Shown piece by piece: positions 1 to 64,000 of a stretch of 64,000 nucleotides of DNA. The stretch covers positions 4,528,001 through 4,592,000 of the forward strand of contig CM119373.1 in NCBI GenBank assembly GCA_051294905.1. Reading direction: 5' to 3'. Each line of letters starts with the position of its first letter. Positions within the stretch are counted from its first letter, which is position 1. The translations under genes were made by a program, and so were the position numbers. The notes beneath the pieces were generated by a model. That model worked only from the letters and a program-made list of their open reading frames with translations. It had not been told where the DNA came from and did no database searches. Source of the stretch: Botryllus schlosseri. Lineage: Eukaryota.

Positions 1-964
1 CAAAACAGCAAAATCGTCCTCCACTCCAAACGTTGGTCTTGGGCCCCCAAAGGGTAGTCAATTTTTAACTTGAAGATTTAATTTCGTCAATAACATTGTT
101 AATTGCATTATATTGCATTATTAATCCTATCTCAGACCCCGATGGTCAGACATACCTGAAGAGCAGGGGGCGCGTAATCCATAATGATAACATCTGGTAT
201 ATTGCAATAATTACTGTAGTGCATGTTGTTAATTCGTGACCTCCGGTCTGTTATATAGTCAAAAGATATTGTAGTGCCCCAAACTCAGCAGACTAAAAGA
301 AAAACTTTCGTGAGACGCACACACAAATTGTCATGTCTAATGCTCTGTGGGTGCCTGCGTGGCATTTGCATCGTGGGCTCAGATTGGAAGGACCGGACTG
401 TTAGTCACACCCACCCAGCGCGGCTATTGACAATGGACACATACCCCAAATTTCGGCCAACGTCTTTCTTTGATAGCACACTTCGTACCGTCGCATGTTG
501 GCCGAAACTGCATATGTCTTTTGGTGTGTCGGGGCGCGGTATTGACTGGCACCAAAATGCCTATTACTATGAGTTATGCATCCTTTAATTCTTGAGGGGA
601 GACGTTTGCATTTCGAAATCAAGCTATCTAGAGACATTTAAATGGCAAAGCTCAAAGAGAATTTTCAAGTTAATGAAATCTGTCGAGAATACTCTATAAT
701 TTATGTTGGTTCACGAAATACTTTTGGGTCCCCTCCGAGCACGCTCCCCACCCTATTGGGGAATTTGGGGTGCAGCAGTTATGGACCTGGCAAGAATGCA
801 AATCATTGGGTGCGATAAATCGTCCTTTATAAAATGGGCAATATGTACATTATGACGTAACAAACAAATGTCGCATCTGTTTTAAAGAAATATGTTATCT
901 CATTAGGCATTTTCAGCGCAATCCATGTATTGTCTTCCAATATAACTAATGAAGTGCAAAATAA

Positions 965-1105
965 ATGTAATCGTGAGTAATCGTGATTACTTTTCCAATG
1001 TAATCGTAATCGTAATCGACTACTTCCTGATTTTGCTGTAATCGTAATCGTAATCGTAGTCGCGTGATTCCGAAGTAATCGTAATCGCAATCGATTACAT
1101 TCATG
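965..1105. repeat. (GTAATC)n degenerate hexamer array, probably the subterminal repeat of a decayed hAT-type MITE
   Basis: Repeated gtaatc units; explains the low-complexity ORFs at 827-1182. Confidence 0.6.
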
Positions 1106-1195
1106 AAGTAATCACCCCATGTCTGCTCGAAGCATCCTCTGTTGGGGAAGATGCCCGTAAAACTGCATTCGAGCCACTGCAAAAATGCAACATAA

Positions 1196-1240
1196 CATAG
1201 TTACTCGAGCTTTCGGAGCTCTGCTCCTTCATCAGGTGAT
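1196..1240 (-). ncRNA. Minimal type I hammerhead ribozyme motif (Penelope pLTR-like), copy 1
   Basis: Minus strand reads tcac-CTGATGA-a-GGAGC-aga-GCTCC-GAAA-GCT-C-gagtaac: catalytic boxes, stem II and palindromic AGCT stem III. Confidence 0.6.
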
Positions 1241-1581
1241 AGAGCGAAAGTAACGCAAAAAGAGCAACGCAAAAAGATTTTGAATTTGAATATATACACA
1301 TTATGACATCATAGTGGGTGAGAACTTTCCAGATTCCAGAATCGTGTACTTTATGACGTCATAGGCAGACAGATGTAGTATATATTAGAAACGCATGAAG
1401 TAAGCTGTGCTCCTAAAATTGGATACGATATAAGGTGTTTGTAGTATAATACACGTACAGAAAAGTGTCAATTAAAGTATTACATGGTGTAGTGAGACAT
1501 GCACCCTCTATCTATATTCAGTCCTTGTCGGAATGTATCAAATTTGTCGATATATTTTTGTTCAGTAGCCTTGCGTAGCTT

Positions 1582-1626
1582 CATCACCTGAGGAAGGAGC
1601 AGAGCTCCGAAAGCTCGTGTAACTAT
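1582..1626 (+). ncRNA. Minimal type I hammerhead ribozyme motif (Penelope pLTR-like), copy 2, inverted relative to copy 1
   Basis: tcac-CTGAGGA-a-GGAGC-aga-GCTCC-GAAA-GCT-C-gtgtaac; cac/gtg can close stem I. Confidence 0.6.
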
Positions 1627-1869
1627 AATAAAGTTATATTCATACAAGTGGACGTTAAACAGGGTACGGAAGCAATCAAGGTCTTATGTTTATATATACC
1701 GTCTGCTATCGGCTCAACCACGTATTGTTATTAATGCTGCTCAGTGAATCTGTTGATGTTAGGTAATAAGAAAGTGGGGGTTAATTTGAAAATCATCATT
1801 TGTCGTCATGAATCGAAACAATGTTAAACATGATATATTTTTAACTTTATTTATACCCCTATCCACGTT

Positions 1870-2777
1870 GTATGCGCAAAAGTTTCACGAAATATTGGTA
1901 TACTATGGAAGGTTAACCAAATAGTTCCAAAACCTTTTCTACGCACTCTTTATTTTTCTATCATTCATTCCCACTTACAGTATGGTATTATAGTTTGGGG
2001 ATCTGCTACCAAAACCCTACTGAACCAGCTGCAGGTGATCCAGAACAAAGCTCTAAGAGCAATTGCCAGAATACCCCTCTATAGTCGACTTGATCCATAT
2101 TACAAAAAATTGCGTATCCTCAAAATTAGCGATATCTATATCTTTGAACTGGCCAAAGTGATGTATAAAATTAATCAGCTGCAAGTCCACGTCTCTCTGC
2201 AACACTATTTTCAATATTGCAGTGATGTTCATAGTCATAGCACACGGTCTGTCACGAACGCCAACTTATTCATGTCCCACTCTGACAGAGGTTTCCCTCC
2301 ATTCAAACGAGCAGGTATTGATGTATAGAACAAAGAGATTCCAGCACATTTAAAAGACTCAAATTATCGTTCATTCAAGACAGGGATGTTGGATTATCTC
2401 CTAAGTAAATACTAGTCGCACCTGAACACTATCCACTCTGAATATACAAATCTGCAACCCATATATTTGCTCCTTGTGCATATCGATACATTGGTTCTGT
2501 GTAACTGTGATATCTTCTCTTAATATTGCTGCTCCATGAATATTGCATTTTGTATGACATATTTTGTTACCCTGTTCAGTTGTCAGTTTATGACATTATT
2601 TTCTTTAGTTGTTATAGTTTGTGACGTTATTTTCTTTGACTAACCATTTACTCCGGTACCGGTTGACTCGAAGATCTTTATGATCATATCACCGGTACCA
2701 GTCAATATAGATACCGAAGCACTGCTTGTCTGTTGCATATTTATACTTTCATTTTGCCGCCATCGGTTGACGAAATG

Positions 2778-2811
<34 letters not shown>
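1870..2811 (+). mobile_element. 5'-truncated LINE (CR1/L2 group): ORF2 C-terminus, 3' UTR and (TC)n tail
   Basis: Translation LYFSIIHSHLQYGIIVWGSATKTLLNQLQVIQNKALRAI...KLRILKISDIYIFELAKVMYK is typical of the CR1/L2 ORF2 C-terminus; ends in a (tc)n run at ~2779-2811. Confidence 0.85.
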
Positions 2812-2813
<2 letters not shown>

Positions 2814-2828
2814 ATTAAGTCACTACAA

Positions 2829-3132
2829 CAGTGGTTCTCAAACTTTTTTTAAGCACGCTTCCCTTTATGATAGTGATAGATTTTGACCCCCCCCCCCCTA
2901 TCATGATATCACAAAATATTACAAAGGGCAACGAGAATGCTAGCAATCCCAACGGATGGTTGGATGGCATGTAAAGGTTATAGCTGATGATGAGAGAATT
3001 CAGGAATATCAAAGTCGGACAATACACAGAGCCATAATAAGTTTACCACAATCTTTGGGTAAATAATTCATTTAACTTCGGCTTCGCGCCCCTGTTCTGA
3101 TGATTTCAGGCCCCCCAGTTCGAGAACCACTG
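2829..3132. mobile_element. hAT (Charlie-like) MITE
   Basis: TIRs cagtggttctc / gagaaccactg; flanks cactacaa / cactgaaa. Confidence 0.75.
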
Positions 3133-3829
3133 CACTGAAACGTATATCGCATAGTACAAGGTTATTGTCGTGTTCGCTGCCTTCCGAGCAGTGTGCAGCT
3201 AAATAGCCTAATTTCGCCCTCCCTTGACCGAGTGTTTCGTGTTTCTGTCAAAAATTAAATCCTTAAATCCATAATCACGGCGACATGTTCGACAAAAACA
3301 AAAAGGACGGATTTACCCCTAACTCCAGTATACAAATATTTAGTGCTTTAACCTTCTTCTTTTTGAAGTTTGGGTGATACATATGGTGAGTCATATAGTA
3401 ATCGTCAGCACCGATTGACTTGTTTTACGAATTAGGGATTTGGAAACGCCTCATGTAACAATTTAATACAGATACCGTATAATGCGTAATGCGACAATGG
3501 CAACAAAGAAGGTTTGACCAAAACAATATGGAAAGAGTGATTCCTTGTGACTTTAAATGCTATTCATACTTTGCCACAGTGTCTTTATTTTGAAACTGGA
3601 TTATGCGTCCGAGGTACGTGGATCAGTCTTCAAAGCAAACAAATTTCCTGTTTAGGCCTACTTGATGCATCCTATCGTTTTAGTCCACGCGTCAACATTC
3701 AAAAAGAGCAGGTTTTATGTTATGAATTCTAACCAACCTTTCGCGGGCCGCACAGTATGGCTTCGAGGGCCACATTTGGCCCGCGAGCCGCACTTTGCCT
3801 AAGTCTGCCCCAAAGGGACCTGGTTGTCC

Positions 3830-4420
3830 ATCCAACAAGTCGCTGCTGAAGAGATTCGGTGTCCTAAATATAGAAGATACAAGGAAACTAGAAATCGCCA
3901 AGTTTATGTTTCAGTTCCACTGCGGTCATTGCCCCAAATATTTCAATGACTTCTTTACCTGGGAATCACAAGCGCACAAGTACGACACACGCACGTCCAC
4001 GTCATCCAAATATCATGTACGATCGACCGAAAATATCATTGCTCAATTAAATATGCTGGACCTAACGTGTGGAACAGTGTCCCGCCGGCTTTCCGACAGT
4101 CGACGAGCATGTCCACATTGGTGTCGAAATAGAAGCAATTACTACTGAACAAATAGTAGTCCGTCCTCAAGATGACCGGGCGACGACCTGACCTTTCGAT
4201 CTTGCCTTCCAAAACATGCCTTGTCGCTTGCCTTTTTCTATACTATCTTTTAATTTTCACTCAGTGTGCATGCCTCCTTTTTACATCGCCTAGGCCAAGG
4301 TGGGTATCTGATTCCTAAGACTACTCCAAGTCGTTTAGACACCTTCCTATATTTTCATTGTATCGCATTTTTTTGTGCTGTATGAATTCATAAAATTGCT
4401 AATAAACCGAGCTGAACTGA
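3830..4420 (+). mobile_element. LINE (CR1/L2 group) 3' fragment
   Basis: KSLLKRFGVLNIEDTRKLEIAKFMFQ...HKYDTR followed by a frameshifted SIKYAGPNVWNS motif. Confidence 0.75.
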
Positions 4421-4721
4421 ATGTGATTGAACATGAAACTTGTCGGACAATTCGTTTAGATAAATCGGCATTCTGCAATCACTGTGTTCATATAAAGTAC
4501 AGTGCGTTTTGACCTTATCTCTTTCCGGGTGCAGTGCATCATGAACTCAAGCTTCTGCGACTCTCGTCGACTTGATATGGTCTATTCCGGTCAAATTTAC
4601 AGTCAATTTCCATGCAATTTGCTGAACGTGAATGTATAGGCTCTACGTCTTTACAGCACTTTACTGCGACTGTTCTGTTCATGGTAATCTTCCGTATGCA
4701 AACCTTGATAACCTAGCCTAG

Positions 4722-4872
4722 AAGTTCGCGTTGGCGAATTCACATTAATAGATTCGTGTCTGCGAACGATTTCGAAGATCCTGGCGCTATCGACGAATTG
4801 TTAACACCTTTCAGACCAATACTGCAGTCGGAGCTACATCAATGGACGTTGGGTCACGCATGGAAACTGCGA
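4722..4872 (+). other. Candidate host exon, product unknown
   Basis: cctag acceptor and gtgagt donor; one open frame SSRWRIHINRFVSANDFEDPGAIDELLTPFRPILQSELHQWTLGHAWKLR. Confidence 0.35.
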
Positions 4873-5588
4873 TGTGAGTAACTTGGAGAGGTCGTATTTG
4901 ATGCAAGATTTGCTGAATATAACAGTGACTGGCGTTTGCATACCTTGAATCCATGGCAGTTATGGAATCATCAATCTGTCACCTGAACACTGGTTCCCTT
5001 CTTGAAATGCATGTCTGCAACACTCTAACCTGATTTTCTGACTTGAAATTTAGAAATAATGTCTCATCGATTACACTGCTCTACAAACAAAAGCGTACGG
5101 TCTGGATTTTGGTAATTGATCAGTGCGGGGAAGGATTTTAGCTATTTGTAATCCGATATTATGAAGGAGATGTGTCATACGAAACACTGCGGTAACCAGG
5201 CATACGGTACCGCTACTCATTGGACGACATTCAGACATAAATATTTGTGTGTGAATGTTTTTTTAACAGTGCCTACCCATTTCAATTGCTGTTGTTTCCC
5301 AACCTTGATATACATGACTGGACCTCGTCCGCTGAGTGCTGGTATCGCCCGCCAACTTACCGTAGCTATACCGCCGTAGCAACGTGGAGTGGAATGGTAC
5401 CGCTCGTGAAAATCTTTTAACGGCTTGAACACCATGACTTTCTGAAGAAAATGGCTGCTGCCAAAACCGCACTGCCCCTTCAACAACAGCGACGTCACAA
5501 TGTCCTAGTCGAAGATTGGGGTTGCGAAGGCAACATTCACTCCTACCTGGCTACGCCAATGTTCAACAATGCGATATATATTTTCCAG

Positions 5589-5667
5589 GACGAATCGTCT
5601 CTTCAAAGTATCATGAATGACTTGACCAAATTAGCAGAAAGAGAAAATGCTGGAGCTCAGCAGTCAG
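5589..5667 (+). other. Candidate host exon resembling the DESSL exon of the pentraxin gene
   Basis: ttttccag|GAC GAA TCG TCT CTT...tcag|gt; DESSLQSIMNDL versus DESSLRKLGEDL at 24425. Confidence 0.3.
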
Positions 5668-5731
5668 GTTATATTTCATTCCACTGATATTCTAGTCCGA
5701 AACGCAGGTGATATCAGTGATTCATATAGTA

Positions 5732-6581
5732 CAGTGGTTCTTAACCTCTTTTCTCCTAGCGCTTCCTTTCGAATATTTCCATGGTTTGGAGCCCCCCCCC
5801 CCATATTTTAAATACGGTTATTTTGGAGATGGCGTAGAGGTCCGAGCCCTGTCGAATTTTTATTTCGCGCTTGAATCGTTCTCTTTGACCTATAAACTGA
5901 TTAACGATCTTGTAATTTTATGATTTTTAAGATCGAATCAAGGTTCTCGTGACAAGTGTTGGGCACGGGCTCATACCTATTGGGTTTGAGCCCAATGTAC
6001 ACATCCCGATTCGGTGGCGTTATATTTTGTAGCTGTCAAAAACCGGATATTTAGATGGTCAGTCTGGTCAGAAACCTTCAAATCGTGTGTATCGTACAAA
6101 TGGCTCACACTTTCAAAAGTTGTATAGAACAACTTTTCCAGATTTCGAGATGGAGTGTACTGCAATATATTATACCTAGTTCAAAACATGTTCTAGGGAA
6201 AACTTCTAACCTAATTACTATGATCGAACTGTGTTAAGGGAGGTTTTGCTATTTAAAATTACGTGCATAAAGCGAAAAAACACATTTTAGATGAAACATA
6301 TAGCATAACCAATGCATTCGCGGAAACACTAAATATATAGTCGGTATATTCCGCCCTAGGCGCGTCGAAAATTTTGATGATTGATTAAATTTAAGGACGT
6401 AGTTTAGGACGTAGTTTGATTAAATTTGTTCGGCATGAATGAATGAATATCTCACTCATATATAGAACTATAGAACTCTGTATCCTTATAACACCTACTA
6501 CACCACCTGTACTGTTACATCATTTTTTCTGCGCCCCCATGTCGCCCCTGAGAGCGCTGGCGATATGGTTAAGAATCACTG
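5732..6581. mobile_element. hAT (Charlie-like) MITE
   Basis: TIRs cagtggttcttaacc / ggttaagaatcactg; 8-bp TSD atatagta / atatggta. Confidence 0.8.
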
Positions 6582-7286
6582 ATATGGTAGGCCTATATCC
6601 TGATGAAATATTTATATAGCTTATCCAAATCCCTATGCGCTAGCTTGTATGTGAAAGTGTATAGATATCAATTCTTGCCTCGCCCACCACTTGTCATAAC
6701 ATGAGCACTGTAGCTTTGTAGTAATGTAGGCTATCTTTTATGTAATGTTAAATCTATTATTCTTATAGTAATTTATTTTCATGTGTGTTATTCTGTGCTC
6801 GATTGCGGGTACAGCACGAACACGTGCTGGTGACGCTGAAGTCGGTGCGTTGGCTGCATGCAGTAATTTTCATGGTAAGATACAGAGGAATAATCAATAT
6901 GTGGCCGGGAAAACAATTTATTTGTGGCAAAAATTGCCACATAGTCCTGGAGAAAAGAGACAGTTGGCCTACACATATGAGGTGGACAGCAGTATAGTAA
7001 CAGTGTTTCTTGACCGTTATAGCGTGCGCACCCCCTGAGATTTCAATATTATTTCTAGCAGCCAGCACTTTATCCGGCTGCAACCAAACGCGGGACGTGA
7101 CTCCTGATAGTTTTTAAACCCAACTTCTGTTACAGACTATTTCTCACCAAACGTTGTACAACGGCTCACAAACAAACTGACTCTCTCCCTCTCGAATTGA
7201 CAGTCAAACTTCAATTTATTCACATAATTTTGCAGCAATCTATTCATTTTTTGCTATCCGGCATAGTGACTTTCTGAACAACGTAG

Positions 7287-8127
7287 CAGTGTTGGGATCA
7301 AGTCACTACCTTCGAGTCCCGAGTCATCTCGAGTCATTGCACATTTTGACTCGAGTCATGTTAAGTCACTCGTTTTTTGGAGGTGACTCGAGCCACGACG
7401 AGTCAAGTCGTAGTTCAAGTCAAATTGAATTTTCGAAGTATGGGTGATGATGCAAAGTCATTAATTGAATTCTGCTAGATGTGGGAAAGAAAGATTGATT
7501 GGTCATATCTATTAAATCAAATAACGAGTATAAAGTTAAATAAACATGCAACAGGGCGTTGTATCGCTCACGCACACGCAGAGTTGCTAATAAAATACGT
7601 GAGTCAAAATAGAGGATCGAATACTAAGCGCCGAGAAGTTGAAACAAATTCATATGGTACAATATTCACTACCCATCTACACATCCGAGAGGTTATGAAC
7701 TCATAAACTATATTCCTTCGATTCAAATCAAACAAGAGGGTTGGTTAAGGTGGGCACTGCGCGATGTAGGAGCACTGAGCCGTCTAAGAAACAGAGATAT
7801 GTTGCTACTAGATTACTCTACTGCTAGTACATTAACGTAAGCTGTGATCATTTAGTTTTTGGAGTATTTATTAGTGATGTAACAATGGAGGGTGAGGGAA
7901 AGGTGCAGTCAGTGATGAATGACTGGCTAACTAGTTGCTCTCACAAGTCACACCGGCGTATCACGAACAATCCGAACATAAACAAGTTACAGACATTTAA
8001 TCGACTCCGTTTACACGAAGACTTGAAATTGACTAGTAAATTTTGCTCTACATTTCTGAAGCGCCGAGTCAAGTCATGCGAAAAAGTTGACTCGAGTCAA
8101 GTCATGACTCGAGTCATCCCAACACTG
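7287..8127. mobile_element. Non-autonomous hAT-type element (gactcgagtc / caagt subterminal repeat family), copy 1
   Basis: TIRs cagtgttgggat / atcccaacactg; colinear with 10994-11990; TSD not recognisable. Confidence 0.8.
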
Positions 8128-8414
8128 TTATGTAATTAACCCTAGGCCCCTACGGTGGGAAACCGTTACACAAATGGCGAGGTGGGATCAAATTGACCCC
8201 ATCAGTTAATATGCTTTTTGTGTTACCAATTTCGCTATACAGCTGTCTAATAACCTCCTGCAGGACGTTATAACAAGGAATATTCCTCTTTTGAACCCTA
8301 CTGTCTACCAGTTTCAAGATACCCTCCTAAGGCGTAACACCATAACACGAATGTCGAGGTGGGGTCAAATTGACCCTATCAGTTATTATTACCACAGCCC
8401 TCAGGTATTACAAT

Positions 8415-10983
8415 TAGGGCTGGGCACAATGATTCGAGTACTCGAATCTGAATCGAGTATTTATTTTAATGATTCGAGTCGAGTAGTAAAAGACGATTTT
8501 TTCGAGTACTTGCAAGTGCGCCCCCTTGCGACAGAAAATATTTCAATTATCTATCGGCTGAATTTTTTCATTACGCAGGCGGCGATATTAAGTGTCAGCA
8601 CAGAAATCGTCCGGTATGTTATTAATATAATTTAATATCCATGTAAAGATGAGGTTATACACCTCTAAGCATTTTTTAGTACACAGTCTCTGACTGATCC
8701 GTTACGATAATGACGCAATAATTGGAATCGTGGGAATATGTTTTTGTGAGCGTGAGCCTGGTTACCGTGGCTGTAATATATATCGTTGCACAATTACAGG
8801 GAGCGTGTTTACTGTTTAGTACAGCGATGAGCAAAGCCTCGAAAAGAAAGAAAGTCAGCGGCGTGGCAGTACTTTGGTTCGCCTGTCGACGAAGGACGCG
8901 ATGGTCGGAAGGTAGCTTGTATACTTTGCAAAGAAAAGCTATCTTTCCTCGATAGCACCACCAACCTACTGAGGCACATAAAAAGCAAGCATCCTACCAT
9001 AGATTTGAACAGAAGATCGTACGAAGAACGTGAAAATCTCAGCGCTGGACCTTCTACATCCACATCAAGTTCGAAGCAGCTTAAATTGGATTTTTCTTTC
9101 ATGACCCCTTCTAGACAAGAGCATATTACTCAAAAGATTGTCAAATTTATTGTGGGTGATTTAAGGCCACTCTCTGTTATTGAGGGGGAAAATTTCCAAA
9201 ACTTGATTTCAAGCCTGGAACCTAAGTATAGTATACCATCAAGACGTACTTTTGCACGACGCATAGAAGATCTATTCATTGTCTCGAAAAGTAACCTGCA
9301 ACATTCACTTGCTACAGTAACACATCTTGCACTGACATTTGATGCATGGACCAGTATCAATATGGAGTCGTTCTTGGCTGTTACAGGACATTTCATTGAT
9401 GAAAAGTTTTCCCTGCAATCATGGTTGCTGAGCTGTAAATTACTAGATGATCGTCACACTGCCGTGAACATCTCAAGTTGGGTTGAACAGATATTAGCCG
9501 AAATCAATGTGAAGCCATCAGCAGTTACTTGTGCAGTGAGTGACAATGGCTCAAACATGAAGTCAGCAAAAGACATGTTACAAAAAAAGCATAGTTGGTG
9601 CAGTCTAGGTTGCTCAGCGCACTCAATACAACTTTGTATCACACATGCTTTGGCAATCTCCTTAATTCAACAGTGCCTTGCTGACGTTAGAAGACTTGTA
9701 GCTCATTTCAAAAGATCAGAGCTAGCAACATCATTACTAAAGCAGAAATGCGAGGAGATGAAAGTGGAGTTCAGAAAGCTTGTGATGGAAGTGGCAACCA
9801 GGTGGAACAGCACCTACTACATGTTGCGGAGATTATTTGATATGCAGTGGCCAGTAATAGCTGTATTGAATGAGCAACAATCCCAAACTAGTAAATACAT
9901 GCTGAAACAATCGGACTGGATAATGATGAAGCAACTGACTGACATATTGGAACCTTTTGCTGAAGCCACTGAGATCTTGGGTGCTGAAAGGCAAGTTTCA
10001 ATATCACTCAGAAATCCGTATATTACATCATTGAAGAAACATGTCAGGGATGCAGCATCAGAAGCTAGCGGACCAATGAAAGAGTTTTGCAAAAAACTGG
10101 GAGAGCAAATGTCTGCACGATTTCTTGAAATGCTTGTAGACGGTGACATTACTTGGAAAGCAACCGCACTTGATCCAAGATATAAAGTCAAAGGACTTGA
10201 CTCCACACAATCTGTTAAACTTCGCGGTTTGCTTGAGTGTGAACTGCTGGAGGAAGTAGTGGGCAAGGAAAAGGATACTACTGCTATTACCAAAGCTACT
10301 TCCACAACTACCAGTGGTCCAAGTCAAAGCTCTTCATTGAATAAGCTGCTTGACGCAGTTTATGATTCCAGTGAATCAAGTGACAGCTCTAGCGACACTG
10401 ATGTTAATTTAATTCATGATGAGCTTGAGAAATACTTCTGTGAAAAAAGGCTCACACAGGATCAGGATCCTCTGAACTGGTGGAAAGAGAATAAAGCCAA
10501 GTATCCAAACATTGTAAACCTAGCATTGAAATATCTGGGTGTGCCAGCTACTTCCACTCCATCAGAAAGAGTATTTTCAACAGCTGGGAATACAGCATCT
10601 GCATTAAGATCTAGCCTCACAGAGAGGCACGTGGAAGCTCTCGTCTTTCTGAAATGCAACGGTTTATACTAACTAATTGACAAGTCCATTTTTAATTGCA
10701 CGTGTATCCTACATTTTGAATGGCCTGTGTACACTGTGTGTACAGTACATGTACAAGTAACTGTACAATATTTCAAGTGCCCATATGTGGCAATGTCACT
10801 TTGACACTCAGTTTGTCATAAATTTCTTTTTGTACTAATATAAAATGTGGAAATGGGTCTGATTTCTGCTTGTTTTGAACATAGGACCGCTTTTTGAGTG
10901 ATACTCGAATACTCGACTCGACTCGAAGGTTTATGCTCGATTCAGAATCGAATCAGCTAGGTACTCGATTTTGCCTAGCCCTA
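8415..10983 (+). mobile_element. hAT (Ac/ZBED1-like) DNA transposon, full length
   Basis: TIRs tagggctgggca / tgcctagcccta, subterminal tcgag repeats, partial TSD (tacaat), internal transposase ORF. Confidence 0.9.
8827..10672 (+). CDS. hAT transposase (BED zinc finger, DDE core, hATC dimerisation domain) with one frameshift just after the ATG
   Basis: The frame upstream of ORF 9005 reads SAAWQYF...CILCKEK...NLLRHIKSKH (BED finger); core motifs TFDAWTS, VSDNGSNM, CSAH, TRWNSTY, LDPRY, PATSTPSERVFS. ATG 8827 (MSKASKRK) is in another frame. Confidence 0.9.
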
Positions 10984-10993
10984 TACAATACAA

Positions 10994-11990
10994 CAGTGTT
11001 GGGATCAAGTCACTACCTTCGAGTCACGAGTCATCTCGAGTCATTGTACATTTTGACTCGAGTCAAGTCAAGTCAATAGATTTTCGAAGGTGACTCGAGT
11101 CAAGTCAAGTCACCTGTTTTTTGGAGGTGACTCGAGTCAAGTCGAGGCAAGTCAAGTCAAGTCACGAGTCAAGTCACAATTCAAGTCAAATTGAATTTCG
11201 AAGTATGAGTGATGATTCAAAGTCATTACATTTTGCTAGGTGTGTGAAAGACAGATTAATTGGCTATTTATCTTGAGTCAAATAACCAATATAAAGTTGA
11301 ATAAACATGCAAAAAGACGTTGCATAGCCCACGCACACGTAGAACTGTTTTTAGAATACGTGAGTAGACGTACAGTTACATTTTGCAGTCAGTTGTTATC
11401 AGCCAAAATACAGGACCGAATACGAAGCCCCGAGAAGTTGAAACAAATTGATTTGGTACGATTGCCACACTATACCCATCTACATAACCCTAAGCATATA
11501 AACGCACAGACTATATTTGTTCGATTTAAATCATACAAGTGTGGTGGCAAAACTGAGCAATGCACAACGTAAGCATTGAGCCGTCTAAGAAATAGAGACA
11601 CATTGCTATTAGATTAATGTACTATATATGTACGACAACGTAAACTGTGATTGTTTCGTTTTCGGTCAATTTATTTGTTATATAGCAATGGAGGATCAGC
11701 GTAACGTACGATCAGTGAATGACTGGTTGCTTTCACAAGTGACACCGGTGTATCTTGTACAATTCGAACATACACAAGATACATTGATTTATTCGACACT
11801 GTTTACTTAATGACTTGAAATTGACTCGTAAATTTTGCTCCGAGTCACGAGTCAATGCAGATTTCTGAAGCTCCGAGTCAAGTCAAGTCAAGTCATTTTT
11901 GCAAAGTGACTCGAGTCAAGTCAAGTCACACGAATAAGTTGACTCGAGTCTGACTCGAGTCAAGTCATGACTCGAGTCATCCCAACACTG
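10994..11990. mobile_element. Non-autonomous hAT-type element, copy 2
   Basis: Same TIRs as 7287-8127; perfect 8-bp TSD caatacaa. Confidence 0.9.
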
Positions 11991-12690
11991 CAATACAACA
12001 ATACAATAGGCCTCAATACAATACGATACAATAATGCAGCAGTACAACAGTTAATTATGACAAGAAAGTAAATTGAATCAGAATATTTATCCCGTCCAAT
12101 GCATGTTTGACATGTGATACATCTTCTGCACTAAGCCTTAACATTATTCACGCATTCAATCCATCTAAAACTGACTTTCTCCGACCAGCACAGAGATCTG
12201 AAAGCTTTTCGTCATGCCTAGTTGACTCCACGTGACATAAGCAATGCGAAAGAGTGATAAACGGTCGGAATCGATCCGATTACAATGACAAGAAAAATAC
12301 TTAGTCTGCCCACTATAGTCTCGAAATCTGACCCATGCTCAATCAATAGCTCATGGCGGCGAGGTATCAGCGATAATCAGCTAATGCTTTATTCCGATTT
12401 ATTGTGTATATAACCATTTAGGATTACATGGTTGGCAAGAACAATCCGACCGCACATAAAAATATGGCCCACATATTTGTTCGCCTGGGGTCAATTTAAC
12501 CCCAACCTTAGTGGCCTAGGGTTAATGAATGATGCTTTTTCCACCAATCAATGAAATTGATATAAAGAATGCATCGTCTTCTAATGTAAACAAACAATCT
12601 AGCAGATGTACTGGATCCATCTTGATTTGATATGTTGATTTTATCATGAAAACCAAATCAGTGCGATGGGGTGTTGGCTTCGGTAGAAAT

Positions 12691-14075
12691 CAGCGGTTTT
12701 CAACCTTTTTGGACATGCGCTTCCCTTGGCGATGGTCTAAAAAATGGCGCCGCTCTGACCATGTCAAAAAGAGCACATCCTCCAATACTTATGTAGCCTG
12801 AGGCCGCTTTCCATGGCATAGCTGTAATGAACTAACTGGACGCAAAATACCTATGGTAAACTGTCCATATCCATTCCCGGTGAACTCCGGACTATTCTAC
12901 TTTTCACAACGACCTGTTGTACGCAGCGAAATCGTGAGTGGTAATGTTATGAATAGTTGCTTGGATAGCATTGTCGTGCAGAACACGAAGAATTTTAAGA
13001 TCCACGAATGAATTCCGTAAATATTAGTAGTCATATCACATATTACTATCAAATATTTATCCTTTCTCAGCCCATGTGATCAGATTCACCGGTAGTGTTG
13101 ATGGAGGGAGTGCTTTCGAAAATTTAGGGCAAGTTATAAATGATAATGCATCTTTGGCTGGGCCAATTGTTATTAGAGACTTTATTGAATGCTGTTATTT
13201 CTTGACCCCCATCGGGATTGTCGATTGTATCGGTAGTGTAAATAGTGTAGTGTAAATATACTGAAATCACCCAAAAGTAACATAAACAAATTTCGTTCGC
13301 GAGGAGCACGCGATTCCGGTTCCCGCTTAGATTAAGAAGGGCTCTCTTATATTAAAACCGAAAAATGAAGTCGTGTTAAATTGCCCGAAGCGCGAAGAAA
13401 ATTTCAAGATTAATTAAAATCTCTCAAAAATTCGGTAGTGAATTCGTAATTTCAATTTGCATGTCGACGGCCGCCAACAAATATACTAATTGAATCAGGT
13501 GTCGACGGCCGCACAAATTCCCTTCTACGGCCGCAAATTACCCACCCCTGATGTAATAGTCTACATATGGTATATGTTACGCCAAGTTTGAAACCGTATT
13601 CCAGTTGTTGAGTCTTTTACATTTCTCACAAATTTCCCCAAACTTGTTTGAAAGTAAGAAAAACCATTGACAACAGGACATCGATATATTTCAAGGTATG
13701 TTGCACTAAGACTATAATCCTAATTCTGGTAGTGACTACAGAGAGCACGGCGTCGTTCTGTCCAGCCATGCTGAATTTGATCAGTTTCGCAATTGAATTA
13801 AATTGTGTTGATGTAGGGTAGCCTAATTGAAGGCAAAACCGGGAAACCTTATATTGCATCCAAGTCTGTCTTAGGCACTGCGGTTCGCCAGCTACAACAG
13901 CTACCCAGCGCACCGAGCTTCAGGCTACTGCCAAGCTATGAAGTAATGAATGACTTACACGTGGGAATTGCTCTATATCTTCAAAGAATATCAAAAATTT
14001 GCTCAAGTGAAGTTGAAATCCGCCTATACTCCTTCTCGTGCCCACCACTCCCCCCCCCACGGTTGAGAACCACTG
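12691..14075. mobile_element. hAT (Charlie-like) non-autonomous element
   Basis: TIRs cagcggttttcaacc / ggttgagaaccactg; TSD gtagaaat / gtataaat. Confidence 0.75.
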
Positions 14076-15182
14076 GTATAAATTGTTAGGGTGATATCGG
14101 TAGCAGGTATTGAGACCCGTTTTTTACTATGCTCAATATCAATTTAGTAATGGTCTGATGCCGAATACGATGTCCGGTCTGGCCTAGACAGTTGAGGCGT
14201 AACCTTATATTCCCTTGCAAATTCTCGTCCAAATTATGGGATTATGAAATTATTTGATTGCTCCGATTGATACATATGGTGACGAGTAAAAAGTCAGCAT
14301 GAACTTCAGCATTGTGGCATAATGTAGCCTTAGGCCCTTTTCATACCGGATTTACGAAACTCTTTCGAGAACAAGTTCCGAAACAGGCGATGTTCACATA
14401 GAGAAAAAATGACCGAAACAGTTCCGGGAAAACGGCGCGTTCATACCTATTTAGAGTTACCGCGAACTTATGTTCATACTGGTCGTTTGTTCGGTAAATT
14501 CGCGGGAAATAATGGCCAGTATGAACGCGATTCTCCGTAAGTGTTGATAGTTACGAAACCATGTCTGCGGGGTGTTCCAGTTGTAATATGCTTGTGGAAA
14601 ACAATGTGGGAGAGGCATATACGTGAGATGCGGAGAAGTTGGCTCCAACTTTTAGCTATGGGATGTTGCGGATATGCCTTCGCGAAGTGTATGGGGCTCT
14701 AATGCTCTATACTCAATATCTGTATCAGTAATAGAGCCCGAGCATGTTCCTGGCTTGTATATTATCAACCGAAGCTGAGAGCAGAAACTGAAAGCCAGCA
14801 AAGAGGATAGAGTCCTGGAATGAAAAGAGCCACCAAGGCGATCACATCTGCGTACGAGGTACGACAAAGTCAGTTTATCTTTGTGATTGCTGTATAATAA
14901 TGGTTTGGGTAAATCTAATCTTATGTACACTGTACAGAGAAACCAGGGAAATCGAGAAATTCGTCAGAGAAACATTTGGTATACTCTGCGACGAGCTTCG
15001 AGACCATAACGAAAAGCAGCAAGCAAATTACACGAACTCAATTTCTCTTGCTTGCTGAGTAGCTGTCGCTCTTTCGAGGCTAGCCAATGAAGCCAATCGT
15101 TTATAGATCCAGGTAAACATCAGATGTATTTTAAGAAGGCAACTGTCACAAGTTGATTTTAATAAAAATTGCTGGTGCCTAG

Positions 15183-15686
15183 TAGGACTAGCCACAATGA
15201 TTCGAGTACTCGAATCTGAATCGAGTATTAACTTTATTGATTCGAGGCGAGTAGTAAAATACTACTTTTCGAGTAGGCTACTGAAAATATACTGAAAGTT
15301 GATTTACTAACGAGAATTATACCGTAGTTTTGATAAACTTTTCCGCTGAGTAAGCCTTGAAACCTTGATTGGCCGTGTCGCAACATACGAGATATAGTAC
15401 AAAGCTACGAACGTTGCTGGAAATAACACATTTCCGAAGTCTTGGCCATCCCATATAACACTGTCAAGCAGTGCAATGAAAACGGTATGGTCGAAAAAAC
15501 ATTGAAGTATCTTTAATGTGACGGACAATAGGCGTATGTTCTTTATGGTGGCATAAAAGGTAGCCTACACATTTGAATTTTGGCATGGTACATTGTGTTG
15601 TAATGTCATCATGATGATACTCGACTCAAAACGTAATAAGTGATTCAGAATCGAATCACTCAGGTACACAATTTTGCCCAGCCCTA
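15183..15686 (+). mobile_element. MITE derived from the 8415-10983 hAT family, nested in the decayed Harbinger
   Basis: Ends match the hAT ends (cacaatgattcgagtactcgaatctgaatcgagtatt ... ttttgcccagcccta); TSD gtgcctag / gtgcatag. Confidence 0.85.
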
Positions 15687-16293
15687 GTGCATAGTAATAT
15701 TTCTATATTTGTCATGGCGGAATGTCAGCCAGTTTTTGCTTAGCATACCACTGCAAAAAGGTCAGACAAATTTGGTCTTGAATCATTATGTCAGAAAAAG
15801 AAGTCTGAAAGACCAATTGTTCTTGCCACGTAGGCTACTTTCTGTCTCAAAAGTAAGACCCAAATTGATGGAAAATAGACTTAAACTGGAAACTGAGCAA
15901 TCAACACAATGACTTGGACTCGAGTCATAAAACCATTACTCGAACTCGACGCTCTGCTCGATGAGTTGGGCTCGGATTTGACTCGGTGATAAATTGAAAA
16001 TGACTCGACTTGAATATAGTCAAAACTATTGAAGTGGGATCGACTTGTGACTTGGTTACAACCCTGCTCACTTGACTGAAATTGCTGAAAATGAGACCAA
16101 ATTTGTATATTTTTTGTAGTGTAGTCAGACATGTACATCAACCTACTTATTTAGTTACTTTTAGTTACTAAAACTATGTAGTTCTATTTGTGGATTTGAA
16201 AAAGTGAATATTTTCTGGTTCTAGTTGCGGATATTTGAAAGTGAGTAGTTCTAGTTCTAATAGTGAGATTTTGAAAAGTTGATAGTTCTAGTT

Positions 16294-16957
16294 CAGGGCC
16301 GGCCAACCCGTGGCCCGCGAGTTAATTTCCGAAATTAGTAGTATTATCAAAAATGGATTGCACAGATTGTGAACTTGCTAGGCCAATCAAAAATTTGATT
16401 AGTCTGGCCGCAGCACTTGAGATGTGATGACTGAAATATCAGTTCCGACGCATTGGTAGGTCTATGAGCCAGTCACATTTTGGTAGATCTTCATACACTA
16501 CAATAAAGCAGAATACTTTGTGATAGATTAATCAAAAGTAAAAATTTTCTACACGCTTAGCGCAACATCTTGTCACTCGATTTCTTGCTTTTAATATTGT
16601 TACCCCTTTGTGAAAATGAAAGAACGCCTAATCTATCAGATTGAGTCTAACTATATATATATTCGCAACATCCCGTTTGCGCTCGCAGAAAGACCGGCGA
16701 CTATGAAACCTAGGCACAAAATGATTGCCGCATGTTGGACGAAGCTTTCGATATCGATATGTCCAGGTGCCGAATAGTCCAGTCCTTGCAAACTGAGGCC
16801 AACGATATGCATCAGGCTTGCAATATAGTGGGGTGACAATGTTATTAATTTATCAACTTCAAAAATTTTTCGTGCTTTGCGCGTCTAGTGGCCGGCACTG
16901 GCAGAATAGTTCGTCAATCGAATGTGGTGATTTGGCTGAAAAGGTTGGCCACCGCCG
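16294..16957. mobile_element. hAT (Charlie-like) MITE nested in the decayed Harbinger
   Basis: Ends cagggccggccaacc / ggttggccaccgccg; perfect TSD ttctagtt. Confidence 0.75.
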
Positions 16958-18916
16958 TTCTAGTTGCTAGTTTAAAAAATTGAGTAGTTCTAGTTGAAGT
17001 TGCGCATTTTGAAATTCCAGTACTTTGTACAAGTCTGAGTGTTGTGGGTGGATAAAAAATTACCACAGCAACATTTGTACCAAACATGCATTTGCTGCAT
17101 TCAAGTTTTCTTCAGGATGACTTCATGATTGGGAGCCAGAGGGTTCCGTACTAGCCTACATAACTGATGACGCAGCCTATCCCTTTCAGCCCCGGCTCAT
17201 GGAGCCTTTTCCCTGAAACACAAACAGAGCATAAGCTAAAGCTAATTTCAAATATGTAATATAAATTTCCTTTCTGCTGCCCTTAAAATTCACAATTGCT
17301 TTTTCAGAAACTTGGCAACGCACACATGAAGGTTGAAAGATTTTGGTCGACTGAAGGCGCGGTGTTCAGCTTTTCTCATAAACTGCAATCCGCTAAGGCC
17401 AGAATGATACAGAGGATGGTATACGCAATGAAGACAAGACCTGGTGGTGATCCAAGTATCGCTGGCCCAGACGTCGGAAATGCCCTGTGTGACTTTCTCA
17501 ATAAGCAATGCTCTTGCTTAACCAGATGTGTTTGTCTTTGTGCTGTTTTATTTTATTCATGAGAGAAACTATAACTTAATGCACACTTGCACATTTCCGC
17601 CTTTTCACCTTTTTCATCAGTATCCTCCATCTAGACCTGCGAAAAGATCACATTAAGTTACACTTGCCTAACCTTGCATAACAAAGGAATGACTTGGTTG
17701 TAACAAGAAAATGAAGGCATAGGTGAAAACCAAATTATGGCTTGGATGATGTACGATGGCTTACCAGCCCGTTGGTACAATTTGAATTTTGGTTAGTGAG
17801 TCAGAGCTAAGGACATCATTCTCTGCTGTGCTACCACTATCAAAGCAGATGTTACCAAATCCCCTTTTCAGTAGGCGTATATGACGGTGACTAACCTACA
17901 CGCAGCATATCCGTGCTTAGAAACTTCCCTTTGATGTAACAAATTTGGGAAGGGTTAAGATCACCTACCAAATTAGTGTTGAAGTGCTAACGTTTTCAGG
18001 CAACTCACCAATGCTGCATCATTTGGAGATGGTGTTCTACCTTTTAAGCCGTGCTCTGTTTACAAAACCACAGAAAAAAGAAGCCGACTAGTAGTCAGTG
18101 ACTACGTATTGTGAGCATACAGAATATAAATCCAAGAATAATGCATTCCCATCACCATTACCAAGAAGATCAAAATGCCGCAGGTATCTGACCTCGAAAT
18201 ACAAGCAGCCTGAATGAACAGCGCGTTACGGTAACTAAAAGTTTGATTGACAGCGTTCCGGGAACCCAGCTGCGCATTCGTGTTCATACTCAGTCGGTCC
18301 CGTAAAAATCTCCGAAAATAAGCGCGTTCATACCGCCCCGAATCACCAGTGTTATGTTCACATAGAGGGGTTCCGGTAAACATTTTCGAGAAATGTTATT
18401 CCCGGAACCCCGGTATGAAAAGGGCCTTAGTTGTCGCTAGGTATCGCGTACGACTTTGTATACTACTTCGCTATAATGCAGTGGTTCCTGACCGGTGGCG
18501 AACTCCCCACTGGTGGGGAATTCAATGATTTCAAGTGGGGAATAAACCCATTTGTTAAACACTATATAAGGATAGTCTACATATTTACGGAGGGACATGC
18601 GCATTTACCGTTACTAGTTAACTGCTCTGGAATGTATATATCAAAAACTGTTATTGCGTGTTGTTCACAAAAACTCATTTTTAACTCCGGATAACCAATG
18701 ATGGCGTCAAACGCATCCAGCACGACCTGTATGACTTGAAATAACGCTTTCACTAAATTTTGAGGGTTACCGGTATCGGTTCGCAATACGTACTGTATTT
18801 ATGTGGCAGCAGACATGCCACTCCTGGGTTTTTCCACCCAGATCTTGGTTTTTCGAGGATCACCTACAGGGTTTCTGGAGTTTTGTCCTTGAAATCTATT
18901 CTTTTTTTCAACATCA

Positions 18917-19143
18917 CGTCGTCGCAATGGAATCAAAGTGACTTATGTCCAGTTTTCAAATTTTGAAGGTTCATTTTTAAAATCATTTTCATTTTTTTTC
19001 GCCCATATCTTGGCCATGGTTTTGTCGCTGATCACGCTAATCAAGGCCAATATATGGCTGAGAGAGGATGAAAACTTTACGTACAGTCAATTTTGTCAAA
19101 ATGTGTAAAATGGACATAAGTCACTTTGATTCCACAGCGACGA
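18917..19143. mobile_element. Small MITE with ~35-bp TIRs
   Basis: cgtcgc..tggaatcaaagtgacttatgtcca ... tggacataagtcactttgattcca..gcgacg. Confidence 0.65.
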
Positions 19144-19282
19144 TATTCGTCAGGTCAATTTTACGTTCGAAAAATAATTATCAGATTAGTTAGATCTTTT
19201 CAACATCATGTTAGTCACGTCAATTTTAGTTCGAAAATTGGTTATCAGATTAGTAAGATCATATTGTCGCACAATGCACAAC

Positions 19283-20098
19283 ATTGGTCTGATGATAGAA
19301 TTCCGGCTACACTACATGAACATGATATATTATTTGTCAAAAATAGATATTTCATCACGCTGTTATGCGCTATTTCATTGTACTGTTTCGTCTATGCTAG
19401 TGGTTCCCAACATGGGCGATATCACCGCTGTGTACTTTTGCATTTATTGGAACTCTGTGTCGATGTCACAGACTCGTTACAAATGAAAACATAGGCTGAA
19501 GAATGAAAATGCAACATTGCTACCGAACGGTTATAATGTGGCTTACGATCGTATTCGACATTTGCTATGTTGAATCCATATCTTGCAAAATCTTGGCTTT
19601 TGATTGAAATGCGGTAAATAGTTTAGAATTCTTTCATTTACTCAGTATTGCATCACCTGTTATATGAAATCGTTTGGTAGTTCCTATTCTGGGCATATAC
19701 CTGCTGGCTGCTGCGCATCATTTTAAACCCGGATATACGAAAGGCATTGCTAGAGTTCCAGGATAATTTTGCAAATGTACTTACAGTCCACCGAAAGTTT
19801 TCAAGCGAAACATTAATCACCCGTAAGATCCTAGTGAAAATGAAATGTGTTATTGTATATGATTATAAATATACTGCATGCATCGAAAAACGGAATACAG
19901 TAATATATTAAATTTATATCATGATTTAAGGATCAGCCATCAGAATACTCACAGTGCTGATTCCTCTGCAATCATCTGATAAAGCGATGTAACCTGCGAG
20001 AAATGCGATGGACATGAGTCACAAGTCAAAATCACAGTATTTAGATAAGGATGTACTAGGCAGCAATCACCTGACGAGTCGCCTAGACAGTGTTTCAC
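19283..20098 (-). repeat. Inverted partial duplicate of 22826-23639 containing two small host exons (19993-19953, 19830-19785)
   Basis: Reverse complement aligns by eye along ~815 bp; AG/GT sites kept; spliced frame VTSLYQMIAEESAL-ILRVINVSLENFRWT. Confidence 0.85.
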
Positions 20099-21408
20099 CT
20101 AACTCTCTTTTGCTTTTGAGCTACTCTCTCGTTTCGCCATACAGCATTGTTGCGTCCCAATGCCAATCTCCATAACGATGAAAAATTCAAGGCTGATTGT
20201 GGAGGTTCCAGGACCGCGAGCGAAATATATATTTTCGTAATCATTGCAGAGTCAGCTTTCGATTGATACACGTTTTATCGAATTTAATGCTCGACAAGCC
20301 GGTCAAAAATGACCGTCAAATTGCCTGTAGCCAAATGGAAATTGTGACGTGAATCAATTTCACTGAGCCGTGAGATTTGCTTAGTGTCGACACCATATAG
20401 AACACTATGGAGCAATCCTTGTTTAAGATTTCAAGGCGTTCGATAAGCCCGCGGTACCCCAAATTTACTAAGCTCCACTCTCGCACGCACTCTCGGTAAT
20501 GGTTTTCTCGGTATTACCGAAAACGGCCAATGCCAAGAATTAACTTACTGAGAAAGCGTGGCCGAAAAATTTATATCTGAGAATCGACACCGAATGTGGC
20601 GAAGCCGTCATGCACATGCACTGCACACAACCTGTATATATGCATAACATGCCTGTATTGCATATAGGCCTACGTTGCATTGTCGGTAATGTCAATTCTC
20701 GGTAATGGCTTTCTCAGTATTGACTGGACACCGGCCGGCGAGCCAAATTATCAACTAAGACGGGAAACTGTCCGCGGGCCGGACGAAATCCCTTCGCGGG
20801 CCGTATGTTGCCCTCCCCTTGTATAGAGACATCAGTCACTGCATCTTGTTATGACAAACAATTTGGAAAAGGGCTAGCTGAATCTATGGTGATTCACCCG
20901 TTATCAAAAGAACTAAGAAGCATATTGCCTACTTTGTGAAAAGCAACCACCATACCAATGATAAATCCATCAAATATTGTACCGGTTCTTTTTTCAAGTA
21001 CAGTCACTTAAACTTCTTCTTTGACATTATGGTGTGTTCTCTATCAATTGAATTACAGCTGTTGGACATTGAACACAGAAGAGTATATCAGTGAAGCTAA
21101 TTAAAGCCAGGGATTATTATGAGCCTGGCCAGAGTGGACGATTATTGACTATTGTCGGTTGATCGCTACCTGGACTCTTATTATATGTATCTGATACATA
21201 TTTTGTTGGTAGCACAATTATGAACATTGCTGAACCCTAAAGATTTTTAAGGAAAAACTCGATCAGCGTAAAGTTTGGTTTACGGTCGTATAACCTGCAG
21301 AATTTTCGTAGCCTACACTTGCGATGCCGCGGTTTCATTATAACGGCCATGATTAGTGTGTCGATAAATGACAGCATTGCTGCAATTGAACTTTGAGTCG
21401 ATCTATAT

Positions 21409-22573
21409 CGGTGGTCTCAAACACGCGGCCCGCGAGATCATTTTGTGCGGCCTGCGACGGCACTTTGGATTTCGAAGTATTCGACAATATTTAACTACTT
21501 TTTTTTAAATTTGAGAACTTAAAATTCGCTCTAAAACTAGTCCAGAAGCCAGAAACTTCTGATCAAACTTCACTATTACAAAATTTCTAAAGTTACAACG
21601 CTGTGGAAGATTATACCTATTAGGCGACATTACTTCTTTATGATGGTTAAACATGACATGTTGATGATTCGTGCTGAAAATTGTGATTTGTACTTGGGCG
21701 CGACCTTTTGTAGAACGCCGTGACTTGGTACAACCACGGATGCAATAAAGTATCAAACTGGTATGGAAAATAGTAAAATATCAAAAGGTCGTAGCTTGCT
21801 TTTCGTAGCTTATTTAGATATCTAAGCAGGTCGGTATGGCATGATGTTGCCCTCTTAATATATAATTGGTTATATCCTGTGTCATCTTGGGTAGCCTATC
21901 TTTATCCATGTTATTATAGCCAATTAAAGTGGCGAGTATAAAGTAGTCGTAGCCTACGCTTTACAGCTGTAACACAAATGGATTTTTCGGCGATTGGACA
22001 TTCCTATTGCTATGGCACAGTAATCATTGTATTCAGGTTGTTATTGATCTCTGAAAATATTCGAAGGTACATCTAACGCTCATTTAATTCGACCTTGGTA
22101 ATGACATGATTAATAGCCCAGTTATCAGGAGTATACCCGAAACCCGGATTAGACTGTACTGCCCCAATACTCTAATACCAGATCAATCTTCGCAAGCCTA
22201 GAAAATTCTACCTATAATTGAGTCACGTCAAATGTCCGCTAGCTGCAAAATTATAATGCGACAGCTTTGACGATGTCATGATGCATTTCTTCTCTCACAT
22301 GGTTTCTACAACTAACTATTGTGAAAAACTATGTCAAGTACAGTAACAATTTCACTCAAATATCTAAAAATGTTATTCGTGTCAGGCGAGAGTTCACATT
22401 TTCACATCTAAATCACATTTTTGCGATGCGTGTGGAATGGCAGTCTGTAAGGTCCCGTCAAATAAGGCCTACTTGGAAATACATTGATTTCCCCTATTAC
22501 AGGTGCTGCGGCCCGCGTCGCGATCAAAAAGTAGTAAATTGGCCCGCGAGCACATTTGAGTTTTAGTCCTCTG
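21409..22573. mobile_element. hAT (Charlie-like) non-autonomous element
   Basis: ggcccgcg subterminal motifs; perfect TSD atctatat; an inverted internal fragment recurs at ~50185-50425. Confidence 0.8.
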
Positions 22574-22641
22574 ATCTATATGACGGCAGCGTTACGAAGC
22601 CACATCGATTAAGAAGTCTGCGCAATGTTTACTATTGACAG

Positions 22642-23139
22642 GTGGCCAAGCTAAAGGCAGTGGAAATGTTTGTTCCGTTCGATTTAGAGAAGTAGTACAG
22701 TGGTGCGTAAGCTCTGCAGAAATGCTCGAAAGGATATATGCACATTGAAAAGGTCTGGGAAGCACTGCTCCAGGCGGATATGTTATATTCAGAATATCTA
22801 TCATATTCGGTCAACTTTCAGTCAAGTGAAACACTGTCTAGGCAACTCGTCAGGGGATTCGTGCCTTGTACATCCTTACATAAATATTATGATCTTGACT
22901 TGTGACTCATGTCCATCGCATCTCTCGCAGGTTGCATCGCTTTATCAGATGATTGCAGAGGAATCAGCATTGCGAGTATTTTGATGGCTGATCCTTATAT
23001 CATGATTCGAATTCAATATATTGCTGCATTCCATTTTGCGATGCATGCATTATATTTATAATCATCCACAATAACATATTTCATTTTCGCTAGGATCTTA
23101 CGGGTGAGAAATGTTTTGCTTGAAAACTTTCGGTGCACT
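22642..23139 (+). CDS. Upstream small exons of the pentraxin gene, copy A (~22642-22751, 22931-22971, 23094-23139), putative SEA-like domain, apparently damaged
   Basis: Splice sites shared between paralogous copies. Reconstructed ...SSAEMLERIYAxEK-VASLYQMIAEESAL-ILRVRNVLLENF resembles the SEA pattern. The first exon needs frame correction and the second donor is GC. Confidence 0.4.
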
Positions 23140-24424
23140 GTAAGTACATTTGCAAACTTTTCCTGGAACTCTAACAATGCGTTTCGTATATACGGGTTTT
23201 AAATGATGCGCAGCAGGTATATGCCCACAATAGGAACAACCAAACGATTTCATATAGCAGGTGATGCAATGCTGACTAAATGAAATAATTCTACATTATT
23301 TACCGCATTTCAATCAAAAGCCAAGATTTTACAGAATATGGTTTCAACATAGCAAATGTCGAATACGACCATAATCCTCATTATAACCGTTCGGTAGCAA
23401 TGTTACATCTTCAACCAAGTTTTCATTTGTAACGAGTCTGTGACATCGACACAGAGTTCCGATATATGCAAAAGTACACAGGGGTGATATCGACCACGTT
23501 GGGAACCACTAGCATAGGCGAAACAGTGCAATGAAATAGCGCATAGCAGCGCGATGAAATATCTATTTTTGAAAAATACTATATCATGTTCATGTTCATG
23601 TAGCGTAGCCGGAATTCTATCATTTGCGGTCAGACCAATTTTGAATATTTGAACTGTCCAAGTCATTCATTCTGTTATGAAGTCTTAACAATAGGTTCTT
23701 GAACACATGATTTGACCTGCACATATTAGATATATGCTAGATAATGCAGCTTCTAGCTGAGAAAAAAGCATTGATTCCGGGATCATTTGAGTATAGTCAT
23801 GTCCGCACGCGGCCAAAGAGTCTGAAGCCGACACTTGACATAAATTTAGTTTTATATGCGTGATGTACTGTAATAAATCATTGTTATGTACCCAGTTAAG
23901 ATATTTATTCTTGGTATTAAGTGCCAAAAGATCATCGGCAATGAGGATAACCTGCCGGAAAGTAACCGTTAGTTGTCGCTTTGTATGTATGTATAAATAC
24001 CAATCGTTACCCGGAATATTATCTTGAAAATATATAGCAGTGTCTTTCGCAAGCTGCCATAGCGAAAGTCTTATAACGTCACAGAAATCGGAATAGTAGC
24101 AATTCTGTTTTTCGACAGAAGAAATATATAATTGATAACAATGATAACTAAACGTCACTTTGGACTGGTGAATGCCCTGTCAAGCCTATATAGCACTAAA
24201 ATGTCATTCATGAGTCTATGGAAATGACAATTATATGTATTGCGCATAACATATAGTGTTACCACGAAAGAATGATTACGTAACATTCTGATGAGAATGA
24301 AAACACTTTCATCGTCATTTTGACGTAAAGCATGACAGTGAAGTATATATCAATAAACTAAAGGCTTGGCTGCAACAAGCATGACTTAGCCAATATGTGC
24401 TTTTGAAACACTTATACATTGCAG

Positions 24425-24598
24425 ACGAAAGCAGCCTTCGAAAACTTGGAGAAGATTTGCAAACGCAAAGCGGCACCATCGTTTCCATAGACACCGCTAT
24501 TAATCGTGTCGCCACCGTCACGACGGCGGCCCCGTCGATCATTCCCTACTCGACAACGGAAGGTCACGATTTAACGACTCCAATCCTAAAGAATGCAA
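24425..24598 (+). CDS. S/T-rich linker exon of the pentraxin gene, copy A
   Basis: ttgcag|AC GAA...GCA A|gtgcgt; DESSLRKLGEDLQTQSG...VATVTTAAPSIIPYSTTEGHDLTTP; the phase-1 end fits the pentraxin exon. Confidence 0.65.
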
Positions 24599-26836
24599 GT
24601 GCGTCAATAATATATAGTAGATATTATATTATTTCTGATACGAATTGCTAATTGATCGCACAATAATGGTCATACCTTCCGGTTTCGTGGTATCCAATGC
24701 GAGTTGATTCTGTGGTTGAGCCTTCTGTGACGGACATATAAGCAACTAAGCATATCAACAGGGAACAAGAAAGGAGGATTTGAATCGCCCATGACCGAAC
24801 ATGGAGTTTCTAGTATATAGCTGATCGTTGACTTGTAAGTAATTGTATATTCCCAATCATTTGAGCATACAATAACTCTTTTTCAAGACTCTTACTTTGT
24901 TGAGAGCAGTTTTTTTGGTTTTCGGCTTACATCATTATCTTGTCAATTTTCTCCATAATGAAGAGAAATATATATGAACAAAGGTCATTTCACCGCAGCC
25001 ACACGGGATATGCAAAATGCTTCAACTCATTATGCTCTGGTTAAATGTTTGCGATGACATATTGCATAGACGTGGAAGCTTGCTTCAATCGAGACACATA
25101 TATACGTCTATCAGAAATCAGGTGACGCACAATTAGGCTACTATATAGGCATTTAGGTATTGTATATGAGTACATGTATATTCCCGAATCCCGATAAAAA
25201 ATGCAAGAGACTTCACATCTTCAGAATTAGTACCGGCAAATATTCACGAACAACCAATTAGTTTAAACTGACCTAAATTAAAATGTATACCACTGCTAGC
25301 TGCTACGGGTGCTGTTTCGCAAATGATTGAGGTACCTTCCTGCCATCGTATAAAGTGAAAAAAAAAATATTTTGAAATTATTGCAATTTCGTTAAAAATA
25401 TTCATAATAGGTCAGTATACTACCAATTTAGTAATTTTGGAGTCCTTTGTTATAGCGTATGTCATCTTGTAGGCTAGGGGAGAAACTGATATAAATCATG
25501 TGACTGAAAATCAAAGAACAGCAACAAATGTCATTTGGGTTATATACGGCCTCCCCACTCTGCAATCAAATGAACTTATTACTCTGGGAAAATAATTGGA
25601 TGTTAATTACGAATGTTCGGATAATTTATCAAATTCAAATGTTAGTCAACTCACGAGCTTCCTCCCACCTGAAACAGATATTTCCTGGCCCTCAGTTTGT
25701 GCGTTCTATTGTTGGACCATGGTTTCACGCATCAGACAAAGAAATTATATATTGCTTCTGCTAGAATTAGATACAACTCAAAGAAAGCGGAATCTCTCAC
25801 GGGAGCACAAAATTCTACCAAATCAGAGATCTCTTTTTCAAGCCGCACAAAATCAAAAATTTATAGTTTTTTTCTGGTCGCACAACATTTCTCTGCGGCT
25901 CACAGGCTGTAGTGTGAAATATCCCGATTTGACTACTACGAGGTATCCAACTATATATTATTTCGGTGAAATACATTAAGGTTGAGAGATCCTATCGAGT
26001 GGTGAAGTGGCCATTGTATCGTATAATCCAGTGGTTCTAAACAGCCGATCTGTTGTAAGCTTCTTGCCAGTCCGACAAATATAAAATAATTTTATATACC
26101 TTAATTACAAATTACAAAAAATGGACGCCTGGCAATTTTAAAGGAAATTATAACGTAAAATTTGAATTTGATTTGGCAGTTTGTAACGTGTTTTCTAGAT
26201 GCTGTCGTGATAGGAAGTGCATGTTCTATACTTTGGGCGTACATCGCAATTGTGCAAATGTACACGAAATTGTTGGAAGAATAGCCTACAACTTCGGACA
26301 AGTTATATATGTGAAAGCTATGCGGAGACTTTTAAATAAACTTCGTTGAAATTCGATAGTGCAATTAAGCGCCACTTTGCTGTATGCTAGAGGTTATAGC
26401 TAACAGCATATTGACATTTCTTTCAAAGGACACCGAACAATTAAATGGTCTTTAACAGGACGAGCTTCGCCTTACAGAAACTTCGATAGGACCTTGTATA
26501 AATGTCTGATATCGAAAAGGCAACGTTTAATTAGGTTTCTAATATTACGTTTGAGTTGCATACGCTTGTAGTAATAATTACATTTACGGTTAATTGGGAT
26601 TTCGAAGATTCACCGGTCCGCAACTTTCATTTTGTAGCTTTATTGATACAGGAGGTCAAAAAGGTTGAGGCCACCACTCACCAGTCTAATCGAAATCGCC
26701 GTAAAAAATCAGTTCTCCCTGTAAACAATTAGACTTGTAATAATAAGAAGGAATACAGTCATATCGCATTCAATCAAGTTGTTGAATGTAGTAAGACTGG
26801 TTGGAATTTCGTGGGCTAAAAAATTTTTTGTTTTAG

Positions 26837-27462
26837 AATGCAACAGTACCGTTCTCAATTTCCCTGCAAAAAGACATACAGGCTACGTGCAGTTTACCGG
26901 TACTTTACCAAAGATTTCGTCGTTCACTGTCTGCGTCTGGGTACAGCCACAGAGTCCAACAGAGTTCGTAAAAGGATCGATCATTAGTTATTGCACTGCA
27001 GGCATGGGACAGTGCAACACATTTCTCATGATTTTATATAAAACCGAACTGAGGATTTACATCAACAACGCAGAGCATTTGTTTAAGTCTGTTCCGAAAA
27101 TAACTGGTCGTTCGCACCTGTGTATTGTCTTGGAGATGAGCTCATTGACGTATTACGTCAACGGATCCAAGTACCTACCAAATACCAATGGAAGCAACGC
27201 GGCAAGCATACCGGGAGGTGGGGTACTTTTCCTGGGCAATGATCAAGACGGCTCTCCAGGGAATCCAAATCAAGAGAAGCAAGGATTTTATGGTGAAATG
27301 CGAGGTCTACATCTGTGGAAAAGAGCTCTGAAGAAAGCAGAGATCGAATACTTAAATCAATCCCGATGCAATTGCGTGACTGATTCTTTAATAACGTTCA
27401 GCAGGTCAAACTTAGACTTGCGAGGAAATGTTAGCGTTAGATACGATGTTCCGTGTGACTAA
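26837..27462 (+). CDS. Terminal exon encoding a pentraxin (ConA-like lectin fold) domain, copy A
   Basis: ttttag acceptor; LPKISSFTVCVWV, IISY, SHLCI, YYVNG, IPGGGVLFLGNDQD, FYGEMRGLHLWKRAL are pentraxin hallmarks; open to TAA. Confidence 0.9.
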
Positions 27463-27516
27463 TATGCGTGATTGCAGATTATAAGCAATATCATCTTCGC
27501 TCTTCAATGCCAATAA

Positions 27517-28470
27517 CACTGGTCCACAAATTTCAACTTTTTTTAATGTTTGGGTTTTGACAACTGATTTTGGCTAATTTTGGGGCGCTGAATCCGAAAA
27601 TGGCCTCAGATTTTCTCTATCATATCACGTTTTTGAGATATGAAATATCCCTATTTTTTAAAAAAAATCAGTTTTTGACCCCCTCTGTCCTCAAAACAAG
27701 GAAATCTGATGCAATAAACACTGTTTTATCTGCAATAATCCAGCTGTAATTAGCAAACAAGCATTCTCTATTTTATTCAAACAAATTTGCGTAGCTTTTA
27801 TTAAAATTTCATGCCTTGGAATAAAAAATAGCCATGCAAAAGAGCAACTCCCAAACTGATACAAGCGTGGCTTATTATCGCAATGAACAATGAAACAATA
27901 GTATCAGAACATCAAAACCGTTCTCGAAAAGTTGAAGTATCATGACCATGGCTGGCTCATCTGTCTAGATTTGAAAATGGTGAACTTTTTGCTGGGGCAA
28001 CAAATTGGCTACACCGAATACCAATGTTTTCTTTGCTACTGGGACAGCAGGGCTAAGGATCAGGACTGGAAAAAAGAAGAGTGGCCTCCAAGGCTCACCT
28101 TGACGCCTGGAGACAAAAATTTCATACGTGATCAGTTTGTTGATATCACAAAGATCCTCTTGCCTCTTCTTCACATCAAACGGTGCATAAAATGTCAATA
28201 AAGACTCAAATTTGTGTGAATCTAATATAGAATGCTTGTTTGCTAATTAAAGCTAGATTATTGCAGGTAAAACAGCGTTTATAGCATTAGAATTCCATGT
28301 TTTGACAACAGAGGGGGGTCAAAAATTGATTTTTTTAAAATTAGGGATATTTCATATCTCTAAAACGTGATGTGATGGATAAAATCTGAGGTCACTTTCG
28401 GATTCAGCGCCCCAAAATTAGCCAAAATCAGTTGTCAAAACCCAAACCTGAAATTTGGTGTAGACCAGTG
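27517..28470 (+). mobile_element. Internally deleted Tc1/mariner-related (m44-like) transposon with long TIRs
   Basis: ~250-bp inverted arms (cactggtc...ttttggggcgctgaatccgaaa); internal WLICLDLKMVNFLLGQQIGYTEYQCFLCYWDSRA...LLPLLHIK; absent at the paralogous site (~48160). Confidence 0.85.
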
Positions 28471-30355
28471 TAATTGAAGCATGGTAAATTGCAAATATAA
28501 CGTATATTTCACAGCATCAGCCTACGTATATTAATTATGCAAAGTAGTTCCGACTATGCATTTACAAGGGACTCGAATTAATTTTTAGGCTACATTTTGC
28601 AGAATCAGTTGTCTACCGTTTGAGGTGCATTCTTACCAAGGATATATATCCCTGATTCTTACTAACGATAAGTCCTTAAATTGATATGGAATAATTTTTT
28701 TTCCTCGCCAAAAATTACAGGTCTTACAGGACTTGGTATTTTAGCCAGCTGTGACGGCTACCTTCATTCGTATGTCATGCAATTGTGAATTCCAGCATGA
28801 TCTCCATGTTAACGTCCAAGTTTTCCTTGCGACTTACTGTAATAGTGAGAGTTGTTTCTGTGCGGACGTTGGGTGCATCTATTTTGAACAGGAGTTACAT
28901 CATAATAAATAACTTGTTTTTGTATGTGTAATAATATAGTTGTGAGTATCTTGTATTTGAATAATTATAGATTGAAGGTATGACTGTCGTCGCAAGAAAT
29001 CCGATCGATAAGAGTAACAGATAAAGATACCGGCCATGGGTTATCTTTTGAACTGGCTTAATGGGACACTGCGCTCTTAATATGATGTGGTCTCAAATCA
29101 AAGATGAAATCGGGAAAAACATTTTGCCGCAGCCATTTACGTCGGAAATCCACCGTAAAGGAACTGCGGCGTACCGAAAATTCCAAGTATCCCCATTCCA
29201 CGCTAATTGAATAAATATTTTATGATTGCGTGGCCGCGAGTCCCTGCTACTTAATCTGTTTCGACATTACTAGCATGATATCTTCATTTGCGCTTGCCCG
29301 ACCCTGTTTCTCGACGCGACCTCTATATTCTAGCCGCAATATTTCTTCATATGTTTTAATCAATTTATAGCATGAGGAGATATGCGATGAAGAACTAACC
29401 GAGTAAGCATAATAGCGACCTACTAAGTATAACTGCTGAATATTTTGCAACTGACTGCGTTCTCGTTACCAACTATTTGATATTGAAATCAAACTCCTGA
29501 GATCTGCTTGCGTTTGCAAGAAAAGCGAGATAGTTTGGCGACGTCGTTAGTAAGTAAGACTAATGTGCTACGACAGACGCTGTAACATCGACTCAAATCA
29601 AGATCTACACACGAGTGTCCTGCAGCATTTCATTTTGTTGGTCTTTACAGTGACACATGAAGTGAGCGAAGGAACGAACGAACGAACGAACGAATGTGAC
29701 TGTGAATGAATGGGAATGAATAGCTTTAATATGAATTAATATGGATGGATGCACAAATGAAATCACTATGTTGGTAATCAAAAAGTAACAACGGCGGTAA
29801 GAGCCCAGTATGATTATGCCAGGGGTTCTCTTTTTTTTGGCCGTGGCCCATTTACTGGTTTGAAAAGGTGCTGTGACCCACCTTTTCACGAGTGGCGGAG
29901 GAATATATTCTTTCGTCCCTGGATTTCGTTGGAAATGCCGCCCAAATTTTGAACTATAAAATATTTACTGGAAATCTTATAGTTTCGACTATAAAAAACT
30001 GTAATCACCTCACATTTTGCCTCATCCTTGCAGCCTGCCGCCCATGGCGCAGAGCCACAACCGCCAAGTCACTGCTACGCCACGGCTCTTCACCATGAGT
30101 CATAACCCTTCTCAACGCATGCCCGATACTTCCACAGGAAATTGATGCAATTATGGCTATTTTAATGTTAAAATAATACGACCTGCCGAAGCACCGTAAA
30201 TCTGCATCAAATACACATCAGTCCGAGGTTAATGCACAGTTGCACAATGCACAATTGCACACCCTTCTGAACGCAATACTTACTTAGTTACTTCAGCATT
30301 TACTTCGAGTTGTTATATAACCGAAATTATTATCGTTGCTGTAAGCCGTATGTGG

Positions 30356-30460
30356 GTCGTGCTATAAGTCGGCAGTTACGGAAAATAAGAAGAATATCGG
30401 CCTGGTGTAAATGACCATAGTAGTCGACAAACACCAAGAATACCCCAAAACAAAGAAACA
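30356..30460 (+). mobile_element. 5'-truncated copy of the 42290 SINE family
   Basis: Matches the 3' end of the SINE at 42465-42570; aagccgta occurs on both sides. Confidence 0.75.
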
Positions 30461-32098
30461 AAGCCGTAGGTTGTCATCATTGGCGTAGCCGAGAAACAAA
30501 AGGCACCGTTTTCCTCCAATTTACGACTGGTACATTATGACGCCATAGCTGTCATTTCGTCTCGAGTCTGCTGAAAAGCTTGAGGTAGCCTACGCATAAT
30601 TCGAAAATATGAATATTTGTTATGAACGAGTAACATCACAAATATACCTAAACTTTCACTGAAAGTACAATTTTGATAATAGCTCTGTGCCCCTGAGTGA
30701 TGATGGTCATGGTGCGTGTGATGATGAAGGAAAGCGGTGGCATGCACTTCTTTGCACAATGATTTATTTGGGGGAACCCGCTTTAAATACGGTGCGGTCT
30801 CAAATTTGAAATAAAATGGAGAATAAACTTTTGGCCGCAGCTGAGTCCGTTCTATCTCATCATGTCTGAGCAATTCAGTGACGCGTCATGTGTTCTCCAC
30901 GTGCTACTAAAAGAAATGGGACTACAATATGGCGGTGTGTCATCAATTTTGCAACTGGTTAACCAGCGAAGACTAGCCGCCGCCACAGCATAGAGTTTTA
31001 ATTTTCAGCTAGAGTGGAACGACGTGTTTCGGAAAAAAATATTTATCTGCAGTTTTATTACGGTGGCTTTCGGAATAAAATGACTGCGGCCAAAATGTTT
31101 TCCCGATTTTATCTTCAATTGGAGACCACATCATATTTAGAGTAAAATGAATGACCCTTTAACTAAAATGTTGATAGAAGTAAGAAGTCTAGCATTCGAA
31201 TAATTGAGTAAATGTGACTAGTGATAATGACAATATGACAGTTGCAATGCCATAAACGAAAAAATGAAAATTCTTTTGTTGAACATTGATTCGATATGCA
31301 TGAAAGAAACGATGCTGAGCCTAATCATTTGTAGTTTTTTCACATTGTTTGAGTCACATTGTGTATTGACTCGAATTTCCTATCCTTTGACGATGGATTT
31401 AGTGAATTATTGCCATCGCAGTTTTTTCGGTGATTGGTACCCAGTCCATCACCAGTTAAATATTATAAGCTTGATTTGCGACTCCAATATTCCGCAGCTC
31501 AGATCGCTATATCAGAAGAACACAACTATCACAAAGCATTCCGCATTGTACGTATGTTGATTGTTGCCGATAGAAAAATCCTATACATCCTCGCAGCACA
31601 CTTCTAAGTTATTACCGAATTTCATTCACCATACAGCACTGTCTATTAACAATAATTACCAACAACGTATTTTATTTTCGCCATTGGATCTTTCGGGTGA
31701 ATCTATTGTTTGAAAACTTTCAAAGCAATGTACGTACATTAAGCATGGTAATGTTATTCTTGAGCTTTGCCAGAATTGTTGGTATTTGCATTATAAATGA
31801 TATGGAACATACTTTACCTAAAATAGCTGGACGGGTGTACTTCACGCGTTCATTGTATACAATGACTTTCTGGTGGTGCCTGGTGATAAGGAAGTTATCT
31901 GATCGTCGACAGCAGTACGGTGGACGGCGGTAATAGTTCACGCAACGCATATGTGAAATTTCATCCCCTAAACGGATAGAAAACATCGAATACGTGTCCC
32001 CGCTGACAGCCGATAAAATCATACGAGGAAGTGTGCTGTGTTGCATATTTGTTCGCTGCAAGTGCTAAATTATCACTGGATAATCCAGAAGACTTGAC

Positions 32099-32144
32099 AT
32101 GAAAGTGGGAAAGTATCAGCTGCTAGTTCTGATGCTGTGTGCAG
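32099..32144 (+). other. Candidate first exon with signal-peptide-like start
   Basis: ATG AAA GTG... MKVGKYQLLVLMLCA G|gt, upstream of copy B. Confidence 0.25.
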
Positions 32145-33506
32145 GTTTGATAGCTGGTTATGTTATTGATCGTCTGTTCGTAGCTTATTGACCGATCGGT
32201 AATATATGTTGTGCTAATGTTAAGTTATGTTACCAAAGAAAATATCATAATATATATATTTACCGACAGATGGATTTTAAACGCATTGTAGGCCTTTAAA
32301 TTTTCGGATAATAAACTTCTACGTCGCTTATGGATCAGATATCATATGTTTCTCCACAATTTTATTCTATAAATATATATATGTGAAATCTACAATAATA
32401 TTTTTTAAGGCTGGAATGCACTTGGTGTCTGAGACCGTTTCTGTGTAACCGAACTTTAAATTGGCTTCAATCTATATATTCAATATTCATGATTGAATAT
32501 TGTCCTTGTATCAGTAAGCATGGTGTTTCGATTACATTGGTCATAAACACTAGACCTGACTTCTTTTTCATGATTCCTTAGCCACCCACTTTCGTTCCAG
32601 ACTTTCGTAAGACAAAGCGGATGTGACGGCGAGGAGGTACCTAAATAAGCCTTAAAGTTTTATTAGGAATTATGGACTCGAACTAGCAAACCATTGGCGA
32701 AACATACCAATGCACATATCCTATCACCTGAAATATACGCGGAAGTTACGTGAAATTTTGTGATATGGTAGCGAAATCTCGATCAATGAAAGTGTAGGCA
32801 CAGTTAAGCGGTCTTTTGAAGAACGGGTAAAATATTTCCGCTTATTCCATGATGCGTTCATGCAACATGCTGTATTGGATTATTAACACATATTAGGTTT
32901 TGGCCTGTGACGATATGTTTACGCCCACAGTATAATTACAGATGCGATGGACACTAAGCATTTTATACTGTTATCTGTTATCGACATGGTAACCTGTATA
33001 TTACTCATTAATTGGTTGATGAATGAGCGGATCCAATAAGACATTGTGACGGCTCGCACTTGTGCGATTGAAAAAAATTCAGAGCGAATGAGAAGCGTGG
33101 TGCGAATGGTTCGAATGAATATCTGGATGAGTTCGAATGAAAATCGTCCAAATTTCTCACTTTTTATGACGTGAAATAATTCAAGTAAATAGAATATTAA
33201 GTACAGTGAGTCCGTAACTTTTCTCGTTTGGACGGAATTCTATAAACTTGTTGGTAGCTATGCTTTCCAAGTTCACCAGAAAGGAACGCTCCCGGTGCTT
33301 TTATATTGTGTTGAACGGCTCGTGCACCAACTCGCGACGCGATTTTGGCCTGCCCGCTAACATTTGCTTGAAATTTAAAATATAGAATCTTTTTGCAAGT
33401 GAATAATAATGCGTGGGTGATTATTCTGTATAAATCAAACATGAAATGCGTTCACTATGAGTATCGTGACTACGTAGGCTATATACGTCGTATGTGTAAT
33501 CCAGAT

Positions 33507-35061
33507 CGGAGTTGGATCAATTGTAATTTGTAATTGAGCTAAAGTACATTTTTTTCATGTAATTGTAATTTAAGCATTTCTATTTTGTGTAATTGTAATT
33601 GTAATTGTAATTTGATCAAAATTTTGCTCAATTACAATCTCAATTAAATTTTCATGAAAATCTGACATCACAACATAAAATAATAATTTAATCAATCATT
33701 TATTCGTCGCACCAGTGAAAATCCGGCACGAACCACGATGACGACGAGGGGCCTTAAGGCCTTAGGAAACAGTCGCCACAATTAGCCTATTTTCATCGGT
33801 GTTCTATATGTGCTGCGTTACAACTAGATAATTCAGTCACGCTAAACTGTTTCCCATACTTCAGTAGCAACAGAAAATATAGGCTAAGCCAGTGGTTCTC
33901 AGACTAGGGACGTGCCCCCTGGGTGGCGTGAAAGCATCTGAACTGGGCGCGACGCTCCAGTGAACTGAAATATTTTCCGCTCTTGGCCCGATTCACCTCC
34001 GTTTTATGTTTATTGCTCGGTGTATAGTCTGAATTTCGTATTGGAGAATTCTCTCATGAACAGTCATAACCTTCCATACCATCAAATTATCTGTGAGGAT
34101 CGCTAACTTTCTGGTTTCATTGTGTGCTATGACGATTATGGGGGCACGGAATATTCACTGTCATAAAGGGGGGCGTGTCTAAAAAAGTTAGAGAACCAGT
34201 GGGCTAAACTAAATCTTAATATTCCAAAAATGGATGAACGGCAAATAAACTCTTCTGAAACCTGTGCTGAACCATTTCCTACACCACGGTCAACGTTTTT
34301 TTAAAATCTTTGACCAGTACCGAGGATTGTTGCAACAATAGCAAAAAAATTCCAAGTTTCCAACCAAGGCTTCATCAAACTTGATCACGCATTTGTAGAT
34401 ATTATCCCAATCTTACCTCCAATCTTGGCCAAATTTACTGGGGCCAGAAACTTTTCGCACCCTATGTTCATCAAATGCAATCTAACAGTTTCCGAGCAAG
34501 TGAAAATGTAAATGCGAACCAAAATATTGTAATTCTTAATTATCAGGAGGTTCTTTCCTTTTGCATTTATTTTAATTTTACGCACCTTCTCGGTATCATC
34601 CTTATCGCTGACGCCTTACCAATTACATTTCATTGACTGTCCTGTAGCCTATTAGCTGTTAGTCGCTCAAACCTTTGTTTCTTTACAGTCGCTTGAAATA
34701 TTTTCCTCTGCTTGTAGTTTTCAGTATTCATGATTAGGAATAGTTCGAATACGTTCGAGTTTTTTTAGTTAGAGGGTACATATCAGGAATGAAACATAAA
34801 TAGGTTGAGATTGTTGTTAATTATGTCGCTACGGTTGTCAAAGAACACCTCTTTACTGAATAAATTACCTGTTTAAAAGTAATAGTAATTGTGGTTATAA
34901 TTGTAATTAATTGAATATATTTAACAGTAATTGTAATTGTAATTGTAATTTGATATATTTAGCATTGAGTAATTGTAATTGTAATGTGATTGAAACACGC
35001 AAGGAAGTAATTGTAATTGTAATTGTAATTGAATTAAAATATTGTAATTGATCCAACTCTG
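33507..35061. mobile_element. Non-autonomous hAT-type element with (GTAATT)n subterminal repeats
   Basis: TIRs cggagttggatcaatt / aattgatccaactctg; perfect 8-bp TSD atccagat. Confidence 0.85.
33890..34201. mobile_element. Charlie-like MITE nested in 33507-35061
   Basis: cagtggttctc / gagaaccagtg; TSD ggctaagc / ggctaaac. Confidence 0.75.
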
Positions 35062-36091
35062 ATCCAGATTGTAAATAAATCGAATATCGCAAAGTATGCC
35101 GTATCAATTCCACTGTTTTACATCGTATATAGTTCAAACGTTGTCCATGCCATGGTCACTGCAGCAATTACACGGCCTCTACTTTAAATTCGTTTATGAA
35201 ATTCGAATTCGCAAAACAATTCGGTCAGTGCCCGTCAGTAGTCACTAGTGGTCATTACCACCAGTAGGTCATGTTATATCAAACAATGAAGGCTGGAGAC
35301 CGAAGTAGGCTCACGATATTAGGGGATTTGGAGCGCATGAGAAATGTTTAATGAAGTCAGCAATGAATACATGCACTCGGTACGACCGCACTGATATTGG
35401 AAAATAGTGAATAATTGCTTCCGCCTCCTGTATGCATGTATGTTGGGGTTACGGTATGGTCAGCAACAATGACGTTGTGCAGTAAATCTAAGTTTTAGAA
35501 GCCTGCGAACCCGATTAGCCTACTCTATTGTTGTTGCATCTCGGTTAAAATATATAATCTATCACTGGTAAATAGCTTTCAATACAATATCCATTGTAGA
35601 ATAATATTTATTAACTCGAAGACTTTTCGGGTGCCTCTTTTCAAGAGTTATCGGCACACTGAAGGGATTTAAACAGATTTAAAAGCAAAACCAAAAAGGC
35701 ACAGTATGACGCAACAATCAAAATCACAGACCATGAAATTCGCATTGTATCAATGGCAACAATAACAAACTACGAAGTATACGGAATCTCACAAACGGTA
35801 CTATAGTAGCAGCACAAATTTGTAAGTAAACAATTACACGCACTGAACAACACGCACTAATGAGAAATTTGTAGGTTATAGAGGAAATCTTTCTGTCTGC
35901 ATAAAATAGGTTTGCTCAACTGAATAATAGTAGACTCCAACACTTTTAAATGAAACACAGACCTACCACGCGCAATGACAGTGAACACTGAACATATTGT
36001 CATCATAGTGCTGTGCACAGGCAAGGTAAATGGTGCAAGGGGCACCTAATAGCGAAACAATGTCTATGCGCACGTGGTTGCGTTTACTGTT

Positions 36092-36520
36092 TAGGGTTGC
36101 ATTTAAAACAAAAATCAATTTAAAACAAACATGTTCAAAACAAGGCCCTTTTTGTATTGTGTTTTATGTTTTTTTTAAGCCATGACGTCACGAATATTCA
36201 ATTGTGACGTCACAGTGGATTGACATTGTCAATTGAAAATATAGGGTAAAATAGCTCCTTTGACGAAATATATGTACTATTGCTGTTCAACAGACTATTT
36301 TGAGGGCTCCAACCATCTCAGATCGATATACGTCGGCTATATCCGGTGGTAATTGTCCGTATAGGCCCATACAACATGTTTTTTGTGAAGTATTTACGCA
36401 AATATAGCACAATTTTACAATTTAAAAAAAAAGTATTTTAAAGTCTCATTTTAAAACACTGTTTGAAACATGTTTTAAACAAATAGTTTTAAAACACCGT
36501 TTGTTTTAATTGCAACCCTA
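36092..36520. mobile_element. MITE with hAT/Tip100-like ends
   Basis: TIRs tagggttgcatttaaaacaaa / tttgttttaattgcaacccta; no clear TSD. Confidence 0.65.
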
Positions 36521-36565
36521 GTGGCGTTGCGATATCCTTCAAATAATGGCAGTGCGAGATATGGC

Positions 36566-36825
36566 GAGAGAGAGAGAGAGATATGATATTCTTTCTCGCC
36601 TGCACCATCGAGATGCTTTGGCGACGGAGTTGCGATACGGCCCCATGAGGTCATCTAGTCTGCGCCCCCGTTTTTTTTCTCCTCCATGCTATCCGTGATT
36701 GCTGAGCGCCTAGCAGGATAGCTGCGGATACCATTTTTCGAGTCTTTGGTATGACCCGGCCGGGGATCGAACCCACGACCTACCGCTCGAGAAGCCGGAC
36801 GCACAACCATTACACTATCTCGCTC
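36566..36825 (-). mobile_element. tRNA-derived SINE with Meta-like central domain and (CT)n tail
   Basis: Minus strand: A box tagtgtaatgg, B box ggttcgatcc, then ggtcataccaaagac..aaaaatggta...tgctaggcgctcagca. Confidence 0.8.
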
Positions 36826-37742
36826 GCAACAATGCTTCATCGTTTATGTTACGTCACATGTTGTACAAAGTTCTCATACCCTGTATGCAGGAAACAAGTA
36901 ACATAGGTTTGAAAACATTACGTCAACTACTCCGGTCACAACCAAATTAGCAAGCTCAGTCACCCTCTGCTAGTATTTTTAGCATGGTTGTCAAAACTGA
37001 TGGCGTCTGACTCATAAACCTATTGGCCGACTTCCGAAATACGGCGAGAACGCTTGTAACGTTCATTTCTTCAAACGCTATATATGGATATGTTTTTTCA
37101 AATGTTTCATCTCGGTGCTCATTTTGCAGTTCGTGTGCATGTGCATACGCCCATGCCGCGTTATTGGGTCATGATATTGATCGATGATATTGGATGTAGT
37201 ATCTCAAGTTATCATGTTGGCTTACACTGAATATGACTTACCACTTTTAGAACGAATTTGTATAATTTGAATACATCACGCATTTTATGGGCCTACACTT
37301 GAAAAAAAATCATACCTATGAAAGGCTCGTTTTCAAGTAGGAGATACAGTGACTTGGATTTGGGAGACAGTCACTAATGCGATTCCGATGATGACAGCAA
37401 TAATGGAGAAACTCGTAGCAGTTTTAATATTGTGTCTAGCAGGTGTGTATTTTGTGAAGGCGATGTATATTTGCATGATTCATAAATAATGTGAGAAGAT
37501 TCCCGGTATTCTGGTTGCTATGTATAATCTGCGTTATCATATTATTCTTGCGAGAACTCAGTTTGATTAGTATATCGATAAAGGCCAGAATAACTGTAAT
37601 TGAATTTTGATTCGATTTACTTACATGAAAGCAACGATACTGAATCACATCGATTCAGAGGACAGCACAACGTGTGCTGTTGACTATTGGCTAAGCTAAA
37701 AGCAGCGCTAATGTATGTTCCATTCGATATAGCGAGGTTGTA

Positions 37743-38678
37743 GGGGAGATGTGGTACCGATGGATCAAAAATTGCAAATTGATCTCTGGCCCTCAAATCT
37801 TCAGCCGAGAATAGCAGATCATTTGTAGTCTCGCAGACATTTACATGAATATCCGCCTTTTCAAAAAATATTTATGAACGTTTAAATATTGTGGCTCGAA
37901 CGTGTCATCGGTCCCCACCCGGTGGGTCCAAAGGCACACGACCATGGGACCTATGAGACATACGCTCAAAAACTCAAATTTGTTCACTTGTTTTGTTGTG
38001 TACTGTAAGCTAAGCTACAGCAAGCCAATGAAGAATGTTTCGTCGCGACCTTCAAGAATAAAATAGATTATATCAATTCAAATGTTGGCATAAAATCTTG
38101 TTTTGATTTACGCTCAAATTTACAAAATTATTGCCACATACATATTACCCGCAAATCGACATTTTGACTTTCAAATACCTCGTAATAGCGATAAAACACC
38201 ACAGGTAACTCTGATTTACAGCCTATATATATATGTAGGCGAGTTTCTGTTGTTAGGTGATTAGTTGATCAATCTATTTTGCTTGATTTGGCCATGGTAC
38301 CATAGGTCCCCCATCACATAAATATTGTAATTGACTTGAAAATAGTCCACTCGAGGATGGCATTGATTAAAAAAAATGTGCCATTATATAGCCTGATACA
38401 AGTCCTATACTTCACATCAGAAATTATGGCGGGTTTGTTAGTCTGACAGGTGATATAGAAAAATGCAAATGTCGATCCAAATTTACTATACACCCCCTAA
38501 AACGTAAATCATTCGTCACAGACCCCATAACTCAAGCAGGTCGAATTTTTTTGCATGTGAGGAAAGATTCTGCCAGCATACAATTGTAGACAAATTCACG
38601 GAGTGTGATAATGGAATTATCATGGAGAATTTTCCAAGTATTTTTGGTCCCAGTGATCCATCGGTACCACATCTCCCC
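37743..38678. mobile_element. Tc1/mariner-pogo-type MITE inserted in an exon of copy B
   Basis: Perfect 25-bp TIR ggggagatgtggtaccgatggatca; TA TSD. Confidence 0.85.
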
Positions 38679-39532
38679 TACACTGTACAGTAGTACGTGA
38701 GCTCAGCGGAAATGCCTGAAAGGGTATGGGCATTCAAAAGGTCTGGGAAGCACTGATCTAGGGGGATATAATATATTCTGAATACGTCTGTCATATCCCG
38801 TCAACTTCAAGTTCAGTGAAACACTACCTAAGGAGCTCGTCAGGTGATTGGTGCCCAATGCCCATAGTATAGTATAGTACATCCTTACTTTAATATTGTG
38901 ATCTTGACTTGTGACTCATGTTCTCTGCCTTTCTCGCAGGTTGCATCGTTTTATCAGAAGATCGCAAAGAAATATTCATTGTGAGTGTTCCGATTGCTGA
39001 TCTTTAAAACATGATTTACATTCATTATATTACTGAATTTCATTTTACGATACATGCTGCATATTTGCAATCAACAAAAACATATTTTATTTTCGCTAGG
39101 ATCTTACGGGTGAGAAATGTTTTGCTTGAAAGTTTCAATGCACTGTAAGTACAATACTTTGCAAAATTATCCTGGAACTTTACAAACTCCTTTCGTATCC
39201 GTGTTTAAATGATGTGCAGCAGGAATATGCGCAGCATATGAACAACAAAACGATTTCATGTGACAGGCGATGCAATGCTGAGTAAATGAAAGAATTCTGG
39301 ATTATCTACCGCATTTCAATCAAAAGCCAAGATATCTCAGGATAGGGTTTCACCATAAAAAATGTCAAACATGATCGTAAGTCACATTATAACCATTTGG
39401 TTGCCATGTTACATCCCCATCCAAGTTATCATTTGTAACGAGTCCGTGACATTGACACGGAATTCCGAGAAATGCAAAATTACACAGGAAGTGCAGATTT
39501 TTCATTCCACAATAAACCGCAAACGTATAGAC

Positions 39533-39899
39533 CAGTGGTTCCCAACCTTATGGACTCATAACATCCTTATCAATCTCGAGACGAATTCCCACCCCCATAT
39601 TTACTGACACCAAAAAATAGTACATATAAAAGCGAAATTTATTCACCCAACTTTGATCGCTGGTGAATTTACTAAAAAAAGTCACGTCTACTTTCCATTG
39701 AGTTGGCCTTTTTTTTGTGTCATACGCAGCATAGGCCGTCTTCACGTGCATTTTTTGATCGTGTTCATTACATATTTATCACTGAACGTTTCAACATTGT
39801 CGCCCCATATCACTCCGCATCCGCCCTCTTTGGTATCCCCCCCTTTGTGTCTGAAAATCGCCCAATGGGGGACGATATCGCCCGCGTTGGGAACCACTG
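39533..39899. mobile_element. Charlie-like MITE
   Basis: cagtggttcccaac / gttgggaaccactg; flanks gtatagac / gtatatgc. Confidence 0.75.
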
Positions 39900-40659
39900 G
39901 TATATGCTAGGGTTATCATACGTCCTCCTTTACGAGGATTTGTCCTACTTTATCAGGTTTTTGAAAATGTCCTCCGATGACGCCTAAATGTCCTCATTGT
40001 TTGGCAATTCGTCCTCCTTTACAGCTTTAACAGCTAAGATGATGGATAGATTTTTGTGAAAGGGGGCATAAATGACGCTAAATAGGAAATTCGAGGTTCG
40101 AACGAAAGTGACGACCTGCCGAGAAGTTGTCGCTTTGTATGTATATATAACCACCGAAACGAGGGATGTTATTTTTAAAATATGTAGTAGTGTCTATCGC
40201 AAGTTGCCTTAGCGTAAGTCTTACGACGTGACAGAAATTAGTCTAGTCGAGAGTCTTTGTTTCGACAAAAAACTATATAATATCGATAACTAAACGTTAC
40301 TTTTGACTGGTGAATGCTCTGTCAAGCTTATATAATAATAAAATGTCATACATGATGGTCTATAGAAATAACAAACATATGTATTGAGCATAAAATATGT
40401 TGTTACCCCGAAAGAGTGATTACGTAACATTCTGATAGGAGTGAAAACACTTTCACCATAATTTTGACGTGAAGCGTGACAGTGGAGTATATCAATAAAC
40501 TAAAATGCCTGGGTGCAACCAACATGACTTAGCAAAATTGTGTTTTTCAAACATTTATAAACTGCTGACGGAAGAGGCATTCGAAAACTTGGTGAATATT
40601 TGCAAATGCAAAACAGCCCTATCGTCTCCATAGAAGCCACCGTTAATCGCATCGCTGCC

Positions 40660-43600
40660 ACTGAGCTATATAAACACTGGAGTGCTGAACTCGCGATATT
40701 TGCGTGATCAATTGACCGCCATCTTTGGGTTAAGTTGATAGTTGCGCGGTAAGCTGGTAGTTATGGCAAAAGTGGTTTGGTGATGTGACTGTTTTGATTA
40801 CTCTTTGACCTGGAGGTATCGATTTCGGTGGTTCGGACAATATAAGGTTATATATGTGTCACCGTATGTATGCATTTGCAAATATCTTCCTGATGTAGAT
40901 TGCTCAACTAGTTGTATCCAGTTAGATAAACATATGCTTCTGCTCAAAAATTCCTGGCATTGAGTGCTGTTTTCACAATTACTGGGATAAGCAAATTGTC
41001 GTGGCATTGATAATCCGATTTGGATATGATACCGTTAATCCTAAGGAAGCTTGGTGATGATGTCTTATCCCTACAGCTTCAATTTCAGGTACTGTGTACT
41101 GTGTATGGCAATTTGATTTGGATATGATGCCATTAATCCTGAGGGAGCTTGCTGATGTTGTCTTTTTACTCATTATAGCTTCAGTTTAATGTACTGCGTC
41201 CTCGAATTGTTGATACAAGCACACACTGTAATTTACTATTCTTACAAATCTTGAAAACCAACAAACAGGCACATTTCAAGTGTAGACAAATAACCAGGCT
41301 ATCAAATTATTGCAATGGATAATGCCAGTTTTGTTGTTATCTTCCAGGTACTGTATCTATAGGTAGTAAAATCATCTATGGCTATGACCACCAGCTTCAA
41401 GTTATTACCGGAGACTGCCTCAGAATTACCCTGGCCTCGATTCGGAATCTTCACACCACAATGGCGCTGATGTCAATGCTATTACTGCCAGCTACGTGGT
41501 GGCTATGAATACCACTGACGGAGGAAAATTCAGCATCATGTAACATGGCAAAGGCACAGCTACAATCAAATTTATACCATCTAATTGTTATTCTATTTAT
41601 TCATTGTGTCAAAGTAGTACAAATATATCCTAGAAAGTGTAAATGGAGATATGTGAGTTATGTGTATAGCAATATTTATATTATTGAATGAGAGAAACAA
41701 GATGAATGCACGAGTCCTTATTTAGATCGGGGTAGAATTGCCTAGTGCTCACTGAAATTGACGCTATGTTGGTTACAGCAATCTGCGCTCTAAGAGTTTA
41801 TTATCGTTATTGATTTTATCAGATCAATCTTCGATGAAAAGATAGCAAGGTAACGCAATGACTTGAGGTACGGTAATCTACAAAATCTACACCCACCTGG
41901 GCCTAGGCTAAGTAAAGAGGAGGCATGTACAGTGTACACTGGATGAAAACTAATAGAACTAAGATATCATAAAAGGTCAAGCGACTAAAAAGAGATAGGG
42001 TGTGACGGAAAGCAAGGTCAATAAATCAGATCAGGCAGGGATCACGCAGTGGCTGCCTATGATCGTTTACTTCCTAGATAGATGAAGCACTCCTACTCGG
42101 TGCGTTTTGGATCAACCATTTCTGGGATCACGAGGTTGCTGCCTACCCGATCACTTTTTCCGGGATCACACGAAACACGGCGCTGTACTGTCTCGTACCA
42201 AAATACTGAGCTTTCGTTTTCATAAACGTCTTTCTATTAGCGAAATATTTTAAAAAATGAAAAAAATGACGAACACAGCTAGAAATACACGTGGCGAGAT
42301 AGCGCAGTGGTATAATCCGCGGCTGCAACACCAATGGGTGCGGGTTCGAGTCCGACCGAGGTCGACTTCCGAATTCCGATACCTAAGTGTTGGAGGTTTA
42401 CCTAGGCTCCTCCTCGCCATCTCATCCGCGTCACCGGTGTCTTACAAAAAAAGCCTAGAGGCGGGCCGTGCTATAAGTCGGCAGTTACGGAAAATGAGAA
42501 GAATACCGGCCTGGTGTAAATGACCATAGTAGTCGACAAACACCATGAATACATCAAAAAACAAACAAACAAATTTTATAAAAAATGAAAAAAATGACGA
42601 ACACAGCTAGAAATACATTCAATTATTTGTGATGCTCTTCATGTTGCCCTCGACGTAATTGACGGTTATCTGAAATTAAAATGTCGAATAAGTCAGCGCT
42701 AAAAAAAACTGATTCAGAGCGGCCTCAGATATTGAGTGAAGTGAAAAGGATAGCAAAATGCGTATAAAACAGTAAAAATAGAATCAGTGTGTTAGCCGGT
42801 GTCTTTCATGGGTTTTAAAGTATGAGTTGGGTATGGAGATGGCGACAAAGGGTCGGCTTTACAGCTTAACGATGGTCAATTCCAGAACCTTTGAATGAAA
42901 AAGAGAACAGCCACGAGCAAGTATGGACTATAGTGACAGTTATTACTATATGTGTACAGAGAGTTCATATCATATGAAATTGACGATTCACAGTTTACAA
43001 CAAAGGTATTGACCACTGAATGCAGCCTTATGACAGAATGATGTAACAAAATTGTTATCCATCTTTTCAACGACAACATCGGAAAAGGGTAACGAATTGT
43101 CATTTTCTTCCTCAATGTAAGGGTTAAGGTCATTCAGCAAATGAATCACCTTGCGCCTCAGTATTGAACATGTAACAGGGGTGTCATCGCCATAACGAAG
43201 GTAGCCAAATTATTAAATCAATATTACCGCCCAATCGGTACTAGTATAGAGAATCTATTTTATTGGAAGCCTATAGGTAGGAGACCTTGAAAAATATTTC
43301 TGAATCAATAAATTGACAGTTATAAGGACTATAGATGAACTCTATAGACTATAGATTTGTAAATTCCACAGTATTTGTTTAGCATCTGAAAAAGATATCC
43401 TTTTTAACTATGCTGAAGAAAACCCATAGGCCATTAATTACATCTTTTCCTTATAGTCCTACTCTTGCCTACATAGCATAAGCAAGAATTGAATACTGAA
43501 CTGATTATTGGCCGTCTGCTTGTACGCGATCATGGACAGAATACAGATACAGATTATTACAGATATTGATGATGACCATTACATAGCTGATATAGTGACA

Positions 43601-44169
43601 CGGATTTCTGCTGGTAGTCTGGTCTGGTCATTTCATTCATATAACTGCGACGAAATGTTCTGCTGTCACTTTACCATGACCTATATTTATTACAACTGTG
43701 GCTGATCTGGACATGTCTGGCTGCTATACTTATTCTGTTATTCACTTACCAGTGGAAAGTTCCGGGGTATCGACGCTTTACCATCGACTCTTCATCACTT
43801 GTGCCGTCACTGTTACTTCTTGCATACGACTCATTGGATATCTTCTTCCGCCTTTTACAGCACCCATAGGCACAGCAAAGACTACCACCTGCAGAACGGA
43901 CGATCTTCGACATGTCGAATTATACAGAATATCAACATACGGGCACGAGATATTGGGCTGAATCAAATCTGAATGTCAGAATAATTAGTCATTCAAAGCT
44001 CCATACGCACAAAATACTACAGACCCAATACGAATCAAATATATTTAAACACTGACCGCTTTTCCATAAGCCCATGTACTAAATCACTTAACCCTGTACC
44101 CACAATGCATCTGCACATGGGGATCACCCAAATTTGCTTAGTCGGAGATAGCAGTAGTTCGGGGCTTGG
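40660..44169. other. Unclassified ~3.5-kb insertion splitting the linker exon of copy B
   Basis: Homology to the 24425-24598 exon stops at ~40659 and resumes at ~44170; tcgctgcc / tcgctacc at the junctions. Confidence 0.7.
42290..42573 (+). mobile_element. Full-length tRNA-derived SINE (GCA anticodon-like loop) with (AAAC)n tail
   Basis: A box tagcgcagtgg, ctgcaa loop, B box ggttcgagtcc; tail aaacaaacaaac; further fragments at 30356 and ~48548-48600 (minus). Confidence 0.85.
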
Positions 44170-44993
44170 TCGCTACCGACACGACGGCAGCGCCGTTCAT
44201 CGTTCACTCTTCGACAACGGAAGACCACGATTTGACGACTCCAATCTTAAAGAATGCAAGTGCGTTAATAATATATGGTAGCCTATATATTATATCAATT
44301 CTGATAGGAATGTCCAATTGATCGCACAATGTTCACATGTTCCGATATCGTGGTATCCGATGCGTTTGATGCGGTGGTTAAAGCCTATGTTTCCGATATG
44401 TAAGCATCATATGTAAGCATCTAAAAAGGAATCATTTAAGGAGGATTTGAATCGCCAACAATCGAGCATGAAGTGTCCAGAATACAGCCCATCGTTGAAT
44501 ACCGTTTTACAGTAGGTTCCCAATCACACAGTAGATTCTCAATCACTCTCACTTCGTCGAAAGCCAATACATGATCAGTGGTTTCATATTTTTTAATTTT
44601 TTGAAAATTCTTCATATGTATTTAATATTAAAATAATGTTATGGTACTTATAACAGCTTTGGTCTTTCGCACCACAAGCCAATAAATTCCATCAATAACT
44701 GAAGCTAAATTGCAAATTCAGTAGGCCTATAAGATATTCTCCGAGAAAATTTAATTGTCAATAATTATATACGTCGTCCCGAGGAAGCTGCAAAGTCGAC
44801 TACGTGTTGTTAGATGTCGGTGTCCGTCCATAACTTGTCCAAGTTGAATAGGATTCTCTTTCGCTGTGCAACGCTTCTTAGTATCTGTCTGCGTTTTTCC
44901 AGTAGGCTACCGACAATCCACAGAAAATGACGTAACCTACGTCTTCTATGACTCTACAATGTCCAGCAAGAGGCGTTGCAGAATCCCCTATTA

Positions 44994-46160
44994 CAGTGGT
45001 CGGGAACCTATGGCTCGAGAGCCATATATGGCTCTTTTGGGTACAAGATATGGCTCTTTGCCAAATATGTATTTTTTTCTACCGAATTGACCAATATTGC
45101 AGCGACTTGTTAGTAAATATTCATCACGGCCAGGATAATTATTCTCGTGGCAGTATAAACATGTCGCTGAGAGGTAAAGACAATTCCGTCTTCGGGTATA
45201 GGAGCTCGGACACCCTCTTTTCTAAATCCTCAAATGTAAGTTACTGTTGCGCCGGCGACCATTATATCACTCGCGAATTCGAGGTACCCGACTCTAAATC
45301 TTGGATTGCGCGATACGTTGATTGATCAAAGAGAATAGCAGACATGGGGACGCCCATATCACAACGCAGTTTTCAGATAAACATTGTCTTCCTGATTTAC
45401 GGCGCGAAATGAACCGCCGTAAACGTGACATTCACATATGCAAATTGGAAATACAAACAACGCCATAGCTATCCATTTTCTTGATTTGTTAGTAGCTCTA
45501 TAGCAGTAGGGTTACCATACGTCCTCCATTTGGAGTATTTGTCCTTGAAAATGTCCTCCGAGGACGCCTAAATGTCCTACTTGGCAATTTGTCCGACTTT
45601 ACAGCTTTCAGTGGCGAGGCTTGGCCCGTCTGTACCGTACCGCTCGTTTTGCGTTTTATTTTCGAACGAAAAATATGCAAATTATGTAAATGTGGAGGGA
45701 AAATGTTCAAAATCTAGTCATTCATGAATATGAATAGAAAATACCAATAGTAATTGAAGGTTTCACAATTTTAGTTCACTCATCCTGACGACAGGTGAAG
45801 CACTGCCTCACTTGCCTCCCGTGACACCTCGTCCCTAATGTATCACAGCTTAGAGTGCGTAGGCCAATATACTGCTGTAGTGACCATGTTTGGCTTCGCC
45901 TACGCATGTGATCATGTGTTATCGCATTTAAAAGGAGCATACTCAAATAAGGCAACCAGCATGATTAGTACGAGTTTTCACTGAGAAAATGTGACGCACA
46001 CGATTAATGCCATGTAGTGAGTTTGAATGAGTGCTACCATGACGTCAAACATTTGCAATTGTGACGTAATATTTGATTGACATGTATGGCTCTTTGGGAG
46101 TTAGAATGGAAAAAATAGGGTTAATATGACTCTTCGAACAAAAAAGGTTCCTGACCACTG
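44994..46160. mobile_element. Charlie-like non-autonomous hAT containing further MITE fragments
   Basis: TIRs cagtggtcgggaacct / aggttcctgaccactg; TSD ccctatta / ccttatta; tggctc subterminal repeats. Confidence 0.8.
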
Positions 46161-47464
46161 CCTTATTATGTGGTGTTGTTCATTCAATCCGCAGTGTCCC
46201 AATCGTAGATTCAGTTGCCTTGTTTACGACTGACGCCGTTATCTTGTCAATTTTCTCACTAATAAAGCGAACCAGCCTATATGAGCCGAGGCCATTTCAC
46301 CGCATCTACTCGAGATATGCAAAATGATTCAACTCATAGTGTTATATGTGTGCGATGATATAATGCATGGTTGTGGAAGCTTTATTGCAATCGGGGCACA
46401 TATCTACAGCGATGTGAAATCGTGTTTCGCACATTTTTATCCGAAGACTTTTTAGTTATTGTATGGAAAATAAATGCATATTTCCGGTCAAAAATACAAG
46501 AGACCACACGTCTTCATTCAGAATTAGTAACGACAAATAACCGCGAAAAAATCATTCGTTTAAATTGAAGTGTACAACACACTGCCACAAGTGCTGTTTC
46601 GCAAATTACCAAGATAACAGTCTACCACCGCATGAAGTGAAGAAACGTTATTGCAATTTCTGCAATTTTGTCAAAAATGTACATGTACTCTGTATTTGAA
46701 TTAGGTACATGGATATTTCAGTAAATTTTATGGACCTTTACCTTTGATATTCCGCGTGTGACATGATGTAGTAGGCTAGTGGAGAAGTTGATAAAAATCT
46801 TGTTAATAATAATGAAAAGAGTAGCAAGAGCAACAATGATTATTTAATGGTATATGCGGTTGTCCTATACTGCAGTAAAATTATCTCATTGCTTTGGGCA
46901 AATAATATGAGGATGATTAGGAATCTTCGGTCAATTTGTATTCTACCAACGAATTTGTTCCCCACTATACAATTTCCAGACCCGTAGTTGGCGAGACCTA
47001 TGTTGAAAAATTGTTTCACGCTGCGACAGAGACATATTAAATGGTTACAAGTAGAGTCAGGTCGAATTCAAAGTAAGAGGAATAGGTTACACGCGCAGCA
47101 AATTACAACTGGTTAAATCCTGTTTTTCAAGACGCAGACGCGTGAAAATGACGTATGATTTCATATCTGACGGTCGTTACACTATATTTTGAAATGACTT
47201 CTACGATACAATTTGACATGGTGGAAATTTGAAATAATATAATGTGTGAATAATATCGCCTTTATACATTTAGGCGTATAGGGACATGAAGAGGGCATTG
47301 TATGGTAATCGTCATTGCCATAGGAAATCAGTTATACAATTAAACAATGATACTTGTAGTAACAGGAATGAACACAGTAATGTCGGTTTAAATCAAGTTT
47401 GTGTCGACAATGTAAGGGTGGTTGGATCATCGTTTACTGATTCGTTGTACACTTTATATTTTAG

Positions 47465-48104
47465 AATGCATCGTTTACGTTCTCAAATTCCCGAATAAAG
47501 CTCACAAAGAATACGCGAAGTTTACCGGTTCTTTACCGGAGATATCATCGCTCACTGTTTGCGCCTCGGTAAAGCCGGAGAGTCTAAATGATTTCGTTAA
47601 CGGGTCGATAATTAGTTATTGCACCGAAGGCACGACACATTGCAACACATTTGTAATGATTTTAAACGAAAAAAATTGAGGGCGTACATCAATAGCGCGG
47701 AACATTTGTTTGACCCCGTTCCCCAAATTACAAGTTCTTCGCACATATGTATCGTCCTGGAGATGGGATCACTCGCGTACTAGGTCAACGGATCTGAGTA
47801 CCTACCAGGTAACAATGTAGGACATGCGGCAAGCATATCGGGAGGTGGCGTGCTTATCTTTGGTCAGGATCAAGATGGCAAAGTCGTTGGAAACTCTCCG
47901 GGAAATCCCAATGAAGCAGATCAAGGATTTCGCGGAGAAATGGAAGGATTACATCTTTGGAAAAGAGCTCTGAAGAAAGCAGATATCCAATACTTGAATA
48001 ATTCACGATGCAATTGCGTGCCGGATTCTGTAATGACTTTCAACGACACGAACTTGATCTTGCACAAAAACGTGGGCTATAGGTACGATGGTCCGTTTGA
48101 CTAA
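47465..48104 (+). pseudogene. Pentraxin exon, copy B
   Basis: Paralog of 26837-27462; frameshift in the A-run at ~47670 and premature TAG at 47781-47783. Confidence 0.9.
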
Positions 48105-49341
48105 TATATGTGATTGTAGATTATGGGTTATTGTCAACTTTACTTCTCCAATGTCAATATCTGAATAGGATGCAATGCAAATATTAAGTATATTTCACAG
48201 AGCTATAGCCTTCGTTTAATAATCATGTAAAGTAGTTGAAAGTATGAATTTACGAGGATATCGAAATACTAAGCGTACATCTTGCAGAATAAGTAGTCTA
48301 CCGTTGGGGATACATTCCTACTAACGAAAGGTCCTTAAATCGATCTAAAATAAACGTGGTATTTTAGCCAGCTGTAACGGCTTCCTTCATTCGTATATCA
48401 TGTAATTGTGAATTCCAGAATGATATCTATGTTAACGTCGTAGTTTTCCTAGCGACTTAACGTAATCGTGAGGGTGATTTCTGTGTTAACGTTAGATAGC
48501 CTACATCTATTTGAACCGTGATCACATTTTTTTTTTTGGGGGGGGGGGTATTCATGGTGTTTGTCGACTGCTATAGTCATTTAGACCAGGCCGGTATTCA
48601 CATGATAATGACTTATACTTGTGTGTTTGTTTTTTGTGCAAAAATACAGCTGTGGGTATATTGTATTTCAATAGTTATAGATTGACGTTATGACTGTTAT
48701 CAGAACAAGGCCGATCGGAAAGAGTTCGACCATACGTTAACTTTTAGATTGGCTGAATGGACACTGCGCTCATAATATGATGTATGGTCACAATCTCAAA
48801 CCAAAGATGAGATCATGAAAAACATTTTAGCCGCAGCCATTTTCTTCAGAAATCCACCGTAGAGGAACTGTAGCGATACGAAAATTCCAACTATCCCCAT
48901 TCATATCTAGTTAAATAAATATTTTTATGGTGGCGCGGCTGCGAGTCTTCGCTACTTAATCTGCTGCAAAATTACTGGCTCCTTGTCATTTGCAGTTGCT
49001 CGTCCCTGTTCCTCTATGCGACCCTCATATTCTAGTCACATTATTTCTTTAGGTATCAAATCAGTTTGGCGAGAGGAGATATGCGACGAAGAATTAACTG
49101 ATTTAGCATAATATCGACCTACTAAGTCTAACTACCGAAGCTAACCGCGTTCTCATTAGCTGCCATTTGATATTGAAAACAAGCTCATATGATCTGTTCG
49201 CGTTCACAAGAATAGCCAGAGAGTTTGCGGTCGCCGTTAGTAGGCTAGTGCACTACGACGGACACTATAATATCGAGTCCAATGAAGATTTACACTCTTG
49301 TGTCCAGCAGCTTTTCGTGTTGCCTGTCTTGACGGTGACAT

Positions 49342-49470
49342 ATGAATGAATGAATGAATGAATGAATGAATGAATGAATGAATGAATGAATGAATGAATG
49401 AATGAATGAATGAATGAATGAATGAATGAATGAATGAATGAATGAATGAATGAATGAATGAATGAATGAA
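49342..49470. repeat. (TGAA)n microsatellite
   Basis: About 32 perfect units. Confidence 0.98.
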
Positions 49471-51463
49471 CAAAATGAAATGACAACTGCATGTGGTTTG
49501 AGCACTGTATAGCCATGATAGTACAATGTTGACAAATCGACGGACTACCATGATAATTTGTAGCTCTTGCTTCTAGGTGTTCTTTTGATATCAATACGGC
49601 TGAAGAATCCATGAAGCACAGCTGGAGCATATTTTTGCTTTTGTGCAGTAAGTAATGCGTTGATCTTTCTTTTCTTGCAATTAAAATACAGTTTAAGTGT
49701 ATTATGCACCTATAACTCCAATGTGACTACAGATGACATGATAACCACGGTTGCTAAATATCACCACACCGCTTTGTGTGTGTTCCAGTTATTGGTCTGA
49801 GTTTACTTAGAATGAAAAAAATCGGTCTGTCTGTCGGTTGTATGACAATCTGTTTTCCGCACATACGTGTTGCTGAAATGTGCCCACTGCCCACGTCTCA
49901 ATGTAATTATATGGGTATAGTGATGTCGTCTTTTATGAGGATTTGACGTCTTCCCTCAAGAATAGTGAATGGCTCATCGATGAAGCACTAATGTCATCGG
50001 TTTTTGCATTTCATTAGCGTGCTTGTACTTTCAACGAGACTTTTAGGCATTTAGGCATTTATTTACAGAAATACTGTAGCAATGAAACACTTTAAATTGC
50101 TGGCCTGAAAAAAGTTTTTCCAGTATCTTTCCTAGTAAACCTTATTTGACGGGATGAAATTGTCCGACTGACTTCCATCACACAGGTTTCGGGTATACTC
50201 CTGACAAGTTGTCTATGATCGTGTCATTACGCAAGTCACATCAACATCCCGTTAGAGTTATCTTTTGATATTGGACCAGATAAATAACAAGAAAAACATA
50301 ATCATGAATTTGTCGAAATAACACAAATGTCTAATCGCCGGACAACCCAGAGAATGCCAATGGTTGCCATACCGACTTGCTTAGATAGCGAAGTACCAAG
50401 CTACGAGCTTCTGATCTGTTACTGTTCTCCATGACACGCACATAGTTTGCTGCGGCCCGTTCTGTAACGATGTCATGGCGTTGCCATTTACAAGTCCGTC
50501 TCTGATTTTCACGTTTTACCCGAGTCGGGTCAATTTAATAAAACATACAATCAAAACGAAACTCGTGTATATATTTCACTTATTCCATGATCGTGTGTTA
50601 TTTCACACCCAGTCGCGTAAGTAATTGTGAGCCTAATACATATTGAGATATAAAGCAGGGGTGCAAAGGATGATGTTTTCGTGCACCATCACAAATAAAT
50701 GGTTACGCGTGAATGGAACCGACTACGCCGCTGGAATATATGGACTCAGACGCATGCGTCAGTTTTTTCATTTACAATTTACGCCAATTGGTATGGATGT
50801 AAAGGATGAATAACGTAGCGAAACTTGTGGGAATGTGGGACATGAGGTAAATCATCGTGCAATTTACGTGTAATGTGGGATAGGATTAACATAGCTGGGC
50901 CCAGATCATGATCATGTATTTGAAAATATGCTTAATGATGCATGAGTTCTGATCAACTTCCCGCGTATGTTGTACATTCTACATTGTATATTCTACAAAC
51001 AATGTATATAGGGAAACTTGAAATAGGCTTAATGACATATTTACCACAAGTTTACATATCGTCAAAATGGGCTTGCTCAGTCTTATTCAGAATGTAGCAA
51101 TCTGTGTCTATTTGCATGACTGACCATTGTTCAATCTTATGGAGTCTTACGCATCAACTTCTGTTTTCGAATTGAGACAAGACAATAGAATAGCTATGTT
51201 GCAATGATCACTTCCTCGTAATGGAGAGGAATTTGTGATATTGCCATCGGCATGCATTTACTTTCTGTAAATATACTGGCAGCTATGACGAGTTACAGTG
51301 TAAAAATGTTGATAATATTGTAGTGTCATGTTACTGGTGGGAGTGGCAATTCAAGCTGTCACGTTGTCATAGACTAAATATAACTAAGCGCTATTGAAAA
51401 CTAAGTCGTATTTGTATACATCATGCATTATAGGCCTATACAGCAAGAAGGGTGTATGCATAT

Positions 51464-51716
51464 TGTTATGTTCTTGATCTTGTTGAACAATAACTCAATA
51501 CGACAAGGTTGCAATATGAAATCAGTATATTATCAGCAGAATAACTTTAAGGCAGCGACACGATCCACAGTACAGTTAAACGAAAGACCCGTAGACAACA
51601 GAACACAGGGTATAAATACGAAGCACGACACACGAAGAAATAATGATTGGCGGTAATTACTAATCCTAGACAAATAAGAGGCAAACGATACCAACGTAAA
51701 ATGCATGAACATAACA
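51464..51716 (-). repeat. 3' LTR of the Gypsy element
   Basis: tgttatgttc...gaacataaca; direct repeat of 60376-60629. Confidence 0.95.
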
Positions 51717-51749
51717 GTCCACCCTTGTAAGTTAGGAGTACAAGGTAAT

Positions 51750-52182
51750 TTACGTTGGCCGATAGAAATCAGTTTGGGTCCTAATTCTAAGCGAATAACG
51801 TCTGCCCGACGTTCGAGCAGGACTAGCTGCAGGACGTTGTGCCCTATTCCTGACCAATGGTTGATCAGCTTGGGACTGTTGAGGCTGAGCAACTTCCTGT
51901 GTGGCTGTATCATTACTTGTGGAAATCAAGCGTGGTTGGAGTTGGTTTTTATGCCTTCTCCCATACCCATGATCTGTTTTTATGATGTACACAACACGCC
52001 CCAGTATTTCCGCCACCACGCCAGCAACCCACTTTGGTCCTCGTCAGTAACTGCGAGCGTAAACAGAGGAACCAATCTCGTCTAGGCGTAACGGGTTTCG
52101 ATTTATCGAAGGGCGAGCACAAACTTAACAAATTGTTCGGCTGCCGACCATGTAAAATCTCAGCAGGCGTTTTCCAGTCTAT
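51750..52182 (-). pseudogene. Gypsy integrase C-terminus, separated from the core by the Harbinger
   Basis: IDWKTPAEILHGRQP...GPKWVAGVVAEILGRVVYIIKT..RRHKNQL; continues YRCAPHPS from 56573. Confidence 0.9.
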
Positions 52183-52527
52183 AAGCCCATTTACATGGCC
52201 GTTTGGGTCAGCTTCGAAGCTGACTCGTCGATCCGACTCTCTCGTTTTTGAAAAAGAAAAAAAGGCAAACTGCTTCAATCCGTCTTGAAGCTCAATCCGT
52301 TCCGCAGAGTCGCTTGGGGACGGCTTGAAGCCTGAAGGCCAGGAAGTACCGGTAAACAAACATACCTTGGTGTTGGTGACGCGGGTGAAAGTATATTGGG
52401 CGCATCGCTATTTTTAGTTATGTCATGCAGTTGCAGGTGGTTAGGGAGTTAGCTGCTATTGAACAGGATATTACCGTACTGAATTTTAATATTCTTACAG
52501 ATAATTGAGGTTTATATTAATAAAATA

Positions 52528-54368
52528 ATGCTTACTGAATATGAGAAACTCGCAATTTTGTTCGCGATCAAATTTGCGATAGATTCCATCCATCAAATCA
52601 TATCAACACCAAATATAGATCATCACCTGAGAATAATGTCATCATATTTGGAGCTACAAGGAAATCGTTTTGGAAGGATTTGGATGCATGTAAGGTGTGT
52701 ATACCGGTCAAAGAATTTACAATCTGAATTGAACAGTGTTCAGTCAACGCATATGCACATAGTCCCTATAATAATGAACTGCTCACCGACCACAGCGGGG
52801 TGACCACTGGTTTATCGGGTATTTCTAACTTTATAGGGCTGGGAAGTATTGGGAAACTGACGTAATGTCTTACAATGATGCACAGTGGATTGAAAATTTC
52901 AGGATTACAAAAGAAACTTTCACCAGCCTTGTGCATCTTGTTTATGATGATATGAAGCCAGGTACGTTGTATTGTTTCGGCGCATTCACACTTCAACATG
53001 CCACTTCTTTCCTAGCTTCAGTCCTGGTATTTTCTGTTACAGATTTGAGTACAAACGTTGCCAAATGAGAAAATATGTGTCCTGTTCAGTTATATTAGAC
53101 AATTATTGTGATCTCTGACTATAGCCAAGAGAAACATGCTATGTGTATGGTGTTTCAAGCTGTCTAAGCAATCTGTTATCATCTTTTTATATTTGTATCA
53201 GATGATGTGACTGTACGCGAGCCAATCTCCGCAGAAAAGAGAACTGCAATTGGTATCTATGCCTTGGCGTCGTCAGCCGAATACCGAACCATTGCCCATA
53301 CCTTTGGCGTCAGCAAATCTTCTGTATGCAATTGTGTCAAACGGTAAGCCTGCATACACAAAAATGATAGGATTATCACAACTGAAAGCAACTTTAATTT
53401 CTGTTATAGTTTTTGTACAGCCATTACAAAGCGGTTGCACCTATTTATTTCTTGGCCAAGTTTGGGGGAAGCTAAAGAAATCGCAGCGCGTATAGAAAGA
53501 GAACACCACTTTCCTCAGGTATCTTACTGTAGCGAAAAATCAATCTACTGGAGTTTTTTTCAATGTTCATGTCTTATAGGTTATTGGATGTATTGATGGG
53601 ACACATATTCCTATAGCTGCGCCTTCTGAAGGAAAGAAGGATTACACAAATCGTAAAGGTTGGGACTCCATTATACTTCAGGCAGTTGTCGACGATAAGT
53701 TCATGTTAGTATATTTTGTATTTTACCTAGGTCTAGTGATATTTCAATGACCTAATCATTACAGGTTTCGTGATATAAATGTTAAATGGCCTGGCAGCAC
53801 CCATGATGCAGCGGTCTTTGCGGAGTCTGGCTTATTCAAGCATTTTGACAAGTTACCAAAGGTTTGAAATTTCTGTTCTCTCACATGATTCACTCTCGGC
53901 ATCACCCTCTTTTTCCAGGCACCAATCATCTTGAATGGACAGCAACTTCCATTGCTGCTCTTAGGGGACCCAGCTTATCCCCTTCTACCGTGGTTAGTCA
54001 AACCTTTCATCGGACAGGGAATTGCGCCAGAAAAAGAGTCGTTCAACGTGTATCACAGTAGTGTGCGTATATGTGTAGAAAACGCCTTTGGACGACTAAA
54101 AGCCAGATGGCGCATTCTCGGCCGCAAGATCGGGACTTCTGTCGACACGATACCAGAACTGGTTTCGACTTGCTGCGCATTACATAACCTTTGTGAAAGG
54201 AATTCCATCGCCATTCCTCATCACACTGGACCTGTGAGCGCTTACCAGCAGCCGCCGACCAACGCAATACCACAAACCGATCTGCATCACGAAGGCCACA
54301 ATGTGCGACAAGCTATAGTTGAACATTTGAACAGTACGCAGTCACTAAGGCGGTCATTTCGCATATAG
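52528..54368 (+). CDS. Harbinger DDE nuclease (HARBI1-like), 7 exons: 52528-52694, 52837-52961, 53202-53343, 53410-53518, 53580-53704, 53765-53861, 53919-54368 (404 aa)
   Basis: All GT-AG, phases consistent, no stops. Motifs [81 protein letters not shown]. Confidence 0.92.
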
Positions 54369-54533
54369 GATAGGCGATGTTGGTTGTCACCTTGGATTGA
54401 CAAGAGCAAATTCTTGACTATGTATGATAGTGCCTGGACATTTGCTCCATGTACATTAGTTGGTATGTTCATTAATAGTGTTATGAATTAGTCTGTAATT
54501 ACTGTTAGCATCTGAACTAGTGTCCCTCTAAAT

Positions 54534-54940
54534 CAGTGGTTCTCTACCTTTTTATCTTCGCGGACCCCAAGTTTTGGTTCAAATTTAGCTCATGTACCGT
54601 GCAATCTGTGTTTTGCGAATATTAACTGTAGGCTAGTGACAAACAGCAGCTCATCTTGAAGTTGTTTTGGAATAGTGGTTATGGATACCACAGGTAAATT
54701 GACTTTGCAAAACAATTGAATCACGCTCATTGACCTTACTATTGCTACTATTTTATCAACAAAATATCTCTAAACAGCAATATGTTTGTTTCATTAGGCT
54801 ATTTCATCTCAGATGGTCATTCGGTTGATGCAGTAATGAAGCGAAACTACCTCGTAATTTCTCTATTTTGAAAATAAAATATGGTTACCAATCATTTTGT
54901 AAATTTAGACGTTTCGCAGACCTGCAGTTGAGAACCACTG
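54534..54940. mobile_element. Charlie-like MITE between the two Harbinger genes
   Basis: cagtggttctc / gagaaccactg; flanks ctctaaat / cttaaatt (degenerate). Confidence 0.75.
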
Positions 54941-55198
54941 CTTAAATTATTTCACACAATGTGTATCTCCAGTGCATGCTGTCCCATTTTCTCTATCCGC
55001 CCCACTCAACATGAGTCTATCTACCATAGTAGCCCGTTTTGGTAGCGAACCGCAGCTTTCCTGTATATTGATTAACGGAATAAACAGCCGGATTTCTTTT
55101 TCCTGTTTTTAATTCAAATAAAACGTAAACGAAATAGTCAAACGCACTCATCATTGCTCCGTCTGTTGTCTCGCTAACCGCTGAGTCCAATGTTCCCA

Positions 55199-56395
55199 TC
55201 ACTCCTCAATGCCTTCCTCTGCCTCGCTAGCTGTTGGTACCTGCAGAACTACAGCAGGTCGCTGGTTTGTTACCAAGTACTCTATCGAGTCTCGCAAGGT
55301 CTGGTTCAGGGACATAACCAATCTCTCGCGTGACTCTCTGTCCTTTTGGCACTGCTCCTTGTAAGCAGCTATATACTTGTCCCATCCAACTTCATCTAAA
55401 CAAAATATGCGCCACGTCAAGCAAAACTTAGGTAGGCTAGCAACAAAGACTACTTTGACAACATCTTATCTTGTCATCAATCATCATACCTTTTCTCCTT
55501 TTATGCTGACGTTGACTGATACGATCTGAGAAGGACCAAGCGAGATCTTGATTAGTAATATTCAAGAGAGAATTGTGCCGCGTGCTGCTAACATAAACAG
55601 TAAGACCTACCTCGTTTCCTTTTTGAACTTTGACTTTGTTCTGGCTGTTCTGTTTCTTGTGGCTCGTCAAGATCTTCCAGATCCTGGTTTGAGCTAGAGG
55701 GAGGATTTGATTCTTCACTAATGACTGAAATTTACACGCAGCTCAATATGAATGACTCAAATTACTAAGATCAAGAACTAACCGATGGTGTCTTGTGTTG
55801 ACGAATTAATGCTATCATCAGTTGCATCTATACATAATCAAAAAGATAAGCATGATAAGCAATTTTTACCTTGTTTAATCATCAAACCTTACCAAATCGC
55901 TGCGACAAGGTGTCGACAGCTGTAAGCTCGCCTTGAAATGCCTGTGCAAACAAAGTAGGAATCAGAGTTGAAACAAACCATCATTCTCTACATAATTTAT
56001 CTAAGATTACTTTTGTCCTTGGCCTTTCGCACATCAGACTGTGCATTTTTGCAAAATACGGCCAAGTTACTCCTCCAGCGCCCGACTTGGAGGAAGTCTT
56101 TAAGACAGTATAGTAAACTGTTTTTAAGTTTTTCCACTTAATGGATATCTGTTTCCTGAAGAAAGCATAAACATATACTGCTCACAAACAATAAAATTCT
56201 GCACATATTCCTATACCAATTTTTGCTGTAGCCCCTGTTGCAGAGTTGCTGGGCAATACTACCGTAGTACTGCTGGTTCCTGCCTTTGCAGCCATCTATT
56301 TTCTGTATAATCTTCATCTCCTCGATTAAACACAAAAGAAGGTCGGTTTCTTCTTGGCTCCATGCCCCAAAACGTATTTTCTTAACCTCCGCCAT
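55199..56395 (-). CDS. Harbinger Myb/SANT-like (trihelix) DNA-binding protein, 7 exons: 56395-56217, 56155-56011, 55941-55893, 55827-55783, 55724-55611, 55525-55490, 55395-55199 (254 aa)
   Basis: WSQEETDLLL...YGSIAQQLCNRGYSKNWKQISIKWKNLKTVY...WPYFAKMHSLM, then acidic linker, basic KRKR/KRRK patch and predicted C-terminal helix; splice phases consistent. Confidence 0.88.
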
Positions 56396-56572
56396 GTCGC
56401 TAGCTCGCACCTCGCACAAAGGCAATACCGGTAGTACGAATTACGGAGCCGGTCGTCTTATTTTTGCGTCATGTAAACACAACGGTTGAACGAGTCGGAT
56501 TGAAGCTTGCTGTGACGTCACTCGGAGACGGATTACAATTCAAGACGGATCGACCATGTAAATGGGCTTTAT

Positions 56573-59333
56573 GCTAGGGTGCGGTGCACATCGGTACGTA
56601 GCGAGAAGTGTTTGGAGCGCGAAGTTGAGATCTTTTCCCCCGTCGCAATTTTTTATTAATCCAGCTTTTAAAGTCTGGACGACACGCTCCGCTTCCCCGT
56701 TCGAGGCAGGGTGAAAAGACGGTGATACGATATGGCTGATTGGCAAATTAGAACAAAACATATCGAATTCATTCGACGTGAATTGCGGCCCGCCATCCGT
56801 GACAATTGTTATGGGCAAGCCTGCAATAGAGAAGACTTCCCTCAAAGCGTTGACTACACACAAAGTTGTGGTAGATCCGATATTCATTGCTTTAATGAAA
56901 GGATATTTCGAATGCGCATCGACGATGACAAGAAGCATTTTATTGTTTATTGGACCTGCGAAATCCAAGTGAATCCGTTCAAAGCTTTCACACGTTTTAG
57001 GCCATTCGCGATACTGACGATCAGGCGCTTTCATTACTTTACGGCAAACTTTTAACGAGATTTTCAATGTCGCGATTAATGGAAGGCCATGCGATGTAAC
57101 GTCGAGCCATCTGCTTCATTTTCGCGATACCCCAATGTCCTTCGTACAACAATGATAAGACTCGCGAGCGAAGTGACTGCGGAATTACTACGCGCTGAAA
57201 ACCATCAATATTGAGCATGACTATGTCTTCGTGCAGAGAAAGCGAATGTTTGCGAGTCGAAAACCAAGAAAAATCATCAATGTGCGTCTTTGGATTCCAA
57301 TTACCATGAGTGACAGATAATTTTACTAGTTTCATGGTTTTGTCCTTCAGCGTCGCGTCGCGAATTTCATTGCGAGTTAACGGCAAGCCATCGAATGCCA
57401 TATTAATAGCGTGAACGATCTCCGCGTTTTCACGAATTTCCAGTTCGTCAAACTCAGGGTCTGGACCCTTTGGTAGGCGAGATAAACCGTCGGCGTTTCC
57501 GTGCTGATTAGTCGGTTTATAGCGAATTTCATATTGATAAGCCATGAGCGTTAGTGCCCATCGCTGTAAGCGTTGCGTTGTAATCACGGCAATTTTCTTG
57601 TCTGGCGAAAAAATAGCTTAAAGCGGTTTGTGGTCCGTTACGAGCGTAAATTTTCTACCATACAAGAATTGACGAAATTTAGTGTCTCCGTAAATGATTG
57701 ACAGAGCTTCCTTCTCTATTTGAGAGTAGGACTTTTGCGAATCGGAAAGCGTTTTCGATGCGTGCGCGATCGGTCTCTCTTCGCCATTGTGCTCGATTGA
57801 GAGGACAGCGCCGATTCCAAATTGCGAAGCATCCGTTGACAAAATGAGATGCTTGTTTACATCATAATGAGCCAACTGCGTAGCGTCGATTACGTCGTTT
57901 TTGAGAATGCGAAAAGCTGCGTCACAGTCTGCATTCCAAATGAATTCCGCGTCTTTTTGAAGAAGACGGTACAAGGCAGCGGCTTTATTCGTGAAATTAG
58001 GAATAAACGCGCGATAATAATTGACTTTGCCCAGGAATGCCTGTAGCTGGCGAACATCCTGAGGTTTAGGCAACTGTTTGATTGCTTCAACGGATTTGTT
58101 AGACGGGCGCTTGCCATCCTTGTCAATTATGTGACCAAGATACTCGATACTACGTTTGAAAAATTCGCATTTCGCGAAGTTGACGGTGAAACCGTATTCG
58201 GTGAGGCGCTCAAAGAGTAGCGATAAGTTGCGAAAATGATCGCGTCCATCAGTGCCAGTAACGATTATGTCATCGATAAAACTAGCAGCACCGGGTAAGC
58301 CGGCGATCATGGCATCAATACAGCGTTGAAAATTTGCGGGACTAGATGCGACTCCGAAACACATGCGTCATTAACGGAAAAGACCGAATTGCGTGTTGAT
58401 GACACACAAATTCTTCGCATCATCATTTAATTCTAGCTGAAAAGAAGCATCGGCAAGATCAATTTTCGTAAAAATACAACCACCCTGTAACTTGTGAAGA
58501 ATTTCATCTAGAGAGGGCAGGGGATGTTGATCCATCTGAATTTGTTGATTCAATGCTTTGAAGTCACCACAAATGCGTACTGATCCATTAGATTTAGTGA
58601 CGGCAACAATTGGTGCTGCCCAATCACTGTAATTGATTGGTTCGAGAATACCTTGATCGACTAATCTATCCAATTCGGTTGGAACAGCGATTTGCCTTGC
58701 GAAAGGCAAAGGACGTGGCTTGTTAAATACGGGCTTGGCATTAGGTTTAAAGTGAATTGTCACCTTTGTCTTGATGCATCGTCCTAATACATTGGAGAAA
58801 ACGGAGGGAAATTTGGACTGAAAAGATACCAATTTGTCGTTCGAATCAGAAAGGTCGATAGTATTACATGATTGCGATTTGACCATCTGCGAGGAAATTG
58901 CATCCAAAGCAGACGTTCCCTTAGCGGTCATGGAGAAAGCATCGCTCCAATCGAGACCAAAAATGTTTTGCCCACGGTGTTCGTCGAGAACCACCAATTT
59001 TAAGCCAACTCGAACTTCGGAACCCACCTGCACGGTTACAGTGCAAATACCTTTCACTTTCAGTGGCCTGTCTCCGTACGCCACGAAAGAGCAATGGTAT
59101 GCTGAGAGTTTCGGAGAGCCCAAAGTTTTGTACACAGTCAATCCCACCATGGCGGAGGGTGCACCAGTGTCCCACTGTGTTGGCAACGGAATGCCGTTGA
59201 TGCTGGAGTCGATCCAGAGCTGCTTTCCTACGCGTCGATATAGTAGATCGATGTCGAAGGAGAGGAGCGGCACTGTGCAGAAATTGACGGAAATGACCTG
59301 TTGCGTGATACTAGGTTTGGTAGACATGCACAC
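56573..59333 (-). pseudogene. Gypsy pol (protease, RT, RNase H, integrase) with stops and a frameshift
   Basis: WDTGA, WAAPIV..VRICGDF, FIDD, TDASQFGIGA, YSQIEKEAL, RIHLDFAGP, IVTDGGPQF, HPASNGEAER; stops at ~58370 and ~57618, frameshift at ~57060. Confidence 0.93.
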
Positions 59334-60320
59334 AGGTTTGATATGACCTTTACGACCACATTTCTGACATACTGCATGTCGATATTGACAGTCATTTCTC
59401 TGGTGATCGATGAAACAGCGGCTGCAGGATTTCAGTCTTTCTGGGAAGTTGCCTTGGTTGGATTTGGAAGGTTTTTTTCCCCTTCCGATAACTTCCCGTC
59501 ATTTTATTGACGATGGAAGTATCTTTACCGTTACTATCGCCCTGGATAACCCTATCGGTTTCCAGCGTTCTTACGTATGTTGCGGCTACTTTGAGAACGT
59601 CGTTAAGGGATGGATTGGTTTGTGTTAGACAATGCCGTCTCACATCCGCGTGCGGCGTTTCTTTAATGATGAGATCGCGCATTAGCTCATCAACGTAGCT
59701 TTGATCACAGTCATCTCTTGAGCATGTGAAGTTGCAATCCTTGGAGATTCCGCGTAGAGTAGCGATCCAATCGGCGTATGACTGTCCCGGCTGCATTTTG
59801 CAATTGTAAAATTCGTACCTGGCTGCTTGCACATGGATTGAGTCCTTGAAGTGTGTAGACAACTTCTCAGTCAACGCGTCGAAGGATTGTGCACTGACAT
59901 CAGCAGCACCAAATAAATTACGTAGGAGCGAGTACGTTTCAGGTCCGACCCATGAGAGTAGACAGGCTCTTTTTTTTCTCCATGCTGGAAATGCCGTAAA
60001 TTGCAAGGTGATCGTTGCAGATATTGGTCCCACTTCTCTTTTGATTTTGCGAACGAATCAAACTTGGGAGCGGCTGTTTCAGATGTTGACGCACCGGGAT
60101 TCAACCTCTGCGTCAATTGCGCCATCTCTGTCATGACTTTTGCCATTGCTTCGTCATGCTTTGCTTGTTGTTGCACCATCATCTCTTGCCGCTTCGCTTG
60201 TCGTTTCAAATCTTCTCTGTGTCGAGCAGTTTGCTGCTCCAGCTCTTCTTTACGCTGTGCGCGTTGTTCCGCCATCATTTCCGGCTGCTTCTCTAGAAGC
60301 TTCAAAATACCCTATTCCAT
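59330..60320 (-). pseudogene. Gypsy gag with C-terminal zinc knuckle, frameshifted
   Basis: Coiled-coil N-terminus, LLSWVGPETYSLL, ARYEFYNCKMQPGQSYADW, CQKCGRKGHIKPVC. Confidence 0.88.
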
Positions 60321-60353
60321 GATATATACAGTATTCGTCGCAGAAATAACTAT

Positions 60354-60373
60354 GAATCCGACTTCTGACACCA
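60354..60373 (-). promoter_or_regulatory. Primer binding site (tRNA-Leu)
   Basis: Minus strand TGGTGTCAGAAGTCGGATTC, 2 nt after the 5' LTR. Confidence 0.85.
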
Positions 60374-60375
60374 AT

Positions 60376-60629
60376 TGTTATGTTCTTGATCTTGTTTGAA
60401 CAATAACTCAATACGACGAGGTTGCAATATGAAATCAGTATATTATCAGCAGAATAACTTTGAGGCAGCGACACGATCCAGAGTACAGTTAAACGAAAGA
60501 CCCGTAGACAACAGAACACAGGGTATAAATACGAAGCACGACACACGAGGAAATAATGATTGGCGGTAATTACTAATCCTAGACAAATAAGAGGCAAACG
60601 ATACCAACTTAAAATGCATGAACATAACA
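60376..60629 (-). repeat. 5' LTR of the Gypsy element
   Basis: Direct repeat of 51464-51716 (5 substitutions and 1 indel by eye). Confidence 0.95.
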
Positions 60630-60951
60630 CATATGAGTGGCAGGTTTTGACGTTGCAGATATAGGGATAGGTAAACATTGGCCTAGTGTAGGTTTGCGAT
60701 TGGGATTCAGATGACTGAAGCAACAATTCAAGGATTCGGAAAATGTGCAGTTTTAATATTTTGCGTCGCAGGTATGTATTCTGTATTGATAAATGTATAT
60801 TTGAGTTATTCATAAAGACAACAAGCAGCTAGGTATTCAGCTTTTTAAGTAAAATCTACGTTCATATCGGATAGCTCAGAGAGTGTGTTGATGAAGGAAT
60901 TGGGTGGCATGCACTTCTGCTCACAATGCTTGAAACGGAACCCCGCTTTGC

Positions 60952-61296
60952 ATATGATGCGGTCTCAAATTTGAGATAAAATCGGAAATAAACTTTTGGG
61001 CGCAGTTGAGTCCGTTTTGTCGCATCATGTCGCAGCAAAGTCGGTGACGCATCATATGTTTCCACGTACTACTAAGAAATCGGACTACAAGATTGCGGTG
61101 TACCAGAAATTTCACACGGCTACGCAGCGAAAACTAGCAGGCGCAACAGCATAGGGATTTACTTTTCAGCAAGAGTGGAACGGCTTGTTTCGGAAAAAGC
61201 ATTTAGCTGCAGTTCCATTACGGGGGCTTTCTGAAGAAAATGGCAGCGGCCAAAATTTTGTCCCGATTTTATCATTAATTTGAGATCTCGTCATAT
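60952..61296. mobile_element. Old MITE-like repeat with ~50-bp TIRs; related copies at ~30787-31137, ~29080-29400 and ~48775-49100
   Basis: atatgatgcggtctcaaatttgagataaaatcgg ... ccgattttatcattaatttgagatctcgtcatat. Confidence 0.6.
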
Positions 61297-61349
61297 TTAG
61301 AGAGCAGTGGCCCTTGCAACTGAAATGTACCTTGATAGAAGTAAAAAGT

Positions 61350-61982
61350 ATTTATGTTCGTGTATTTACGTTGGTATCGTTTCACTCTTATTTGTCTAGG
61401 ATTAGTAATTACCGTCAATCATTATTTCCTCGTGTGTCGTGCTTTGTATTTATACCCTGTGTTCTGTTGTCTACGGGTCTTTTCGTTTAACTGCACTCTG
61501 GATCGTGTCGCCTGTCTAAAGTTATTCTGTTGTAATATACTGATTTCATATTGCAACCTCGTATGAGTTATTGTTCAAACAAGATCAAGAACATAACAAT
61601 TGGTGTCAGAATTCGGATTCATAGTTATTTTTGCGACGAATATATATCATGGAATCGGGTATTTTGAGAAGCAGCAGGAAAAGATGGCGGAACTACGCGC
61701 ACAGCATGACGAAACAATGACGAAAGTGATGGCTGGGCTGGAACAGCAAAAAAACAACACAAAGAAGAAATGGCACAGTTCACGCAGAGGTTGAGTCTCG
61801 GTGCGTCAACATATGAAGCTACCGCTCCCAAGTTTGATTCGTTCATCAAATCAAAGGAGAAATGGGACCAATATCTGCAACGATTCAACCACCAGTTAGC
61901 AATTTACGGCATTTCCAACATGGAGAAAAAAAAGAGCGTGTTTACTCTCCTGGGTTGGACCCGAAACCTACTCGGCTACTCG
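61350..61982 (+). mobile_element. Second copy of the same Gypsy family (5' LTR ~61350-61598, PBS 61601-61620, gag start), opposite orientation, interrupted
   Basis: Reverse complement of 60629-59930; APKFDSFIKSKEKWDQYLQRF. Confidence 0.92.
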
Positions 61983-64000
61983 TGTTCGCGCTTGCGCATT
62001 TCATTTGTTAATCCTGATTTTAGTAATCATTTGTAGTCAAGCCTTTTCAGATAGGCTGTTCTTACCGCTATATAAAGCGTCTGCAAACCACCATTTGTTG
62101 GTTATTAAGGTTGACGCAAAATCAATTGTAAATCTTACTTTACTTACTTCGGTTCCTTGCTTACGTTAATCTCACTTCTGTTACGTTCGTCGGCCGTATG
62201 TTGCTGTGGCTGTGCTAAGTGTCAGCTATCTTCATTAAGTTGTATGTTGCTGTTGCTGTACTACGTGCCTGCTATCTTCATGAATTCGTATGTTGCTGTT
62301 GCTGCACTACGTGTCTGCTATCTTCATCGATTGGATGTTGCTGTTGCTACACTATTCGTCAGCTATTTTCATTCGGATTCGACTTGATCGTGCTATTATG
62401 TTATTAAAGTTATGGAACACGTGTATGAATTACAACGATTAGCATCCGTAGATAACCCCATAGACAGGCTTCTGCGCCTATAATCGGCAGCGCAAGATTC
62501 AGACTGCCGCGCAGAAACAATTTACAATTAATTTGCAATTTGCAATCAATTTGCCGGTAGAGGATTTCCATCGAATGTTCTCTACATTGAAGAGGGCGTT
62601 TCCTCCTGGACGGAGCGGACGATTGCGATGTTTCCACCCACAGTCTATGTTCATCGTTCACCGTCTCGCCAATCAAGAGCTCGGTTTCAGTCCGTCAGTT
62701 CAGTCCGTCCAACAACGCGTTGATCTTGTCTACAGCATTCTCCGTTTGTCTGAAAGTCACATCGATTGCATGGCTGCCACATTCAGGATCATTGCAAAGA
62801 TAGCAGCGCAACTGCGTGGAGAGTATATTCTTCTCTCTCCAGATGATATCACCAGGGACCATATTCACTCGGGTGCTTGAGTCACAGTTGCCGACAGAAA
62901 TGCACAAACGTTGGATGCGGAAGATTGAAACACCCTCTTGAAGATGATTGAGAACTGAACCTGACGATGACGCGGATTGGTATTCAAGGCAGCAGATGGT
63001 CGAGAAGATTTGTGTCAGGCACCTCGCATCGAAAGGAGAATTCGGCTATTTGAAGAACTTCTACCGAGCAATGCCGGAAATATTGTTATGATTCCGGAAT
63101 ATTCATTTCGAGCTACTGCACGTTGCGGGGACGCCTCTAAGATTATTTCGACTTTTCCGAAGGTGACGAATTTTCCAGAGTGTGATACGATTCATCCGAC
63201 ATCGAGAGTCATCATCACGCGCCTGAGTGAAACTGTCCAAGTTGAGTCGCGTTCGATTGTCTGCGTTCATTCATAGTGATTTATTCTCGTCGCTTGTAGA
63301 CATGCTGAACGCCTCGTTACCAATTCAAAGTGATCTATTATCATCGATTGTGTAGAGTTGCTGACTGCTTCCATATTTATTCCAAATGATTTATTCTTCT
63401 CGCCTGTAGAGATGTCGAACGCCATCCTACCATTTAAAAAGTGATTCATTCTCATCGCTTGTAGAGCTGGTGAACGCCTTTCTACTATTTAGGGTGATAT
63501 ATATAGAATGTATTTTGGATCGGAGGTTCAGCAGCTCTTTGTATGTTGGTCATTGTACAATCTGACTTCGCCTTGTACAGTCTCACTTTGCCTCTTGTAC
63601 AGTCTCACTTTGCCTATGTGGATGATGATTCGAGTGATTCGGACCGTGTATTACATTGATAATTCTGTTGACCGGGATCAGTCAAATGAGGGAGTGTTCG
63701 CGCTTGCGCGAACATTTGTTAACCCTGATTTTAGTAATCATTTGTAGTCAAGCCTTTTCAGATAGGCTGTTCTTACCGCTATATAAAGCGTCTGCGAACC
63801 ACCATTTGTTGGTTATTACCGTTGACGCAAAATTAATTGTAAATCTTACTTTACTTACTTCGGTTCCTTGCTTACGTTAATCTCACTTCTGTTACGTTCG
63901 TCGGCCGTATGTTGCTGTGGCTGTGCTAAGTGTCAGCTATCTTCATTAAGTTGTATGTTGCTGTTGCTGTACTACGTGCCTGCTATCTTCATGAATTCGT
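61983..64000 (+). mobile_element. Small non-autonomous LTR element: 5' LTR 61983-62419, ~1.27-kb interior, 3' LTR from 63695 to beyond the window end
   Basis: Near-identical direct repeats starting TGTTC; the first ends GAACA; PPT-like gagggag abuts the second. Confidence 0.8.

What the first reader, a model, noticed from the sequence alone, without database searches (positions are those of the whole stretch)
52183..56569. Apparently intact, intron-rich two-component Harbinger system hidden inside a Gypsy integrase
Seen: perfect TIRs and TSD and two convergent genes, each reconstructable as 7 exons with canonical splice sites and no stops (404-aa DDE nuclease with D, D and E in IDGTH, GDPAY, VENAF; 254-aa Myb/SANT protein), while the surrounding retroelement is decayed. 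The ORF track shows only fragments. Known: Harbingers need both proteins, and the pair has been domesticated repeatedly (HARBI1/NAIF1, plant ALP1/ALP2). Inference: a candidate naturally active animal Harbinger with 12 introns and a non-canonical TAT target; the best candidate system in this window.
Basis: partly seen in the sequence, partly recalled or inferred. Interest (0 to 1): 0.75.

Follow-up and report, generated by a model that had tools for sequence, protein, structure and literature searches.

The report
Intact, spliced two-gene Harbinger transposon
A complete jumping gene of a well-known type (PIF/Harbinger) sits inside a broken retrotransposon, with both of its genes intact and 10 of their 12 introns seen spliced out in public sequence data, so it is likely a recently mobile master copy of its family, but its ability to jump is untested and its design is already described.

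Summary
The element spans 52183-56569, with 16-bp perfect inverted ends and TAT on both sides. Related retroelement copies lack exactly these 4,387 bases plus 3, so the 3-bp duplication is real. Both 7-exon models are stop-free (404 and 254 aa), and 10 of 12 introns appear as joints in public contigs. The catalytic D187/D272/E309 match 117 of 119, 120 of 120 and 120 of 120 homologues.

- TAT is probably an off-consensus site; sister copies point to C-AAT/C-ATT, a known class.
- An old hAT-like MITE (54534-54940) lies between the genes.
- DNA data show a very abundant short relative, a few broken long copies and no sign of a burst of full-length copies.

Tail-to-tail genes, AWT targets, intact animal families and one mobile animal Harbinger are already published. 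Twelve introns exceeds the counts I found in print and in relatives. Current activity is plausible but unproven. The scan holds other Harbinger notes in this genome, but no look-alike of this sequence. Verdict: new member of a known kind.

The parts
52180..52182 (.). left target-site duplication, TAT (preceded by C)
   Evidence: empty-site joint skips element + 3 bases
52183..52198 (+). left terminal inverted repeat, 16 bp perfect
52207..52224 (.). 18-bp perfect palindrome in the left subterminal region
52228..52303 (+). three inward-facing subterminal motifs (core ATCCG[AT][CT] at 52231, 52278, 52295); candidate Myb-binding sites
   Evidence: binding inferred, not tested
52183..52329 (+). left-end stretch shared at about 95% with a very abundant family of short non-autonomous elements, which part from this copy at 52278 or 52329
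   Evidence: depth, loose ends
52437..52500 (+). possible extra upstream intron (64 nt, GT-AG), in frame with an ATG at 52425 (417-aa form); unverified
   Evidence: no RNA cover here
52528..54368 (+). DDE transposase gene, 7 exons, 404 aa; D187, D272, E309
   Evidence: introns 2, 4, 5, 6 joined in X5/X6/X7/X9
54534..54940 (.). hAT-like MITE, 407 bp, 11-bp perfect inverted ends, degenerate 8-bp duplication, high-copy family, in the 3' spacer between the genes
   Evidence: the hAT label is recalled from its end motif
55199..56395 (-). Myb/SANT-like DNA-binding gene, 7 exons, 254 aa; an alternative donor in intron 6 adds 12 aa in frame
   Evidence: all 6 introns joined
56492..56553 (-). three inward-facing subterminal motifs (56500, 56533, 56550)
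56554..56569 (-). right terminal inverted repeat
56570..56572 (.). right target-site duplication, TAT (followed by G)
51462..60629 (-). host Gypsy-type LTR retroelement (LTRs 51462-51716 and 60374-60629; gag, protease, RT, RNase H and integrase pieces), broken by stops at 58368 and 57618, four frame changes and the Harbinger insertion

Best explanation
This is a full-length PIF/Harbinger (PHIS) cut-and-paste transposon with two intact, tail-to-tail, spliced genes, which inserted into a Gypsy retroelement and is likely a recently mobile master copy of its family. Shown: the ends, the 3-bp duplication, both open frames, the catalytic triad and splicing of 10 of 12 introns. Inferred from the known Harbinger mechanism: the Myb protein would bind the six inward-facing subterminal motifs, bind the transposase N-terminus and carry it into the nucleus; the transposase would cut at the inverted ends and insert at a C-ANT-G-like site with a 3-bp duplication. 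TAT here would be a near match to that target. The same two proteins would probably also move the abundant short elements that share the left end. The old MITE in the spacer probably travels as a passenger.
For: Ends and empty site. Open frames.

Catalytic residues: D187 in 117 of 119, D237 in 118 of 118, D272 in 120 of 120, E309 in 120 of 120 aligned homologues; the copy matches 81 of 90 columns conserved at 80% or more. The spliced protein aligns without large gaps to homologues over about residues 50-400, at up to 47% identity.

Splice joints lie in four contig sets from three studies (X5, X6: P2; X7: P3; X9: P4). The four nuclease joints are absent from the two DNA runs. These contigs match the window almost exactly, non-coding parts included: 2 differences in 1,290 nt (X5), 1 in 758 (X7), none in the pieces listed for X6 record 21 and X9 record 28. 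That points to a young lineage.

The Myb gene lies on the retroelement's own strand and keeps its introns, so the insertion happened in DNA after the retroelement integrated (inference). The LTRs differ by 2%. At the retroelement's rate of 4-6 lesions in 4.2 kb, zero lesions in 1,980 coding bases has probability 0.06-0.15.

Summed contig depth is about 11,000-14,000 over the first 150 bp against 18-110 inside in X1, the pattern of a large non-autonomous family. Mechanism as summarised in PMC9392472 (introduction read) and PMC10288884 (passages).
Against: No burst: DNA contigs that match this copy exactly have depth 14-29 in X1 and 9-34 in X3, the same order as diverged long copies carrying frameshifts and deletions (the tool warns that depth is not copy number).

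Expression is low. The raw bulk RNA run X23 (6% read) gave no depth over 52401-54404 or 54906-56408, and neither raw run showed a joint inside the element.

The 5' end of the transposase is poorly supported: intron 3 is unseen, and one X6 contig reads 69 nt unspliced into intron 1.

Nine of 90 conserved columns differ (for example G327 where 86% have D). The short family differs from this copy at fixed sites such as 52258, so it derives from an older relative. No second intact copy and no polymorphic insertion was shown.
Confidence: 0.62

Rival explanations
1. A recently immobilised survivor: the last intact-looking copy of a family whose burst is over, still transcribed and spliced but no longer moving, because of host silencing or a subtle defect.
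For: The other long copies are broken; exact-match depth is low; the short family is about 5% diverged; nine conserved positions differ; very few raw RNA reads fall on the genes.
Against: There are no lesions in 1,980 coding bases; the ends are perfect; sequence is near-identical in samples of three studies including non-coding parts; and it inserted into a retroelement with 98% identical LTRs.
Confidence: 0.3
2. Early co-domestication: a single fixed locus whose two proteins are kept by selection for a host role, like HARBI1/NAIF1 or the insect APLG/APM pairs.
For: The genes are intron-rich and spliced in several samples, and copy number appears low.
Against: Domesticated pairs are defined by loss of TIRs and TSD and by conserved synteny (PMC9710019, passages). 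Here both ends and the duplication are perfect, the catalytic triad is intact, the site is inside a young retroelement, and broken paralogues exist. Non-coding parts are as invariant as coding parts.
Confidence: 0.05
3. The exon models are an artefact of hand-picking splice sites in a decayed element.
For: Two of 12 junctions lack a direct joint.
Against: Ten of 12 junctions are seen at the predicted bases, and the homologue alignment runs smoothly across all six transposase junctions.
Confidence: 0.03

Closest known systems
NuwaII group of the PHIS superfamily, e.g. NuwaII_CPB1 (turtle) and NuwaII-1_BFlo = Repbase Harbinger-2_BF (Han et al. 2015, PMC4482050; main text parts 1-3, Tables S1 part, S3 part, S5, S7 and Fig. 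S3 passages read)
   Same: DDE_Tnp_4 transposase of about 410-430 aa plus a Myb_DNA-bind_4 protein, 4-5 kb, short TIRs, 3-bp duplication between C and G. By my hand count on the printed Fig. S3 blocks the transposase matches 52 of 92 (CPB1) and 49 of 92 (BFlo1) positions, and its spacer after HDA is 32 aa against 35-36.
   Different: NuwaII duplicates TNA and its TIRs mostly start with GG. Here the ends start with AAG, this copy duplicates TAT, and sister copies are flanked by C-AAT/C-ATT.
Pangu group, especially Pangu_CGig = Repbase Harbinger-3_CGi (PMC4482050, Table S3)
   Same: AWT duplication, 16-bp TIR, 402-aa DDE_Tnp_4 transposase and 282-aa Myb_DNA-bind_4 protein: nearly the same description as this element.
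   Different: The catalytic blocks match less well (42 of 92 by hand count; spacer 23 aa against 32). No tunicate is among the host groups that the paper lists for Pangu. No tree with Pangu references could be built.
Ectocarpus autonomous Harbingers (PMC12477816, passages)
   Same: Two tail-to-tail genes; one subgroup makes ANT duplications.
   Different: Brown alga; intron numbers were not given in the passages seen.
Harbinger-1M_cIno of Caenorhabditis inopinata (bioRxiv 10.64898/2026.05.26.728016; abstract, introduction and section 17 read)
   Same: An animal family with one intact, expressed transposase locus among hundreds of short non-coding derivatives.
   Different: There, mobility was shown by a new mutation, the two genes are intact only in separate elements, and the target is TWA. 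Here both genes are intact in one element and mobility is not shown.
Zebrafish Harbinger3_DR and the domesticated pair HARBI1/NAIF1 (Sinzelle et al. 2008; paper not held; seen only as cited in PMC9392472 and PMC9179366)
   Same: Same two-protein design; source of the mechanism inferred here.
   Different: Harbinger3_DR was a reconstructed element (per the cited title) with a CWG target (Table S5 of PMC4482050). HARBI1/NAIF1 are host genes derived from such elements.

Membership tests
PIF/Harbinger in the broad sense (PHIS, two-gene Myb type) | DDE transposase of the DDE_Tnp_4/HARBI1 type with an intact triad | tested here: met
PIF/Harbinger in the broad sense (PHIS, two-gene Myb type) | second gene encoding a Myb/SANT DNA-binding protein | tested here: met
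   relatives
PIF/Harbinger in the broad sense (PHIS, two-gene Myb type) | short terminal inverted repeats starting with A or G | tested here: met
   16 bp perfect, starting with A
PIF/Harbinger in the broad sense (PHIS, two-gene Myb type) | 3-bp target-site duplication | tested here: met
   TAT on both sides; the empty-site joint skips element + 3
PIF/Harbinger in the broad sense (PHIS, two-gene Myb type) | both proteins needed for transposition; Myb binds the ends and imports the transposase | not testable with these tools
   needs a cell assay
PIF/Harbinger group in the narrow sense of Han et al. 2015 | TWA duplication | tested here: not met
   TAT here; sister flanks C-AAT/C-ATT
NuwaII | C|TNA|G target | tested here: not met
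   the C and G flanks are met, but the core is TAT/AWT
NuwaII | transposase falls in the Nuwa clade | tested here: inconclusive
   hand count on printed blocks favours NuwaII; my tree holds no reference member, and L016, a complete element with C-TTA-G, lies outside the query's clade
Pangu | ANT/AWT duplication | tested here: inconclusive
   this copy has TAT; left flanks of sister copies suggest AAT/ATT, but only as low-agreement (about 0.5) consensus rows of one end, with 133 rows hidden
Pangu | transposase falls in the Pangu clade | tested here: inconclusive
   lower block identity and a longer spacer than Pangu_CGig (by hand); no reference sequences in the tree
Domesticated Harbinger gene pair (HARBI1/NAIF1, APLG/APM) | no TIRs or TSD; conserved syntenic locus | tested here: not met
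   perfect TIRs and TSD inside a young retroelement; synteny not testable

The most novel reading that the evidence does not exclude
A currently active, single-master animal Harbinger with a NuwaII-like transposase that has shifted its target to C|AWT|G and has gained about a dozen host-style introns. It still drives a large family of short elements, and its native, unreconstructed protein pair would work in a cell assay. That would give a natural two-component animal system for studying target-site change and intron gain in a transposon.
Probability: 0.25. Interest if true: 0.55.

Novelty: new member of a known kind. Interest (0 to 1): 0.32.

Why it matters
Biochemical work on Harbinger elements rests mainly on rice Ping/Pong and one reconstructed zebrafish element, as cited in the papers read. 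A native, intact and expressed pair from an invertebrate is a ready reagent for that assay and a candidate driver of a large MITE family in its host. The intron load is the most unusual feature: six in the transposase, against one to three reported for plant PIF transposases (PMC4565680) and none or one apparent in the related loci examined here. The apparent pairing of a NuwaII-like enzyme with an AWT target would also show that classing these elements by duplication sequence is unreliable. None of this is a new mechanism.

Tried and rejected
- No whole genome is held for this window, so copy number, other full-length copies and a proper TSD logo could not be obtained.
- The run search listed no holder on record as RNA. 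That blank was not used as evidence; the spliced contigs came from runs of unrecorded kind.
- No cover of the transposase 5' exons in X23, X5 and X7 or X9: these are contig or sub-sampled data, so not counted as silence.
- Complex prediction of transposase exon 1 with the Myb C-terminal exon: no verdict (score 0.02).
- PDB sequence search with exon 7: only summed low-level matches to repeat proteins with no passing stretch, judged spurious; no solved relative.
- Homologue search with Myb exon 1 found nothing; exon 2 found 16. A host pentraxin-domain ORF gave only 2 unnamed hits, so I did not establish the host taxon.
- Introner origin of the introns rejected: the best pairwise score among 13 introns was 21, within the shuffled range of 20-31.
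- Retrotransposition of the Harbinger inside the Gypsy RNA rejected, because the same-strand Myb introns are kept.
- Boundaries shifted to give a TAA/TTA duplication rejected (skip length).
- Horizontal transfer: no close relative; nearest is 58% over the 166-column core, on a long lone branch in a 41-row clade (97/100) of arthropod, fish and unnamed proteins.
- Rfam scan of 51400-61000: no match.
- Shared intron at transposase codon 181 with five related loci: near but not identical (phase 1 against phase 0).
- The P value for the subterminal motif is inflated, because the motif was picked from these ends.
- Repbase and Dfam could not be searched. End-motif strings were not found in the Han et al. 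supplements, whose family tables print no TIR sequences in the parts read. bioRxiv supplements were closed.
Full report
1. The observation. The element runs from 52183 to 56569. Its ends form a 16-bp perfect inverted repeat, and only this boundary has the same three bases (TAT) on both sides. Twenty shuffles of the window gave four 16-bp inverted pairs in total. The decisive check is the empty site: three of four runs laid hold a joint from 52179 to 56570 that skips 4,390 bases, the element plus three. These reads differ from the window at many flank positions, so they probably come from other copies of the retroelement. They fix the duplication length but say nothing on polymorphism at this locus.

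2. The genes. Joining exons by coordinate gives a 404-aa protein on + (52528-54368) and a 254-aa protein on - (56395-55199), seven exons each, all introns GT-AG, no stops. Single exons hit DDE_Tnp_4 and Myb_DNA-bind_4. Of 315 homologues found with exon 7, the best 120 were kept. Against them D187, D237, D272 and E309 are matched by 117 of 119, 118 of 118, 120 of 120 and 120 of 120 rows, and the copy agrees at 81 of 90 well-conserved columns; the nine differences are not catalytic. The alignment runs smoothly across all six transposase junctions.

3. Splicing. I laid 8 of the 24 listed runs. Joints at the predicted bases were seen for transposase introns 2 (X6), 4 (X6, X9), 5 and 6 (X5, X6, X7, X9), and for all six Myb introns (X5; introns 2-5 also X7). 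That is 10 of 12, from three studies. These runs are of unrecorded kind, but the four transposase joints are absent from the two DNA runs. X7 uses a second in-frame donor in Myb intron 6. Intron 1 has indirect support: an X6 contig stops aligning at 52835 with 14 letters left, as a splice from a donor ending in AG would give. Another X6 contig, however, reads 69 nt into that intron unspliced. Intron 3 was not seen. One search showed 15 of 25 joints. The two raw RNA runs, of which 6% and 3% were read, had almost no reads on the genes and no internal joint, so expression is low in those samples.

4. The family. In DNA run X1 the summed depth is about 11,000-14,000 over the first 150 bases and 18-110 inside. 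The tool warns that this is not a copy number, but the contrast marks a large family of short elements about 95% alike to the left end, which leave it at 52278 or 52329. Inside, contigs fall into exact matches (depth 14-29 in X1) and diverged copies with frameshifts and deletions (depth about 7-34). I see no sign of many near-identical full-length copies. Loose-end consensus rows upstream of the left end finish in C-AAT or C-ATT in X1, X3, X6 and X9. Agreement is about 0.5-0.6 in multi-contig rows, X1 and X3 are one sample, and 133 rows were hidden. The family target is therefore probably C|AWT|G, and TAT a near match. The right end was not examined in DNA. Six of the window's 25 matches to a 7-base motif lie in the terminal 298 bases, three at each end facing inward, and none in the interior; the motif was chosen after seeing the ends.

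5. Order of events. The host is a Gypsy-type element on the - strand with gag, protease, RT, RNase H and integrase pieces. Its LTRs differ at 5 of 255 bases and one gap, and it has two stops and four frame changes. The Harbinger lies just after the integrase core. Its Myb gene is on the retroelement's strand and keeps its introns, so it arrived as DNA after the retroelement did (inference). A 407-bp MITE with a degenerate duplication sits between the two genes. Expressed contigs from other samples carry it nearly unchanged (X5: 2 differences over 54108-55397), so the MITE is probably older than this insertion and a passenger. Near-identity across samples in non-coding parts points to a young lineage more than to selection.

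6. Mechanism. By the scheme summarised in PMC9392472 (introduction read) and PMC10288884 (passages), the Myb protein binds the ends and imports the transposase, which cuts and reinserts with a 3-bp duplication. All the parts for this are present and most of the splicing is shown. Binding, import and movement are inferred. I put recent mobility as a master copy at about 0.6, a just-immobilised survivor at 0.3, and domestication at 0.05.

7. Comparison with what is known. Han et al. 2015 (PMC4482050; main text parts 1-3 of 4 and parts of two supplements read) list 88 PIF/Harbinger, 22 NuwaII, 11 NuwaI and 2 Pangu families with two intact ORFs. They give ANT/AWT as the Pangu duplication; Pangu_CGig has AWT, a 16-bp TIR, a 402-aa transposase and a Myb protein. 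By hand count on their printed blocks this transposase is nearer NuwaII (52 and 49 of 92) than Pangu_CGig (42 of 92), so the subgroup is unresolved. Tail-to-tail genes and ANT targets are described in Ectocarpus (PMC12477816, passages). Expression is reported for fish Harbingers (PMC9179366, passages), and ongoing mobility for a nematode family (bioRxiv 10.64898/2026.05.26.728016, three sections). In my tree of 63 rows the transposase is a long lone branch in a 97/100 clade with arthropod, fish and unnamed proteins.

8. Introns. Plant PIF transposases have one to three (PMC4565680, passages) and CACTA transposases up to six exons (PMC4158355, abstract). Of 38 related metagenome loci, some redundant and not all covering each site, 16, 22, 23, 31 and 31 read through the positions of introns 2-6 without an insertion. 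Three have one intron near codon 111, and five have a splice acceptor close to, but not at, intron 4. So most of these introns look lineage-specific. One relative has a Myb gene with short introns (L004), and four Myb hits look like the same exon. Nine paper searches found no report of a Harbinger with this many introns, but Repbase and subscription journals were not searchable. Unchecked scan notes call the host a sea squirt; I did not establish this. Tunicate Harbinger families are already catalogued in Table S1 of PMC4482050, so a prior entry cannot be excluded.

9. Verdict. A real, well-preserved, spliced two-gene Harbinger: a new member of a known kind, useful as a reagent and mildly unusual in intron load and target, with activity unproven. 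Interest 0.32.

Noticed in passing
window 54534-54940: hAT-like MITE between the two genes; a high-copy family in all four runs. This copy is diverged and its 8-bp duplication is degenerate, yet expressed contigs carry it almost unchanged, so it probably moved with the Harbinger.
   Followed up: partly
window 54906-55240: A few single-cell reads fall on the + strand near 54906-55072 and on the - strand over the last Myb exon; AATAAA lies on + at 54873, 55079 and 55117. The two 3' ends may overlap and form double-stranded RNA. Weak: a handful of reads.
   Followed up: partly
window 52437-52500: A strong acceptor 27 nt upstream of the transposase ATG. It is either the end of an extra intron (417-aa form) or, if the host is a tunicate as unchecked scan notes say, a possible trans-splice site.
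   Followed up: partly
window 8831-10672: Uninterrupted 613-aa hAT transposase frame with zf-BED and dimerisation domains; ends not examined.
   Followed up: partly
window 26725-27462 and 47416-48104: Two related pentraxin/LamG-like frames inside a large degenerate tandem duplication; the first is one long frame, the second is split.
   Followed up: partly
window 59929-61974: An inverted, more diverged partial copy of the same Gypsy element (LTR and gag start) lies next to its LTR.
   Followed up: no
X21/X9/X1 reads at window 52185 and 52198-52205: A sister family with a slightly different end (AGG start) is also present; its flanks suggest C-ANT as well.
   Followed up: no
L016:46-4761: A complete Harbinger with 24-bp ends, a C-TTA-G target and a tail-to-tail Myb gene in a metagenome contig.
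   Followed up: partly
proteins P0124, P0126, P0130, P0132: Four of 16 hits to Myb exon 2 look like single exons with about the same borders, which hints that these introns are shared by distant families. DNA not seen.
   Followed up: partly
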